NCBI GenBank assembly: GCA_010356995.1
Contig: ML996709.1
Coordinates: 14,606 to 78,605, forward strand
Source: Trichodelitschia bisporula
Lineage: Eukaryota
DNA: 64,000 nucleotides
Direction: 5' to 3'
Positions 1 to 64,000 of the stretch are shown here, in pieces. The notes below the pieces were generated by a model. The model saw nothing but the letters and a program-made list of their open reading frames with translations, ran no database searches and was not told the origin of the DNA. Every line of letters begins with the position of its first letter. Within the stretch, counting starts at the first letter, position 1. The translations under genes were made by a program, and so were the position numbers.

Positions 1-1609
1 TCATCGGACTTCCGGCGTCGTCCATCTTCGCCACTTCGGTGTTCGCCGTGCCAAGCCTGCCTTTCCGGGTAACACGACATCGGGTATGCCGACACGAAAA
101 GTCCGAGCCACCCGCCGCTTCGGCGAACTACACTCTCCCTTCAGCACAAATACGGCAGTATCGTGCGCGGAGATAACAACATCCATACCCCCACCAACGC
201 AACCGAGATCGGTGTCCGTCCAGGCATCAGTTACTTGGTAGGACTTGTCGCCACTCAGTCCTGGAATATCGCCCCAAGCAATATTCCGCGTCGCCGTGCT
301 TTCGTCGGTGTTGAGTACCAGTACCATCGTCCCCTGCTTGAACGTGCCGGACCAGTATTCCGCCGGTCTGTCAGCATCCCACGTCCAGTTCGGGTTGGTC
401 CCCCACTTGTACGGCGTAGCCGGCTTGCCGTGCACATCGTCCTGGTTGAATGCTAGAAGATACTTGTTTTTCATCGTGTCCACGTCGGCTGAGGGAATCT
501 GTGTCAGGTCGGCACCGATGAGAAGTGGTGACTTCATGGCCGCCCATAGCGCGAAGTGAGATCGCCCTTCGGCGACGCTGATGCCGTTGCCAACCTCGAG
601 CATATCGGCATCCGAATGGGCCCAGAAGTCGACATGGTTCATCTGAAAGGAGTTCTCGTTCAGAATCTCCTTGATCCGTCCCCAATTATCTGACTGTTAG
701 CCCAGGACTGATGAAAAATAGTGACGCCTTACTAAAGATATCTCCCGTCGAGCGCCATGATGCGGCTACAGAGGCTCCCCAGGTGCCCACGTTTGCAGTT
801 CCCCACTCACAGAGAGAGTACAGCATGGGACGGCTCTGGGCATCTATGGCGTCGCGCATCCGCCGATAGCGCTCTGCCGTCTTGGACTTGGAATAGTCAT
901 AACCAGAAGGGCAGTAGTTTTGGTTGCTGAACGCATTAGCTCAGTTCGAGAACCGCCGGGTCACGAACTCGGTGCAGGTGCCGTTAGAGCCACTATGGCT
1001 TTTATCGTCGGCAAGACAGAAGACACACTCATCACGCCACTGGTCAGGTACGTTACAGTTGTCGTACTTGAGGTAGTCGATGCCCCAGTCGGCCCATGTC
1101 TTGGCATCGGTGCTCTCTTGTCCCAGGCTCGCAGGGTAACCGGCGCAGGTCTGGGTTCCAGCGGAGCTGTAGATTCCGATCTTCAGGTTCATAGCATGAA
1201 TCTTATCGGCCGTACCCTTGATACCATCCGGAAAGCGGGTCATATTCGGACGGAGGCGCCCGGTGCTAGCATCCCGAGAGCTTTCGGACCAGCCTTAGTC
1301 CCGTTAGCTTCGAAGCGGCCCAGAGAGCTGGAAAGCGTACAATCGTCAATATTGACGTACTCATACCCCGCATCCTGGACAATATTAAGTTAATGTTCCC
1401 CGTATAATTGTTCCTTGGCATACCTTGAGTCCCAGATCCACAAGCTTTTGCGCAGCGGTGAGGAACTTATTCTCGTCGATATCGCAATGAAAGCTGTTCC
1501 AGCTATTCCACCCTAGTGCAGGAAGGCGACCAACTCCGCTAGGACGAACGAGCGCGGAAGATGTGCCTACAGCAGCAGCCAGCGGAACTAAAATACGGAC
1601 GTTAACCAT
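1..1609 (-). CDS. Secreted GH27 alpha-galactosidase (multi-exon)
   Basis: Signal peptide followed by LPALGWNSW; spliced [48 protein letters not shown] and [15 protein letters not shown] motifs. GT-AG introns (e.g. 1375-1423). Stop codon at 1-3. Confidence 0.92.
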
Positions 1610-2538
1610 GGCAGCGATTCTGGTCAGTCCGCTACGGATGTTAGAGTTGAGTCACGTCGCGCTGATGGCAAACGGCGAGGTTTGTCAATGACAATGATCT
1701 CTTGGGATGTTTCCTGCGTGTAGACAGAATGTCGCAGGTAGGGTTGGGGAATATAAAGCAAGTTGAATATACATACATTGAGCACGGGTCATCAGCAGGT
1801 CATCGACCATGCTCCCAGCACTTCCGTGACCCAACGACACCGCAGCTTCCACACATTCGGCGGCCATCACCGCATGAAGCCAGTGACGAGTAGTAGTCCA
1901 CATGGCCAGCACGCTCGCCTGATACGTAACAACAAGTTGGGGAGAGCACAATGCGCCGGCTCAACCCCAGAAGGTCAGGCCCGGAATGGCAGCGCTTCGT
2001 CCAATTCGGGTAGCCGGGGATGTTGCGCTGCAGCTGTGAAGCGAAGCGCAATTGGTTGTTGAAAGGGAATTCGGTTTGCGGAAATGATGGAAGTGTGTGT
2101 AGCCAACGAGGAAGTAAGCCGGATGGGGCCTTGGCCTGTAGGTCAATGTGAAATCCAACGTTCTCTTTCTCGACCACCATGCACGATGTGTCGTCGTAAT
2201 CGTCCAGGGTAACGGCTGTGGCGTATGTGGTACGGTGACGAGCGTCGACAACGCGTGGATGGCAGATCCAGTCGCTTGGCAGGTGGAGCCCATGTTGTGA
2301 AACGTGAGAGGAGGGCCGACGATCCCGTTGGCTCCGCTGCGTGCCGCTCCATGCCGCTCCATGAGATCGCAGGGACGATGCGCCTAAAAAATATTCCGCC
2401 CCATCCTCATTGACCGCACGTGTCCATGCGTTTTAGGAAGGTTCCATAGGGCCATCATGTAATCCAAGGCGAATTTCTGGCAGATGTTCATACCGATGAT
2501 CTCAATCCCGGTAAACGCAAAATGATGGCACCATGCGG

Positions 2539-2592
2539 GCCAACAGCAACCTACGAGCCAACGCCAACCTACGGGCCAACGCCAACCTGCGG
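2539..2592. repeat. 18-bp tandem repeat x3 (GCCAACGCCAACCTACGG-like)
   Basis: Units at 2539-2556, 2557-2574 and 2575-2592 read directly. Confidence 0.8.
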
Positions 2593-4447
2593 GGCTATAC
2601 CGTTACAAACTCGGCACGTTGGCCAGCTGTACGACGGTTTGCCCACCGGTTCTTTGGCGCAACTCCATGCTGCACATCCGCCCGCGGCAGTTCCGCCAGC
2701 GCAACTTCACGCACACTTCGCACAAGCGGGGGTCAATCTCGGCATGTGCATTCCGCGTTTGGTGCTGCGCGGGCCGGGTTTGCTTTCCGTCATGAACCGG
2801 ACGTGGTAACGGTACCGACACCCAATTCCAAAGCAAGTGCAAACCTCGCCCGACATGGATCAGTTTCCAGGCCGGCGAACAGGCTCAACTTTGTGGTAAA
2901 TCGGCAGCCGGCATGGTCGAGCTCCCCGTACCGGAGTACGTGCTGGCACCAGTTGGCCAGAGGCTCCGGCTGATTGGCAAAGGTGTGCTACAATCCGGAA
3001 GCCTTCGGTTCGCGCGTAGGCTCGGCTCAGGTGACACTGGACGGTCCAAGCCGCTGGGGACATATCGGCTTGCGCTGTACAACAGTGAGCGAAGCGCTTG
3101 ATTTTTGACCGAATCTTACCTCAAGATACTTGCCAGCTATGCTGCCAGCCATGCAGCAGCCATGAAGCCATGAAGGTATATGAGCTTCGGTATTGCTATG
3201 GGATTACCGGCTATGCATGATGCCGTGCAGTTGCCAGTCCCTATTTCAGGTAGCGCATAGCTGGTATCCAAGGCAGTTGTGAACAACTTGGTCTTGACCG
3301 GCTGCTGTACTCGATTTATGTGCTGCACGGTCTACGAGAATGTTCCCCTTCAGCGTCGGCGATGGACTACCAGCAAATGAGATGTCCGGACATTGAGGAA
3401 CCGATGTTGTGATCAGGTGCATCGCATGATTGCTTCAGGCTAAAGTGGTTCAGGGTCTGGCTGGATGTGATGGGAAGCTACGATAGGGCCGGCTGGGCTC
3501 GCATGTGCCGATACTCCTTGTTCACAGTCCAAAAGTAGCCGTAGCGTTCGAAGTTTCTATTTTGTCAGACTTTGGAAAAGGCAGTACTGTATGCGGTATG
3601 CGGGACGGATGGGTGTTTACCATCACATCCAGAAGCGGATGGAACGGGCTCATCTTGACTTCGCCATACGTGCTATCCGAATCACAAACCCCATTTTTGC
3701 AATCTACCTATCCCAAATTTAGGTGAGGCGAGGCCAGCGGACACTCCCTCACTGTACCATCAATTCTACTGGAACATATTTGTACAATTAACTCGATAAT
3801 GACATCGCTGGCGCTGTTCATGAAGAGATGTGCGGTCGGAAGGTCAACGCTTTCCTTTTTTTCCCTCCGCCTTCTGCAGACGCCTGGTCCCGTGCTTTCG
3901 CGCCGCGAAGCGAACGGCTGGAACATCGCCGTCATCGTCCCAAAACACCGCGTTGATCACGTTCACCGCTCGAGTCTTCCATGCCTATCCCGCGCTATAT
4001 CAAAGCAGATCTACCATATTCCAAATCAGATCAGGATGAAGATTGGAGCCTGAGATGACTATCAGGAGGATAAACAAGTGAGGTGGCGCGCTGATATCAA
4101 ATGGATTGCGGTCTGTTCCTGCACTTCTTGCACATCTAGCCCTTTTCCAACTGTTATGAGGCACTCCACCAAGCACAAAGAGCGGTATATTCTCCAGAAA
4201 GTGGACCCTTCTCCGGACATCCCCACAACCTATCAGGCTTCCGAGCAAGACAATGAAGTGCTCGTAACCCTACGTCATGTTTTGTGGAGAAGGAGGAGGA
4301 GAAGGAGAAGGACATAAAAGACCCTCATGTGCAGATAGTACAACATCATCAGCAGCACTCGGCAGCACCTGAAGATACTTGCAACTATACCCGACTCACC
4401 AAATCACCAAACCCAGACCTCACCTCTACAATTCCATCGCCTTCATA

Positions 4448-4842
4448 ATGGCAAACCCAGGAAACGTCATCGGCGGCTACAAAGCCACCATCAGCAACCC
4501 TAGTACGTCTCTCAGTACATCCTTTGGCTCAACTGACCAGCTTTCCAGCCGTCTCGAATCAGGCCAAGGAGCACGCGAAAGAAGTCCTCGAGGAAGAATA
4601 CAACATTCCAGTTGCAGAAGGTACACGTCGGCCCAGCCAAACAGCAATCACCAACGAAGCTGTCGAGGGAAAGAACCCAGGCAACGTGTATGTTGAAGTA
4701 CAGCATGTCCACGACCACTGCTAACTGCCGCAGGGTTGGAGGCTACAAAGCAACTATTCATAATCCGCGGGTGAGCGAGTCGGCCAAGGAGCATGCGCGC
4801 GAGACGTTGGATGCGATGGGCGTTGAGCCACCAGAGGATTAA
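4448..4842 (+). CDS. con-6: Conidiation-specific protein 6 (CON-6) family, two repeats
   Basis: NPGNVIGGYKATISNP..VSNQAKEHA and KNPGNV|VGGYKATIHNPRVSESAKEHA, joined across two GT-AG introns. Confidence 0.85.
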
Positions 4843-5114
4843 ACGGCTCGGCCTTGATTATGGGTTTTGTGATTAAGTTTTGGGACAATTGAGTCGCGGT
4901 GTATCTTCTGAGGTTGTGCTTCGACACCGTGCTCCTCCCTCCAGGCTTAGACGTGCCATCGTTGGTGTGGTATGACCGTGAAAGCGCTCGGACTCCAATC
5001 TCTGGCAGAGCGTTCTGCGCATTGGTCTCTCGGCCGTGTGGCCCATGCCCATGACCATGTCACTTTCAAACTCAAGTGAGGACTTCCAGTGTGCTTGATG
5101 CCCAAATGGTCTCG

Positions 5115-5626
5115 TCACTTGTCTGCCGCTCTGACCTTTTCCACCTCCGCCATCACGACTTCGACAATCCTCCTAAAGCCGTCCATCTCTTCCTCGACAT
5201 CTCCTCCCCGTCCAGCGGCAGAAAATGACACTGAGTTTCCCACATACGTCGGCTTTCCTGTCTTCCTCGCCAGGACCTTTGCCAGTCTGGTGGCAAAATC
5301 GAGCGTCTGCGACTGTGGATACAATGCGGTGCTTATCGGCGGTGCAGAGGGATTGGTGCGCTGTGCAACAGGTTTGTCAGTCCAAAACAGGCGATGAAAC
5401 GGGAAACTGGAAACCCTACGTCTGGTAGCGCGTAGACGAAGCTGCCGAGGGCACAGCCGGAAGAAGGGGCATCGCTGCTAGCAGTCGTAGCGAAGAGTAG
5501 GATCGACTTTTCGAGAATCGTGAGGTGTAACTGGATGCGAGTCTGGAGGGCATGGGGGAGGGGCAGGGCAAGCTGTATCGGATTTCCCACGGAAGCAAGT
5601 CCGTTTGTCGAGTCGGCGAGAGACAT
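5115..5626 (-). CDS. Probable proteasome assembly chaperone 4 (Poc4/PAC4-like)
   Basis: Two exons: ..LGSFVYALPD and ..LYPQSQTLDFATRLAKVLARKTGKPTYVGNSVSF, resembling fungal Poc4. Confidence 0.6.
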
Positions 5627-6597
5627 GGCGTGGAAGCTGTCAAGCTATAGCTCTCTTATCGAATTCTCCGGCTTACTGCTATGCAGTCTAACACGCGGCA
5701 TGCACTACCAAACATGGGGTGGGTTGAGTTGCCGGGGAAGAGAGAGAGAGGTAGGGGAGGTTGTTGTGATGGAGGGGTCCACCAGCCACCAACTGGCCAG
5801 CCATGATGAGATCCGATCGAGCCAAGCAAAAGCTACCCAACGCCAGATCTCCGCGATGCTCTAAAAACGGACGTGCACTATCCCGCGACCCCTCAAGGTC
5901 GACGAGACGCATGTGCCGTCTGTCAGATATGACCCGACAGCATTTCATCGTATTCACCCCCCATGGTAAGTCGAGCCTCTGTTTTGTCTCCTATTCTCCG
6001 ACTGGTTTCGCTTCGTTCCGCCGAGTCAGACTTGGAAACCCGTCGTTATGCCGGCAAAACCTGTTGCTCGCACGCAATACACCGTTCGCTTCTCCGGACC
6101 CGGCATCTCATGCCTCAGGTTAAGACATCAACTTTGAGTTCAGCTCGCATGGCTGGTATAGGCGAGCATCCCGAAGATTGGAGGAAAATCCCCGACCGCC
6201 AAACAATCGAACCCCTCAATCACGGAAAGCATTCTTATCTCTAAATCGTTCTCCCTCTCTTGTCCGGCGACTTGGGCACGAGGCATGTTTCATCTATCAG
6301 ACCCAAAAGTCATTTCTCATGTACCGTTCCCCACGCATGTCTACTTAGGCTGCGTGGGGGCTTCGGGAATGGCCGTCTTCTGCATCGTCTGGACAAGCAT
6401 TCGCATCCTTTTTTCTTTCGTTTGGTGGATCGCTAACAATCATGGTCCGCTCAAGATCCGGCGCTAGGTTCTTCTTTTACGATAGTCCCGATGTGGTAGA
6501 CTTCAAGGAATGGTCATCTGACGAGGATTCGGAGTTCGACGCCGCCAGAGCATCACTATCCGATTTTATTATCGATTCAGGGCTGCCTTCTGGAGAG

Positions 6598-7972
6598 ATG
6601 TCGAGCAATGATGCCCTACAGGGCGTCGGACCGAGTGACTACGAAGAGGAGGACCAGCAAATAGATCCGATGTCGGATCCGGAGGAGCGACGAGCCATCT
6701 ACCAGGTGCTAAATTCCTTCTTGTATGCTCAGCTAAGCCCTTCCGGCATCAATTATGCAGTGCCGGACTAACCTCGATTGCAGCCTTTATCGAAAGCAGG
6801 CACACTACAATATCACCCATGTACGCCGACAGTCATTCTATGCCATGCCTCAACAACATTGGCAACTTTTGGCTGCGGAGCCTTTCAACTTTTTGGGCAC
6901 CCTAGAAAGTATCGATGCCGCCATTGACTGTAATGCCGAAATCGCCGAAGCTTTCTTGCAAACCGGCTTGGAATTTTTTGACCTGCCACCGACTACCGCT
7001 AGCAACACCCCTTCCCTAACCTCCACACCCAACCCATCCGATCCCGAATGGCGTATGCCTGCCGATGCGCTAAATGAGGAAAAGGCCCAGCAAACTATTC
7101 GTCAGCTCTTCCGGGATTGGAGCGCCGAAGGCCGTCCCGAACGCAATGCATGCTACGGGCCAGTCCTCGATGCTCTAAACACCGAATACCTCGCCGTATC
7201 AGATGCGAACAAAGGCCACATCAAAGTCTTGGTGCCAGGCGCGGGTCTCGGACGGCTAATGTTTGAAATCGCAGTTGCCGGATACGCAGTGGAAGGCAAT
7301 GAGTTCTCGTACCACCAAATCGTGGCCTCGAACCACATCCTCAATGGCACGCAACGTGCGGGCCAGTACGACCTCTACCCGTGGATCCATGGCTTCTCCA
7401 ACCATCGCACTCGCGCGGACCAGTTACTGCGTGTGACGGTGCCTGACGTGCATCCTGCGACAGAGCTAGAACGTGCGTCGGAGGGCAAGGCGGTACACGG
7501 CTTTGAGAGGATGAGCTTCTCCAGTGCCGATTTCTGCGTCGTGTACAAGGAAGCTGCTAGCAGAGGCGCGTATGACGCCGTTGCAACGGTTTTCTTCATT
7601 GACACTGCGCCCAATCTGATTACCTATATCGAGACGGTGGTGAATTGCCTCAAGGATGGAGGCGTCTGGATCAATGTAGGGCCACTGAAGTGGCATTTTG
7701 AGAACAACCCCCCAGAAGGCCGGAATCGGGCAGAGGAAGGCGTGCCCGAAGGTCCCAAAGGCCGCGAGAATCTGGGTGTTGGCGAGGCTGGTGCAGTGGA
7801 GTTGACGGAAGACGAAGTGCTTGCGTTGCTGGAGCGTTTCGGCTTCCGCGTCGAGGAATTCAAGTCACCCGTTGGGAGGACGGGGTATGTTGGGAATCCG
7901 AACAGCATGTGGAATCCCATGTATCTACCCTCCTTCTGGGTTGCAAGGAAGATCCGTCATGTGGGATTATAG
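6598..7972 (+). CDS. Carnosine N-methyltransferase (N2227-like, SAM-dependent)
   Basis: IRQLFRDWSAEG, VLVPGAGLGRL, EGNEFSYH, TVFFIDTAPN and GGVWINVGPL motifs. Intron 6723-6783. Start may instead be 6442. Confidence 0.88.
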
Positions 7973-9456
7973 GCATGCCGCTGCCCGATCCACGGACTCC
8001 GGGTCGTGGTCGCGGGTTCGGCGGTATGTGCTATCAAGTCCCGCGATACTACACAGCAACAATCCGCGCTTTCGGAGAATAACCGATAAAGCATAGTCTA
8101 CCCCTTCGATAGCCGCAATGCAAATTATCGATGGGACAGCAATTTCGAATGCCGTCTCCCTGACCTCATACCCGCCTCCACTTGCCCACCCAGCCCAACC
8201 CAACCCCACCCATCGTCGCAAAGCGATTACCGAGCCTCTGACCGGACTCGACCTCCTCCCTTCCGCCCCAACGATCACGTCCCACCTTACGTTGCAGCCT
8301 CGCCCCTTGGCACCTGCCAACCAAGCTACCCGTTACCCCGCGCTGTCACACATAGGGATGGCACCTGCCGCGCACAGGTTGTCAAATCAGCTGCCAACCG
8401 ACTACCCCTCAAGCAGTCAAGGGATCCGGCCGGAAATCTCGAGTCCAGTCTCGCAAGCGGGAGGCTCCCACGATGCCGGCTTCGGCATTCGCTGGATTAG
8501 ACGTCAACGCCCCTTGCTGGGCCAGAAACCCCGCCTTGTATCACCGAGAGTTAAACCAGCTTTCTGCAACATCGCATGACGACAGTGGGAAGGAAAAATG
8601 CGGATGTCTAAGGATGCTTCATTTGCCTGCATCGTGTATTTCCCCCTCCCCCGCGCGCCCGGCGCCTGACTTTTCCCTCCCCATTCGTGCCCCGCCCATC
8701 CGCCTTTCTATACCGCGTACAATGAACTAGCTAATACACGCCCCGGTGAAGAAATGGGACACAGAAAGAGACCACGAAAACAATCCCGCTACACATCGCA
8801 GAAACAAGCCGGGTGGATCAGGGGGAAAACATGATACAGGTGAAATGCATGCGGGAATGACAGCTAACACCCAACTTTGGTGTCTCACAAGGACGCTCAA
8901 AAGGTATCCGCTCCAAATTCGCCCGTCTCATAAACGCCGGCCCGGATGAAGGCAGGAGAAGATGGAAAAAGAGTTGCATCAGAAGACAGGGGAGAAATTA
9001 CTCCTCCTTGAACACCACCCCCCTTTCCCAGAGATTTCCACCCATCCTCTACCGCCTAGCTAAACCTCCGACACAGCCGTCGTGGCATTCTGCCTGCGCC
9101 GCCGGCGCCTGCCGACCCGAAATGCCCTATTCCCATTGCACACGCCCTGGCGCCATGGTCTATTTCCCGCCGTTGCGTTCATCCGTATATATGCAGTCGT
9201 ACCTGAAAAGAGTCATGGAAGGAAAGAAAAACAAGCTAGGAATCGCATGCACGCGTGATGCCGTCCACTTCATCTTGTCCATCATTGCACAGTAATGCTG
9301 GACCTATCAATGGAAATCAATGATGTCGGAATACCTTGCGTCCGGAGAGCTTTGCAGAGAACGGCCGGTTCGGGCGCGATGAGATGGTGTAGAATACAAT
9401 TCCCGAATGGCTGTGCTGAAGATATGACGCGAGCGTCAGCCTCGTGTTCATTGGCT

Positions 9457-10978
9457 TCACCGTCGGCGCGAAGAAGTGGCCTGGCCATTTGCCGAAGTCT
9501 GGGTGCTATATTCGTCGAGGAGGTCGAGACACTTGCCCAGAACTGCAAGGGTCAGCTTATCTCCCGAAGTAAGGTAGGGAAAACGCACAGGTTATTATCT
9601 CCTCCTCCCAGACACCCATCTGGTAGTCGACCAAGCCGTGCTTCTCCATCATGTCACACAGCCGGACCAGCTCCTTGCCCATGGTTTCCATTTGCTCTGC
9701 CTCCATGAGCGACTCGGGTGGATGTGGCCTCTGACCACCAGAGTCCAGCATCGCAATGGTCATCTCACGTTGACGTTGTAGCGCCACAAGCCAGCAGCGA
9801 TTGAAGTCTGCCCACAGCTTGAGCCGTTCGTCATGCATGCCCTCTTCGTCGCGAACTAGGCCTAAAATGTCAGATCAGCTGTTTTGCTCGTAAAGCCAAA
9901 AGAGACACCTCCAGATGACTTAACCGGAGTACTAACCCAGAAGCTCCGCATTCCCGAGAAGCCAGTCCGATATCTGAACCAGGGAAGTTCCAGCTTCGGC
10001 CAACCGCCCGTCTCTCACGTACTCATACGTCCTCCTCAGCTCTTGCAGATACTGGCTATACGCATTCTCCACCTCCGCCGCGGTCGAGCCCTGACTGCCA
10101 CTCGTGACGCCGACGGCACCATAACCCTGAGCCGGTTGGCTGCTTGAATCCTGAGAGTGATGCATTCCCATAGCACTCTGCACACTGCTAGCCGTAGGAA
10201 GCAAGTAAGAGTTTGTTGTCGATGCGCTCCCACCAACCACACCTTGGGCCTGGGGAGTATAAGACATCGATTGCTGGTGATAAGGGCCAGCTCCTCCGGC
10301 ACCGCCCGCGTCACCACCCGTGCTGCCGGAACCACTACCGCCAGAGCCGGGCGGAACGTAGTACCCCTGCGGCACGTGGAACTGCGACGACAGGACCTCG
10401 ATGGCAGCGGCCGACGCGCCTCGATGCTGCGACGGAGTTTGCGAGTAAGGTTGCACTGAGTCGTAGGGAGACGTTGGCGACGCGGTCTGCGCGTGAGAGT
10501 GCGGATGGGTTGGAGTAGGAACGTTGTACATGATGCCTGCAGCGCCATATTGAGCTGCAGCCGTGTGGTAGGATTGCGTTTGCTGCGACCTTGCTGCCGC
10601 TGCTGCCGCTGCTGCCGTCGCGTCCGTCGCATACTCGCCTCCGTACTGCATCGCTGCACCTGGCACGCTCATACCTGCACCCGCGTTGGTAAAAGGGGTG
10701 TTCTCGCCATACGCGTAGCCGTACGCGCCGCGTCCAGTCGCGCCGCCCGGGGCCGGCACGGAAGTTGGTGACTGGACGGCCATTTGCTGTGCGCGGAAGC
10801 GGTCGCTGGCTGTGGAGCTACCGGTTCCGGTGGACGCGTAGTGCCCTTGAGGAGCGTAGTGTTGTTGCGGGGGTGTTTGATGCTGGTGCTGCCCTTGCTG
10901 CTGACCCTGCTGTTGCGCGACGTAGCCCGCAGCGGAACCTGTCTGTTGCCTCTGATGGCGCCGCTCATTGCTGTCCAT
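9457..10978 (-). CDS. Conserved fungal protein with Q/A/G-rich N-terminus and helical C-terminal domain (resembles proteins annotated RfeF-like)
   Basis: Three exons: MDSNERR...ISDWLLGNAELLG | LVRDEEGMHDERLKLWADFNRCW...HGLVDYQMGVWEEEII | LGKCLDLL; TGA at 9457-9459. The family name is recalled, not verified. Confidence 0.7.
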
Positions 10979-13900
10979 GCCAGTGTGGCCCTTTTGCGTT
11001 GTGGAATTTACCGCCAGACCGGGCACGTCAAGGGCCGCCGTACGTTGCGCCGAGGGCGAAAGAGGTGGGGTTGCATAGACGATGGCCAGGTTGGAGACTT
11101 GCGTTGGATCCGTTTTGGGAAGATGCTGGTGCGGTTGAGAGCGGGGGGAGGAGAGGCGAACGCGGTCCCGCCCGGTTGCGTCTCCAGTATCGGAAATGTG
11201 TGATTGGTAGCCTGTATGTGGAAACGAATTGAACTGCGAATGGTGATGGCTTGCGGTGTCTGAGGCGGACAGGTTGGCGGTTGACCTTTGACGCAAGGCA
11301 AGCGATACTCGGGAAACCCTACACCAAAGCTCACCAGAAGATGAGGCAGCAAGGAAGTGATATCCCCCCAATCAAAACTAGACGACGACAATACAAAAAG
11401 GTTCAACCTAAGAAGTGATCGAGCGATATATGGTAGCAGGTAAAAGTCAAGACGGCGATATGCGAGGGACCAATGACACCAGGCGAGTTCAGGCTCCAGC
11501 TGAACGGGGCGAGGTGTACGGATGTTCAATGAGTCTATTGCGCGCACCAGTAGCTTCCTGAGCTTTGACGACACGGATCCTTGAACAGAACGGAGTGATA
11601 CAAAAGGAGAGTTCCCAGAAGAATGGAGAGCCAACGGGAGGCGTTGGGTTCGACAGGTTTGAGGTGGGGGGGAGGATAGGTTGAAGGGATGGTGGGGCGA
11701 TGGACCAGGTTCTCGTGAGAAGAAGAAGAGAAAAATAAGGGCGTGAGTCGATGGCCGGTTGGGCTGTCCAGTGATGACAACAACAGGGCTCCCTGGACGG
11801 AAGAGTTCGAAGACGGAGGAGACGGGGCGTCGACGAGCTTCTGGAAGGTCGTGGTAAGCAAGATTGATACGTCAATTGATGGTGATGGTCGACAGGGCTA
11901 CTGAAACAGTGCGAGGGAAGGATGCCCTTGTTCGAAGATCTGCAAGCAACTGGGGGTGGGTGTTGGGGGGAGGGGGGGTACAGAAGGTACAAAACAGGAG
12001 ACGACTGAAGCCGTAAACGCAGCGCAGCTGCAAGTTCAACGAAGAGTAATGGGGACCAGATAAACGGGAAGAGGGGGTATGGTAGGTAAAGTCATGAGGG
12101 GGGGGGGGTGAGACTCTTTTTCTCAGCAAGACCACGAGCCAGCGATGTGATCCATGGGAGCCGAATTGCCCTCGAGTACGTTACTTCTAAAGACAATCGC
12201 TCCCACGGCGCAACGGGCGCGAGGCTTCAGCACCGACCCGCCGCCGATGTATAAACTTGATACGGGCAGGGTCCGAGTGTCAGAACGCCAGACGTCGGAA
12301 GTGTGACAAGACTTCGGAAGCCTTTTCAGCCGGAGACGAAGTCAAAAGCCGACCGGCAGCTGAGTAGAGTGGAAGTAGAGCGTGAAAGGGCAGATATGAG
12401 CCGATGAAGAAGAAGATGGTGGGTTTGAGTGTAGGGAATTCTTCTTCCTCAGCAGCAGCGTACATGTATCTCCATGTATGATCAAACAGACAAATTATCC
12501 GTGCATTTGATTGAACAGTCTCGATACCGAGTTAGCGGGGAGAAGATATGCAAAGTGCAACAATTCCGGCTTCCTGAATCGGAGACGATGTTCTTGTCTC
12601 GCTCCCGCAGCTGACTGCCACAGCACGCGCGCCGTTGGAGTGCGGAACTTGCTACGCACTTAGTGGCAGGGCTGGACATATGCCAGGGGAGGAGAGGGGG
12701 GGTTGGTGTTAGAGGTGGAGAGTGAGGAGAGGAAGTACACAGATAGTATGGTGTGGGGGGGTGGTGGAAGGGCTAGGGGGGTTTGAGTGCTGAATGGTGG
12801 GGGGAAACGAAGCAAAGTGGTGTTGGTACGTATGAGTGTGTGAGAGAGATGGAAAGAAGCGGAGAAAGAACGGGAACAGACTGGAGAAATGTGGAATATA
12901 GACGACAAGGACGGGATATTAGGTACCTCTTATCTTATGATGTCGTTTTATATATTCAGAGGTTGCTCGAGGCTCTGGACGTTTTTGCGGTGGAAGCAGA
13001 TATCGGCGACTGGTGACCGCAACTTGATTTTCCTGAGGGAATGGAAAGCAGTGTTACGTATAAGATGGAGAGACGTCTTTCGGAGAAGCGTAATACGTGA
13101 TGCGTTGTGCGTTGTACGTCGTGCGGAACGAGTCGTGATGGAAGAAATCGACAACAACAGAAGGGAAAGACCAATCGACGGGACACCGGGTCGAGTATTT
13201 CGGAGGCAGACGGGATATTACCCTCTCTCTCAAGAATTTCTGGCGATCGTTAAAGTGTCAACAACAGTCCGGGGTGGGGGGGGGGGCGTGTTGGCTGCCC
13301 GCTGGGCGACCCAGGCATGCCTCTATATTTGTAGATGGAGAATGCGGACGCGGTGGTGCAACAGCTGCGCCGCCGGGGCCAAAAGGCGAAATCTCCCCCC
13401 CAATCCACCACCACCATTCGTCCTCTTCTCCACCTCCCACCAACTCCCCCTCATCCTCCACCTCCACCTCCACCTCCACCTCCAACCTTCACGCCAACAA
13501 AACTACCAGCAACTGCACAAGTACCCCCAACGCACGAACCACACCCCCATGCTCTCAAAAGTGCTCATCATCTGCAAATCAAAAAAGTTAGTGGAGAATT
13601 CGCCATGACACAGCCAAAAGCGCCACTCCGCTAGTCTGGCTCACGGCGGCGTTCTGTGGCCCATGATCCGATGCCCAGTCTTCCCATGTACCTATCCTAC
13701 AGCCTTCCAGATACGTAGGCCGCAGGGAGGGTATACGTGCCTTTTCTTCCATTGTCCCCCGCATGAGACTAGATATGGCACGGTGCTTTTTCTTGCGCCT
13801 CGACGATGATGACGCCTTTTGTGCTGGCAAAGCCAGATTGAGGACCGTGAGCTATGAGCGCGACATAGTACACAGACAGTACTCCGTAAAACTTCCTCTT

Positions 13901-16900
13901 TTTTTCACTTTCGCGCCTCGAATCGAGAGGTTAGCCTTGGTTAATGATCAGGCAGGAAGGAAAAAAAGGCGTGGACAATGTAGACAGCGGACGGTGTGGA
14001 CAACGGATGTTGTTGTCGCATTGGCGCGCAGCGTGTCGTTGGCCTGAGAGCAATTGGGCATCAGGCCGAGTCGCCGCGTTTGAGATCTGCCGTACAGCGA
14101 CGCCAAAAAAAGCCCCGTCAGTTAGCCTCCGTCCCGGACCGCCTTCTTTTGGCCTTCCAGATGCCGCCCGCCGGATCCGCGATTCATGGGCCTCATGGCT
14201 CTGTGCAGCTTGCCCTGCCGGCCCTGCCCTTGCCCAGTCCGCCCGCCGTGACAAGCCCCACCAAAGGCCATCCGCCGCCTTATCACCGTGGACACTTCCG
14301 AGTAGTTGCTCAAGTAGCGCGGGAGTAGCGACATGTGCTGCCGGAAGATAATCCCCTCAGGAAATACCTTCGGATGGTATGATCTACAGTCCACCTAACT
14401 CTGCAGTCTTTTTGTCTTGGAAAGATGCACCGGTGCGAGTAGAGGAGAGACATGAGCCGTGCCAACCGCGACGGAGAACGACATCTAAACTGCGGGGTCG
14501 GCTCGAAGTGTCCGCAATCCGACCCATCAATCGCCGCTACGTGGACCGCAAACCCCCACCGTCGGACCGCTATCTCCTCCATCATCGTCGCCCCGTTGGT
14601 GCGTTTGGCATGAAGTGCGCCCCAAAAAGCTGCCCTCCATCTCCACCACTGACCGACAGTTACTACTATCCTCCTCCACCTGTCGCTCTTGCGTCCGTGC
14701 CATGCGCCGGCCGTCGAACGGGCGAGTTGAGTCGAGCCGCTTTCCCAGAGTCTCGGATAGAGAGCTCATTCTTGAGATGCCGGAGGACGGTTTCGAAATG
14801 TCGGCCCAGAGCGAAGGCGCGACAGGCTGATTCGCGGTGCTATCAATTTACCTTTTTTTTTTCTGCTAACCCTTTACGCCGACAACGGGCAACACTTGCA
14901 ATTGCGACTGCCGTGCAAGAGAATTGGCGACATGATGAGCATCAGTATCATGATTACTGGCATCGCCTCAGCATCACCAACCGACATAAGCAGCATGGCG
15001 ACACGCAGCGCAGCGCACCGTCCAAATGCAGGCTCCAGAAGCTTCCCTGCAATCTTCAATCCGCACTCCCGCATCCCCTAGTCTGTTTTGATGCTTGCTG
15101 TCAGGTACCATCTCAATCGCTCCGCGTGCGGCGCCCACACCAAGAGCCTTGCCCACCCCTCCTTCGGACGGGAAGCAGGGATAAGGAAGCCGCGGGCGGG
15201 GGGGACGTTGCAGGGAAGCTGGCGGCAGCAGCAGGAAAGCAACAGCCAGCAACAGCAACCGCAGCAACAACCAAAGCCACCATCAACGACCACCACCAAG
15301 CAACGCACCAGCCACGGCGTTGCTTTGGCGTCCTTCTTTTCGTTCTCGTACAGATACCATATGTACTTGCACGCTTTTACATCAAAGCTTCCGAAATGAT
15401 CTTCTGCCTGACGCGTTTTGTGCCGACCAACTGTGTCACTTCCACCAACCCCTCACCTCCCGCTCCGTCGGTACCGAGACCTGTCGCAAATTTTCTTCTC
15501 GAAGCCCAAGCTGCTGAGTCCTTGAGCTCTTAGAGTCCTTGGAACAGTAAGCAGTACTCCGTAGGCTAAACCATCAATGTGGAGGCTTGCACATCCACCT
15601 CCGTATATTTGCAGGCCTCCTGTGCTCACTTGCATCGCCTTACCGTGTGGTTCCAGTTGTCAAGTGAGAGCCACCCCGCACTGACCGCGATCCTTCAGTA
15701 CTTCATGCAGTAACTGACTCCTCGTCGCGACAATGGACCGCTGTTGCGCGTGCTATCACATGCGTAAGACTGGTTAGCTCTCACACTACCAGTTGTAGTT
15801 TGATGCTTCAACATTTGGGCTTCGGCTGGTGCATGCCGTGGTGGAAATGCACGCGTGACTGGCACATCCTCACGGTTCACCGACCACGGCATTTCCGACT
15901 GCTGCGGGTATACTCCGGGATGTTTACACGTGGGAGAAATGTGCTGTGATACCGCCCCTCCAAGAGCTATACCCGGAACTGGCCCTTGGACGACAATGCT
16001 TCTTGTGCGATCGAATCGATCAATTCTCAGTCCGTTTCACGCAATTGACAGTTCTCGACCTTCGGGTGCCGGTCGCACAGCGATAATTAGGCCGCACGGG
16101 ATATTTGTCCATTGCGTCCGCCTTGACTAGAGCTGCCTCCGTCTCTGCGAGCGGGCATGTCTCCGCGCATCTCTCCTGCGCGGGGCCACTTGGCACTGAT
16201 GAGCTGAGAGTCATGTCCACACTGTTCCTGGCGGGCCCCACGCAGGTCTGAGGCGGGCGTTTCAACGACACGCGGACAGTGTGCCGCATGCATCGAGGCA
16301 CCTGCGGCCGTTTCAACCAGCTCTCCTCTGAAGGCACTCTGCAGCCGTCGATTGGTTAACTTTGACCCCTCACCATGCCTCAGGCCTCAATGGGTAATCG
16401 ATGAGGTCATAGCATACCCGACGTGACAACGAAACCATACAGTATGTACCGACTCAGAGCTGAGTACTACCGTCTCTGCTCTTCAAAGCCAACATTGAGC
16501 ACCCCGGAGCCTCCATAAAGTTAGGGGCCCTTCTTTCTATATTTTCATTGACGTCATCCGTCAAAATCAGTCCAACGGAGTGCGCATTCCGCGCCTGGAC
16601 CGGTTAATGCGTCATGAATCAGTTCGCGTTGTACTTCACCAAGCTCGGATTCTGTTTCAAACGCCACCGTTCATGGGGTCCACTGAGCTCCGATGTGCTT
16701 GCGGCTCTTTCTTGGATGCGGCGCATCGTCGACTTCTCTTGCAGCACAAGCGCGTTCCTTCCAGCTTCTAGTGCGCAGCCGGAAATTGAGCCAGCACCGT
16801 TTTGACCATGTTTCCTTTTTGAACGTCTAGCCAAGCAGCCGAGCGCCTTGCGGGGCGTTTAAGGCTGCAAGACGAAGCCGCGATATATTAGATCACCAAG

Positions 16901-18143
16901 CACCCCTGCGCGTGGCTTACGGTGCCCACGACTCCGGCGGATGCGCGGGAAATTGCGCCCTTTCTAGAATGTTTCAAGTCTTTCGAGAAACCTGCCCCAT
17001 GCGTCGGGCTGAGGTGATTTTGAGTTCGGGTCATCTTTCTCAGTCCCATCCTCAATCTCATTGCCGCTTTGAGTTAGTGACTCTCCAGCCTCACCCTCCT
17101 TCCCGCTAAGGTGGATGGGCGGGGTAAGGTCGTGCTCGTTTATGGCCTTTCCGTCTCGTCACCTCGTGGCATTGCCAGCATACTCGTTGCTCCCTCGCCT
17201 GGACGTAGATTGACTGATCCAGCAACCAAGGAGAGTCGAGGAAGCAATCGGCTCAACCTACCCTATCGGATTCTTGTCTTAAAGGGGCCACGCAGCCGCG
17301 CCGGTCTGACCCTAACTCTGTACAGATAGGAGTCCGGCATCGGCCCAGGGCATCAAGCTTATGGACTCGTTCGAAACAGCGTCCGCTTCGGGATGTTTTC
17401 TTTGCACACGCCTTACGCACCTACCAGCGAACCTACGGCCTCTACATCGCACGGTCCCGCCAGCGCGCCCAGTGTCTCTCGCTCTATCCTCCCCCATTTG
17501 TGCAGCGTGGTCGCGAGAATTGCTCCGCCAGGCTTGGGCGTCAGAAGTAGAGGCATAGAGCGGCGGCTGTCGCGCCTCAAAGGGTCGACCGACGGAGGGT
17601 CTATGATGCCGACGTCGCGCACTAGATCTCATACCAATGGCGTTATATGGCAAGCGCACGCGTGCTGTCCAGCTTTGTCGATGGTGCAACCAAATATACT
17701 TCACAGTACAGCATCCAATCCGGCCGATATGTCTTTTCATTGGCTGCCTTAGGGGGAATCCCGACTAGGATTTGCTCGCGCAGGGTAGGCTTGATATCTG
17801 AGTGCCCCGGAGCCTCGGTTCGTCCACAGGTTGAATCCTTGATTGCAAATGCGACTTCTCCGCCGCCCTGGTCCCTCCTCATGCCCTGCGGTGCAAGCCG
17901 AAAATGTTCGAACGTGGACGACAAATGTGAAATGAGGATTTTGCTATTGGTCCTACTGCTGGAGATCCGGAAATTTTGACCATATCCGTCCTACCTAGCT
18001 GCCCAAACGGACCAAACGCCATGCATGCATACAAGCCGAAAATTCTGGAGCGAAAAGGCGTGCAAAATATATTGCTCCTCGGATTGCAGTAGCGAAGCGC
18101 AGCTGTGAACGCTGAATGTCCCATTTTGCTGACCGGAAACAAT

Positions 18144-19279
18144 TTAACGCTTGACCCACGTGGGCATCTTTCTTGCCTTGAGGTGTCCGGGCTTCTTGCG
18201 CTCGACTTTCCGAGGATCCCTGGTAATACAACCAGCTGTATTGGGCTCGTCAGCATGTTGATCTTATCATGTGAATTATAAAGAATGGTGCAAGGCAATA
18301 TGGCGACCCGAAGGAATGGGCCCTTGCCGGAAAGACGGGCACGACATCCGGCGCATCTGCAGCGCGGAGCGGATGCGACAGGCGAGCTCGACAGGATGTA
18401 AAAGATGAGCTTACCTCTGCGAAGTGCCGGCTTCAATCCCGGCTCGTGAATCAGCAGCGCTTTCGCAACAGCCAGCGTCAGCGCCTCCGCCTGGCCCGTG
18501 ACGCCGCCGCCGCGCACAAGGGCGAAGACGTTGTACTTGTCCAGCCGCTGCGTCGCCTTCAGCGCCCAAACGGCGCTCTCGCGGTCATGCAACCGTCCAA
18601 AGTACTGCGCCAACGAGCCCCCGTTAACCAGCACCTCGCCCTCGCCCTCCACAAGCCATGCCCGCGCCGTTGATGTCTTGCGGCGACCCAGACCCATGGC
18701 GCGTCCCCACTCGTCAACGGGCTTAGGCTTAGCGACGTTGGCGAAAGGGTTGATCTCGCGCTTATAGCGCTCCATCGCGTCCTTGACCTCCTGTGGCATC
18801 AATGACGGGTGGATGTGGTTCAGGCGGTGAAGGATGGCGACGAGTCGCTGATATTTGGATGCTTTGATGGGTTCGGACCCGAGAAAGCTCTTGTACGATT
18901 CGAACGTTCTCCATGCTATCCGCGGGGCGTGTCCGGTCTCTACGACGGGGAGGGTCTGGTATTTGCGGAGGAGCGCTTGGAGGGCGAGAAGATCGTCTGT
19001 GAAGGCGGGCTTGCCGCTGAAGTAGGAGGGGGATGCGGGGACGACTCGGATGCGTTTGAGGATAGGTATGTTGTTCTCGGCGCTGAGATTGATCTCGGGA
19101 GCTGCTGTAAAGGGTTCTTGCCGGTGTGAGGTGGACGTGGAGAAGGCCTTCGACGGGCGACTTGTGCGATGGGAGCTTGCGACGCATGAACGCTGTTGCC
19201 ATGTGGGGGGAGCTCGGAGAGAGTGCAGCGCCCGTCGGAGGCCGTAACGGAGTTCAACTCCCATGGTTGGACTCGCCAT
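18144..19279 (-). CDS. MRPS9: Mitochondrial 37S ribosomal protein S9 (uS9m)
   Basis: [12 protein letters not shown] and [10 protein letters not shown] motifs; after the intron (about 18236-18414), [26 protein letters not shown]. Basic presequence. Confidence 0.93.
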
Positions 19280-19521
19280 CGGAGCTCAATGGGAGCACTG
19301 CGCGTTGGTATGCTGAATAGTGAGCGTTGGATCTGTGAAGATGCACTTTAGCATCAGATTTGACTCGATCATATCACGTGATGTTGGTGGCGGTACTTTT
19401 CCTGGGCCGAAGGTTTTTCCGACACGGCCAGTTGGTGTACAAAACTTTGCGTTCTGCTTTTCCTCCTTGACTCAAACCTACCCCTCACCTCCCCACCTCT
19501 TCTCAGAACATCGCCTCCACC

Positions 19522-21048
19522 ATGTCTTTCGGCAAGCTCTACAGTTTCCCTGTGCGTTCAAGGCATTGCTTGGTGCAAACTTGAATCGCTAATTTTTTTT
19601 CCAGACCAACGCGCGCACCGTGCCGCTCCTGGCCGTCGCGAAGGCCAACAAGCTCGACGTTGAGATCGTCCAAACCGAGCCTCAGAAGGGCGTGTCGGAG
19701 GAGTACCTCAAGCTGAATCCGCTTGGCAAGATCCCTACCTTCGTCGGAGCTGATGGCTATACCCTCTCTGAGACCATCGCCATCGCCATCTACTGTAAGC
19801 AGCCCCTTTTCGCAACTACAGTTACTATGATGAGAAAATTTTTCAGTTATCCCTGTCTGAAGATTGCTTGCAATCTACCTGTTGAGGATTATTCACACTC
19901 TGACTTTGTCCTTCAAATCTGCTTTTATGAAGTTGCTAGCTGTGCATCAGCTGACAATCCACAGTCACGTCTCAGAACGAGAAGACCACGCTTCTCGGCA
20001 AGACCAAGCAGGACTATGCTGCCATTCTGAGGTGGATGTCCTTCGCCAACAGCGAGGTTCTCCCTACTCTCGCTGGCTGGTTCCGTCCCCTCATCGGCCG
20101 CGACCCCTACAACAAGAAGAATGTTGAGGATTCTCAGAAGGCAGCGCTCAAGGCTGTGTCGGTGCTTGAGTCTCACCTGCTCCACAACACTTACCTTGTT
20201 GGTGACCGTCTGACGCTGGCGGACATCTTCGCCGTGAGCCTCATCTCTCGCGGTTTCGAGTTCGTCCTCGACCGCCAGTGGCGCGAGGCGAACCCCAACG
20301 TCACTCGGTGGTATGAGACTGTCTACAACCAGCCTATCTACTCTGAGGTTGCCCCCAAGATCTCTCTGGTTGAGGAGGCCATCAAGTACGTCCCTCAGAA
20401 GAAGGAAGCTGCGCCCAAGAAGGAGCAGCCGAAGAAGGAGGCCAAAAAGGAGACCCCCAAACCGAAGCCTGCTGAGGAGGAGGAAGAGGAGGCTGCTCCC
20501 GCTCCGAAGGCCAAGCACCCGCTTGAGGAGCTTGGCCGCCCCACCTTTGTGCTCGACGAGTGGAAACGCCAGTACTCCAACGAGGACACCCGCTCCGTGG
20601 CTCTGCCGTGGTTCTGGAAGAACGTGAACTTCGATGAGTACTCTCTGTGGCAGGTCGATTACAAGTACAACGACGAGTTGACGCTTGTCTTCATGACCTC
20701 CAACCTCATTGGTGAGTTTTGCCCGCCCCGGCATGTCGAGCAGATGTGCTAACGCGTTTAGGCGGCTTCTTTGCCCGTCTTGAGGCTAGCCGCAAGTACC
20801 TCTTCGGCGCTGCGTCGGTCTACGGCCAGTCCAACGACTCCATCATCCGTGGAGCGTTCCTCGTCCGCGGCCAGGATGCTCTGCCGGCGTTCGATGTGGC
20901 TCCGGACTACGAGAGCTACTCGTTCACCAAGCTGGACCCCACCAAGGAGGAGGACCGTACCTTCGTCGAGGACCAATGGTCGTGGGACAAGCCGATCGTG
21001 GTCGACGGCAAGACCTACGAGTGGGCTGACGGCAAGGTGTTCAAGTAG
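19522..21048 (+). CDS. TEF4: Translation elongation factor 1-gamma (eEF1Bgamma)
   Basis: GST-like N-terminus (LNPLGKIPTFVGADG); KHPLEELGRPTFVLDEWKRQYSN; C-terminal WADGKVFK. Three introns. Confidence 0.95.
19822..19908 (+). ncRNA. snR38: Intronic box C/D snoRNA, snR38-type (guide for a 25S/28S rRNA Gm)
   Basis: Inside intron 19795-19964: box C ATGATGA 19827-19833; guide GTTATCCCTGT 19846-19856 (antisense to LSU rRNA ACAGGGATAAC); D' CTGA 19857-19860; C'-like TTGAGGA 19882-19888; D CTGA 19900-19903. Yeast snR38 lies in the TEF4 intron. Confidence 0.88.
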
Positions 21049-22443
21049 ACACCCCGCTGTGACCTTTTCCTTTATCTCTGGATCACGATGAAATGGGGTT
21101 GGGGGGCGGTGTAACGAATGGAATTAACGGTTTATGACGGGAATAACATGTGTCTGGGTCTGAGGACTGGAAACAGACGGTGATGGGGTGAAGATCCTGG
21201 ACTCGGGCTGCTAAGACATGGATATTCCCCACATGCTGAATGCAAAAACCGACGTTCCAGAGACCTAAAAGAGACCTCGCTGTGCCAATACGGTATGCTT
21301 TGCGCGTGCTACGCTGTATCATGCCATGCAGTTGTCTGGTTGATGATGTCTGATGTGAGTGGTTGGGTGATGTCGGCTTACTGTATTTCCTTTTTCCTTC
21401 TGCATTCCTTCTCGAAGCCGCCTCGAACGAAGCCTCGGGAAGGCTGGACCCCACCAGGCTCCAGGCAGGCTCGGCGGCGAGGCGGGAGAGGCACGCGGCA
21501 ACGCCCGTTGAGGGCTGAAAGGGCGAATGGCTTTGTTCGGAGGTTTTGATTCGGGGAGATGATGCTTGTCTCGATGTGCCTTTTTGGGTGTGTGAGCGGG
21601 GGAGGTTATGCCCTTGCGTCCTTGCACCATGCAGCTGTAGCAACGACGATAAACCACTGGTCCATCACCCCGCACACACGCACATAATCTCTCTCTCTTT
21701 GCAGCCTGCAACGAGGATCTCACCAGCTCACCTCGCCCTCCCCAAGGCAGAAGAGCTGGACGGCGCAGGAGACAGAACAGTGCAGCAGACTAGTTCTGAA
21801 GACGCAGAGCAGCCAGCAGCACAGCAGTTGACAGGATCAGGCCAACAAGTCCATCTTGGCGAGGCGCCTCTATTTGTTCGAGTCTCGGGATCAAGAAAAC
21901 GCCTCTTTTCTGCGCGCTCACTGAATCTCTCTCTCGCAACTCGCTCTCATAGTGATTTGGCATCGCCTTTAAGCTTTTTGTTCCTTTTCTCCCACCTTTC
22001 CTTGGGTATACTGGCACGACCCGTCGACTTTGTATAACTTTGACGACTTGAGACAACGCTCCTTTCCCCGCACTCCCGCACCACCTCAATTACCCTTCTA
22101 CCGTAAAACACCCACCCCACTCCCCCCAATCCCCGCCAACACGGTCACAACTCCCACCCTTCCTGCCGCAACTCCCGACAACACCATATCGCCACTGGTG
22201 CGAGAGATCCTAGCCCTCGATCCATGGTCGCGTGCCGATGCTTGCGTCGATAGATAAACACAGAACATATCCGCCGTCCATTTGAACCTAAACACCCTCG
22301 CTGTCGCTGAACATCAAAAGCTCACATCAGCCCGCCCTACGGTGGACCTTCTGGAAAACGCGTCTCCCCACCACCACTGGCCGCAGCAACGCCCGCACGG
22401 ATACCTGCGTATAATCCTACTCAATCAGTGCCCAAACCCGAGT

Positions 22444-22467
22444 ACACACACACACACACACACACAC
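22444..22467. repeat. (AC)12 microsatellite
   Basis: Read directly, upstream of PDE1. Confidence 0.9.
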
Positions 22468-22978
22468 CATAATACACACTACGCACAGCAGCAAGAACCA
22501 TTGTTCCCTAAAACCGTCCATCAACCCGCTCGCCTAGCCACCGGTCGTTCCGCATCATTTCCAGCACCCGCACAAACATTACTGACAGACTCGGCAAGAC
22601 TACGCGACACATACCCAGCAAGCTCAAGTTAGAAACTCCACAACAGTTCGGGTATTTGCATATCCTTCTTTCCGTGTCCTCCGTCGGCCTGGTTGTCTGC
22701 ATTCCCCGCACTCTCCCGTCGCAGGTTCCGCTACGGATTCCGTCGCCAGCTCGCAGCTCTCGGCTGTTGTTTTCATCAGCAGCTATCCATAGTCCCCCCC
22801 CCCCGCACGCCCTGCGGCCCGCTCCGGGACAAGGCGTAAAGGACACGAGGACTTGTGAGACAAATCCACACCAGAGCGAGGAACGATAATTGCGCCACGC
22901 TTGCCTGCGTCTGACACTCTTTATCCTCCTCCTCCGAAACCCCCAGTTCGCTGCAGCTCACGCAGGCTGGATGCGCCG

Positions 22979-24995
22979 ATGAGAGACATCCATGGCCTCC
23001 CCGTGCCCATGGGTCAACATCACCACACTTCCAGGAGAACCAGTAGTGATCACAATGCTATTCAAGTCATTTGTCTAGTAAGTGTCAATATTTCCTGACA
23101 TTCTTGACCCGCGCTTTCTACGTCCCCGGACGCATCCTCTCCACTCGCTGCCTCTAACCGGCGGCCACCCCTCTTCACCGCCTTTCCACATTCCCAGGCA
23201 AACTGACATTCTTCAGGGCTCCGGTGGCGGTCCGAGTGAAGACAACGTTACGGGCTTTCTGGTGCGCTCCACAGCTTCCAAATGGGCCAAGGGCTCGCTC
23301 CTTGCCGTAGATGCTGGCTCCCATCTGGCTGCCATAACGCGCATCTTGGAACGTGACTTTCCCCTCGTCGCTGCGGCACGCCCTCGACGAAGCAATGCCA
23401 TTCCTGTGCATGTACGCTCACCGACACCGCCAAACGGCACTGCGAGCAACAATGGCGCCGGGACCAGTGGAACCGGTTCTGAGTTTGACGCCAACAGTAT
23501 TAGTACCTCTTCCCGCTCGACGTCGCCAGGGATGGAAGAAGAACCGCCGAGTACTACGCTCCAAGAAGGTCCGTTTGCCGGCCTTTCCTTTCCCTACGCA
23601 TCGGCGAGGGCAAATGCGGTGCACGTTGTTCGAGAGCACGTAGCCACCTATTTAATAACGCATCCGCATCTCGATCACCTTGCGGGTTTTGCCATCAACA
23701 CGGCTGCGTTTCATAACACCTCGCGCCCAAAGCGTCTTGCGGCTCTCCCATTCACCGTTAATGCCATCAAGTCCCACATTTTTAACGACGTCATCTGGCC
23801 GAACTTGACTGATGAAGACAACGGTGTCGGCTTTGTCACCTTCCAGCGTCTGACCGAAGGAGGGAATCTTGCCCTTGGTGATGGCCACTCTCGTGGCTTC
23901 ATCGAAGTTTGTGACGGTCTTGAAGTCAAGGGCTTCCGCATATCGCACGGCCAATGTGCTTCTGCGCCGCGCCCCGATCACCAAGTCCGACGCGGGTCAA
24001 ATCCAAATATCGGTATGATGGGTGACGGAGGCTCATTTTCACTACCGCAAGCGCAAATGACACACGCCTCAACGTGGCACAATTCCCATAACCATCTGAC
24101 GACCATGTCGGCTACAGCTCCTGATGGCGGACGCCGGGCGAGCGTTTTCAGTCAGCCGAGCCAGCCAGGCACCCCAACTTTCTATGGACAGTCGGGCCCA
24201 CAGCCCGATTTCATGCAAACCTGTGTTGTCGACTCGACCGCTTTCTTCATTCGTGCGGCAGAAACGGGTATGGGCCGAGAACGTGAGATCCTTGTCTTTG
24301 GTGACGTCGAGCCGGACTCCATTTCACTCTGCCCTCGAACACGGACCGTGTGGGCTGAAGCTGCGCCGAAGATTGCACTGGGAATACTCAGGGGGTTGCT
24401 CATCGAGTGCAGCTATAATGACGACCAACCCGACGCCGTTCTTTTTGGGCATCTGGCACCCAGGCATCTGATTGCCGAGCTGCAGGTCCTTGCTGAAATG
24501 GTTGCAGAACGGAAAAAGGAGCTGGGAGAGAAGGCAGGGCGGAAACGCAAGAGAGCAAGTGTCGGAGGTGGGAGTCCTGGTGTGACTCTCGGCGCTGATG
24601 ATGGCTCGAGGTGGAAGGGGAGCCGACTGCACAGAGCGTCAGCTCCTGAGACTCACGGGGGTGATGACGTGATGGGCAATGGCGACGCGGGCACTGGCGC
24701 AGCAACTCCAAAATCTCACCACGCACACTCTGTCCAACTTCCTCTGGATCCCGATCTGGACGAGAAGGTCAATCCTTCAGAGCCCGAAAATGGGCCTCCA
24801 AGAATATATGAAGGCCCGCTCAAGGGGGTCCGGGTTGTGGTGATCCACGTCAAAGATACGATGACAGACGGTCCGCCCGTCGGTGAGAGCATTTTGCAGG
24901 AGCTTTGGGCGCATGAGACGAGGCTTGCTTTGCAAGGGAAGGCGCTTGGGTGTTCTTTCGAGATCAGCTTCAGCGGCGCAAGCTTCCTGTTTTGA
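22979..24995 (+). CDS. PDE1: Class II (low-affinity) cAMP phosphodiesterase
   Basis: IQVICL|GSGGGPSEDNVTGFL; AVDAGS; ITHPHLDH metallo-beta-lactamase motif; IFNDVIWPNL; FGDVEPDS; IECSY; LFGHL; VIHVKD. Confidence 0.92.
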
Positions 24996-25103
24996 GGCTG
25001 CATGGGTAGAGGGCTGGCGTTTGGCTTGCTTGCTGGACGAGGGCTGAGGAGTTGATTTCTTTCTCTTTTTCGGCGTTACGTTTCGATCTAGGCGGTGTAT
25101 GTC

Positions 25104-25118
25104 NNNNNNNNNNNNNNN
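25104..25118. other. Assembly gap (15 N)
   Basis: Run of Ns. Confidence 1.
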
Positions 25119-25460
25119 GGGGACAGGCAAATTGGGTGGTGAGGTCTGGTTTTGGGTCGGTATGGGTGCTTGGGGATGTCATCTGAATGTTGGGCTATAT
25201 GTTGATGATGTAACAATCAGCGATTCCGTCACCAACAGTTCTTTCTTGTGCTCGCCATTGACGCTAGAACAAGTGAGGACCTTCTGGAGCTTGATAGGGC
25301 AGCTCAGAATCCGTAAACTCCGAAGAAGCGATTTCGGACTATGCATGGCCTTAACCTAAAGCTTGGCCAAATTAACTTTTGTTCAGATCTCAACAACCGC
25401 CTCTCATCCCATACCAACTCCTAACTCCTCTCCAGTTCCCAAACACACCGAAACTTCACC

Positions 25461-26622
25461 ATGGCCTCCACCGGAAACTTCGAGCTGATCTGCCTTGAGA
25501 ACCCCCTGCTGGACATTCAGGCTGTCGGGTGAGCAGAGCCTTCCCACCTACCCCGCGCTACCCCGCGCTGACCCCCACAGCAATGAAGCACTCCTCGAAA
25601 AATACGGCCTGAAGGCCAACGATGCCATCCTTGCTGAGGACAAGCACCTAGACCTCTACGAAGACCTACTGCAGAACTACGATGCGAAGCTGATCGCCGG
25701 CGGAGCGGCGCAGAACACCGCCCGTGGCGCGCAATACATCCTGCCGCCCAACTCCGCCGTCTTCATCGGCAGCGTCGGCAAGGACAAGTACTCGGAGACG
25801 CTGAAGGAGACGTGTGCCAAGGCTGGTCTGCGTGTCGAGTATCGCTACGATGACAAGCTGCCTACCGGCCGCTGCGGCGTGGTCATCACGGGCCACAACC
25901 GGAGCATGTGCACCGACCTGTCGGCGGCGAATGCGTACCAGATCGACCACCTAAAGAGCGAAGCTGTGTGGAGCCTCGTGCAGCAGGCGAAGGTGTTCTA
26001 CGTCGGCGGGTACCATCTGACGGTGTGCGTGCCGGCCATTCTCGCGTTGGCGGAGGAGGCCGCGGCATCGAACAAGATCTTCATGCTGTCCCTGTCGGCG
26101 CCGTTCATCTGCCAGTTCTTCAAGGATCCGTTGGACCAGACCGCGCCGTACTGGGACTATGTTATTGGGAATGAGACGGAGGCGTTGGCGTATGCGGAGA
26201 GCCATGGGCTTAACACCACCGATATCAAGGAGATTGCGACCGCACTCGCGAAGCTGCCGAAGAAGAACACTGCCCGTCCTCGCACGGTGATCATCACCCA
26301 GGGTACGGATCCCACTATCGTCGCCGTCCAGAAGCCGGATGGCTCGGTCGAGACGAAGGAGTACCCGGTGCACGCCATCAGCGAGAGCGAGATCAACGAC
26401 ACCAACGGCGCGGGGTGAGTCTCATGTTCACCTTCTTTCCGTTTTAGCAGACCTAACCGCATCCCCAGTGATGCCTTTGCCGGTGGCTTCGTCGCCGGTA
26501 TCGTTCAGGGCAAGAATCTGGACACAGCCGTCGACATGGGGCAATGGCTCGCGAAGCTCAGCATCAAGGAACTTGGCCCGTCGTACCCCTTCCCCAAGCA
26601 GAGCTACTCAGGGTCCGCGTAA
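25461..26622 (+). CDS. ADO1: Adenosine kinase
   Basis: CLENPLLDI, AGGAAQNTARGAQY and PTGRCGVVIT motifs; PfkB signature DTNGAG|DAFAGGF spans an intron. Confidence 0.95.
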
Positions 26623-27116
26623 GGCGGATCTCCCGCCCTCAAAAGTGATGGGAAAACATGGCGTTTGTCTCAACGAAAAATTCATGATATACCTGATATG
26701 TAGGGCATGGGCTAGGACTTGGTAGATCTTCAACGATCTGAACATGGGTGGCGTTGATATGGTTAGCTAGGGAGGCCGAGTCACGACAATACGATGAAGA
26801 TTTTCTAAGATTCACGGCCGTGCGGCGCGCATGTTGAGTACTCAGATCCAGACCGACAACATGATTCAAGGACATTACCCACGATTGTCGAGGTTTCGTA
26901 AAGACCAGATTCTCACCAGCTTCCTTTCAACATGACTGATCACATCATTCCCCAGATGCACCACCATGACGCCCAGAGACACCTCACTGTTCTCCATTAC
27001 GCCGTCGTCGTTCCAGAGTAAGTGGTGCAAGTCAGACAGGCCCTGCGCGGAAAATGCCTCCAAAGACTGCAAGCCTCAAAAAGGGGGCTTGGCCTCAAAA
27101 GGACGCCGCTGCACAC

Positions 27117-29838
27117 TCAACGCCGATTCGAGGTATTTTCCTCAGTCTTACCGAGCTGCGGCCTCTTATCGGTGTGCCAGAACTGCTTCTTTTGTGGCAA
27201 CTTGTTGCGCAGCGCATTGAAGCTATCCCAACTGAGGCGGGGATTAGCATACCTAGCTTGGGAGATAGCCATGTTGGATGTTGGGGTGGCGGGTGGGGGG
27301 AATGCAACTGACTTCAAGTGCAAGTCGATGAAAGAACTCAAGGACCTTTCCTTGGGGTCAGCTGGAGAATGTGGAGCAGGATGGGTTTCTCTACCAAAGT
27401 CTCGATTAACATCATTCGCACGAGCCAACTGTCCACAGTTCGGCGGCTGCGGATTTGAACGAGAGGTTAGGGGCAGCGATGAACAATATGAGTCGCTAGT
27501 GGTCCTTTCATGGCGCGAGGACGGCTCTACTTCCCCTGGGTTGTGAATCCAGTCTATGAGTGAGGCGGTCATTGGATGAACCGGGACTGAGTCCAAGTCA
27601 TTATCGTCATCCAACTGGCCATGGAAGCCATCAGCGAGCGTCGTACCACCGGTAGTCACTGTCTGACGACCACTAGGCGCGTTGGGGGTCGGATATGCGG
27701 TATCCTGTGGGCGGTATGCTGAATGCGTCATGGGTGGTGGCGTAAAACCCCAGTTGAGTTCGGCTTTAGTATGGAGCGGCGTCCGGGTTGCCAACGCTGC
27801 CTGGTCGTGTACAGGCGTTGGCATCTGTGCTGGGGTAGGCATGTGGATTGCGGCGGAAGCGGTTGCAGCTGCTGCCGCCTTTGTACCGCCATCCAGGGCG
27901 CTAACATCAGAGTGGGGGCGTTCAGCGGCCGGGGCTGTATCCAAGTCGAATGGTTGGTTCGATTGCTTGAACGCGATGCGGCCGTTGTCCAAGGCAAGCG
28001 GGGAATTCTAAGAAAGTTAAAACGTCACTTCGTAAAAGATAGGAGTATATACCTCCTCGCATGCTATGCGAACCGCCCATGTAATGATGTCCCGAATACG
28101 GACCATATGGTCGAACCACTCGGGCTTGTCAGACTTCACACGCTTGCCGTCCTTGCTTCCAACAAGTCTCTCCTTTTGCCAAACCAAGGTCGTGTGTTCG
28201 TTGGCGAGTGGGATGAAGCCGGAAATCAGCTCTTCCTCCTGCAATGCATGCCCCGAATCAGGAGCCGCCGGCGTGTCGTAGACAGGATAGTTTGCCAATA
28301 GAGTGTTTACAACACTAGTGAGCTTTGCAAAGGCCTCGTGTACAACGCCTGTGGTCTCAATATCTGGAATATTCTGCCTCATAGAGGCAGTGAGCTTCGC
28401 TGAATTCTGGTAGAACCAGATTATGTGCACACGAAGCGGTGGAAGTATGACTTTAACGATGGCCGGAATCCGCGACTCGGCTGGACGGGTCTCACCAGAT
28501 GTGACATCTTCGCGGAACTCGTTGTCGACGGCATCAGCAACATACCGCAGAAGCTCAACCAGAATCCGCAGATTCAAGCGGTGGAATGAGTCGTTGCTCC
28601 GGTTTGAACCTGGTCACATCAGTTTTACTAAGATTATGTGGGACAACACGGACCGAGGCTTTCTGAAAAGTTGAGATACTCAGCAGCGATAGCTATGAGG
28701 GATATGGAAAGAAGAGTCGAAGTGGCATCGGCGCCAGACGAGAGAACCATGCCAACTCTTGTAATTACTTCTTTCTCCATTTCCATACGCTGGATACTAT
28801 CGTTGCCTTCAAACGCTTCCGTGTGCAGGCGCACGAACCACGCTCGCAGGGTGGCAATAGATGCCGACTTGCCGGCTGGACCCAAGGTGTTCGCCAAATT
28901 CGCGATGGTGTAGCCCTTGAGCTTTTTCACAAGAAGCGACAGGTTGCGTGCCGCTTCGGGGTGGGGGACCTGACGAGTCAGGGACAAGTAAAAATAAAGC
29001 AGCGCTTTGAAGTTGTTGCGATTCGCCAGTGTCAGAACTGCCAGCTGATGGTATGGAATGCCGGATTGTGGATAGAGTTCTGAGGCTAAGTCATAGTAAC
29101 CAGTCGCAGTCCTGAAGCCGCCTGCTGCGGCGTCCGGCTGAATGACCGTTCTCCAGCGAGAGAGATCGCCAAGGTGGACAAGAGTCTCACAGCAGATATC
29201 ATCCAGAGCAGTTTTGATGTGGTCGGGGTGTTGGATAGCACGCTCTGGCCTGGCTGGAAGTGGCGCCTGCGAGCGGAGTCGATTCGCAACCTTCAGCAGG
29301 CCTTCCGATGCAGGGTGTTTATCGCTTAGAGACCGCAAGAGAGATCGGTAGAACGACTGCGAGTCCTTTATGAAGATGAGGTAGTCGGCAAGCGACTTGC
29401 GCCAGGCAACCGATTTGTTGCCCTGCTGTGCAGCATGCTGCTAAGAGGATTAGCAATGTCGCAACAATGACAATTTGGCACTCACCTTGCTAATCTCGGC
29501 CTTGAACTTGCCGTAGACACGCGTATGGCTGAGCCATAAGCGCTGGTCGACATTCTGCGACTTTGCCATGGATACATCCGTCCCCATGATAACGAGACAT
29601 GCATTGCGAAACCTGCTATCATCAGACCCGTCTTCTTCAATATAGCCAGCCACTCACTTCCTCAACATAAGCTGAACATCTTCGGCTTCGCCAACTGGCG
29701 GCAGAGGCTCTCCGAATCTGCTGGCTATGGCGTGCTTGAGCGAAGCTTCCGCCTCGTTGACGGCCCTGAAAGATGCGGTAAGCAACGACTTGTAGATAGT
29801 TAGGGTATCAGTTCGTACATGATGAGGGTTCCAGCCAT
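27117..29838 (-). CDS. Est1/SMG7/Ebs1-like TPR-fold DNA/RNA-binding protein (multi-exon)
   Basis: QRLWLSH; CETLVHLGDLSRWR; GYYDLASELYPQSGIPYHQLAVL; YFYLSL..PHPEAARNL (Est1 DNA/RNA-binding domain pattern). The 3' end is uncertain. Confidence 0.75.
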
Positions 29839-30564
29839 GTTTGTAAGATCGAGTCCGAGGCGATGGCGAAGAATGTTGAGGGGGGTGGGAGGGGGGTTAA
29901 CAATCAGATATGCAGAGAGAGCGACGACGGCGGTTTGCGGGGCTCATGTCGTGGAGTACGGTACGGCGTTTGAATGGCCCGTGCAGTGGTTATCCAAGAG
30001 GTTGGGGGGCAGGGCAAATGAAAGAGTTGCAAAGTTCTCTTCTGGAGGAGGTTCGTACAGTTGACGGAGTTGAGTCCTTTTGCGGCGGAAGAATGACGAG
30101 GTGAGGATGTGAGTTGCTGACGATCCAAAGTTTCCGTGCACTCGTCCCGACCTCCGCGTTCCCTGTACCCTGTTGTCTTGGCCTACGGTACTTGGCTAGC
30201 GCAACCCCACAGAGATTCATCAGCTACGACGGGAACATCGTCCAGTGGCGCATGGATCTTAGCAAGATCTCGCCGAACGCAATGACCACGCAGGCGCTGT
30301 TACAACACAAACTGCACGTACTTTCCTTACGACATAGTTACCTCTTCCATCAACTCGCGGCAGATTTTCAATGCTTGCTAAGGCTACTCGTTATTGCTTC
30401 AATGGCTTCTAAAATTCACCTCTAGAGTCTATCGTTGTCGACATACTGCCTGTATCGGAGTACCAAGCTGCAGCTAATTGGATCGCCCCGCCATCGACTG
30501 CAGCTTCACACATCACGGGCCGCCAAAACTACCGAGAGTATTTCTTACCGCACTCTCCCTTACC

Positions 30565-31457
30565 ATGGCTAAACGCTCACGCGAAGACTCTCCGTCTTCT
30601 TCCTCAGACCTTGAACTGCTTACGGCCCAGCGTGCAACGTCAGGACAACCATCTCGTGAAGCTTCAGTGGAACCCCGCTTCAAGTACCCGCACCTCGACC
30701 CCAGCTCCGACCACGAGCAAGTCATCATGCGCTGCCATCTCCCCCCGCATCGCCCCCTCTCCTTCACCTCTTACGACGACTACGATGTGCACTATCACAA
30801 GTTCCACGTCAATCGATGCTCAGAGTGCCAGAAAAACTTCCCAACCGAACACTATCTCCAACTCCATATCGCCGAGAACCATGATCCACTCAATGAGGTC
30901 CGGAGGTCGCGAGGAGAGAAGACGGTACTTACTATGCCGAACGATTTGTGTAAGAAGCTAACTATATCCACAGTACGGTTGCTTGGTTGAAGGCTGTGAC
31001 CGTGTCTGCTCGACGCCGTTGACGCGGAAAAGACATATGATTGACAAGCATCAATTCCCTAAGGTAGGCATCTTCATTGCAAAGCACTGTGGCGGTCCCT
31101 CATTGCTGCCAGTTCTATGATTTTTTCATCGTTATGGACGGTATCGACAAGCGCAGCTCCATGCTCCGTCCAAGTCATCGGCGACGAAGCTCAGCATCTA
31201 CAAATCCCACCCAAACTCCCGTTGCCAGCAGAACCCAGAATGATTTGCCAACCGATCCAGAGTTGCTTTCCGGCCACCCCGCAGATAGTACGCCAGTACC
31301 GCTTATGAATAGCGACCAAACCCCTGTAGTTTCCATATCGAAACCCTCTGATATCGCTATGGATGACATCACGAAGTCAATGTCCTCCCTAAAATTTGTT
31401 CCTCCAAGCGTCCGCTTCGGCCGTGGCGGAGGTCACGGCGGCTTTGCACGGCGATGA
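30565..31457 (+). CDS. C2H2 zinc-finger protein (ZNF511-like)
   Basis: CHLPPH..YDVHYHKFH; CSECQKNFPTEHYLQLHIAENH; spliced YGCLVEGCDRVC..RKRHMIDKH; C-terminal LKFVPPSVRFGRG. Confidence 0.85.
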
Positions 31458-34400
31458 GCTTAGTCCAAATGGAGATATCTGCACATCCGAGTCCCCAGAA
31501 AAAGTCTGCTGAGAAGTGCCCTATGCCAATCCTGATCATGTCACCACGTATTCAACGACTTTGACGAAACAGGAATTGGAAAGGTGTGATTCCATAGACT
31601 TTCAATCGTTGTTGTACCTTCCACCCCAGCAACATCTGAAGACCTTTCCTGTTGATCTGTTCCAATGCACATCTGCTCAATGTGGTCTTCACTCGGCGCG
31701 AAAATACATCAAATTAAGTTGCAAGTCGAACTGTCCATCCAAAATTCCATCAACACGTAGTAGATTCCTCAAGCGATCGGATGAGGGCTTGGTATATACC
31801 ATTTACCTACAAGTGCCGGTAAGAGCAATAACCAGGAGCACGCCTTTGCGATGCTTGTCTCCGAGTACTCCTCGTGAGCCCGGTTACGTTGTTCCGGGAC
31901 GGGTGATTGAAGACAATGGCATGATTTTAAAGCATTATCCGCAAGTTTTTTTTGATAACCAATTTGCGTCCACATTTTCAGCTGCAACGAGCCGCAAGGT
32001 GATGCTGTTGCGAAAGGGACTGTCCGCCGGAATTCCCTCATTTCTTACGTACCTGAGTCAACGATGCCAGTAGTTTATGCAACGAAATCTTTCCGCAATC
32101 CACAGGTTCCAGAGTGTGCTCTAGTCTTTCTTCATTGGAAATCTACAGCTATCATCCGCGCCTGCTGTAAACGCTTCCCAAAAAAGTATTGTGGAACACC
32201 CTACGCCAGCCTTTATCATGCACGCGAACCATGATCATTGCTCCTCCCTCGAAATATGAGAAAGTTTGGGCAAACACCTCAAAAGGTTCAGGTACAACTC
32301 CCACTCACCCCCCTCGGCATGATATTCTAGGACCTCCTTAAAATCTTAACAACAAAGTTGGTGTCGCGACGCCAGCTCTAAGAGTCTGCGTTGACTGAAA
32401 AGGAGGCGGGACGGACGTAAAATTATATTCATCTATATCGTGATGTGCACCTATGCCACAAGGGTAAACCGAACTTATTTTGCATCAGTAAAAATTGCCT
32501 AGATAAGGCTAGCTATTTGGCAAAATTGTTTCTCGTCGCGACGCACCTGTGGGGAAAATTGCTATCCAAGTATAAAAGATTTTGAAAGATATTTTGCCTC
32601 CAGTTAATCTCAAGACCCTATCGGAGTTTTGACGCCAGCTACTCCCAAGGCATAGAGAAGTTACTTCATTTGCAGTGAGATAACGATCCTTTCCCGTGAG
32701 TGAAAAGTACTAAGTCATACGCCTTGCCGAGACGAGCCTGCCCATTCAAAATCATATGCATGTACCTTGGCATTATAAGTGCATCTGAGCATTAAGGTTA
32801 ACCTTAGGATTCAACCGGGTCCTGGCATTTATTACAGGTGGCCAGGGGGGAGGGTGAGGGCCTGTAAGGGGTAACTAAGATTTTTGGGACAGTCCCCGTC
32901 CTGCAAAGTACCTGTTAGAGTCATCAGCAGGAAGTTTTTCAGGCTTTACCCTCTATCAGAGCTTCCAACAACAAACCCACCCATCCAATGAAAGAACGCC
33001 GCAAGGCCCCACAACCAGAGATGTAACTCATAAGTAAGGAGGCCCCAATCAGACCCAGTCAGAGAATTGAAAATTTGTAATATGTGCACTAATCAAATCA
33101 ACTTCCGTACGCCTCGAGTCTTTAGATTTTACTATTGGGGTACAATTTTTCCCGGGTGTTGAGGTGGTTTATGTATTATCAGCATCACTTCAATAAAACA
33201 AACAGTCTGCTCATTTATGGGGCGCCATGCACTGCCAGGAAAACTTGTTATTTAACTTTAAAAAGCGTGTTAACTTTGAGAAAGTTAGAAGAGGTTGATT
33301 GCCCTCAAACCTCGTGAAAGCATAATCTTCCAATTGTAGGAACTGAGAGGCGTGTACTCAGGGATGTCATATAAACTTTTGACAGTGTTTATCCCAGGTA
33401 CTGAGGGCGGAATAACTTGCGTCCTCGTAACTGGCGGACAAATCACGGAGCACAATTTCTTGATCGCAGCATATTGTATAAATATTTTCCTTTCTGATTG
33501 GTCCGCTGGTTACGAGGACGTAGGCTATGACGCCCGCAAGATAAGGGACAACATCGCTCGTAACCCACTGAACACCTACTTCTTCTAAAGTTCTGTACGT
33601 ATAATATAAGTTATTTCGCTAAATACTTTATCAGGGGCATATCCGTTAGTTATGTGGGAGGTTTTCAACACTACACTGCACCAAACCCCGTTATCGAGTT
33701 GCTTCATCTTACATTAAGGGCTCTCTACCAGATGGAAATGCGCCCAGCAGCACTTTGCGGCTCATGAGCTGACAGCAAATTAGGAGAAGAAATATTACTC
33801 CCCGGCGTTTGGTATGACAACCATAAATGACGTTGCATCTGAATGCTGAGGCCTACGCAATATGCGTTCACATTATCTAGGTTGGAGTTACTCGTAAATG
33901 AGCCTTCCGGCGTTCCATGAGGTCGGTCACAATTATGACCTGGAATTTTGTCCATCCTCCGATCACAGGGAGAGCGCGCCTGAGCGAGGAAGCCGATTTT
34001 GGCGTGAAGGCAAGGTAGCAGCACAATTAAACCTATATTGATTCAGATCTGCAGTGTTGTTAAAGGAGCCCTTTTGATGTTGTCATCCCACATTGAAGCC
34101 TTAGGTGTAGCAAAGGATTAATATATGTGCGAATATACATATAAAGACTGGCCGCTCACGGGACCACTGTCTTATATGATTGCTGAGCGGGCCGCGAATC
34201 GGACGTTGACTGCCAAGGGGAACAAACCTAGAGCATTGGAGAACGTGGTGCCGATTCAGAACATTTGCGGATACGCTTTTTCTACCTATGCCAGTCGTGA
34301 AAACGTTGGCTCTTGAGCAAGCATTGCTCCTGTACGCAAGCCCCAGAGGACTCGCATCTGAAGAGAGTAACTGGCACTCCGGAGTCTGTCCAATGATGCC

Positions 34401-35208
34401 ATGCTTTTCCCATTTAGTTTAACAGGGCAATGTTCCTTGCCATTCACCAAGCCTAGGCATTATGAGTTTCTATCCACTTTCTAAAGACCCCTCTTAAGAA
34501 TTGTTTGTACCAAATAATCCAATCATGAGTAAGGCAAAGGTACTGGCTGAATGGAAGCTCCAATGAGTAGATATTTTACTGGAAGGCGTGAAGAAACCTA
34601 TGTAGGTCACTCGTCACTTAAAACGGGCTCAGTAGATAGATAGTGGAATTGCTAAGGAGAAGAGTGGTGAAGCCCCGAGGAATGACAGGGGTACTCAAAA
34701 GATTGATTGGATATCTGTACCAAATTTATGACTGCTGCCAACCCGTGTCACTCGCTGCCTTTTAGGCCGCTACCATAGTGACCTGTTGAATAAGTTCTTA
34801 TTGGGCCACGGTATGAGAAACCAATGCTAGATGGCGGCGAAAGGAGTTAGCTGGAAGACCTATGTACCGAGTACTCAAATCTAAATTAACTAGGTGCCGC
34901 TGGACTGGCGTATGGTTAGGTCATCTTCAATTCTACAATATCATGTGCAAAATACATGTTGCTCTAGGTTCGACACACCATCAAAATTCCACGTTGATTC
35001 AACTTCATCAACGGTACCATGCAAGGTAGATAGATTAGAAACTAGACTTTACATGCTTCGATTCGCCTCGACGAGCTTAGTAGTTCCACTCTTTTATTTT
35101 TTGGCCGTAATGCAGTTGCAGCAAAAATTGACATTTCACTGCAGATTCTTACAAAGCTCGTGGGATTCATCCTTAGGATTGGAGTTTGCAAATAGCCTGC
35201 ATGCTAGT

Positions 35209-35430
35209 TATTCCTGGTACGGCCTAGGTACTGGCCTAGGTACTCCTCGCTCACGTACCCGCTATCACAGACCAATTAAAGTGCAAGAATTTCATTCTGT
35301 AAAGATATCTCTGTTTCTGTAACAAATCCTGCTTCTTTACTTGGTTAATGATTGTGGGTACGTGGCGGTGAGTACCTGAGCTGGTACCTAGGCCGGTACC
35401 TAGGCCGGTACCTAGGCTGTACAAGGGATA
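35209..35430. mobile_element. MITE copy 1 (TA-flanked, terminal inverted repeats)
   Basis: Ends TATTCCTGGTACGGCCTAGGTAC and GTACCTAGGCTGTACAAGGGATA; subterminal 12-bp GGTACCTAGGCC repeats; core ACCAATTAAAG..CTGTAAAG..TTTCTGTAACAAATCCT. Confidence 0.75.
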
Positions 35431-36559
35431 AGCGGCGTTATTGATGGAATAACGGGTCCGGGATGGCCAGACAGCGGCAATAAAATAGAAAAATACAGAT
35501 CATCGATCTATGGGTATATCAATAGATCGATAGCATGCCTAACAAGTGTGCAAACTACTCTGCCATAAATTGTCCAATACCCTACCGGTAGGCTTTACTA
35601 TGGATATCCCCGGGATCCCTCTAATAAAAAAGCGCCGAGACTTGGGAAATACAACACAACCACCCCAATCACGGGCACAAATTTCTTGCTATGCCGCAAA
35701 ACTATCAGCAGTATGCCGCAAGCCAAGGATGCACCAAATTACTCATCTTGCTAAGAGAATTCAATGGTGCATAGTCGACTACCAGTACCTTGAGGAGACT
35801 TGTAGTTCGGTATTTTATTTAGCTGTACAAAGCGCATAATACAATCCGGTGTATCTCTAGCCAGAGTCATATATATTGGTAGCTTAGCATTGTTATATTG
35901 TAGTAAGAGGTTTGTCAATCTGGAGCGGAGAAGCGAACTTTTTTTGGCCGGTCTGTCTTCTACTGCGTGGGGCACATCTTTCAGCCATGCCTCCCTCACA
36001 AATCTAGCCAGTTGTACGCTCAAAGTTTGGACACGTTGCACTACCAAAGCCGGTATCTTGCAGCCAAAGAAAAGATTGCTTGTAGATGGGTTCCTTCAAT
36101 AACTTTTGACTCTACGCAGCTCGTCAGAAAATTCTGGTAGCGTACCACTTATGTACTGCAGATTTTTGTCGCACGACTTCTCGTAACTGGTCTACCAGTG
36201 CCGAAGATGCCAGCGACGGACGCCTGTTGTATAAGAAATACATCCTATGTGCATTCTAACCCCTCCACTCAACCAAGCTCTTTTGAAAACGGAGTTTACG
36301 GAAATAAAGTGCATACCAAAGCAGCCCATTTACACCCAGCCTATCTCACTTCAGGCACTTGCGTCTCCCTACTACCACCAGAGTAAAAACTTGAAACACA
36401 CAATATGCGCAGCTCGGCGAGTTCTACGTTTCAGGCTTGTGATGCGTAGTGGTATGGAGATGCAAGCTTTTAAAGTAAGTTATTCACTGACTTGGCAAAA
36501 TAAAACTGAGCTGTCCGACCTAAGTAAGGTGGATGGTTCAGCCAGCTCAGTATGGTTGG

Positions 36560-36904
36560 GCCTCAGGCACCAAGGCTATGGTCTGCTCAGCTGGCATTGT
36601 AGGGATAAGACCTCTGAGGCAAGCATTAGGGTAGTAAGGCAGGCATTGTTATCAGGTTATAGCAGTTATTATTGTAGTACGGCAGGGAGCACTGCTTTAT
36701 AGCAGGCATAATTAGGTTATAGTAGCAGGCTTAGGCGGATTATATCTTTATCTATCCTACTCAGGAAGAGACTACCTGCGGACCCGCTCTCCCGATTAGG
36801 ACTAGCGCAGCAGTGCTCGCATCCCATAGATAGCTTGCTTCCTCCTACATCTCTTACCAGGCATCATCTCTCTCTCTCATTCACTTATTCTTATGTTCGT
36901 GACA
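36560..36904 (+). repeat. Old, degenerate LTR-like repeat
   Basis: Ends ..GTGACA. Shares TAGGTTATAG, AAGAG..GCGG..GATTAGG..TAGCG, TAGATAGCTTGCT and CATCTCTCTC blocks with the reverse complement of 40515-40720. Confidence 0.45.
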
Positions 36905-37084
36905 TTCATCCACGTTCCGATATGAGCGACGATACGAGACGTCACTCGCAGCTGCGTTTACCCCACCAAGTACCTGTGCAAGCACCAGCGCCCTACGAAA
37001 TATAAGATAATCTGTAAGATTTATACCTAGAGCCTTGAGGATGTACATTCATTAATTCTCTCATTGCATCATACGCCTCCCTGA

Positions 37085-37284
37085 TATTCTTTGTACAGCC
37101 CCTGTTCGTGCCCTGGTAATTGCCCAGGTGCAAATCGGAATCATTAACCAATTAAAGAGCTAGAGTTTAGTCCTGTAAAGAGTTCTTGATTTCTGTAACA
37201 AATCCTAGCACTTTGACTGGTCAGTGACAGGCGATTTGTACCTGGGAAAGTACCTGGACAAGTACCTGAGCCCTACAAGGGATA
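37085..37284. mobile_element. MITE copy 2 (diverged)
   Basis: Ends TATTCTTTGTACAGCC and GCCCTACAAGGGATA; same core ACCAATTAAAG..CTGTAAAG..TTTCTGTAACAAATCCT. Confidence 0.7.
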
Positions 37285-40200
37285 GTAGAAATATTATTGA
37301 GGTCCTGGCAATAATTAGGTGTGGGTAATGATGTATGCGAAATGTGCATAGTAAGTTTGGAGAATATATAGAATAGCCCGGAAGGAGAATTTTGACGACC
37401 TTTTATTAGGGGCAAGTATAAGGAAGAGGGCATTATTCAACTGCTGGTGCGTAGCTGCCTCAGGGCACATTGTCAGTAGGGTAGGAGGTACGTAAGACTA
37501 TTTCGACGCATCATCGCTGAGAAGTAACTAGGAGAAACAGTATAACATCTTAGTCTTATTTGTGTACCTGTCCCTTTGATCATCACCCAATACTAGCACA
37601 ACAACATGGCTATTGTTTTTCATCCTCTTTCGCGCATCTTCGTTTCGGTCATCCCACGTTTCCCTACGTGCATCTCGCAACAACCGCGGAGTCTGTATGA
37701 GTTCAATATCTTTTGGCAGTCAATACCGGCATCTGTAAAAGTCCCCAATTCTTCTGGAAAAGAACTTGAGACTGAGCATGGATAGTGGATATATAATACC
37801 TGCGGTGTGCGTCTGCGGACTCACTTTAACCCCGACATCGGGGTGCCGCGTATATGCTCGCCATTGTCATTGCTTCGTCAGACTGTTGAAAAGGAAGCGA
37901 ACGGCAATTGAATCCTTTAACCTTATCAACTCCCAATGAGCTGCGCTGGCGGATTTCACGCCCCATAATTTCAGTTACTTCATCTGTAATCAGTCGCATT
38001 GCTATATATCTAAAGGAAAGCTCCCGCCTTATCTCATCGTATCCTACAATTCCTGATGTCCTGCATCTACAATATGAAAATAAATTTTGTTTAAAGCCTT
38101 TTATTAATTTGATTGTTGAGCTATGCTGGAGACAGGGCCACCTAGCTTAAAAGAGCTATTCTCCGTGTTAAGCTTTTTGCGCGATCTGAGATTAGCTTTT
38201 TGGGTACTCAAGTTCTCCTTTACGCGGCGTATTGTAAGTCGTATGCAATAACGGTTAAAAGGCGGCAGGGCGGCAAGGCGCGTAGAATGGTTGCTGGTTT
38301 TGCTGCCAACCTCGTAGTCAAATGCCTAACTTCGTTAGCAATTTCACAAGCCCAGTATTTTTAGCCCATTGCTGGAAAGCACAGACTGAGGATACGGATC
38401 AAATTTGAGTACTCACAGATATGTTCCCACGGAAGGCATGTAATATTATCTACGGGGTGCAGTACCCATGTCGCTCTAGGAGCTTCTGATCTGAGCGGTA
38501 GGGCCTGTTTCAGGCAGTACTCGGAAGTGGCTCTCATCTGAGTACCCAAATTTTACCCCGAAATCAGTAAACATGACGCGGCAGCTTTACAAAGTCACTC
38601 TACTAAGACCTCATTACGTCGCACGATAATAGCAAAATCACCAGATGGTAGAAGAATTCGTTGAACTGGTCAAGTATTCCACGGGTCAAGGAGAATTTTG
38701 CGGAACTATAGAGCATTCCAATACGCTCGAAGCCCATGTAACCTTGTAGTTGAAACTCTGAACTTCCATCATTTTCTGAGGTTGGACGTCATGATAAGGG
38801 GGCTTTAGCCATTATTAGCCATTATAGCCATACCTAGCCACAAAATCTCAGGCCGCGATGCCGCTATAACTCATAGATCCATGCGGATGAAGACTGCCAG
38901 CTTACTCGACTCGTTAGAAGAATTGTAATAAACTGAATTTCTTTCCGTACCTATGTCGCATTGTGTGGGTTGTCCCTTGTTCTGCGGGCGTGCCCTCTGG
39001 CGTCCTCATTGCTGATATACCAACTAGAGAGCAGAATCTCATACAGAACTGTTCCGTTAAGAATTCTTACTCTCTAATTGGCCAGCCAGCTACTGGCGGA
39101 CCACTACGGATGCAAGTGAGGAGGCTAGTAAGGACTCCCGCAATACGAGGGATATATATAGTTTTAGGGGTTGGGGTGTTCTGGCTTCCTAAGTCTTTAG
39201 CTCAAATCCCTGCTCCGGACCCAAGCTATGCAACAAATCTTCTCTGCCAGTCCTTGGGCACGCCACGCTAGAATAACTGCTGGTACATGTCCCAGAATTC
39301 ACGGTCTGATAAACTAAGGCCGGCTTTGCAGTACACACGTTTAGGCCATAAAACGCAGCCATATCGTATCCATACGCATTAACTTTCCACTCTCTACCCC
39401 TACTCTACCCCATATATTTCCATCTTTAATTTTTGTTGGCTAAATCCATACCCTGTCATCAAATTTGTGCCACATAAACGGTGCATAGTCTTCTAATTTA
39501 CCTTGAACCCTTCTCAGGTAAAAATATGCGCCCATGTGGGTTAGTTTTACATGAGACACGTCACCACATATTCTACTAAGGACACGGGCTATCGGGTTAA
39601 GATACTGGCATTAGCTCTTAATCTTTGGGTTAGATAGTTTGTATCTAGTTCGTCCTATCAGGACTGCAGATACTATATACTCCAGCACCACAGATATTTA
39701 GATAATATGTCGCCCCGCAGGCTTAGACATTAGCATTAGGTATTCGTCCTTACATTGCGGTCATTACAGATTACATAGGAAAACTCCTGAATAGCTTAAA
39801 ATCATTAGAATTTACACGACGCCTCGTAAAAAGAAAATTAGAAGCCTGCTGCTGTCAGGATCGCATATATCGTGCAAAAGGAAGACTTCTTTTCTCATGA
39901 AGACAGCGCGAACGTTAATAAACATATTATTATGGAAGAGGTTTAACCATGGTCACTGAAACTATTCTTATGGTGCCGAGGAAGCTTGCGACCATATTGT
40001 TGCCAGTTATTGTATTGCATGTGAGCGGAATATCAAACTGATGTTCAAGGTTATTTGCTCGCTGATGTTCAAGTCTGTCAGGGGACAGCTTATTCAAATT
40101 TTGCCAACCAGATTACTAGCTTGCCACTTCACTAAACCGGATGCGGGCGCCGTTGGGATTATACGGCCACATGCTCTGATGCACATATTGATCAATCACA

Positions 40201-40287
40201 TTCCCTAATCTATACCATGACGCCATTATTTTTCTGTGGTAAACACCAAGTCGCGTCGCACTCAAGTGACGTGATATACTCGGAAGA

Positions 40288-40510
40288 TATTCCTTGTACG
40301 GCCCGGGTACTGACCAGGGTGCTAGCTCAGGTACTCGTCGCCTCCGTATCCGCAATCATAAACCAGCTGAAGAACTAAATTCTGTTATAGAAACCGAGAT
40401 GACTTTACAGAACTAAATTCTAACTCTTTAATTGGTCTATGATAGCGGATACGTGGGTGACGAGTCCCTACGCCATTACCTAGACCAGTACCTGGGCCGT
40501 ATCAGGGATA
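40288..40510. mobile_element. MITE copy 3 (inverted relative to copy 1)
   Basis: Ends TATTCCTTGTACGGCC and GGCCGTATCAGGGATA; its reverse complement aligns by eye with copy 1 along the whole length. Confidence 0.75.
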
Positions 40511-40514
40511 GCTT

Positions 40515-40963
40515 CTATGAGAGAGATGAAAATGAAGTAGTCGTGAAGTTGTAGAGCAAGCTATCTACGTAGAAGGGGATTTGTGTGTGTAGAAGCGCCA
40601 AGACCCGAACACGCTACGCCTAATCAGGAAACCGTCCCGCGGGTCGGCTCTTATGGGAAGGTACAAAGTCCAGACCGTCTGGCCTTAATGCCTGAGGCAC
40701 CTATAACCTAGAGCTGGTTAACTATCTGAAGCCCCTAGGTCTAATATACCCCCTTAGCTAGTGTCATGGGAGGATACCATCTCTCCCATGACAAGATATA
40801 AAGGTAATAGATTAAGCTATCTACTAAGAACTAGCTTAAAGGTGAATGCTAAGATATTACGTAATACGTGAGTAGCCTATGCTCTAGCGCTATAAGTAGC
40901 CAGTACAACAGTTCCATAAACCACGCTAGTCCTAAATGGGAACCGGCCCGCTCAGGTCGGTTT
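40515..40963 (-). repeat. Old TpA-rich LTR-like repeat interrupted by the Gypsy element (appears to continue at 47075-47131)
   Basis: Inverted similarity to 36560-36904 on both sides of the Gypsy insertion; many TA dinucleotides (RIP-like). Confidence 0.45.
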
Positions 40964-41171
40964 TGTCACGGTATGACACCCGGTTTCTGTTGCTCCATGG
41001 GCTCGCACCATCACCGGGTTTGTATGGGGCTTGGCGCTGTGCCAAGCCGCCACACTCACACTCGTACACCAGGCCTACTTACCCGCAGTCCCTGACACCT
41101 TTACTCCGTAGCTTTACAATCTACGTCTTACCCACATCTTGATCGTGCATGCGTGATTGTTGACGGTGACA
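40964..41171 (+). repeat. 5' LTR (208 bp)
   Basis: TGTCACGG..GGTGACA; identical by eye to the 3' LTR. Confidence 0.97.
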
Positions 41172-41172
41172 T

Positions 41173-41183
41173 ATTGTAAAGCT
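41173..41183 (+). promoter_or_regulatory. Self-priming primer binding site (Tf1/sushi type)
   Basis: ATTGTAAAGCT is the exact reverse complement of LTR positions 41110-41120 (AGCTTTACAAT). Confidence 0.8.
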
Positions 41184-41530
41184 CCCTGTTTCAAATCCTC
41201 AAAACAAACCTACGGAAGCTTCTCCCTCAAAAGAGATCACTTTCGCAGGCCCCTGAGAAAACAGAACTTTCGGAGAAACAGCTTTGCTGAATCGCGGAAG
41301 AGTCTGGAAACGTGCGAGCGTTTGCTACTAGCAATCGAACTCTGTGGCTGCCTATTTCACCAGTCCACTTCTCTGTCACTGCATAACTTTGCAAACACCA
41401 CACCACGATCGCGGAGACTGCAAATCTTCTCCTCAATCGCCTACCTTCCTCCATCCACCGAACCACTCTACACGCCTAGAGAACTAGTGGAGAGGAACCT
41501 CTGTCAATTCAGATCTTACGATACACCGCC

Positions 41531-43075
41531 ATGGACACCGATATGCCTGACGCTGCCGCTACGGCAGCGCCCCAGGGTGGCGACGGAAACCGTCCGGTCA
41601 ACACTGGCGAGCAGGCTGTAGTCATCCCCTCGATCGCCATTACCAAAGACCAGGAAGAAACTGTCATCATCCTCACCGACGAGAGGGGGTCGCTCGAAGC
41701 CAAACACGGGTCGGCCTTACGGACGTCGGTGCACGCAAACCCTACGCGGTGGTTCCAGGCAATCGTGAGCACGTCTCAGCGTGAGGCGGAGCTACTCGAG
41801 AAAGCTAAGGCGACAAAGAGGAGTTACGACGATGCGATCATCCAGCTGAATCGGTTGACGGTCAAGAACGACGATCTTGACGTCACTTGCGACGAACACG
41901 CCACCAAGCTTTCCTCGAAGAAGCGGGAGTTGGAGATTGCCCTTGCGGACGTAGCGCGTTTGCGGAAACAGCGTGATGACTTCCGCGCCAAAGTCTCTGC
42001 GGCTGAGGAAGAGGTCAAGATGTTGAAGGAGGCGAGTAAGAAGGCAAGCGAGCAATCGTTTGCAGACAATCGTCACCTCCAGCCGGAATACCTTGACTTC
42101 ATGTCGGATGAGGATCGTCTCACTCCGGATATGCCGCTTCGCCCAAAGCCGCGTGGTAGATCTCGGTCCCCGGGTCTCCGCGCCCCGGTAATGAGGCAGC
42201 GGTCGAGGACCCGCAGCAGCCAGAGCTTGAACGTGCGTACATACGTACACAACTATCCTGACGCGCCAAAGTTCTCTGGCACCGACAAGGAGGATAACTA
42301 TCTTCAGTGGAAGATGCAGGTGCAGTCCAAATGGAACATGACCGGAGACGCATACGAATCCACCTGGGCTCGGATCAACTACCTTCGTGATCGCTGCAAG
42401 GGTGCCGCTTTCCAACTGATTTGCGACCGTGCGGATCCTTACGGGAAGAATCCGTACACATCGGTCGATCAGGTTTGGGCGGATCTAGACAAGTATTTTA
42501 AGCCCGAGAACGAGGAGATGACGGCAAGGAACAAGGTTGCGGAAGCGAGCTTCGCGATGCAGCCTGGCGAAGATATCAATGACTTCGTCTTGCGCTTCAC
42601 TGAGACAATACGCCCCCTGGATTATTCCGATGCCGGGAAGGCTCATCTGTTCTACACAAACTTAGTGAGAGCGTTGAGGTTGAAGCTGTCTGACGGACAC
42701 GACCTGCCACCGTTCGTAGATCTCCTCATCCGCGCCAAAAATCTGTTTACGCAGCTCGAGGGCGTGTATGGAAAGGGCAAGGTGGGAATCACCGAGACAC
42801 AGAGGCCGAAGAAGGGTGAGGATGAGAAGCCGAAAGGGAATAGACAGGCGCAGGGCTCGGGAGGATCTACAACTCCGAACCTGCGTATCCCGCACCGTCC
42901 GACCGCCTTATTCGGAGCCCTAAAGGACCAGAATCGCTGTATCCGTTGCGGAGAGGTGGGCCACGAGCATACCGAGAAGGAGAAGTGCCCTCTGTTCGGG
43001 AAAGCCGCGAAGACGAATGCGGAGATGACCGTAATCGTAGCCAGCACCGACGAAGTCAAGCCGTCGGGAAACTAA
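41531..43075 (+). CDS. gag: Retrotransposon Gag (coiled coil, capsid-like region, zinc knuckle)
   Basis: 514-aa ORF; PDAPKFSG; zinc knuckle CIRCGEVGHEHTEKEKC (CX2CX4HX7C). Confidence 0.9.
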   Translation: MDTDMPDAAATAAPQGGDGNRPVNTGEQAVVIPSIAITKDQEETVIILTDERGSLEAKHGSALRTSVHANPTRWFQAIVSTSQREAELLEKAKATKRSYDDAIIQLNRLTVKNDDLDVTCDEHATKLSSKKRELEIALADVARLRKQRDDFRAKVSAAEEEVKMLKEASKKASEQSFADNRHLQPEYLDFMSDEDRLTPDMPLRPKPRGRSRSPGLRAPVMRQRSRTRSSQSLNVRTYVHNYPDAPKFSGTDKEDNYLQWKMQVQSKWNMTGDAYESTWARINYLRDRCKGAAFQLICDRADPYGKNPYTSVDQVWADLDKYFKPENEEMTARNKVAEASFAMQPGEDINDFVLRFTETIRPLDYSDAGKAHLFYTNLVRALRLKLSDGHDLPPFVDLLIRAKNLFTQLEGVYGKGKVGITETQRPKKGEDEKPKGNRQAQGSGGSTTPNLRIPHRPTALFGALKDQNRCIRCGEVGHEHTEKEKCPLFGKAAKTNAEMTVIVASTDEVKPSGN

Positions 43076-43106
43076 AGGCTCCAGGGGGAAGACCTTCCCT
43101 GGGGCT
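43066..43106 (+). promoter_or_regulatory. -1 ribosomal frameshift signal
   Basis: Slippery heptamer G GGA AAC at 43066-43072, directly before the gag TAA, followed by the stem GCTCCAGG..CCTGGGGC. Pol is in the -1 frame. Confidence 0.8.
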
Positions 43107-44649
43107 GAATAGGAACGAGGCAATGAGCACAGTGCGGAAACGCAACCTCAGTGTCCCATCAGAACCACATCGCAAGCCATCGATCGAGGACCTCTGTGAG
43201 GAGGACGTCCTGGCGTTCGGAACAACATTGCAGCCTTGCGCGTTGACAGGGATGATGTGTGAATGCTGTGCTGCTGATTGGGCGAGTAAAAGTACCGATC
43301 CCCTGGGGACGGGTACTTTGCCACAGCCAATTAAAAGAGACTTGAAGATCCAGCCCCTGGGTGGGAGCTTCGCGACACAATGGGAGCTAGAAGCGACCAT
43401 CTGGCCCAATTACCAGGCGAAGCAAGTAAAATGCCTAGTGGATTCCGGAGCTGGAGTGCGTACATTGATCAGTAGACGCCTTGCTGAAGATTTCAAGTTG
43501 AAACCCGCGCGTCTGGGGAGGAAGATCCGACTCCAGCTCGTTGATGGCAGAGTTGTGGAAGAGGAGGCGGAGACAGTGACCCTCCGGATCCGATTCGGTA
43601 CAGGCGATGGCCATACCGAAGAGATAACGGGTTACCTAGCTTCGCTGAGTCAGTGGGACGTGCTCCTAGGCATGCCATGGCTGGACGACCACAACCCAGA
43701 CATGAAGCCGCAGCCGAGGCGACTAACGTTCAATTCTGACTTCTGTCTCAAGAACTGCTGTGCGGGAGGGAAACCGGTGATCGTACAAGGCCGGTCCGTA
43801 AGGCACCAACCTGAGAAGCTCGAGGACATCCGCGAGGTATGCGCAGAAGCATTCCTGGAGCTCGCTCGGGACCCCGATATCGAAATACTGGCGTTGTCAT
43901 TCAAGCAACTAGAAGCATGGGCAAAGACGGGCGAGCTGGATAAGCCTGACTTCTGTTATGACGTATCAGCCGTGTCACAAGCAGACATCGACCGATACTT
44001 TGAAAAGCGCGCTAAGGGCCTGCTGAGCATAGAGGAGCTGAAGAAGCGCGTCCCTGAATGCCTACACGAATTCGTCGATCGTTTCGATCCGAAGGAAGCC
44101 GATAAGCTGCCGCCACACCGGGAGGGTGTGGACCACGTCATTGAGTTAGTGCCCGGTGCCCAACCTCCGCATCGGAAGATCTATGGGACGTCACCCGAGA
44201 AGGCCCTCGTCATCAAGACCTACATCGAGGACATGCTGAAGAAGAGGTTTATCAGACCTAGCAAATCGAGCTTCGCCTCCCCGCTCCACATCGCGAAGAA
44301 ACCGGACGGAGGAGTGCGCGTCTGCGTGGATTACAGAGAGTTAAATGCACTCACCATAAAGGACAGAAACTGCCCACCGCGGTTGCAGGAGACGATGCTG
44401 CGCTTACGTCGGATGAAGTGGTTCACCAAGCTAGACATCATCCACGCGTTCAATGAGATCAGGGTAAAACAGGGCTGTGAGCACATGACGGCTTTCCTAA
44501 CAAGGTACGGGCTCTTCGAGTACCTGGTGATGCCGTTCGGGTTGTGCAATTCCCCCGGAACCTTCCAGAGGTTCATCAACAGCGTTCTATTCGAGTATCT
44601 CGATAAGTTCGCCTCATGCTACAGCGATGACAGCCGAAACGAATTATGA
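43073..44649 (+). pseudogene. pol: Pol 5' part: aspartic protease and truncated reverse transcriptase
   Basis: CLVDSGA; RVCVDYRELN; FTKLDI; YLVMPFGLCNSPGTFQ; ends five residues after YSDD. Confidence 0.9.
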
Positions 44650-46828
44650 GATTTATGATAAAGAACTGCTCGCAATCGTCAAGGCGTTCGACACCTGGCA
44701 TTCGGAGCTCGGAAACGCGGGGCAGAAGGACCCTGTGAAGGTTATCAGCGACCACAAGAACCTGAAGTACTTCATGGAGACGAAGAAACTCACGCCGAGA
44801 CAGTTCCGTTGGGCTGAATTCTTAAGCCAGTTCAACTTCAAGATCACGTACGAGCCGGGAGAAACGAACAAAGCCGATCCACTGACTCGTCGGGAGCAAG
44901 ACCTGCCGGTAGGGGAGGACGATCCACGGCTCCAGGTACTCCATAGGACAATTTTGAAAGCCGAGAATGTCGAGCCAGGGATGGCTGTCGCGGCAATTGT
45001 TGCACATGAGCTTATCGACGACGTAATAATGGGGCTCCCGGAGATCATCGCCAGCATATACGCTATGGCAGAAGCGGAAGAGCGGCAAATTAATGATCCG
45101 GATCTTCACTCCGATGAGAGTTCGGGCGACGAGGACGAACCTGAATTGCTTGACCCCGAAGAGCTTCTCGAGGAAATCAGTAAGGCGTGGCCAGAAGGGT
45201 CACCAGATAGCCACGAGGATCCGGTCTTCGCCGCAATTGTCGCCGCGAAGCAGAGCGACATGAGGAGGATTCCTCTCTCGCTAATCCGCAGTGGCATTCG
45301 TGTTGAGCTAAGTCGGTGTTCCATTCAAGACAGGATACTGATGCACGGAAAACGCGTCTACGTCCCTGACGTGGGAGACCTGCGGGCGAAAGTCATTCGG
45401 ATGTTCCATGACACGAAAGCCTCGGGCCACGCCGGCCGATCAACCACGTTCGCCAGAGTATGTGAGGGATACTTCTGGCCGGGAATGTCAGCCACCGTCG
45501 CACGCTATGTCAAAGCCTGTCGGGGTTGCTCGCTCTCCCGTACGTCGAGGGAGGGGAAGCACGGTCTTCTCCAGCCACTACCTATCCCTGACAAGTACTG
45601 GACGGATATCAGTATGGACTTCGTCACAGAGCTTCCCCCGTGCCACGCATACGGCAGGATCTTTAGGCACATCCTGGTCATTGTCGACAGACTGTCGAAG
45701 AGACGCCGGTTCATCGCGATGGACTCGCTCGAAGCGGAGGCCGTAGCGACAGCGTACATCGAACACGTCTGGAGATCGGAAGGGTTCCCAAAGTCGATCG
45801 TTTCCGACCGAGGGTCCCAGTTCACGTCACACTTCTGGCGTCGCCTCTGCGAGCGCACCGGAACAAAGCCGAAGCTGTCAACAGCATTCCACCCGGAGAC
45901 CGACGGACAGACGGAACGTGCAAACGCAGGTCTAAAGCAGTATTTACGCTGCTTCACCAATTACCTACAGAGTGATTGGGTAGATCTACTGCCGTTCGCC
46001 GAGTTTGAGGCCAATGCGGCACCTAGCGAGTCGACAGGCATTGCGCCGTTCCTGGCCACCAAGGGATACATTCCGAACGCGGGGTTGCAACCAGAATTTC
46101 CCCCTGTACCGCGTGAACCTGCGCACGTGAAGCTCGAAGTTGATAAAGCGGATAAGCTAGCGCAGCGCATCGGCTGCCTCCAGAGCATGTTAAAGGACAA
46201 CCTGGCGTGGAGTCAGGCTAGGCAGAAGGAGTTTGCCGACAGGAAGCGTCTCCCTGCCCCGGAGCTGATGCCTGGGGATTACGTATTCCTGGACTCCCGA
46301 AACATCAAGACAGAACGCCCGAGCCGTTCCCTCGATCACAAACGCATGGGACCCTTCAAGGTCTTGCAAGTAGTCGATGGAAGCGCCTGCGAGTTAGAGC
46401 TCCCAGACACAATGAAGATCCACCCTGTGTTCCACAACTGGCTCTTAGAGCTAGCAGACGCGGAACCAATCACCGGGCAGCGACAGAAGACCCCGGAACC
46501 AATTGTCACGGAAGATGGAGATCCCGAATGGATCGTTCAGGAGATTGCGGACAGTCGGTGGGCTCCTCGGGAGGCTGATCCGTCCGACACTCGTCGCGGG
46601 AAGCACCGCCGAAAGCTACTACAGTACAAGATCAAGTACTCCGGCTTCCCTGATTGGAACAAGAACCCTCAATGGCAGCCGTATTGGGACACAGTCGGAT
46701 GCCGGGGCTTGCTCGAAGCTTATCACAGTGCCAATCCGACAAAGGCCGGTCCACACCCGAGCTTTGGCAACAAGGAAAGTTGGGAGGAGATTACCAATGA
46801 GATGTATCGTCTCTCCAATAACAGCTGA
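44627..46828 (+). CDS. pol: Pol 3' part: partial RNase H, integrase, chromodomain
   Basis: AETNYEIYDKELLAIV; SDHKNL; HHCC motif (HDT..GH..CRGC); SMDFV/VSDRG/TERAN catalytic triad; GPFKV; chromodomain WIVQEIADSR..YKIKYSGF. Confidence 0.9.
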   Translation: MTAETNYEIYDKELLAIVKAFDTWHSELGNAGQKDPVKVISDHKNLKYFMETKKLTPRQFRWAEFLSQFNFKITYEPGETNKADPLTRREQDLPVGEDDPRLQVLHRTILKAENVEPGMAVAAIVAHELIDDVIMGLPEIIASIYAMAEAEERQINDPDLHSDESSGDEDEPELLDPEELLEEISKAWPEGSPDSHEDPVFAAIVAAKQSDMRRIPLSLIRSGIRVELSRCSIQDRILMHGKRVYVPDVGDLRAKVIRMFHDTKASGHAGRSTTFARVCEGYFWPGMSATVARYVKACRGCSLSRTSREGKHGLLQPLPIPDKYWTDISMDFVTELPPCHAYGRIFRHILVIVDRLSKRRRFIAMDSLEAEAVATAYIEHVWRSEGFPKSIVSDRGSQFTSHFWRRLCERTGTKPKLSTAFHPETDGQTERANAGLKQYLRCFTNYLQSDWVDLLPFAEFEANAAPSESTGIAPFLATKGYIPNAGLQPEFPPVPREPAHVKLEVDKADKLAQRIGCLQSMLKDNLAWSQARQKEFADRKRLPAPELMPGDYVFLDSRNIKTERPSRSLDHKRMGPFKVLQVVDGSACELELPDTMKIHPVFHNWLLELADAEPITGQRQKTPEPIVTEDGDPEWIVQEIADSRWAPREADPSDTRRGKHRRKLLQYKIKYSGFPDWNKNPQWQPYWDTVGCRGLLEAYHSANPTKAGPHPSFGNKESWEEITNEMYRLSNNS

Positions 46829-46861
46829 GGGGGGGGGCATTCTTTCGAAGGGGGGGGGTCG

Positions 46862-47069
46862 TGTCACGGTATGACACCCGGTTTCTGTTGCTCCATGGGC
46901 TCGCACCATCACCGGGTTTGTATGGGGCTTGGCGCTGTGCCAAGCCGCCACACTCACACTCGTACACCAGGCCTACTTACCCGCAGTCCCTGACACCTTT
47001 ACTCCGTAGCTTTACAATCTACGTCTTACCCACATCTTGATCGTGCATGCGTGATTGTTGACGGTGACA
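46862..47069 (+). repeat. 3' LTR (208 bp)
   Basis: Identical to the 5' LTR; preceded by a G-rich polypurine tract. Confidence 0.97.
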
Positions 47070-47131
47070 GGTTTTGCCTCATAGATGCCTTACTAACAGA
47101 ACCACCGAAGCTATAGCCCCTATGGCTGATA

Positions 47132-47534
47132 AGTGGCACCAACAGCCAGGTACGGAACTCGGACCTCTAGGTCTTGTCTGTCTGTCAGTCATATTGACTA
47201 TGTTCAATAGGGCAACCATTACTGCTCCCGCGACTATGGCTCCGGCGCGGCCAACTCCAACTCGTACCATTATTCAACACGTAAGTCAATGTTCCACACT
47301 TCTATGTCGCCGATCTGTCAGCCAGGGATCGACTACATCTTTCCAGCAAGAGTAGAAACCGAGCTAACAAATATCTCTCTCAGGAATGGCTAGTACTACT
47401 ACTCCAACCCCAATGGCAGCACCTACTACAACGACGGAGCTGGCAGACCCACCTACACTGCGCCCGGCGGTGATAGCTCGTCCTCCGGGGGGAACACCGG
47501 CAGCAGCGGTAGCAGCGGTACTTCCGGCAAGTAG
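47132..47534 (+). pseudogene. Small Tyr/Ser/Asn/Gly-rich fungal protein, 5'-truncated and disrupted
   Basis: Spliced reading SGTNSQ | GNHYCSRDYGSGAANSNSYHYS | NG*YYYSNPNGSTYYNDGAGRPTYTAPGG..GK*. Introns 47150-47210 and 47281-47383; the second has a GCTAAC branch site. Apparent 1-bp loss near 47275 and a TAG at 47391-47393. Confidence 0.75.
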
Positions 47535-48163
47535 TAGGCTGGTCGAACAGATCCAACAGTCTGGGCGATAGGCCGTTGGTGGTGGGTGGTGGTTTTCCGT
47601 GGGTAAAGTCGGGCTGCTAGCATGTAGTCGGAGCTTGATGGGTCTCCGCTTGTCTACCGTAGAAGCAGAACCCTATTGCGACTCCCACCACCAAAGATGG
47701 AAGGAAAGCTCATGTACATGTTTGCCGCTGACAGGTCGCTACGGCGGGGCAATGTCCAAGTAGTCACGACCTCATTGACCAGCGACAAGATAAAGAGTGC
47801 GGGGCGACTTTACTCTGTAGGCAGGTTGCAACATGATGTAGGGAAGTGCTCACCGTGACTGCCGCTTACTGATTGGCCGCGAATTTCAGCCTTTCCGCCT
47901 TCTCCATCAAGTCCCCTCGCTCCTTCACTGCAGATGGAACTGTCAAGTATGCAGTTACCGTTCTTGACATTGTAGAATCAGCAATTTCCATGTGGACCTT
48001 AAAGAGTCAACCTGTCCCGGAGAAAACTTCAGAACCAAGCATCCGTGTATCATCCATCCGTCCAAGATATACACTCACAAAGTCTTCATACTCTCCATAT
48101 CTCACCCATTTTTCCAAGTACCTTTCCATTTTCTCACCCACTTCATCAGACTTCACCGCAATC

Positions 48164-50743
48164 ATGGCTCCTCCGGCCGTTTCCATCCTCAACCACTTCA
48201 CAGCGCCCAAGCTGCAGATGCTCGAAACGCGGCGCGCCGCCTTCCAGACCATCCACAACAAAGTCGTCGCCGAGGCAAAGGCCATGCCCAACCGGGCCGA
48301 AGCCGTCAGGCACCCCTACGAAGCGTACTCCTCCGCCCCGCTACTCCGACGCAACATCGAGACCTTCCAGAACCTCAAAAACCTTCTCCTACAGGCCACC
48401 GCCGACCCGTCCATCTCGAAGACCCAGCTTGACGAATGGTGGGATGCGTTGACGCGGGAGTTCGAGAACCAGGAACGACGTTACGAGTATGCCGTACTGT
48501 TCAGAAAACTGGTCAATGAGTGGGTTGAGACATCGGGGCATGGCCGCCTTGCCTCGCCTTCTGGGGAAGACTTCGAACCGGTTGGCCGCAAGGAGATGCA
48601 CGAGCAGCGCGCGCAGTGGGAGAAGTATGCCATTACGGAAAAGAAGGTGGACCGCGAGGCCATCCGCACCTACCTCGAAGACCTCTTTGGAGACGCCAAA
48701 GGGCAGGCGCTGATGAAGTTGCGGGAAAAGACGGGTATGGGGGAAAGCAAGGATAAGAAGAAGGACTTCAAGCTAAAGCCACTCTCTGTGGAGGATGTCG
48801 AGCTCGCCATCGCCGGAGTGTTGCAGTCGGATATCTTCACCGGCCAGAAGCGGCAGGAACTGGTCAAACTGCAGATTAAAGACGCCGTCCTGGCCGAGAT
48901 TGCGGACGTGGTCAACATGGACCTGACTTCCCTGGACAGCTGGCAGTGGGAACCGAATCCGATGACTGTCCAGATGCGGCGGCAGCTCAATGGCATATAT
49001 CGTGCGTTCTACGACGAGGAGATCCATGTGGCCATCCTTCTGTACTACATCGGGTGCGAATGGGGCTCTCGCTTCAATGAAGCATTCAAAGCATTCTACA
49101 AAGCTGGATGGATTCATACCTTCACTACCCTCGATGGCCGCACAAAAAAGCGCTGGGAAAAATTCATCGGCAAGACGCCATATGAGAAAGCTCTGACCTG
49201 CTTGCGGGAGACCACGTTCGGCAGGACCTACTTCATGGTGCAGATGCCGAAATCTCTCGGGAAGAATGCCCCCACCTACGACGACGACGATGAAGATTAG
49301 GATGATTTTGGTTGCCGCTCCGACCACCACAAGTCATCGAAGAAGCAGCGGCCAGTCAACATCAAAGAGGCCATGCATCGCCTAGCCACGACGGAGATGC
49401 TCGTCAACAGCAAGTTGCATGGTCAGTTCACCATGTGGGCAACCGACTTCAAGTGGTTCGGGCCGAGTATGTCGCACGAAACTGTATGCACGGTGCTCGA
49501 GTTCCTCGGTGTCTCCAAAAAGTGGCTGGCATTCTTCAAAAGGTTCCTCTCGGCGGATATCGTCTTTGAGCAAGATGGGCCCAACGCGCAGCCTCAGACA
49601 CGAAAGTGCGGGCTTCCGCTGAGCCATGTGCTCAGCGACACGATGAGCGAGGCTGTGCTCTTCTACCTGGACTATGCTATCAACAAGTGGACATACGGCT
49701 CGTTCCTCTACCGCTTCCACGACGTGTGGTTCTGGGGGCAGGAGAGCAAATGCATTGAGGCATGGAAGACGATCACTGAGTTTTCCAAACTAATGGGCCT
49801 CGAACTCAACGAGAGCAAGACGGGCTGCGTCCACATCGTTGACAAGGTCGCAGACGGCTTGGACAAGAAAGGTGCACGCGCACTTCCAGCCGGACTCCCG
49901 CAGGGTGATATCGTCTGGGGTCTCCTGCGCCTCGATGGGGTGAGCGGGCGCTGGCTCATCGACACCAAGAAGGTGGACGAGCACGTTGCGGAGCTTGGGC
50001 TCCAGCTCAAGGCTTGTCGCAGTGTCTTTGCCTGGATTCAGGCATGGAATGGCTATTTCCACCACTTCTTCCGCACCAACTTTGGACGGCCGGCAGAGTG
50101 CTTCGGCCAGGAGCATGTCCGGATGGTCATCAAGATGTTCCAGTATGTTCATAGCGAGCTCTTCGGCGACGAGGGTGTGACATCGCATCTGCGTGCTATG
50201 ATCGGAGAGCGCTCTGGTATGCGTGACCTCCCGGAGGGATTCTTCCAGTTCCCCGTCAACAGAGGCGGCCTGCAGCTTTGCAATCCTTTCTTGGCGCTAT
50301 TCGCCGTCCTCGAGAACACGAGCAAAAACCCAGCGGCCAAGTTGGAGGAGGCACTTGACGAGGCCAAGGCAAAGTACAAAGGGCTGAGCAATGCGTACGA
50401 GATAGGTGAAGTTCCCGCCACTCATGTCGGCTTCCTGAAGGAGGATGAGCTGTTCATAAGTCTCGAGAAGTACATGAGCTACGCGGAAGACACTAGCGAG
50501 GAGTTGTCTGTGGCTTGTTGGAAGCTCACGAAGGTTTCTGAGGAGGAGATGATCAAGATGTCGCCAGAACTTATGAGGTACATGGACAACACCCCGGACC
50601 ATCCATACTGGCGCTGGGCTCTGGAACTGTATGGGCCGGAAGTGATAGAGAGGTTCGGCGGTCTGCAGATGGGCGAGCGTGAACTTCTGCCGCTTTGGCT
50701 TGTGGCCGCGCTTCGCAGCGAGAGGACGCGCTGGCAAGGTTAG
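48164..50743 (+). pseudogene. rvt: Cellular reverse-transcriptase-related gene (rvt), interrupted by one in-frame TAG
   Basis: Coiled-coil N-terminus; RYEYAVLFRKLVNEW; VGRKEMHEQRAQWE; EIADV; RRQLNGIYRAFYDEE; TDFKWFGPS; GLPLSHVLSD; LYRFHDVWFWG; MGLELNESKTG; WGLLRLD; SVFAWIQAWN; GGLQLCNPF. The two ORFs are in the same frame (offset 1500 nt), separated by TAG 49298-49300. Confidence 0.88.
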
Positions 50744-51080
50744 GTTGGCGGTGCTTCAGAATGTCAGGTATGAGTACATACTTGATTGAACCACAGGAGG
50801 TGGAGCTACACTAGACAGTATACCCAAATCACAACTCTTTTCATTTGCGCTAGCTGTTGTCGAGCCTTGATATGTTTTTGAAACGCCGAGGAGGGTGGCA
50901 GGACGACAGGTGATGTCGTCATCGGGGAGATGGAGATCCAAACCCGCATGCTGTCATCGGGACCGGCGAGAGGAGCAGCCAAGATAGAAAAAGATTGCAA
51001 AACCGGGGTCGACGTCTATCTGCGTGATACTCCATACATGCCCAACATCTGCACAATAACCTACCGATACGGGTATCCAA

Positions 51081-52288
51081 CTACAACTTCGCCTCCGGCG
51101 GCTGCTTCAGCCTGACCACGCCCTCCTGCACGCAGCTCGCAATCAACTTGCCCTCGCGCGTCCACATGCGCTGATACACCAAACCTCGGCCATCTCCCGC
51201 CCACGGCGTCTCCATCTCAGTAAAGATCCACTCATCAGCGCGGAACCCACGCGGATCGTGAAAGTAAATGGTATGGTCAAGCGACACCATCATGCTGACC
51301 TCAGGCCGCACCTTGCGCAGTCGGTTCTGCACATACTCCTCCATGCCCTGCCTGCGCTGCTCGTCGTCGCCGTCGCGCAGCTGCGCGAGCACGTCTTCGT
51401 CGACCACCGTCTCCGAATTCTCCGTGTTCTTGGCCCACGGCGGGGTCGTGGTTGGAGAAGGAGTAGTGCGTACTGATGGCGCGGTTGTCTTCGCGGGCGC
51501 GGGAATGCGCCATAGCTTGTGCACCCGCGACACGGTCCCGATGAAGTAGCTGTCCGACATGTAGGCCATCGCAGCGAGATGCGCTTGGTGGCCGCCGGCG
51601 GGGGAAATGCGGCCGCGCGCCTTGATCCACTGGCGCGTCTTCTTGGTGTGCGGGTGCGGGGAGTCGTCTGAGGCGATGTTAAGCTCGGCGCGCTGGATAG
51701 CTCGCAAAGCCGAGTTCGACTTACTATTCAGAATATCGATGCGCTGCGACTGAAACGGGCCGTCTACGCCCTGTGGCAGACGCAGATCCCCAAAGTCCGT
51801 CTCGACGGGCTCGGGCACGTACGGCATGTTGACCTCGTGCTGCACTAGGAGCTTCCCGCCGGCGCCCTCACGGACGAAGCTCATCGTCGTCGTGAAGATG
51901 GCCTTACCGCGCTGGCGCGCCTGCACGGTGCGCGTCGCGAATGACCGGCCCTGCCGTACGTTCTCGACGTGGTATATGACGGGAATGTCTGCGTTGCCCG
52001 CTAGCACGAAGTAGCAGTGCATGCTGTGGATCCAGAAGTCTTCGGGGACGGTTTTCTGCGCTGCCACGAGGCATTGGGCGATCACGGCGCCGCCGTAGAC
52101 GCCGCGCGCGCCGGGTGGGTGCCATAGTGGCCGGGTGTTGGTGTAGAGGTTCTGCGGGGTTGGTACGCGGCGCAAGTCGGGGCAATGGGACTTACTGGAT
52201 CAATGGGGTCGAGATACGTCAGCTCGAGGACGTTTTCGATCTCCGCCTTGGACGGGTCGATAGGAGGGGGGCGAATGAGCGTCGCCAT
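51081..52288 (-). CDS. TES1: Acyl-CoA thioesterase II (TesB/Tes1/ACOT8)
   Basis: LWHPPGARGVYGGAVIAQ, HSMHCYFVLAG, MAYMSD, MMVSLDHTIYFH and SCVQEG motifs; two introns. Confidence 0.93.
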
Positions 52289-53186
52289 GGTGTTGCGACG
52301 AGACGTGTTCAGCGGGGATGTTGACGGCGATGCTAACGGCGATAACGGAGTGGGAAGTCGAAGTGCACTCGGGTGCGAGAGAGTGGAGAAGCAGGACGAT
52401 TTCAGGAGATCATATGTCAGGAGATTCGCAAGTCGTGTCGTTGACCGCGGCATCACATCTCTTTTTTGGGCAGCGACGCGGGCGATTGATTACCTTGCCA
52501 ATGATCATATCCTGGGACCGGGTTACGTCGGTCAACTCGGGTGGTGGCTCAAGCCCATGTTCGGTTTCCCATCCGCAGTCCAGGCCGAGGTCCAACTCTC
52601 CGCCAAACAAACCATACGCCTCCCGACGACCTCCTCTCCAGCGCCCGCTTCACTTTTTGCGGCGTACTGGCCGTGAAGTGAACCTAGCAATCAATGGTTA
52701 CTAATCGATGTGGTCGACGGCTTGGTGAGCTGAATTGGCAAAAGTCTGGCAGTTATCGCGATATTGCGACATGCATGCATCTTCCTCGACGGCGGTATAA
52801 CCACCGCGGCATCTGCTCCTCATCATGTACCGTAATTCTGCTAACCCAATCTAGACTCAGCCTTGCGTTAATATGACTCTGTCAGGCTGTCGGGCTGTCA
52901 GCGTCAGACACCATCGCGATGGGGCTCAGATGCCCCTACCTAGAGCAACAGCGGCAGTCACCACTCCGTGGTTTCTACTAGAAGCAGGCATCGTCGACCA
53001 TCTGCTCCTGCACCCAGTATGCCAAAGCCAGCCCACCCAGTACTTGACCGCTCTTGTTTTTGGACTCTCCTTTCTCTTCCTCATCCCGCCTATCCTGTTC
53101 ACTTCCCATCCTCACAACAGAACCTTTGCCGAACCTTTTCTTGCATCAAGACCTGAGTTTCAATTCAATCTCCAGCTTTCCCAACA

Positions 53187-54716
53187 ATGTCCTCATTTCC
53201 TACTGTCGTGATTGTGCACGATGCCTGGCTTACCCCGGAGCACTACGCCACACTGATCGACGAACTCACCTCGGATGGGTTCCCCGTCGCCTGTCCGCAC
53301 CTCCCGACTGGCGGCGAGAACGCTGGCTTCAACGACGACTGCTCGTTCATTCATTCACTGGTGTTTGACCTTGCCTGCGAAGGGCATCCCATCCTGATCC
53401 TCGCCCACGGCTATGGCGCCTTTGTCGCTACCGAAGTCGCCCATGACCTCAGCTGGAAGAACGAAGCGAAGAAGGGCCAACAACGCCTCGCCGGCGGCGT
53501 AGTGGGCTTGATCTTTCTCGCCTCCTTCCTGCCGAGCTACGGCCACAAGTGGGTTGATAGTTTTGGCGGAGAGTGGCCCGACTTTATTCCACTCAAGGTT
53601 GGTAGCTAGCAGTTGGAATCCGACACCCCGCTCCATCGCCGTCAAATTCGTGATGCTGACTGTCGTAACCAGGATGGCAAGGTGACCCTCGTCCACCCCG
53701 AAGCTCTCTTTAATAGCCTTGGGAACATGCAGCGGATGCACTGGATCACCCATCTGGGCCCCTTCAACGCCAAAGTGGGCGACATTGTCATCACGGCCCC
53801 TGTTCCGGCATGGATCCAAACCCAAACCACCTACGTGGTCTGCGAGCAAGATCTGCTCTGCGACAAGGATCTCGCGCTGAAGAACCTCGACAATGCGCGG
53901 CGGGTCAACCCGACGGCCAAGATCGACACCGAAGTTCTGCAGCTCGACCACAACCCTTTCTTGGCCGACTCCAAGGCCATCAGCCACATCGTAACTGCCG
54001 CAGCAGTCAAGGCCAAGGACTTGATTGGCCCGGATACCTCTGGCGACACTGATGGGGCGAATGATGCTTGTCCTGCTTCGAACTGGGGCGCTCCGACCAA
54101 GGACTCCGTGCTGGCTCAGCCGAAATGCCGTGGGCATGTGTGCGATCGCGTCCCCGAACAGCAGCCAAAGTCCCCTAGGCGCGTTGGGCAGGCCTTCGAC
54201 AGCCGTGACACGCATATTCCTCTCAGTGCCGATGCCGACGACCAAAAGCCAGCTGGCGACGCTGATGTTGGCAAAGCCACCGATGGTGCCGACGACCCGA
54301 AAGACGTATCGCTCCCTCGCCGCGTCAAGACCGAACCCGCGCCCACACGTAAGACGAAGCCCGAGAAGGAGGAAATCTCAGTCCAGTCACAAGAGTACGT
54401 GGAGTCCGTCTCCGACGACGACGGCAAGAAGTGTCCCTGCAAAGACGGTCAGTGCCAGGGCTGCGATTGTGAAGCTGAACGCATTCCGGGTTGCAAGTGC
54501 CGCAAGGCCGACGATGGCGAAGGCGAGGAAGATGTTGAGGGTGAGGGCCGCGACCCGTATCGGAGTTGGGACTCTGGCCTTGCTGATTATGGTGATGACT
54601 CAGAAAAGAACTCCGTGAGCACTACGGGCCGGAGTGAGACTGCTAAGTCGGATCCTGGTACCCTGGGGCGCTATACGGGCGGTGCAGCGCTGGATCGTTC
54701 GGCTACGGCTTTGTGA
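53187..54716 (+). CDS. Alpha/beta-hydrolase-fold protein lacking the canonical Ser, with a long acidic, Cys-rich tail
   Basis: VIVHDAW; ILAHGYGA; GLIFLASF; TTYVVCEQD; DHNPFL. Intron about 53598-53672. Confidence 0.7.
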
Positions 54717-55150
54717 TGGCTCGATCGCCAATTGTTGAGGAGGCTGGATGTCCAACACAACCCGTATCGGGTTCTCTTTGGGCGGGAAGTTGCTCTAAAC
54801 AGACTTTTCTGCTGTATTCCATAGTGCTTCTGAGTGGGTTGAGTGGTGTTCTTGCTACATGGCAGTTTAAGTGCACTCGATTGAATCCTGTTCTTTCTCG
54901 CTTTCTTTGTTTTGAGCTTGAACTTGAAGCTGTTGTACCAACGTACCTGGAAATCTCTTATCAGTGACGTACCTCTTCCCCTCCATATTTGCTCTTGCCT
55001 CGGCTTCCTGAGATCCTGCCGTGCCTGCATCAGATACTCATTGTCCCTTCCCTAGCCTTTCAAGCTAACTAAGCAACCAAAAGTCATCTCAAGTCGCCAA
55101 CATCATCACCACAACTACAGCGACATCACTACATCACGTCCACAGAAGCC

Positions 55151-56250
55151 ATGAGTGATTCCTTCGTCTCCGCCCCTTCGACAGAATCTCAATTCGAAAG
55201 GCCTCCGCACTGGCTTCCGGCTCTCAAACAAACCTGGCCGGAACCAGCTCAACACCGACCCTCCATCCTTCGCTGGCTCCGCTGCTACGCCTTCAACATC
55301 CCACTACTCGTCGCCACGGGACTCCTCGGGATCCAACTGCGGCGGTATCTCCTCCGCACGCTCTTCCACTCTCCTCCATTTTAACATCCTCACTCACCTT
55401 CAACTCGTCCCGCTAATTTGCTCCTAGCATCGTAAACCCTCGAGACCGCCCCGTCCCTCGATCCTACATAGACGGCTCCATCCCCACCCTCTCCTACCCG
55501 CTTTACCCCGAGGGCGTACCCATGTGGGCTGAAGCTCTCTTCATTGTCCTCACAACCGGCTTCGTGTATGGGATAATGGCGCTATTCATGCGCTCCTTCT
55601 GGGACCTCAACAACGCCATCATAGGTACCCTGACAGCGGTCGTAGTCGGCGGCATCTTCCAGCTCAATGTAAAGTGGTTAATCGGTGGGCTGCGCCCCAA
55701 CTTCCTCAGCATCTGCAATCCGGCCATACCGCCCCCTGGGGCATCGCATAAGCTGGCGCCGCGGACAGAGTGCGCTTTCCATATCTATTGTCCGCTGTGC
55801 ATATACTGATGAAGCAGCATGTACATGGTCTCCGACCTCTGTCACCCAACCAACCAGGACATGTACGTCGACGCCCAGCAATCCTTCCCCTCGGGGCACA
55901 CGACCACGGCCTTTGCATCCATGCTTTTCCTCAGCATGTACTTACATGGCAAGCTGGGGAGCAGGTGGGCGACACCGGCTGGACCGAGTCGGCCCGCTGC
56001 CGCACAGCCGCCATTTTGGTACTGGGTGGTGCTGAGTGTGCCACTGCTAGCGGCTTGTCTGATCGCGGGTGCTATGTGGATTAGTCAGTGGCATCATTGG
56101 TGGGAGCTGTTGGCCGGGGGGGTCATTGGGGCTTTGGCCGGGTACATGGTGTATCGAGGTATGTATCAAAGGGGCATCGATGGGGTGCGGGGCGTGCCGA
56201 TTGTGCCGCGGGCGGCGGGCGGGGGAAAGGCGGCTAGACCAGTGGATTGA
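55151..56250 (+). CDS. PAP2-family lipid phosphate phosphatase
   Basis: KWLIGGLRPNF, SFPSGH and QWHHWWE motifs; transmembrane segments; introns 55345-55427 and 55770-55817. Confidence 0.85.
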
Positions 56251-56384
56251 GGGTGGATCGAAGGTGCGTTACTGGAGCGGGCCCTAAGTTGGAGTTTTCA
56301 TCGATGCGTTTGATTCCTAGCTACTCCCGTCCTCCTTGCAGGGCTACTACAAATAGAGAGAATCACCAATCCTCCAACAACTAC

Positions 56385-56924
56385 CTAGCCGCTTGCCGCC
56401 CAGACGGGAGCCTTCATCTGCTGTCCAGCCGGCATCGCACACTCGCCGTTCTTGCAAACCACATCGGTCGGGTTGACAGTAAGGCGCGCGAAGGTGGTGG
56501 CGCTGTCGAAGGGGGGATCGCCGAGGGAGGGGTCCTTGAACGAATGCTTGATCTCGAGCGCGAAGGTGGAGGTGCTGTTGAACTTGGAGAGGTAGAACGA
56601 GAAGGCGGGGTTGCTGCAGCGGACCTGGCGGGACGTTAGTTCTATTTTGGTGGGGGAAAGGGAAGGATCGAAGGGTCATCATGCACGTACCCAGTTGCTC
56701 GGGAAGCCGCTCAGACGAGTCCAAGCGGCGCCGCAGGAGGTCGTTTCGTCCGCCACGGGCTCCGAGTCGTGCACGGAGAACATGAGGGTTGTCTGCGTGG
56801 TGTTGGTCCGCACGGCGCTCGAGAGCGTGGTGATGGCGTAGCCGGTCGAGGTGAAGACGGCGCGGCTGGAGGCCAGAGGGAGGAGGGTGAGGAGGAGGGT
56901 GAGGAGGAATTGGATTGAGTACAT
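56385..56924 (-). CDS. Small secreted 4-Cys protein (possibly Alt a 1-like fold)
   Basis: Signal peptide; intron 56625-56690 joins ..TTSCGAAW..FPSNW | VRCSNPAFSF..LEIKHSFKDP..VVCKNGEC..AASG*. Confidence 0.65.
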
Positions 56925-58035
56925 GGTTGCTTGGTTGGGGATTTGGGTTGGGGAATTGATTTTCGGTGTGAGATGGAGTTGGTTTGGGTTGGAGTGAGGT
57001 TGTTCTGTTGTTGGGGCCGGGTTTTATATCGCTGGTGATGTCTTGGAGCAGCGACGTCGGGCAGCACAGCGAGGGTAGGAACGAGCGACGTGGGTGGGAA
57101 GCGGCGAGAGCCAAGGTGGAAAGAGTGAAGCACAACGGACGAGAACAGACAATAGCAACAGAACCTTACACAGTAGGACCGTCCTCGTACTTACATATTG
57201 CCCTCGAGAAGACCGTTGCGGCTCCCTCTCCGCGACGGATCATGCATGTACACAAGCCCGGCGGCTCGCCCATTCACCCTCCCGCCTGCCCAACCAAGCG
57301 CCTGTGGCCTTGGTGATCGGTGGTAGGGAGCATCGGAAGGCAGCCTTGTGCTCTTCAGATGGATACGGGTTCCAATTGCGGTTGATGATGCACCTGCAAT
57401 CTGGAAGGGGGGGTGCTGTCGTTGGTTGCGCCGCATTCGCGATTTTGGACGTCGTCTGGCATCGACGCCTGATTGGAGGCGGGTGATGCCGAGCGAATAT
57501 CCGACACGACCACTCACCTCTACGTGTGTCACGGAGAGAAGAGATGGATGAGAGGCGACTTTGCTATCACCAATAGACCACGGCAGATCTCATGATATTT
57601 GTTGCTTACGTCCGCAATCCGTGGTTCCATTGATTCTCTAGCCCAACATTCCTATGGCGCCTAGTTCGATGCTCGTTTCTTCCTCCGGCTCGGCTCTTCC
57701 TTCGGTGTTTCGGCTTCAACATGGCGTAGTCCATTCCTCCTCCACGTGTTGGGTATAGCTTTTGATGGGAGCGGTGTGCGTCATCTCGAAGCGCCTCAGC
57801 CGAGGCGGATTCATTCTCGAAGGTCTTTGCCAAGTGTACGTACGGTACCGCATGCCGGCGACACCTCACGTGTTCCCCAATGTTGCACCACAGCAATGGA
57901 AAAAGGATGACATTATGTTTCACGCCATTCAAGCGACCCGCCCGCCATCCAATCCCGCCAGCCAGATACAACCCCTCGACGTTATTCACCATCGTCCCAT
58001 GCCATCCGCGCTATGTCCTGCTATGAAAAGGGTTA

Positions 58036-60184
58036 CTAACCCCGCCGCGCCGCCCCCCTTACCAGCTCATTGAACGCCGTCTCAATGCCCTTCTTCAACT
58101 CCTTGTAGCTGATAATCAAGCTGGTCTGCTCGTCCCGGCTGACAAGGTTGATCAACTCCGCGCTACCCGCATCCAGCTTGTTCAAACACGTGATGATATG
58201 GCCCAAATCCACCACCGGCCGCCCATTCTCGTCAACGGCGTGGAAGACGTAGTCGCGGAAGAGCTTGAGGTAGTACCTCTCGCCAGTCTCGCTCCACTGC
58301 TCGTTGTGCTCGTACTCGGGCCGCTCGTTGATCAGCCCCAGCTTCGCCATCAGCCGCACCAGCCGCCCGTTCTCCAGTTCGCCCATCAGCATGCTGTACA
58401 ACGTGTCCTCGGCATGGAACGTATTGTCCAGCACCGTCGTCACCTCTGATGCGATGCCAGTCAAGAAGATGTCAATATTCTTCTCCGGATGCGGGTTCGC
58501 CGGCGTGTTAGGTGGGTGCAGCAGCCACGTCACAGCATCCTTAAGCCGAGGCGAGTAGTGGCGCGTGAGATGGTCCAGCGCCTTGGGCATGTTGAGCGTG
58601 GCGTTAGCATTGCTGGCGATGCAAAGTACCAACCGCCCGAGCTGCAGAAAGTCGTCTTGCTGCTGCTCCTCAACCGGCGGCAGCGCGTCGCATTTGACAA
58701 GGTCAACGATTCCACACCCATTGAGCCGGATGCGGTTCTTGGACGTCAGCAGCACCTTGCTCGGGGAAATCACCTGTGCCGCCAGCCCGCTCGAGTGGAT
58801 GGCCTTGAGCGCTGATGCAGTCTGCACCAAGTAGCTCCACAGCACCGCCTCGGAAACAGCCTGCGGCTGCGCGCGGCTCTGGAAGCGCGGGTTTGGGTTG
58901 TGATGGAGGTGTGTCTCCGTCAGCGTCTTCGAGTTGGGGTGGTAGTCAGTCACGAAGATGAGCGAGCTGTCGCCAAAGTCGCGCGTTGTGAAGGCTTCGT
59001 GAATGGACACTACGCTGCCATTGTTGATGCGTTTCCACGGCCGCACCGCGAGGATCGCCTTTTCGTTCGTGAGCCGGTACCCTGGCCCGTCAGCACGCCC
59101 CGCATTGAGAGACATCACCTACCTTCGAGCCGGCGCAGCGCGTACAGCTTGCCATCCTTGCCGGAGGTCGCCTTGTAAGCCCACGTGACGTATCCAAAGG
59201 TCGTCGTGTTGCGCTGGTTGTTGGTGTCGAGCGGAACAAGGGAGTGGAAGTGGTCAACGGTCACGGGGAGCGTAGAGTCTGCATGTTAGCGGCGCGGTTA
59301 AAGTCTAGCTAAGGCATACTGGGCAGTGTCTGCAGCGAAGCCTCGGCCTTGCGCTGAAGCTCTTCTCGCAGCTTATCGGGAATGAAGAAATCGTGGCTTG
59401 CGCGCTGATACGGGAGCAGGTTCTCGCGATGCGGGCCCATGGGCGCGTAGTTGTGGTATTGAGCCTGCGATGTGAGCAACATAACTACATACCTACAAAA
59501 CATACCGGTTGCGCAAAAGCGTTGGCACCTTGGTGAAAGAACGAGCCGGCCATGCTGGTGGGATCCGTGGCGTAGGGATTTATCTGCTGTTGATGGCCGG
59601 CCATGCCGGACACAGATGCCAGAGAATAAGGGTCGTAAGAACTAAGGAGACTGGCGGCAACCTGCTGGTCGGCCTGCTGCATGAGGCTGGAGTCAAAGGT
59701 TTGCGGTACAAATTCACGGAACTCGCGTGACCAGTCTGACTGAGGCGAAGTTTGCGTTGTGTTGGCGGCCGTGACAGTGTTCGTTTTTGGAGTGAATGGA
59801 GCAGCGTTTGCTGATTTGGGGGATATTGTAGTGCTGCGGGCGGCACCATTACTTGCGGGTTGCAGCGGTTTAAAGGATGGAGAGTCGACATTCAATCGCC
59901 GACCAGATCTGTGAGAGCGATGTTCAGCAGGGACCAAAACGCGCTGCGCCCAACTCACTTGTCACCGTTTGCTGACTTGTCCACGTTGTGGTTGTAGAGG
60001 CAACCTTCATTCTCGAAGCGACAATGCCCAAAAAGTCCAATGTTCCGGCAGATGGTGTTGCGGGAGTTCTCTGGGAACGCGTGAGCTCAATACCCACGCA
60101 CCACTTAGCACACGTACCCCGCCCTTTGGGACGTGGAGACACGACCCCGCGGCCACCGGGACTACCCCCAATTGATGTAGCCAT
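58036..60184 (-). CDS. PAN3: PAN2-PAN3 deadenylase subunit PAN3
   Basis: C3H finger CRNIGLFGHC..GCLYNH; LNVDSPSFKP; pseudokinase HEAFTTRDFGDSSLIFVTDYHP; ELENGRLVRL; WSETGERY; CLNKLDAG. Confidence 0.95.
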
Positions 60185-61636
60185 GTCTACGTCTATCTCG
60201 TACGTTGCTGGATCTAAAGAATAGGTTGCATCTGAGGGAGAAGACTCGAGAGGACAGGCGCATGCGGGTGGGGTTGACGAAGGAGGGGCTTTAACAAAGG
60301 ATAAAGCGGGGATGGATGCAAAAGCACGCCGGAGGCTCCAGGAAGCAGCAGCAGTAGGCGGATGGAAGGCGCTGTGATCGTTAGCCGTTCGATCCATCTT
60401 GAGCGGTGTTGTTCTCAGACGGGCGGCTTGCATTGTCCTACCTTCTGAAGGCTGGTGGAAGTGGGTGGTGGCTTAAAAGGCCGGTAGCAACAACGCCATG
60501 GCCGACAACTTGCCACTGCCGTTGAGAGGACTGGTATAAGGGATCATGGGGGGGAAGGAAAGACTAAAGGATAAGCATTGGGGTATTCCGACCAGATAAT
60601 GTGGTATAAGCAACGCGGCTGCGTCGCTGAGGCGTCTGAAGTCCGACGGTAAGGCGGTGAGGGAGGGCAGAATAGTTTGGGAGCCACAGACTGGCTAAGA
60701 TTAGAATGATGTGGGACAGGGGAACGTCAAACAATAATTTGGCAACAGGACCGCTGGAACAGAGCTATCGAGCAGTATTTTGAGCTGCGTCTTTGACCAT
60801 CTCTACAATGTGACGTGTTCTGACCTTGGGAATATACTGAACGCAAATCGAAAGATGAATCCCCAGATGTCAGACAAAGACTATTCCTGGTCCGCGCATC
60901 CGGCAGACCATCACTCTTTGTCAAAGAGAGCCTCCTTCCAGCTCAACAGTGACATAGGATGTTTCCCGGTCGACGTTGGCTCAAATGTTCACACAAATCG
61001 ATCGGATAGACGATGTCTTCTAGGCTCACTCCAAAGGTCCTGCGCCTGCTGGTGACGGAAGATGCAGAGCGATTCCAACATCTGCAGGCTAACCGGAGTC
61101 GCTCGATTTGCAACATGACCATTCTTTCTCCTCAAGGACGAGATATCGCATGCCTCGATTGCTATCGTGATTGCAACCAACCTTGTCACTCTCTGGCGAA
61201 CCGTTTGCTGAGCATTGTGTTTCCCTAGGCCCCTGACGTACGTCTGTATAACAACCTGTGGTATTGATTCTGATAAAAGCCTCCTCTGGGCCGATGATAT
61301 CTTTGAAAGAACAGCGATATATGCCGGAGATGCTATGCGCGTCGTGATGCATTTTGCTACATCAGTTTCTGATGGCTTTAAAAGTTCAACAGGAGACCTC
61401 TGTTTTATCTTTGAGATAGGGGTTGAGAATTATACGAGCTCTGCAGCGTGCTCCAGTCACTTGAAGGAAAGCGGAAGATATAAAGCGAAGGTGTTTCCTG
61501 TTGCCTTTCACAAGGCAGATCTCTTGGACGACGCAATATGGTGATGTTGCCACGTGACACCGACTGGCCAAGCCAACAGCTCTGGCAACAACGTTACTCC
61601 CTCTCCTTCACCATCCTTAGAAATTCCTCAGCAACC

Positions 61637-63190
61637 ATGAGCTCGCAAAACGGTGGTGTCGACCTGGACAGCCTCACAGACGACCAGCGCGCAGTTCTGC
61701 AGGAGTATATCGGTGTCACACAGCAGGATGCCGCAGCCGCCGTCCCGCTACTGCAGCGGACGCAATGGAATATCCAAGTAAGGCACTCGCAAGCTACATT
61801 TCTTTCGTTTGCTGACCACTAGATCGCCATCGCACGCTTCTTTGATGGCGAGCCTGCCACTGATCCCGTGGCTGAAGCACTGGCCGCAGCTCCGCCCGAC
61901 CCGCGCCGTGAAGAGGTGCTCATGAACGGCTTCTCGAGCCGGCGCAACCGCAACCCGAACCTCGAGCCTGCGCCTCGGATAGTACCACAACGAGACACAC
62001 AAGTCAGCGCGCCGCTCATCCTTACGCTGCTGTTAACTCCGTTCTCCCTTCTCTACGCCATTCTCTCCCGAACGTTCCGCTTTACCGGGTGGCTATTCCC
62101 GTTCCTTCCCCGCATATTCGCGCGTTTCAGTGGACTAGGGCCAGGAAATACTCGGTGGAGCAATGGGCGGGTCGCTCTCAAGCCCCGCGACACCGCGGCA
62201 CGGTTTATACGCGAGTTTGAGGAGCAGTACAGCCCGGACACGCTGCCGTTCGTGGAGAACGGCTACGCGCAGGCCCTCGACGCTGCGAAGCAGGACCTCA
62301 AGTTCCTGCTAGTTATACTCATATCTCCGGAGCACGACGACACCTCGGCATATGTCCACGACACGCTCCTGGCGCCCTCTGTCCGGGACTTCCTTCGCTC
62401 CGCGTCCGACAGCCTCCTAATCTGGGGTGGCAACGTTCAGGATGCCGAAGCCTACCAGGTTTCCGAGAAACTCGGGCTCTCCAAGTTTCCATTCGCCGCC
62501 CTCATCTGCCACACTCCCTCCGTGTCCTCGACCGCCATGTCCATCGTCGCCCGCCTCACCGGCCCACTCCCACCCGCCACCTTCCTCTCCCAGCTCCAGC
62601 AGGCCATCGAGCGGCACGGCCCCGGACTCGACCGTGCCCGTCGTGCAAAGCAGGAGCAGCAGGCCGCGCGCTCGATCAGGGAGCAGCAAAACTCCGCGTA
62701 TGAGCGTAGTCTAGCACAGGACCGTGAGCGCGCGCGGCGCAAGCGTGAAGAGGAAGAAGCGAAGGCACGGGTGGAAGAGGAGGCAAAGCGTGCGGAGGAA
62801 GCGAAGCTGGCATACGAGCGTGATTTGCAGGCCTGGCGGGTGTGGCGCGCGGGGCAGATTGTTCCTGAGCCTGCTCAGGACGACAAGGAAGCCGTGCGGA
62901 TCAGCATTCGCCTACCGGATGGGAAGCGCGTGGTTCGTCGGTTTGGGCCGCGGCTGGGGCTGGAGGAGTTATATGCCTTTGTCGAGTGTCACGATCTGGT
63001 TGGGACAGGCGAGACAGGTGGGTCGAAGCCTGTGGGCTTTACCCCTCAATACGGTTTCCGCCTCGTTAGCCCGATGCCGAGGGAAGTGTACTCTGTGGAT
63101 GGGGCGGGGACGGTGCGGGAGCGGATTGGGCGAAATGGGAACTTGATTGTAGAGCCTGTTGGAGAGGATGAAGATGAAGAGGAGCAGTAG
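61637..63190 (+). CDS. UBX domain protein (UBA-like, UAS, coiled coil, UBX; Ubx2/FAF2-like)
   Basis: LLQRTQWNIQ|IAIARFFD; FIREFEEQY; KFLLVILISPEHDD; REQQNSAYERSLAQDRER; IRLPDGKRVVRRF; SPMPR. Confidence 0.9.
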
Positions 63191-64000
63191 CGATATTGTC
63201 ATCATTTGCGGGGTGCATTGCTGGCGTCATTTGAATGTAGACAGACTTGTTTAACAGCGTGTGAGGGGCGTTCTGGGCGGGCCTTCTTGTGCACGCTTTT
63301 GGATTGGGTATAGAGGAGGACAGGCGGGGTGGATCGCGATCCAACGGGTGTTGGGTGTGGGGTGTATGGTCCAGCGTGGTTGCGAATGAGGGCACGGTGA
63401 TTACGGTATATTGCCCGTTGTATGTAGCCCGGGCCAGGCGCTTAATATGGCACTCTGTTCGGCGCGCTTGTTTCCTGGTTTGTGCTGTTGTTACGGGCGG
63501 GGGTGGGATATATGTGAGCGCTATTGTTGGGGGGGGGGGACGTACTTTGCGGTTACCGTGGTATGGGATGATATCTAATGGCCGTGGTGAGGGGTATCTG
63601 CAGCCACCATCTCCTCGGACTGTCCACTGACGTTGGCGTAGTTGCGATACCTCTGTCCCTATATGCCCAAGAAACACAAACAGATGATCTTCACCCGCCT
63701 AGCACTAACATACCATCCGTCCCCAAAACGGCAACCTGCCAACCTGACGATCACTCGGCGCCGTCCAGAGCCGCCCGTTAGCCCACCCAGTCGCGCTGTC
63801 GAACGGTGTCAGCCGCCCGCGGGACCCCCAATCTATGCCCCGCGTATATTACGGGCTGCGTAGAGTGCTCGTCTACCTGGCGCAGGCGGGGTATATCCGG
63901 CCGGGTGCGCGAGCTTCCTGCTCTCGCCGCTAGGACTGCGGTTCCTGGACTCGGCGTGCGTGGCTGTTTATGGGTCTGTATATAGCGGGCGTGTCTGCTG

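Follow-up and report, generated by a model that had tools for sequence, protein, structure and literature searches.

An rvt-class reverse transcriptase (RT)-related gene of the dothideomycete Trichodelitschia bisporula appears to have been inactivated only recently, and the damage is masked in the public annotation. The gene lies at 48164-50743 on the forward strand of the stretch of T. bisporula DNA that we analyzed (64,000 nucleotides in all, hereafter the window). It carries two lesions, a premature TAG ahead of the RT palm and the in-frame loss of one codon from motif C. The analysis established directly that both lesions are present, that the gene belongs to the rvt family, how its residues are conserved, and that the annotated intron removing the TAG is unsupported. 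From these results we infer that this rvt gene is a unitary pseudogene or loss-of-function allele of recent origin, a reading to which we assign a probability of roughly 0.7.

Translation of the window gave a single frame over 48164-50743 (+), comprising 859 codons and a terminal TAA/TGA-type stop, with no frameshifts over its 2.58 kb. There is one internal stop, the TAG at 49298-49300 (+; codon 379, context PTYDDDDED*DDFGC), and the stop-to-stop ORFs on its two sides (47873-49300 and 49301-50743) share one frame. The 378 codons upstream of the TAG (48164..49297, +) hold the rvt N-terminal domain and a conserved MRRQLNGxYR block. The first in-frame ATG downstream of the TAG, at 49373-49375 (+), encodes M404 and is a hypothetical restart codon. 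The catalytic loop reads YRFHDVWFWG at 49709-49738, within which 49712-49735 correspond to R517-W524. A preliminary description of this DNA had reported a frame of about 860 codons broken solely by the TAG, a loop reading RFHD-VWFW at 49712-49735, and an ATG at 49373 (proposed as a possible restart), and the translation bears out these sequences at the positions given.

We searched for homologs using the read-through protein as the query (P0001, with X at the stop) and a threshold of E <= 0.001. The search returned 98 proteins, nearly all from Pezizomycotina and typically 850-950 aa long, and all 98 are rvt-like proteins named as hypothetical or RT-domain proteins. Only one of them is from T. 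bisporula (P0002); the best homolog besides this one is 44-46% identical to the window protein. Among the RT profiles of PADLOC, RT_UG37 matched P0001 with E = 1.5e-59 (199.8 bits; aa 13-711 over profile positions 10-658 of 778), whereas the others gave E >= 2e-4. Intact homologs score 236-238 bits against RT_UG37, and from residue 13 onward the rvt N-terminal region is homologous to the N-terminal part of this profile. The Pfam profile RVT_1 reached E = 0.002 in the C-terminal half of the ORF only (18.2 bits, below its 29.6-bit cut-off). In the same Pfam search, the N-terminal half had no match, and no PR, RNH, IN, or EN domain was found in the ORF. NCBIfam yielded only a weak similarity to group II intron RTs (E = 2e-4, far below the cut-off of that model).

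Mestre et al. 2022 (PMC9226505) equate UG37 with the rvt elements. This equivalence, taken with the profile test, supports placing the window gene in the rvt class. A look-up of the homolog P0003 in the ESM Atlas returned fungal RT-domain clusters as well as a bacterial cluster of ~824 aa, which fits the occurrence of the rvt family in both domains. With RT_UG37 as its best profile and rvt-like proteins as its homologs, the gene is best described as the preliminary description had proposed, as an rvt-class gene and not a LINE or LTR RT. The latter identity was rejected on the marginal RVT_1 score, the lack of accessory domains, and the strength of the RT_UG37 match.

The surroundings of the gene are less simple than first described. 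A complete Ty3/Gypsy-type LTR retrotransposon occupies 40964-47069 on the same strand (+), and its 3' end (47069) and the rvt ATG downstream are 1.09 kb apart. The element has identical 208-bp LTRs (TGTCAC...GTGACA) and a 5-bp duplication, GGTTT (40959-47074 including the duplication). Its ORFs encode an aspartyl protease, RVT_1 (2.3e-18), RNase H, an integrase, and a Tf2-type SH3 domain. The element is young and, bounded by its own LTRs and duplication, excludes the rvt gene. The earlier statement that no LTR, gag, or endonuclease is attached therefore holds for the ORF, which contains no such domains, but passes over the retrotransposon that ends just upstream. No repeats flanking the rvt ORF were found within 42000-57000. 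An acyl-CoA thioesterase gene (51081-52199, -) lies downstream of rvt and is convergent with it; the whole window contains no tRNA and no Rfam family.

Alignment of the homologs delimits the conserved blocks of the RT core. We tentatively assign the MRRQLNGxYR block (48974-49003, +; R272, R273, and G277 invariant in the alignment) to motif 2 of a putative motif 1-2 region and the xDFKWFGPS block to motif 3/A. Between the two blocks are ~146 residues (aa 281-426) that include a variable acidic stretch, and the TAG falls inside this length-variable linker, in the loop 2a region; alignment columns 540-560, around the TAG, are acidic and variable among homologs. In the window, the probable motif A block reads TDFKWFGPS (49442..49468, +), in which S427T is the sole change from the family sequence SDFKWFGPS and the Asp, D428, is kept. 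The equivalent of motif B, RKCGLPLSHVLSD (49601..49639, +), is kept, with R480, G483, and D492 invariant. The equivalent of motif D, GLELNESKTG (49796..49825, +), is kept as well, with G545 invariant and L546, N549, K552, and T553 conserved at >=90%. Searching the PDB with the single protein using phmmer gave nothing significant, and only a profile of the family reached a solved RT chain, 9ioa_A (E = 9.7e-8 over ~85 residues). This match aligned motifs B, C, and D, with motif B opposite RKVGIPQGTSIS of 9ioa_A.

Of the catalytic residues, the motif A Asp is thus present and the Asp-Asp pair of motif C (49709..49738, +) is incomplete, reading YRFHD-VWFWG. Motif C is HDD in 96/97 homologs and RDG in 1/97 (P0097), with the gene's own model excluded, and HD occurs in the window gene only. 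When 81 full-length members are aligned, all of the other 80 (80/80) have D in the column that the window gene lacks. Three homologs that group with the window protein in the tree, P0040, P0056, and P0066, read RFHDDVWFWG; support for this grouping is weak at the inner node (0.39) and 0.88 one node out. The window, with CAC GAC GTG, has exactly one GAC fewer. Because these clade mates retain both Asp residues, a single 3-nt, in-frame GAC loss explains the window sequence exactly, and such a loss is a typical product of slippage in a tandem GAC-GAC pair. In the alignment with 9ioa_A, RlhDD of the family lies over RYADD, with HDD over the ADD of YADD and flanked by motifs B and D, which places the lost residue in the YxDD box. 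The preliminary description had named xHDD as the usual fungal motif and suggested that one GAC codon was missing; the homologs agree on both counts, and a single-Asp HD is not normal among them. P0097, an otherwise intact homolog, has lost the motif A block along with HDD, which suggests that non-catalytic rvt relatives may exist.

To examine the reality of both lesions, we compared sequencing contigs (Logan) from four of the five runs found to contain this DNA, X1 to X4, with the window over 47900-51000. X1 and X2, both DNA, derive from a single sample; these runs may be the source of the assembly itself and are hence not fully independent of it. X3 and X4 come from another sample and study; that they are RNA is a guess, as the record carries no RNA label. 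X2 record 4 covers 47900-51000 at a depth of 211, and X1 record 2 covers 48211-51000 at a depth of 415, each matching the window letter for letter. The TAG is crossed unchanged by X3 record 7 (48715-49612) and X4 record 11 (49191-49404), as is motif C by X3 record 8 (49611-50730). No alternative letters, indels, or joints were found in the contigs of any of the four runs over this interval. The reads thus gave the same letters in 4/4 runs, with no sense codon in place of the TAG and no GAC-GAC, and the TAG reported earlier is genuine.

The X3 contigs have a depth of ~4-9 over the rvt gene and of 290 starting at 50847; the depth of the DNA runs is flat. This step resembles an RNA library, a hint to be read with the caution that genes cannot be ranked by contig depth. 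It seems that the locus still gives a low-abundance, unspliced transcript. If X3 and X4 were DNA, the evidence on transcription and splicing is that of sequence signals and conservation alone.

Several measures bear on the age of the damage. Random substitutions in this frame give a stop in 3.9% of cases, and one stop corresponds to ~25 neutral substitutions (~1%; 95% upper bound, ~4.7%). GC3 is 0.742 versus 0.566 overall, and the codon-position structure is intact. Among 157 columns conserved at >=90%, the window protein departs from the consensus in 17 (8/58 in the N-terminal half and 9/99 in the C-terminal half). The median across the 81 sequences is 6 departures, and counts of 13-23 are found in the intact proteins of its clade. 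The terminal branch leading to the window protein is long (1.14 substitutions per site versus a median of 0.19), with a modest rise in root-to-tip distance (1.26 versus 1.03). Sparse taxon sampling is expected to account for most of this branch length, the species being the lone representative of an order; alternatively, the branch could reflect older functional divergence.

Taken together, the frame, stop rate, GC3, column, and branch data point to long constrained evolution followed by very recent inactivation. The loss is probably recent because the rest of the frame is intact, GC3 is coding-like, and conservation is as in the clade. We also considered whether the excess divergence might mean that constraint had long been relaxed and rejected this, as the intact clade mates depart from conserved columns equally often.

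On the reading that we favor, the sole annotated rvt gene of T. bisporula has been caught soon after inactivation. Falling in the variable, acidic loop, the nonsense TAG (codon 379) would truncate the protein ahead of the entire palm. The slippage-type loss of one GAC from GAC-GAC would remove one Asp of the motif C pair, which is expected to hold the catalytic metal as in RT-type polymerases. On this reading the two lesions are independent, and each alone should abolish rvt polymerization because rvt activity reportedly depends on catalytic residues that are intact. A meeting report of 2023 (PMC10680173) describes template-free polymerization by rvt proteins, purifying selection on them, and a requirement for the catalytic residues in stress alleviation. 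Non-templated, protein-primed polymerization is thus expected to have been lost here, and the remaining frame would be intact since too little time has elapsed for further decay.

A frame of 859 codons with one stop and an in-frame deletion also fits a gene that is altered and still in use. Such a locus would make a non-catalytic or otherwise changed product, either an 859-aa protein by UAG read-through or a two-part product, with an N-terminal module of 378 aa and a C-terminal part of 456 aa that starts at M404 (49373), and these products might act via multimerization or binding and not via polymerization. We think this unlikely. Apart from the two lesions the frame is intact, the deletion keeps the frame, and the motif A Asp, motifs B and D, and 140/157 conserved columns are retained, with departures alike in both halves. 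The contigs of the second sample cover both halves, and P0097 suggests that catalytically dead relatives may persist. However, recency accounts for the intact frame equally well. No homolog split at the TAG loop was found; a search for shorter proteins gave 5 matches, of which P0100, on the longest contig, was examined and starts at motif B and not at the loop. Because the palm and the motif 1-2 block lie on opposite sides of the TAG, both pieces would be incomplete polymerase domains. In addition, rvt function reportedly requires intact catalytic residues (PMC10680173). The codon context does not help either, as GAT-TAG-GAT is, to our knowledge, not among the contexts that promote read-through.

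A more specific proposal, that T. bisporula keeps and expresses a separation-of-function rvt (read-through or two-piece, with a single-Asp motif C), strikes us as more doubtful again. If true, the protein would be a multimerization or priming scaffold with a polymerization-independent role and, together with P0097, would mark a non-catalytic branch of rvt. The preliminary description had left the choice between a recent pseudogene and a stop-readthrough or split allele; the evidence favors the former, and we found no positive support for the latter.

A young pseudogene is not what the public annotation shows. P0002 (808 aa; T. bisporula, order Phaeotrichales) is identical to the window protein except for two gaps, at aa 48-66 (48305-48361, +, 57 nt) and aa 359-390 (49238-49333, +, 96 nt), the second of which skips the TAG. 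It is the public gene model of the window's own gene. Were this model correct, both short in-frame introns would be spliced out to give a stop-free 808-aa protein, and both segments do begin with GT, end with AG, and have a length divisible by three; the deposited P0002 was built in this way. We nevertheless regard the model as very improbable. Conserved residues fall in the 96-nt segment, namely Q360 and P362 (each at >=90%) and Y372 (30/30, invariant), and the 57-nt segment, itself stop-free, aligns to residues present in all 29 aligned homologs. The segments end in GTGCAG...CACAAG (96 nt) and GTCAGG...ATCGAG (57 nt), and both lack a branch site (CTRAY) and a 5' splice site that fits the consensus; their GC contents, 0.54 and 0.65, are exon-like. 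No GTRNGY 5' splice site occurs within 49100-49300, and there is no GT between the Y372 codon and the TAG; therefore, any intron that removes the TAG also removes conserved coding sequence. X3 record 7 and X4 record 11 run through the 96-nt segment colinearly and unspliced, with no joint (the X3 and X4 contig coverage excludes 48205-48379, the region of the first annotated intron). Even the spliced product would be without one motif C Asp. We conclude that the second intron is an artifact of a gene caller dodging a stop, and the first is probably an artifact as well. The preliminary description had overlooked this public model, in which an unsupported in-frame intron hides the TAG.

An assembly or sequencing error, with a sense codon and GAC-GAC as the true sequence, has next to no chance of being correct, because no other letter, indel, or joint appears in any run and no support for it was found beyond the incomplete independence of X1 and X2, whose separate Logan assemblies (depths 415 and 211) show 0 differences from the window at either site, as do the contigs of the second sample and study.

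Genes of the rvt class are enigmatic, patchily distributed host RT-like genes. Their patchiness implies frequent loss, and this locus would show such a loss cleanly while it is still under way, with one lesion hitting a residue invariant in 80/80 relatives within a frame that is otherwise intact and coding-like. The deposited 808-aa protein owes its existence to a gene caller that bridged a stop and deleted conserved residues. Since the in-frame intron masks the TAG, surveys of rvt presence, absence, or selection that use annotated proteomes would score this gene as intact. Should the locus prove functional, it would offer a naturally split variant with an altered catalytic site, of use for dissecting the non-polymerase parts of RVT.

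Among known systems, the nearest in position is the Ty3/Gypsy element at 40964-47069, which shares an RT palm and the strand with the rvt gene. The two differ in that the element has a strong RVT_1 match along with a protease, RNase H, an integrase, and LTRs, whereas the rvt ORF has RVT_1 at E = 0.002 and none of the others.

Defense and Abi RT-like polymerases (Drt9, UG17, AbiP2, and 9ioa_A, an 'RNA-dependent DNA polymerase') resemble the window protein in palm motifs B, C, and D. The similarity is weak and local (~85 residues), with E ~2-3e-4 for PADLOC Drt9 and UG17, and the N- and C-terminal domains differ. We know of no defense context for fungal rvt genes. A part of PMC9226505 describes protein-primed, untemplated synthesis as common to AbiK and rvt.

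Bacterial rvt, represented by RT_UG37 of the UG/Abi RTs, is similar in having an N-terminal domain joined to an RT core (profile positions 10-658 of 778), and a Chloroflexota-rich cluster of ~824-aa proteins is the third nearest to P0003 in the ESM Atlas (score 0.97). Unlike in bacterial rvt, the last ~120 profile positions, which form the C-terminal domain, are unmatched, and the host here is eukaryotic. A pattern search of bacterial genome contigs gave 37 matches, 0 of them confirmed; the patterns were fungal-specific, and the search is uninformative on bacterial rvt.

The closest likeness is to fungal rvt. The class reportedly goes back to Gladyshev and Arkhipova in 2011, and Neurospora crassa RVT is said to be its studied member. 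Passages of three sources (PMC3520738, PMC9226505, PMC10680173) characterize rvt as a single-copy host gene with non-templated polymerization. The window gene belongs to the same 850-950 aa class, has the long variable acidic segment ahead of motif A, lacks retroelement domains, and groups with Dothideomycetes homologs. It also follows the fungal series of conserved blocks, MRRQLNGKYR, SDFKWFGPS, RKxGIPMSHxLSD, YRFHDDLWFWG, GLELNEEKTG, and the C-terminal ...RSEKVRWQG. It differs from fungal rvt in its premature TAG at codon 379 and in HD for HDD, features that are unique among the 98 retrieved proteins. The locus is a further instance of the known rvt class, with a lineage-specific loss, and one such loss is unsurprising because the distribution of rvt is known to be patchy.

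A complete Ty3/Gypsy LTR retrotransposon lies on the forward strand upstream of the cellular reverse-transcriptase-related (rvt) gene, occupying positions 40959-47074 with its target duplication included, and the rvt ATG follows 1.09 kb downstream of the element's end. Its 5' LTR (40964-41171) and 3' LTR (46862-47069) are identical over 208 bp and have TGTCAC...GTGACA ends. A G-rich tract precedes the 3' LTR, and the 5-bp target duplication GGTTT is present on both flanks. The element is apparently very young. Three forward-strand open reading frames, all delimited stop to stop, were found within it: the first spans 41480-43075, the second (42844-44649) encodes protease and reverse transcriptase, and the third (44531-46828) encodes RNase H, integrase and an SH3 domain. 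Because these alternate in frame, the arrangement suggests at least one frame change inside pol.

The block at 32000-40000 contains few genes and has a GC content of 0.44-0.45, compared with 0.53-0.60 elsewhere. Degenerate direct repeats occur here, among them the pair 35264-35351 and 37140-37227, along with GTACCT-rich tandem units of 12 nt at 35372-35430. The signature of RIP in this block is ambiguous, since TpA/ApT rises to as much as 0.9-1.05 while (CpA+TpG)/(ApC+GpT) is unchanged at 1.15-1.23. This block, next to the young LTR element, probably consists of the remains of old transposons.

Downstream, in the interval 50847-52199, an acyl-CoA thioesterase gene (reverse strand; Pfam 4HBT_3C, 5e-37) is convergent with rvt. 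Its contig from sequencing run X3 begins at 50847, only ~100 nt past the end of the rvt frame. Its depth in that run is 290, far above the 4-9 of the rvt contigs.

Two deposited rvt homologues, P0007 (1410 aa) and P0021 (1138 aa, with PF09351), are well above the family's usual length. Both are probably gene models fused with adjacent genes, a further sign that automatic gene models of this family need checking. Another family member, P0097 (labeled Phyllosticta citribraziliensis), is full-length and uninterrupted at 883 aa. In this protein, RCRDG replaces RFHDD at motif C, SFDRLKA replaces SDFKWFGP at the putative motif A, and 61 of the 155 conserved columns are altered; its terminal branch (1.61) is the longest in the family tree. 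P0097 may represent an rvt relative that naturally lacks catalysis, or else a further decaying copy saved by gene modeling.
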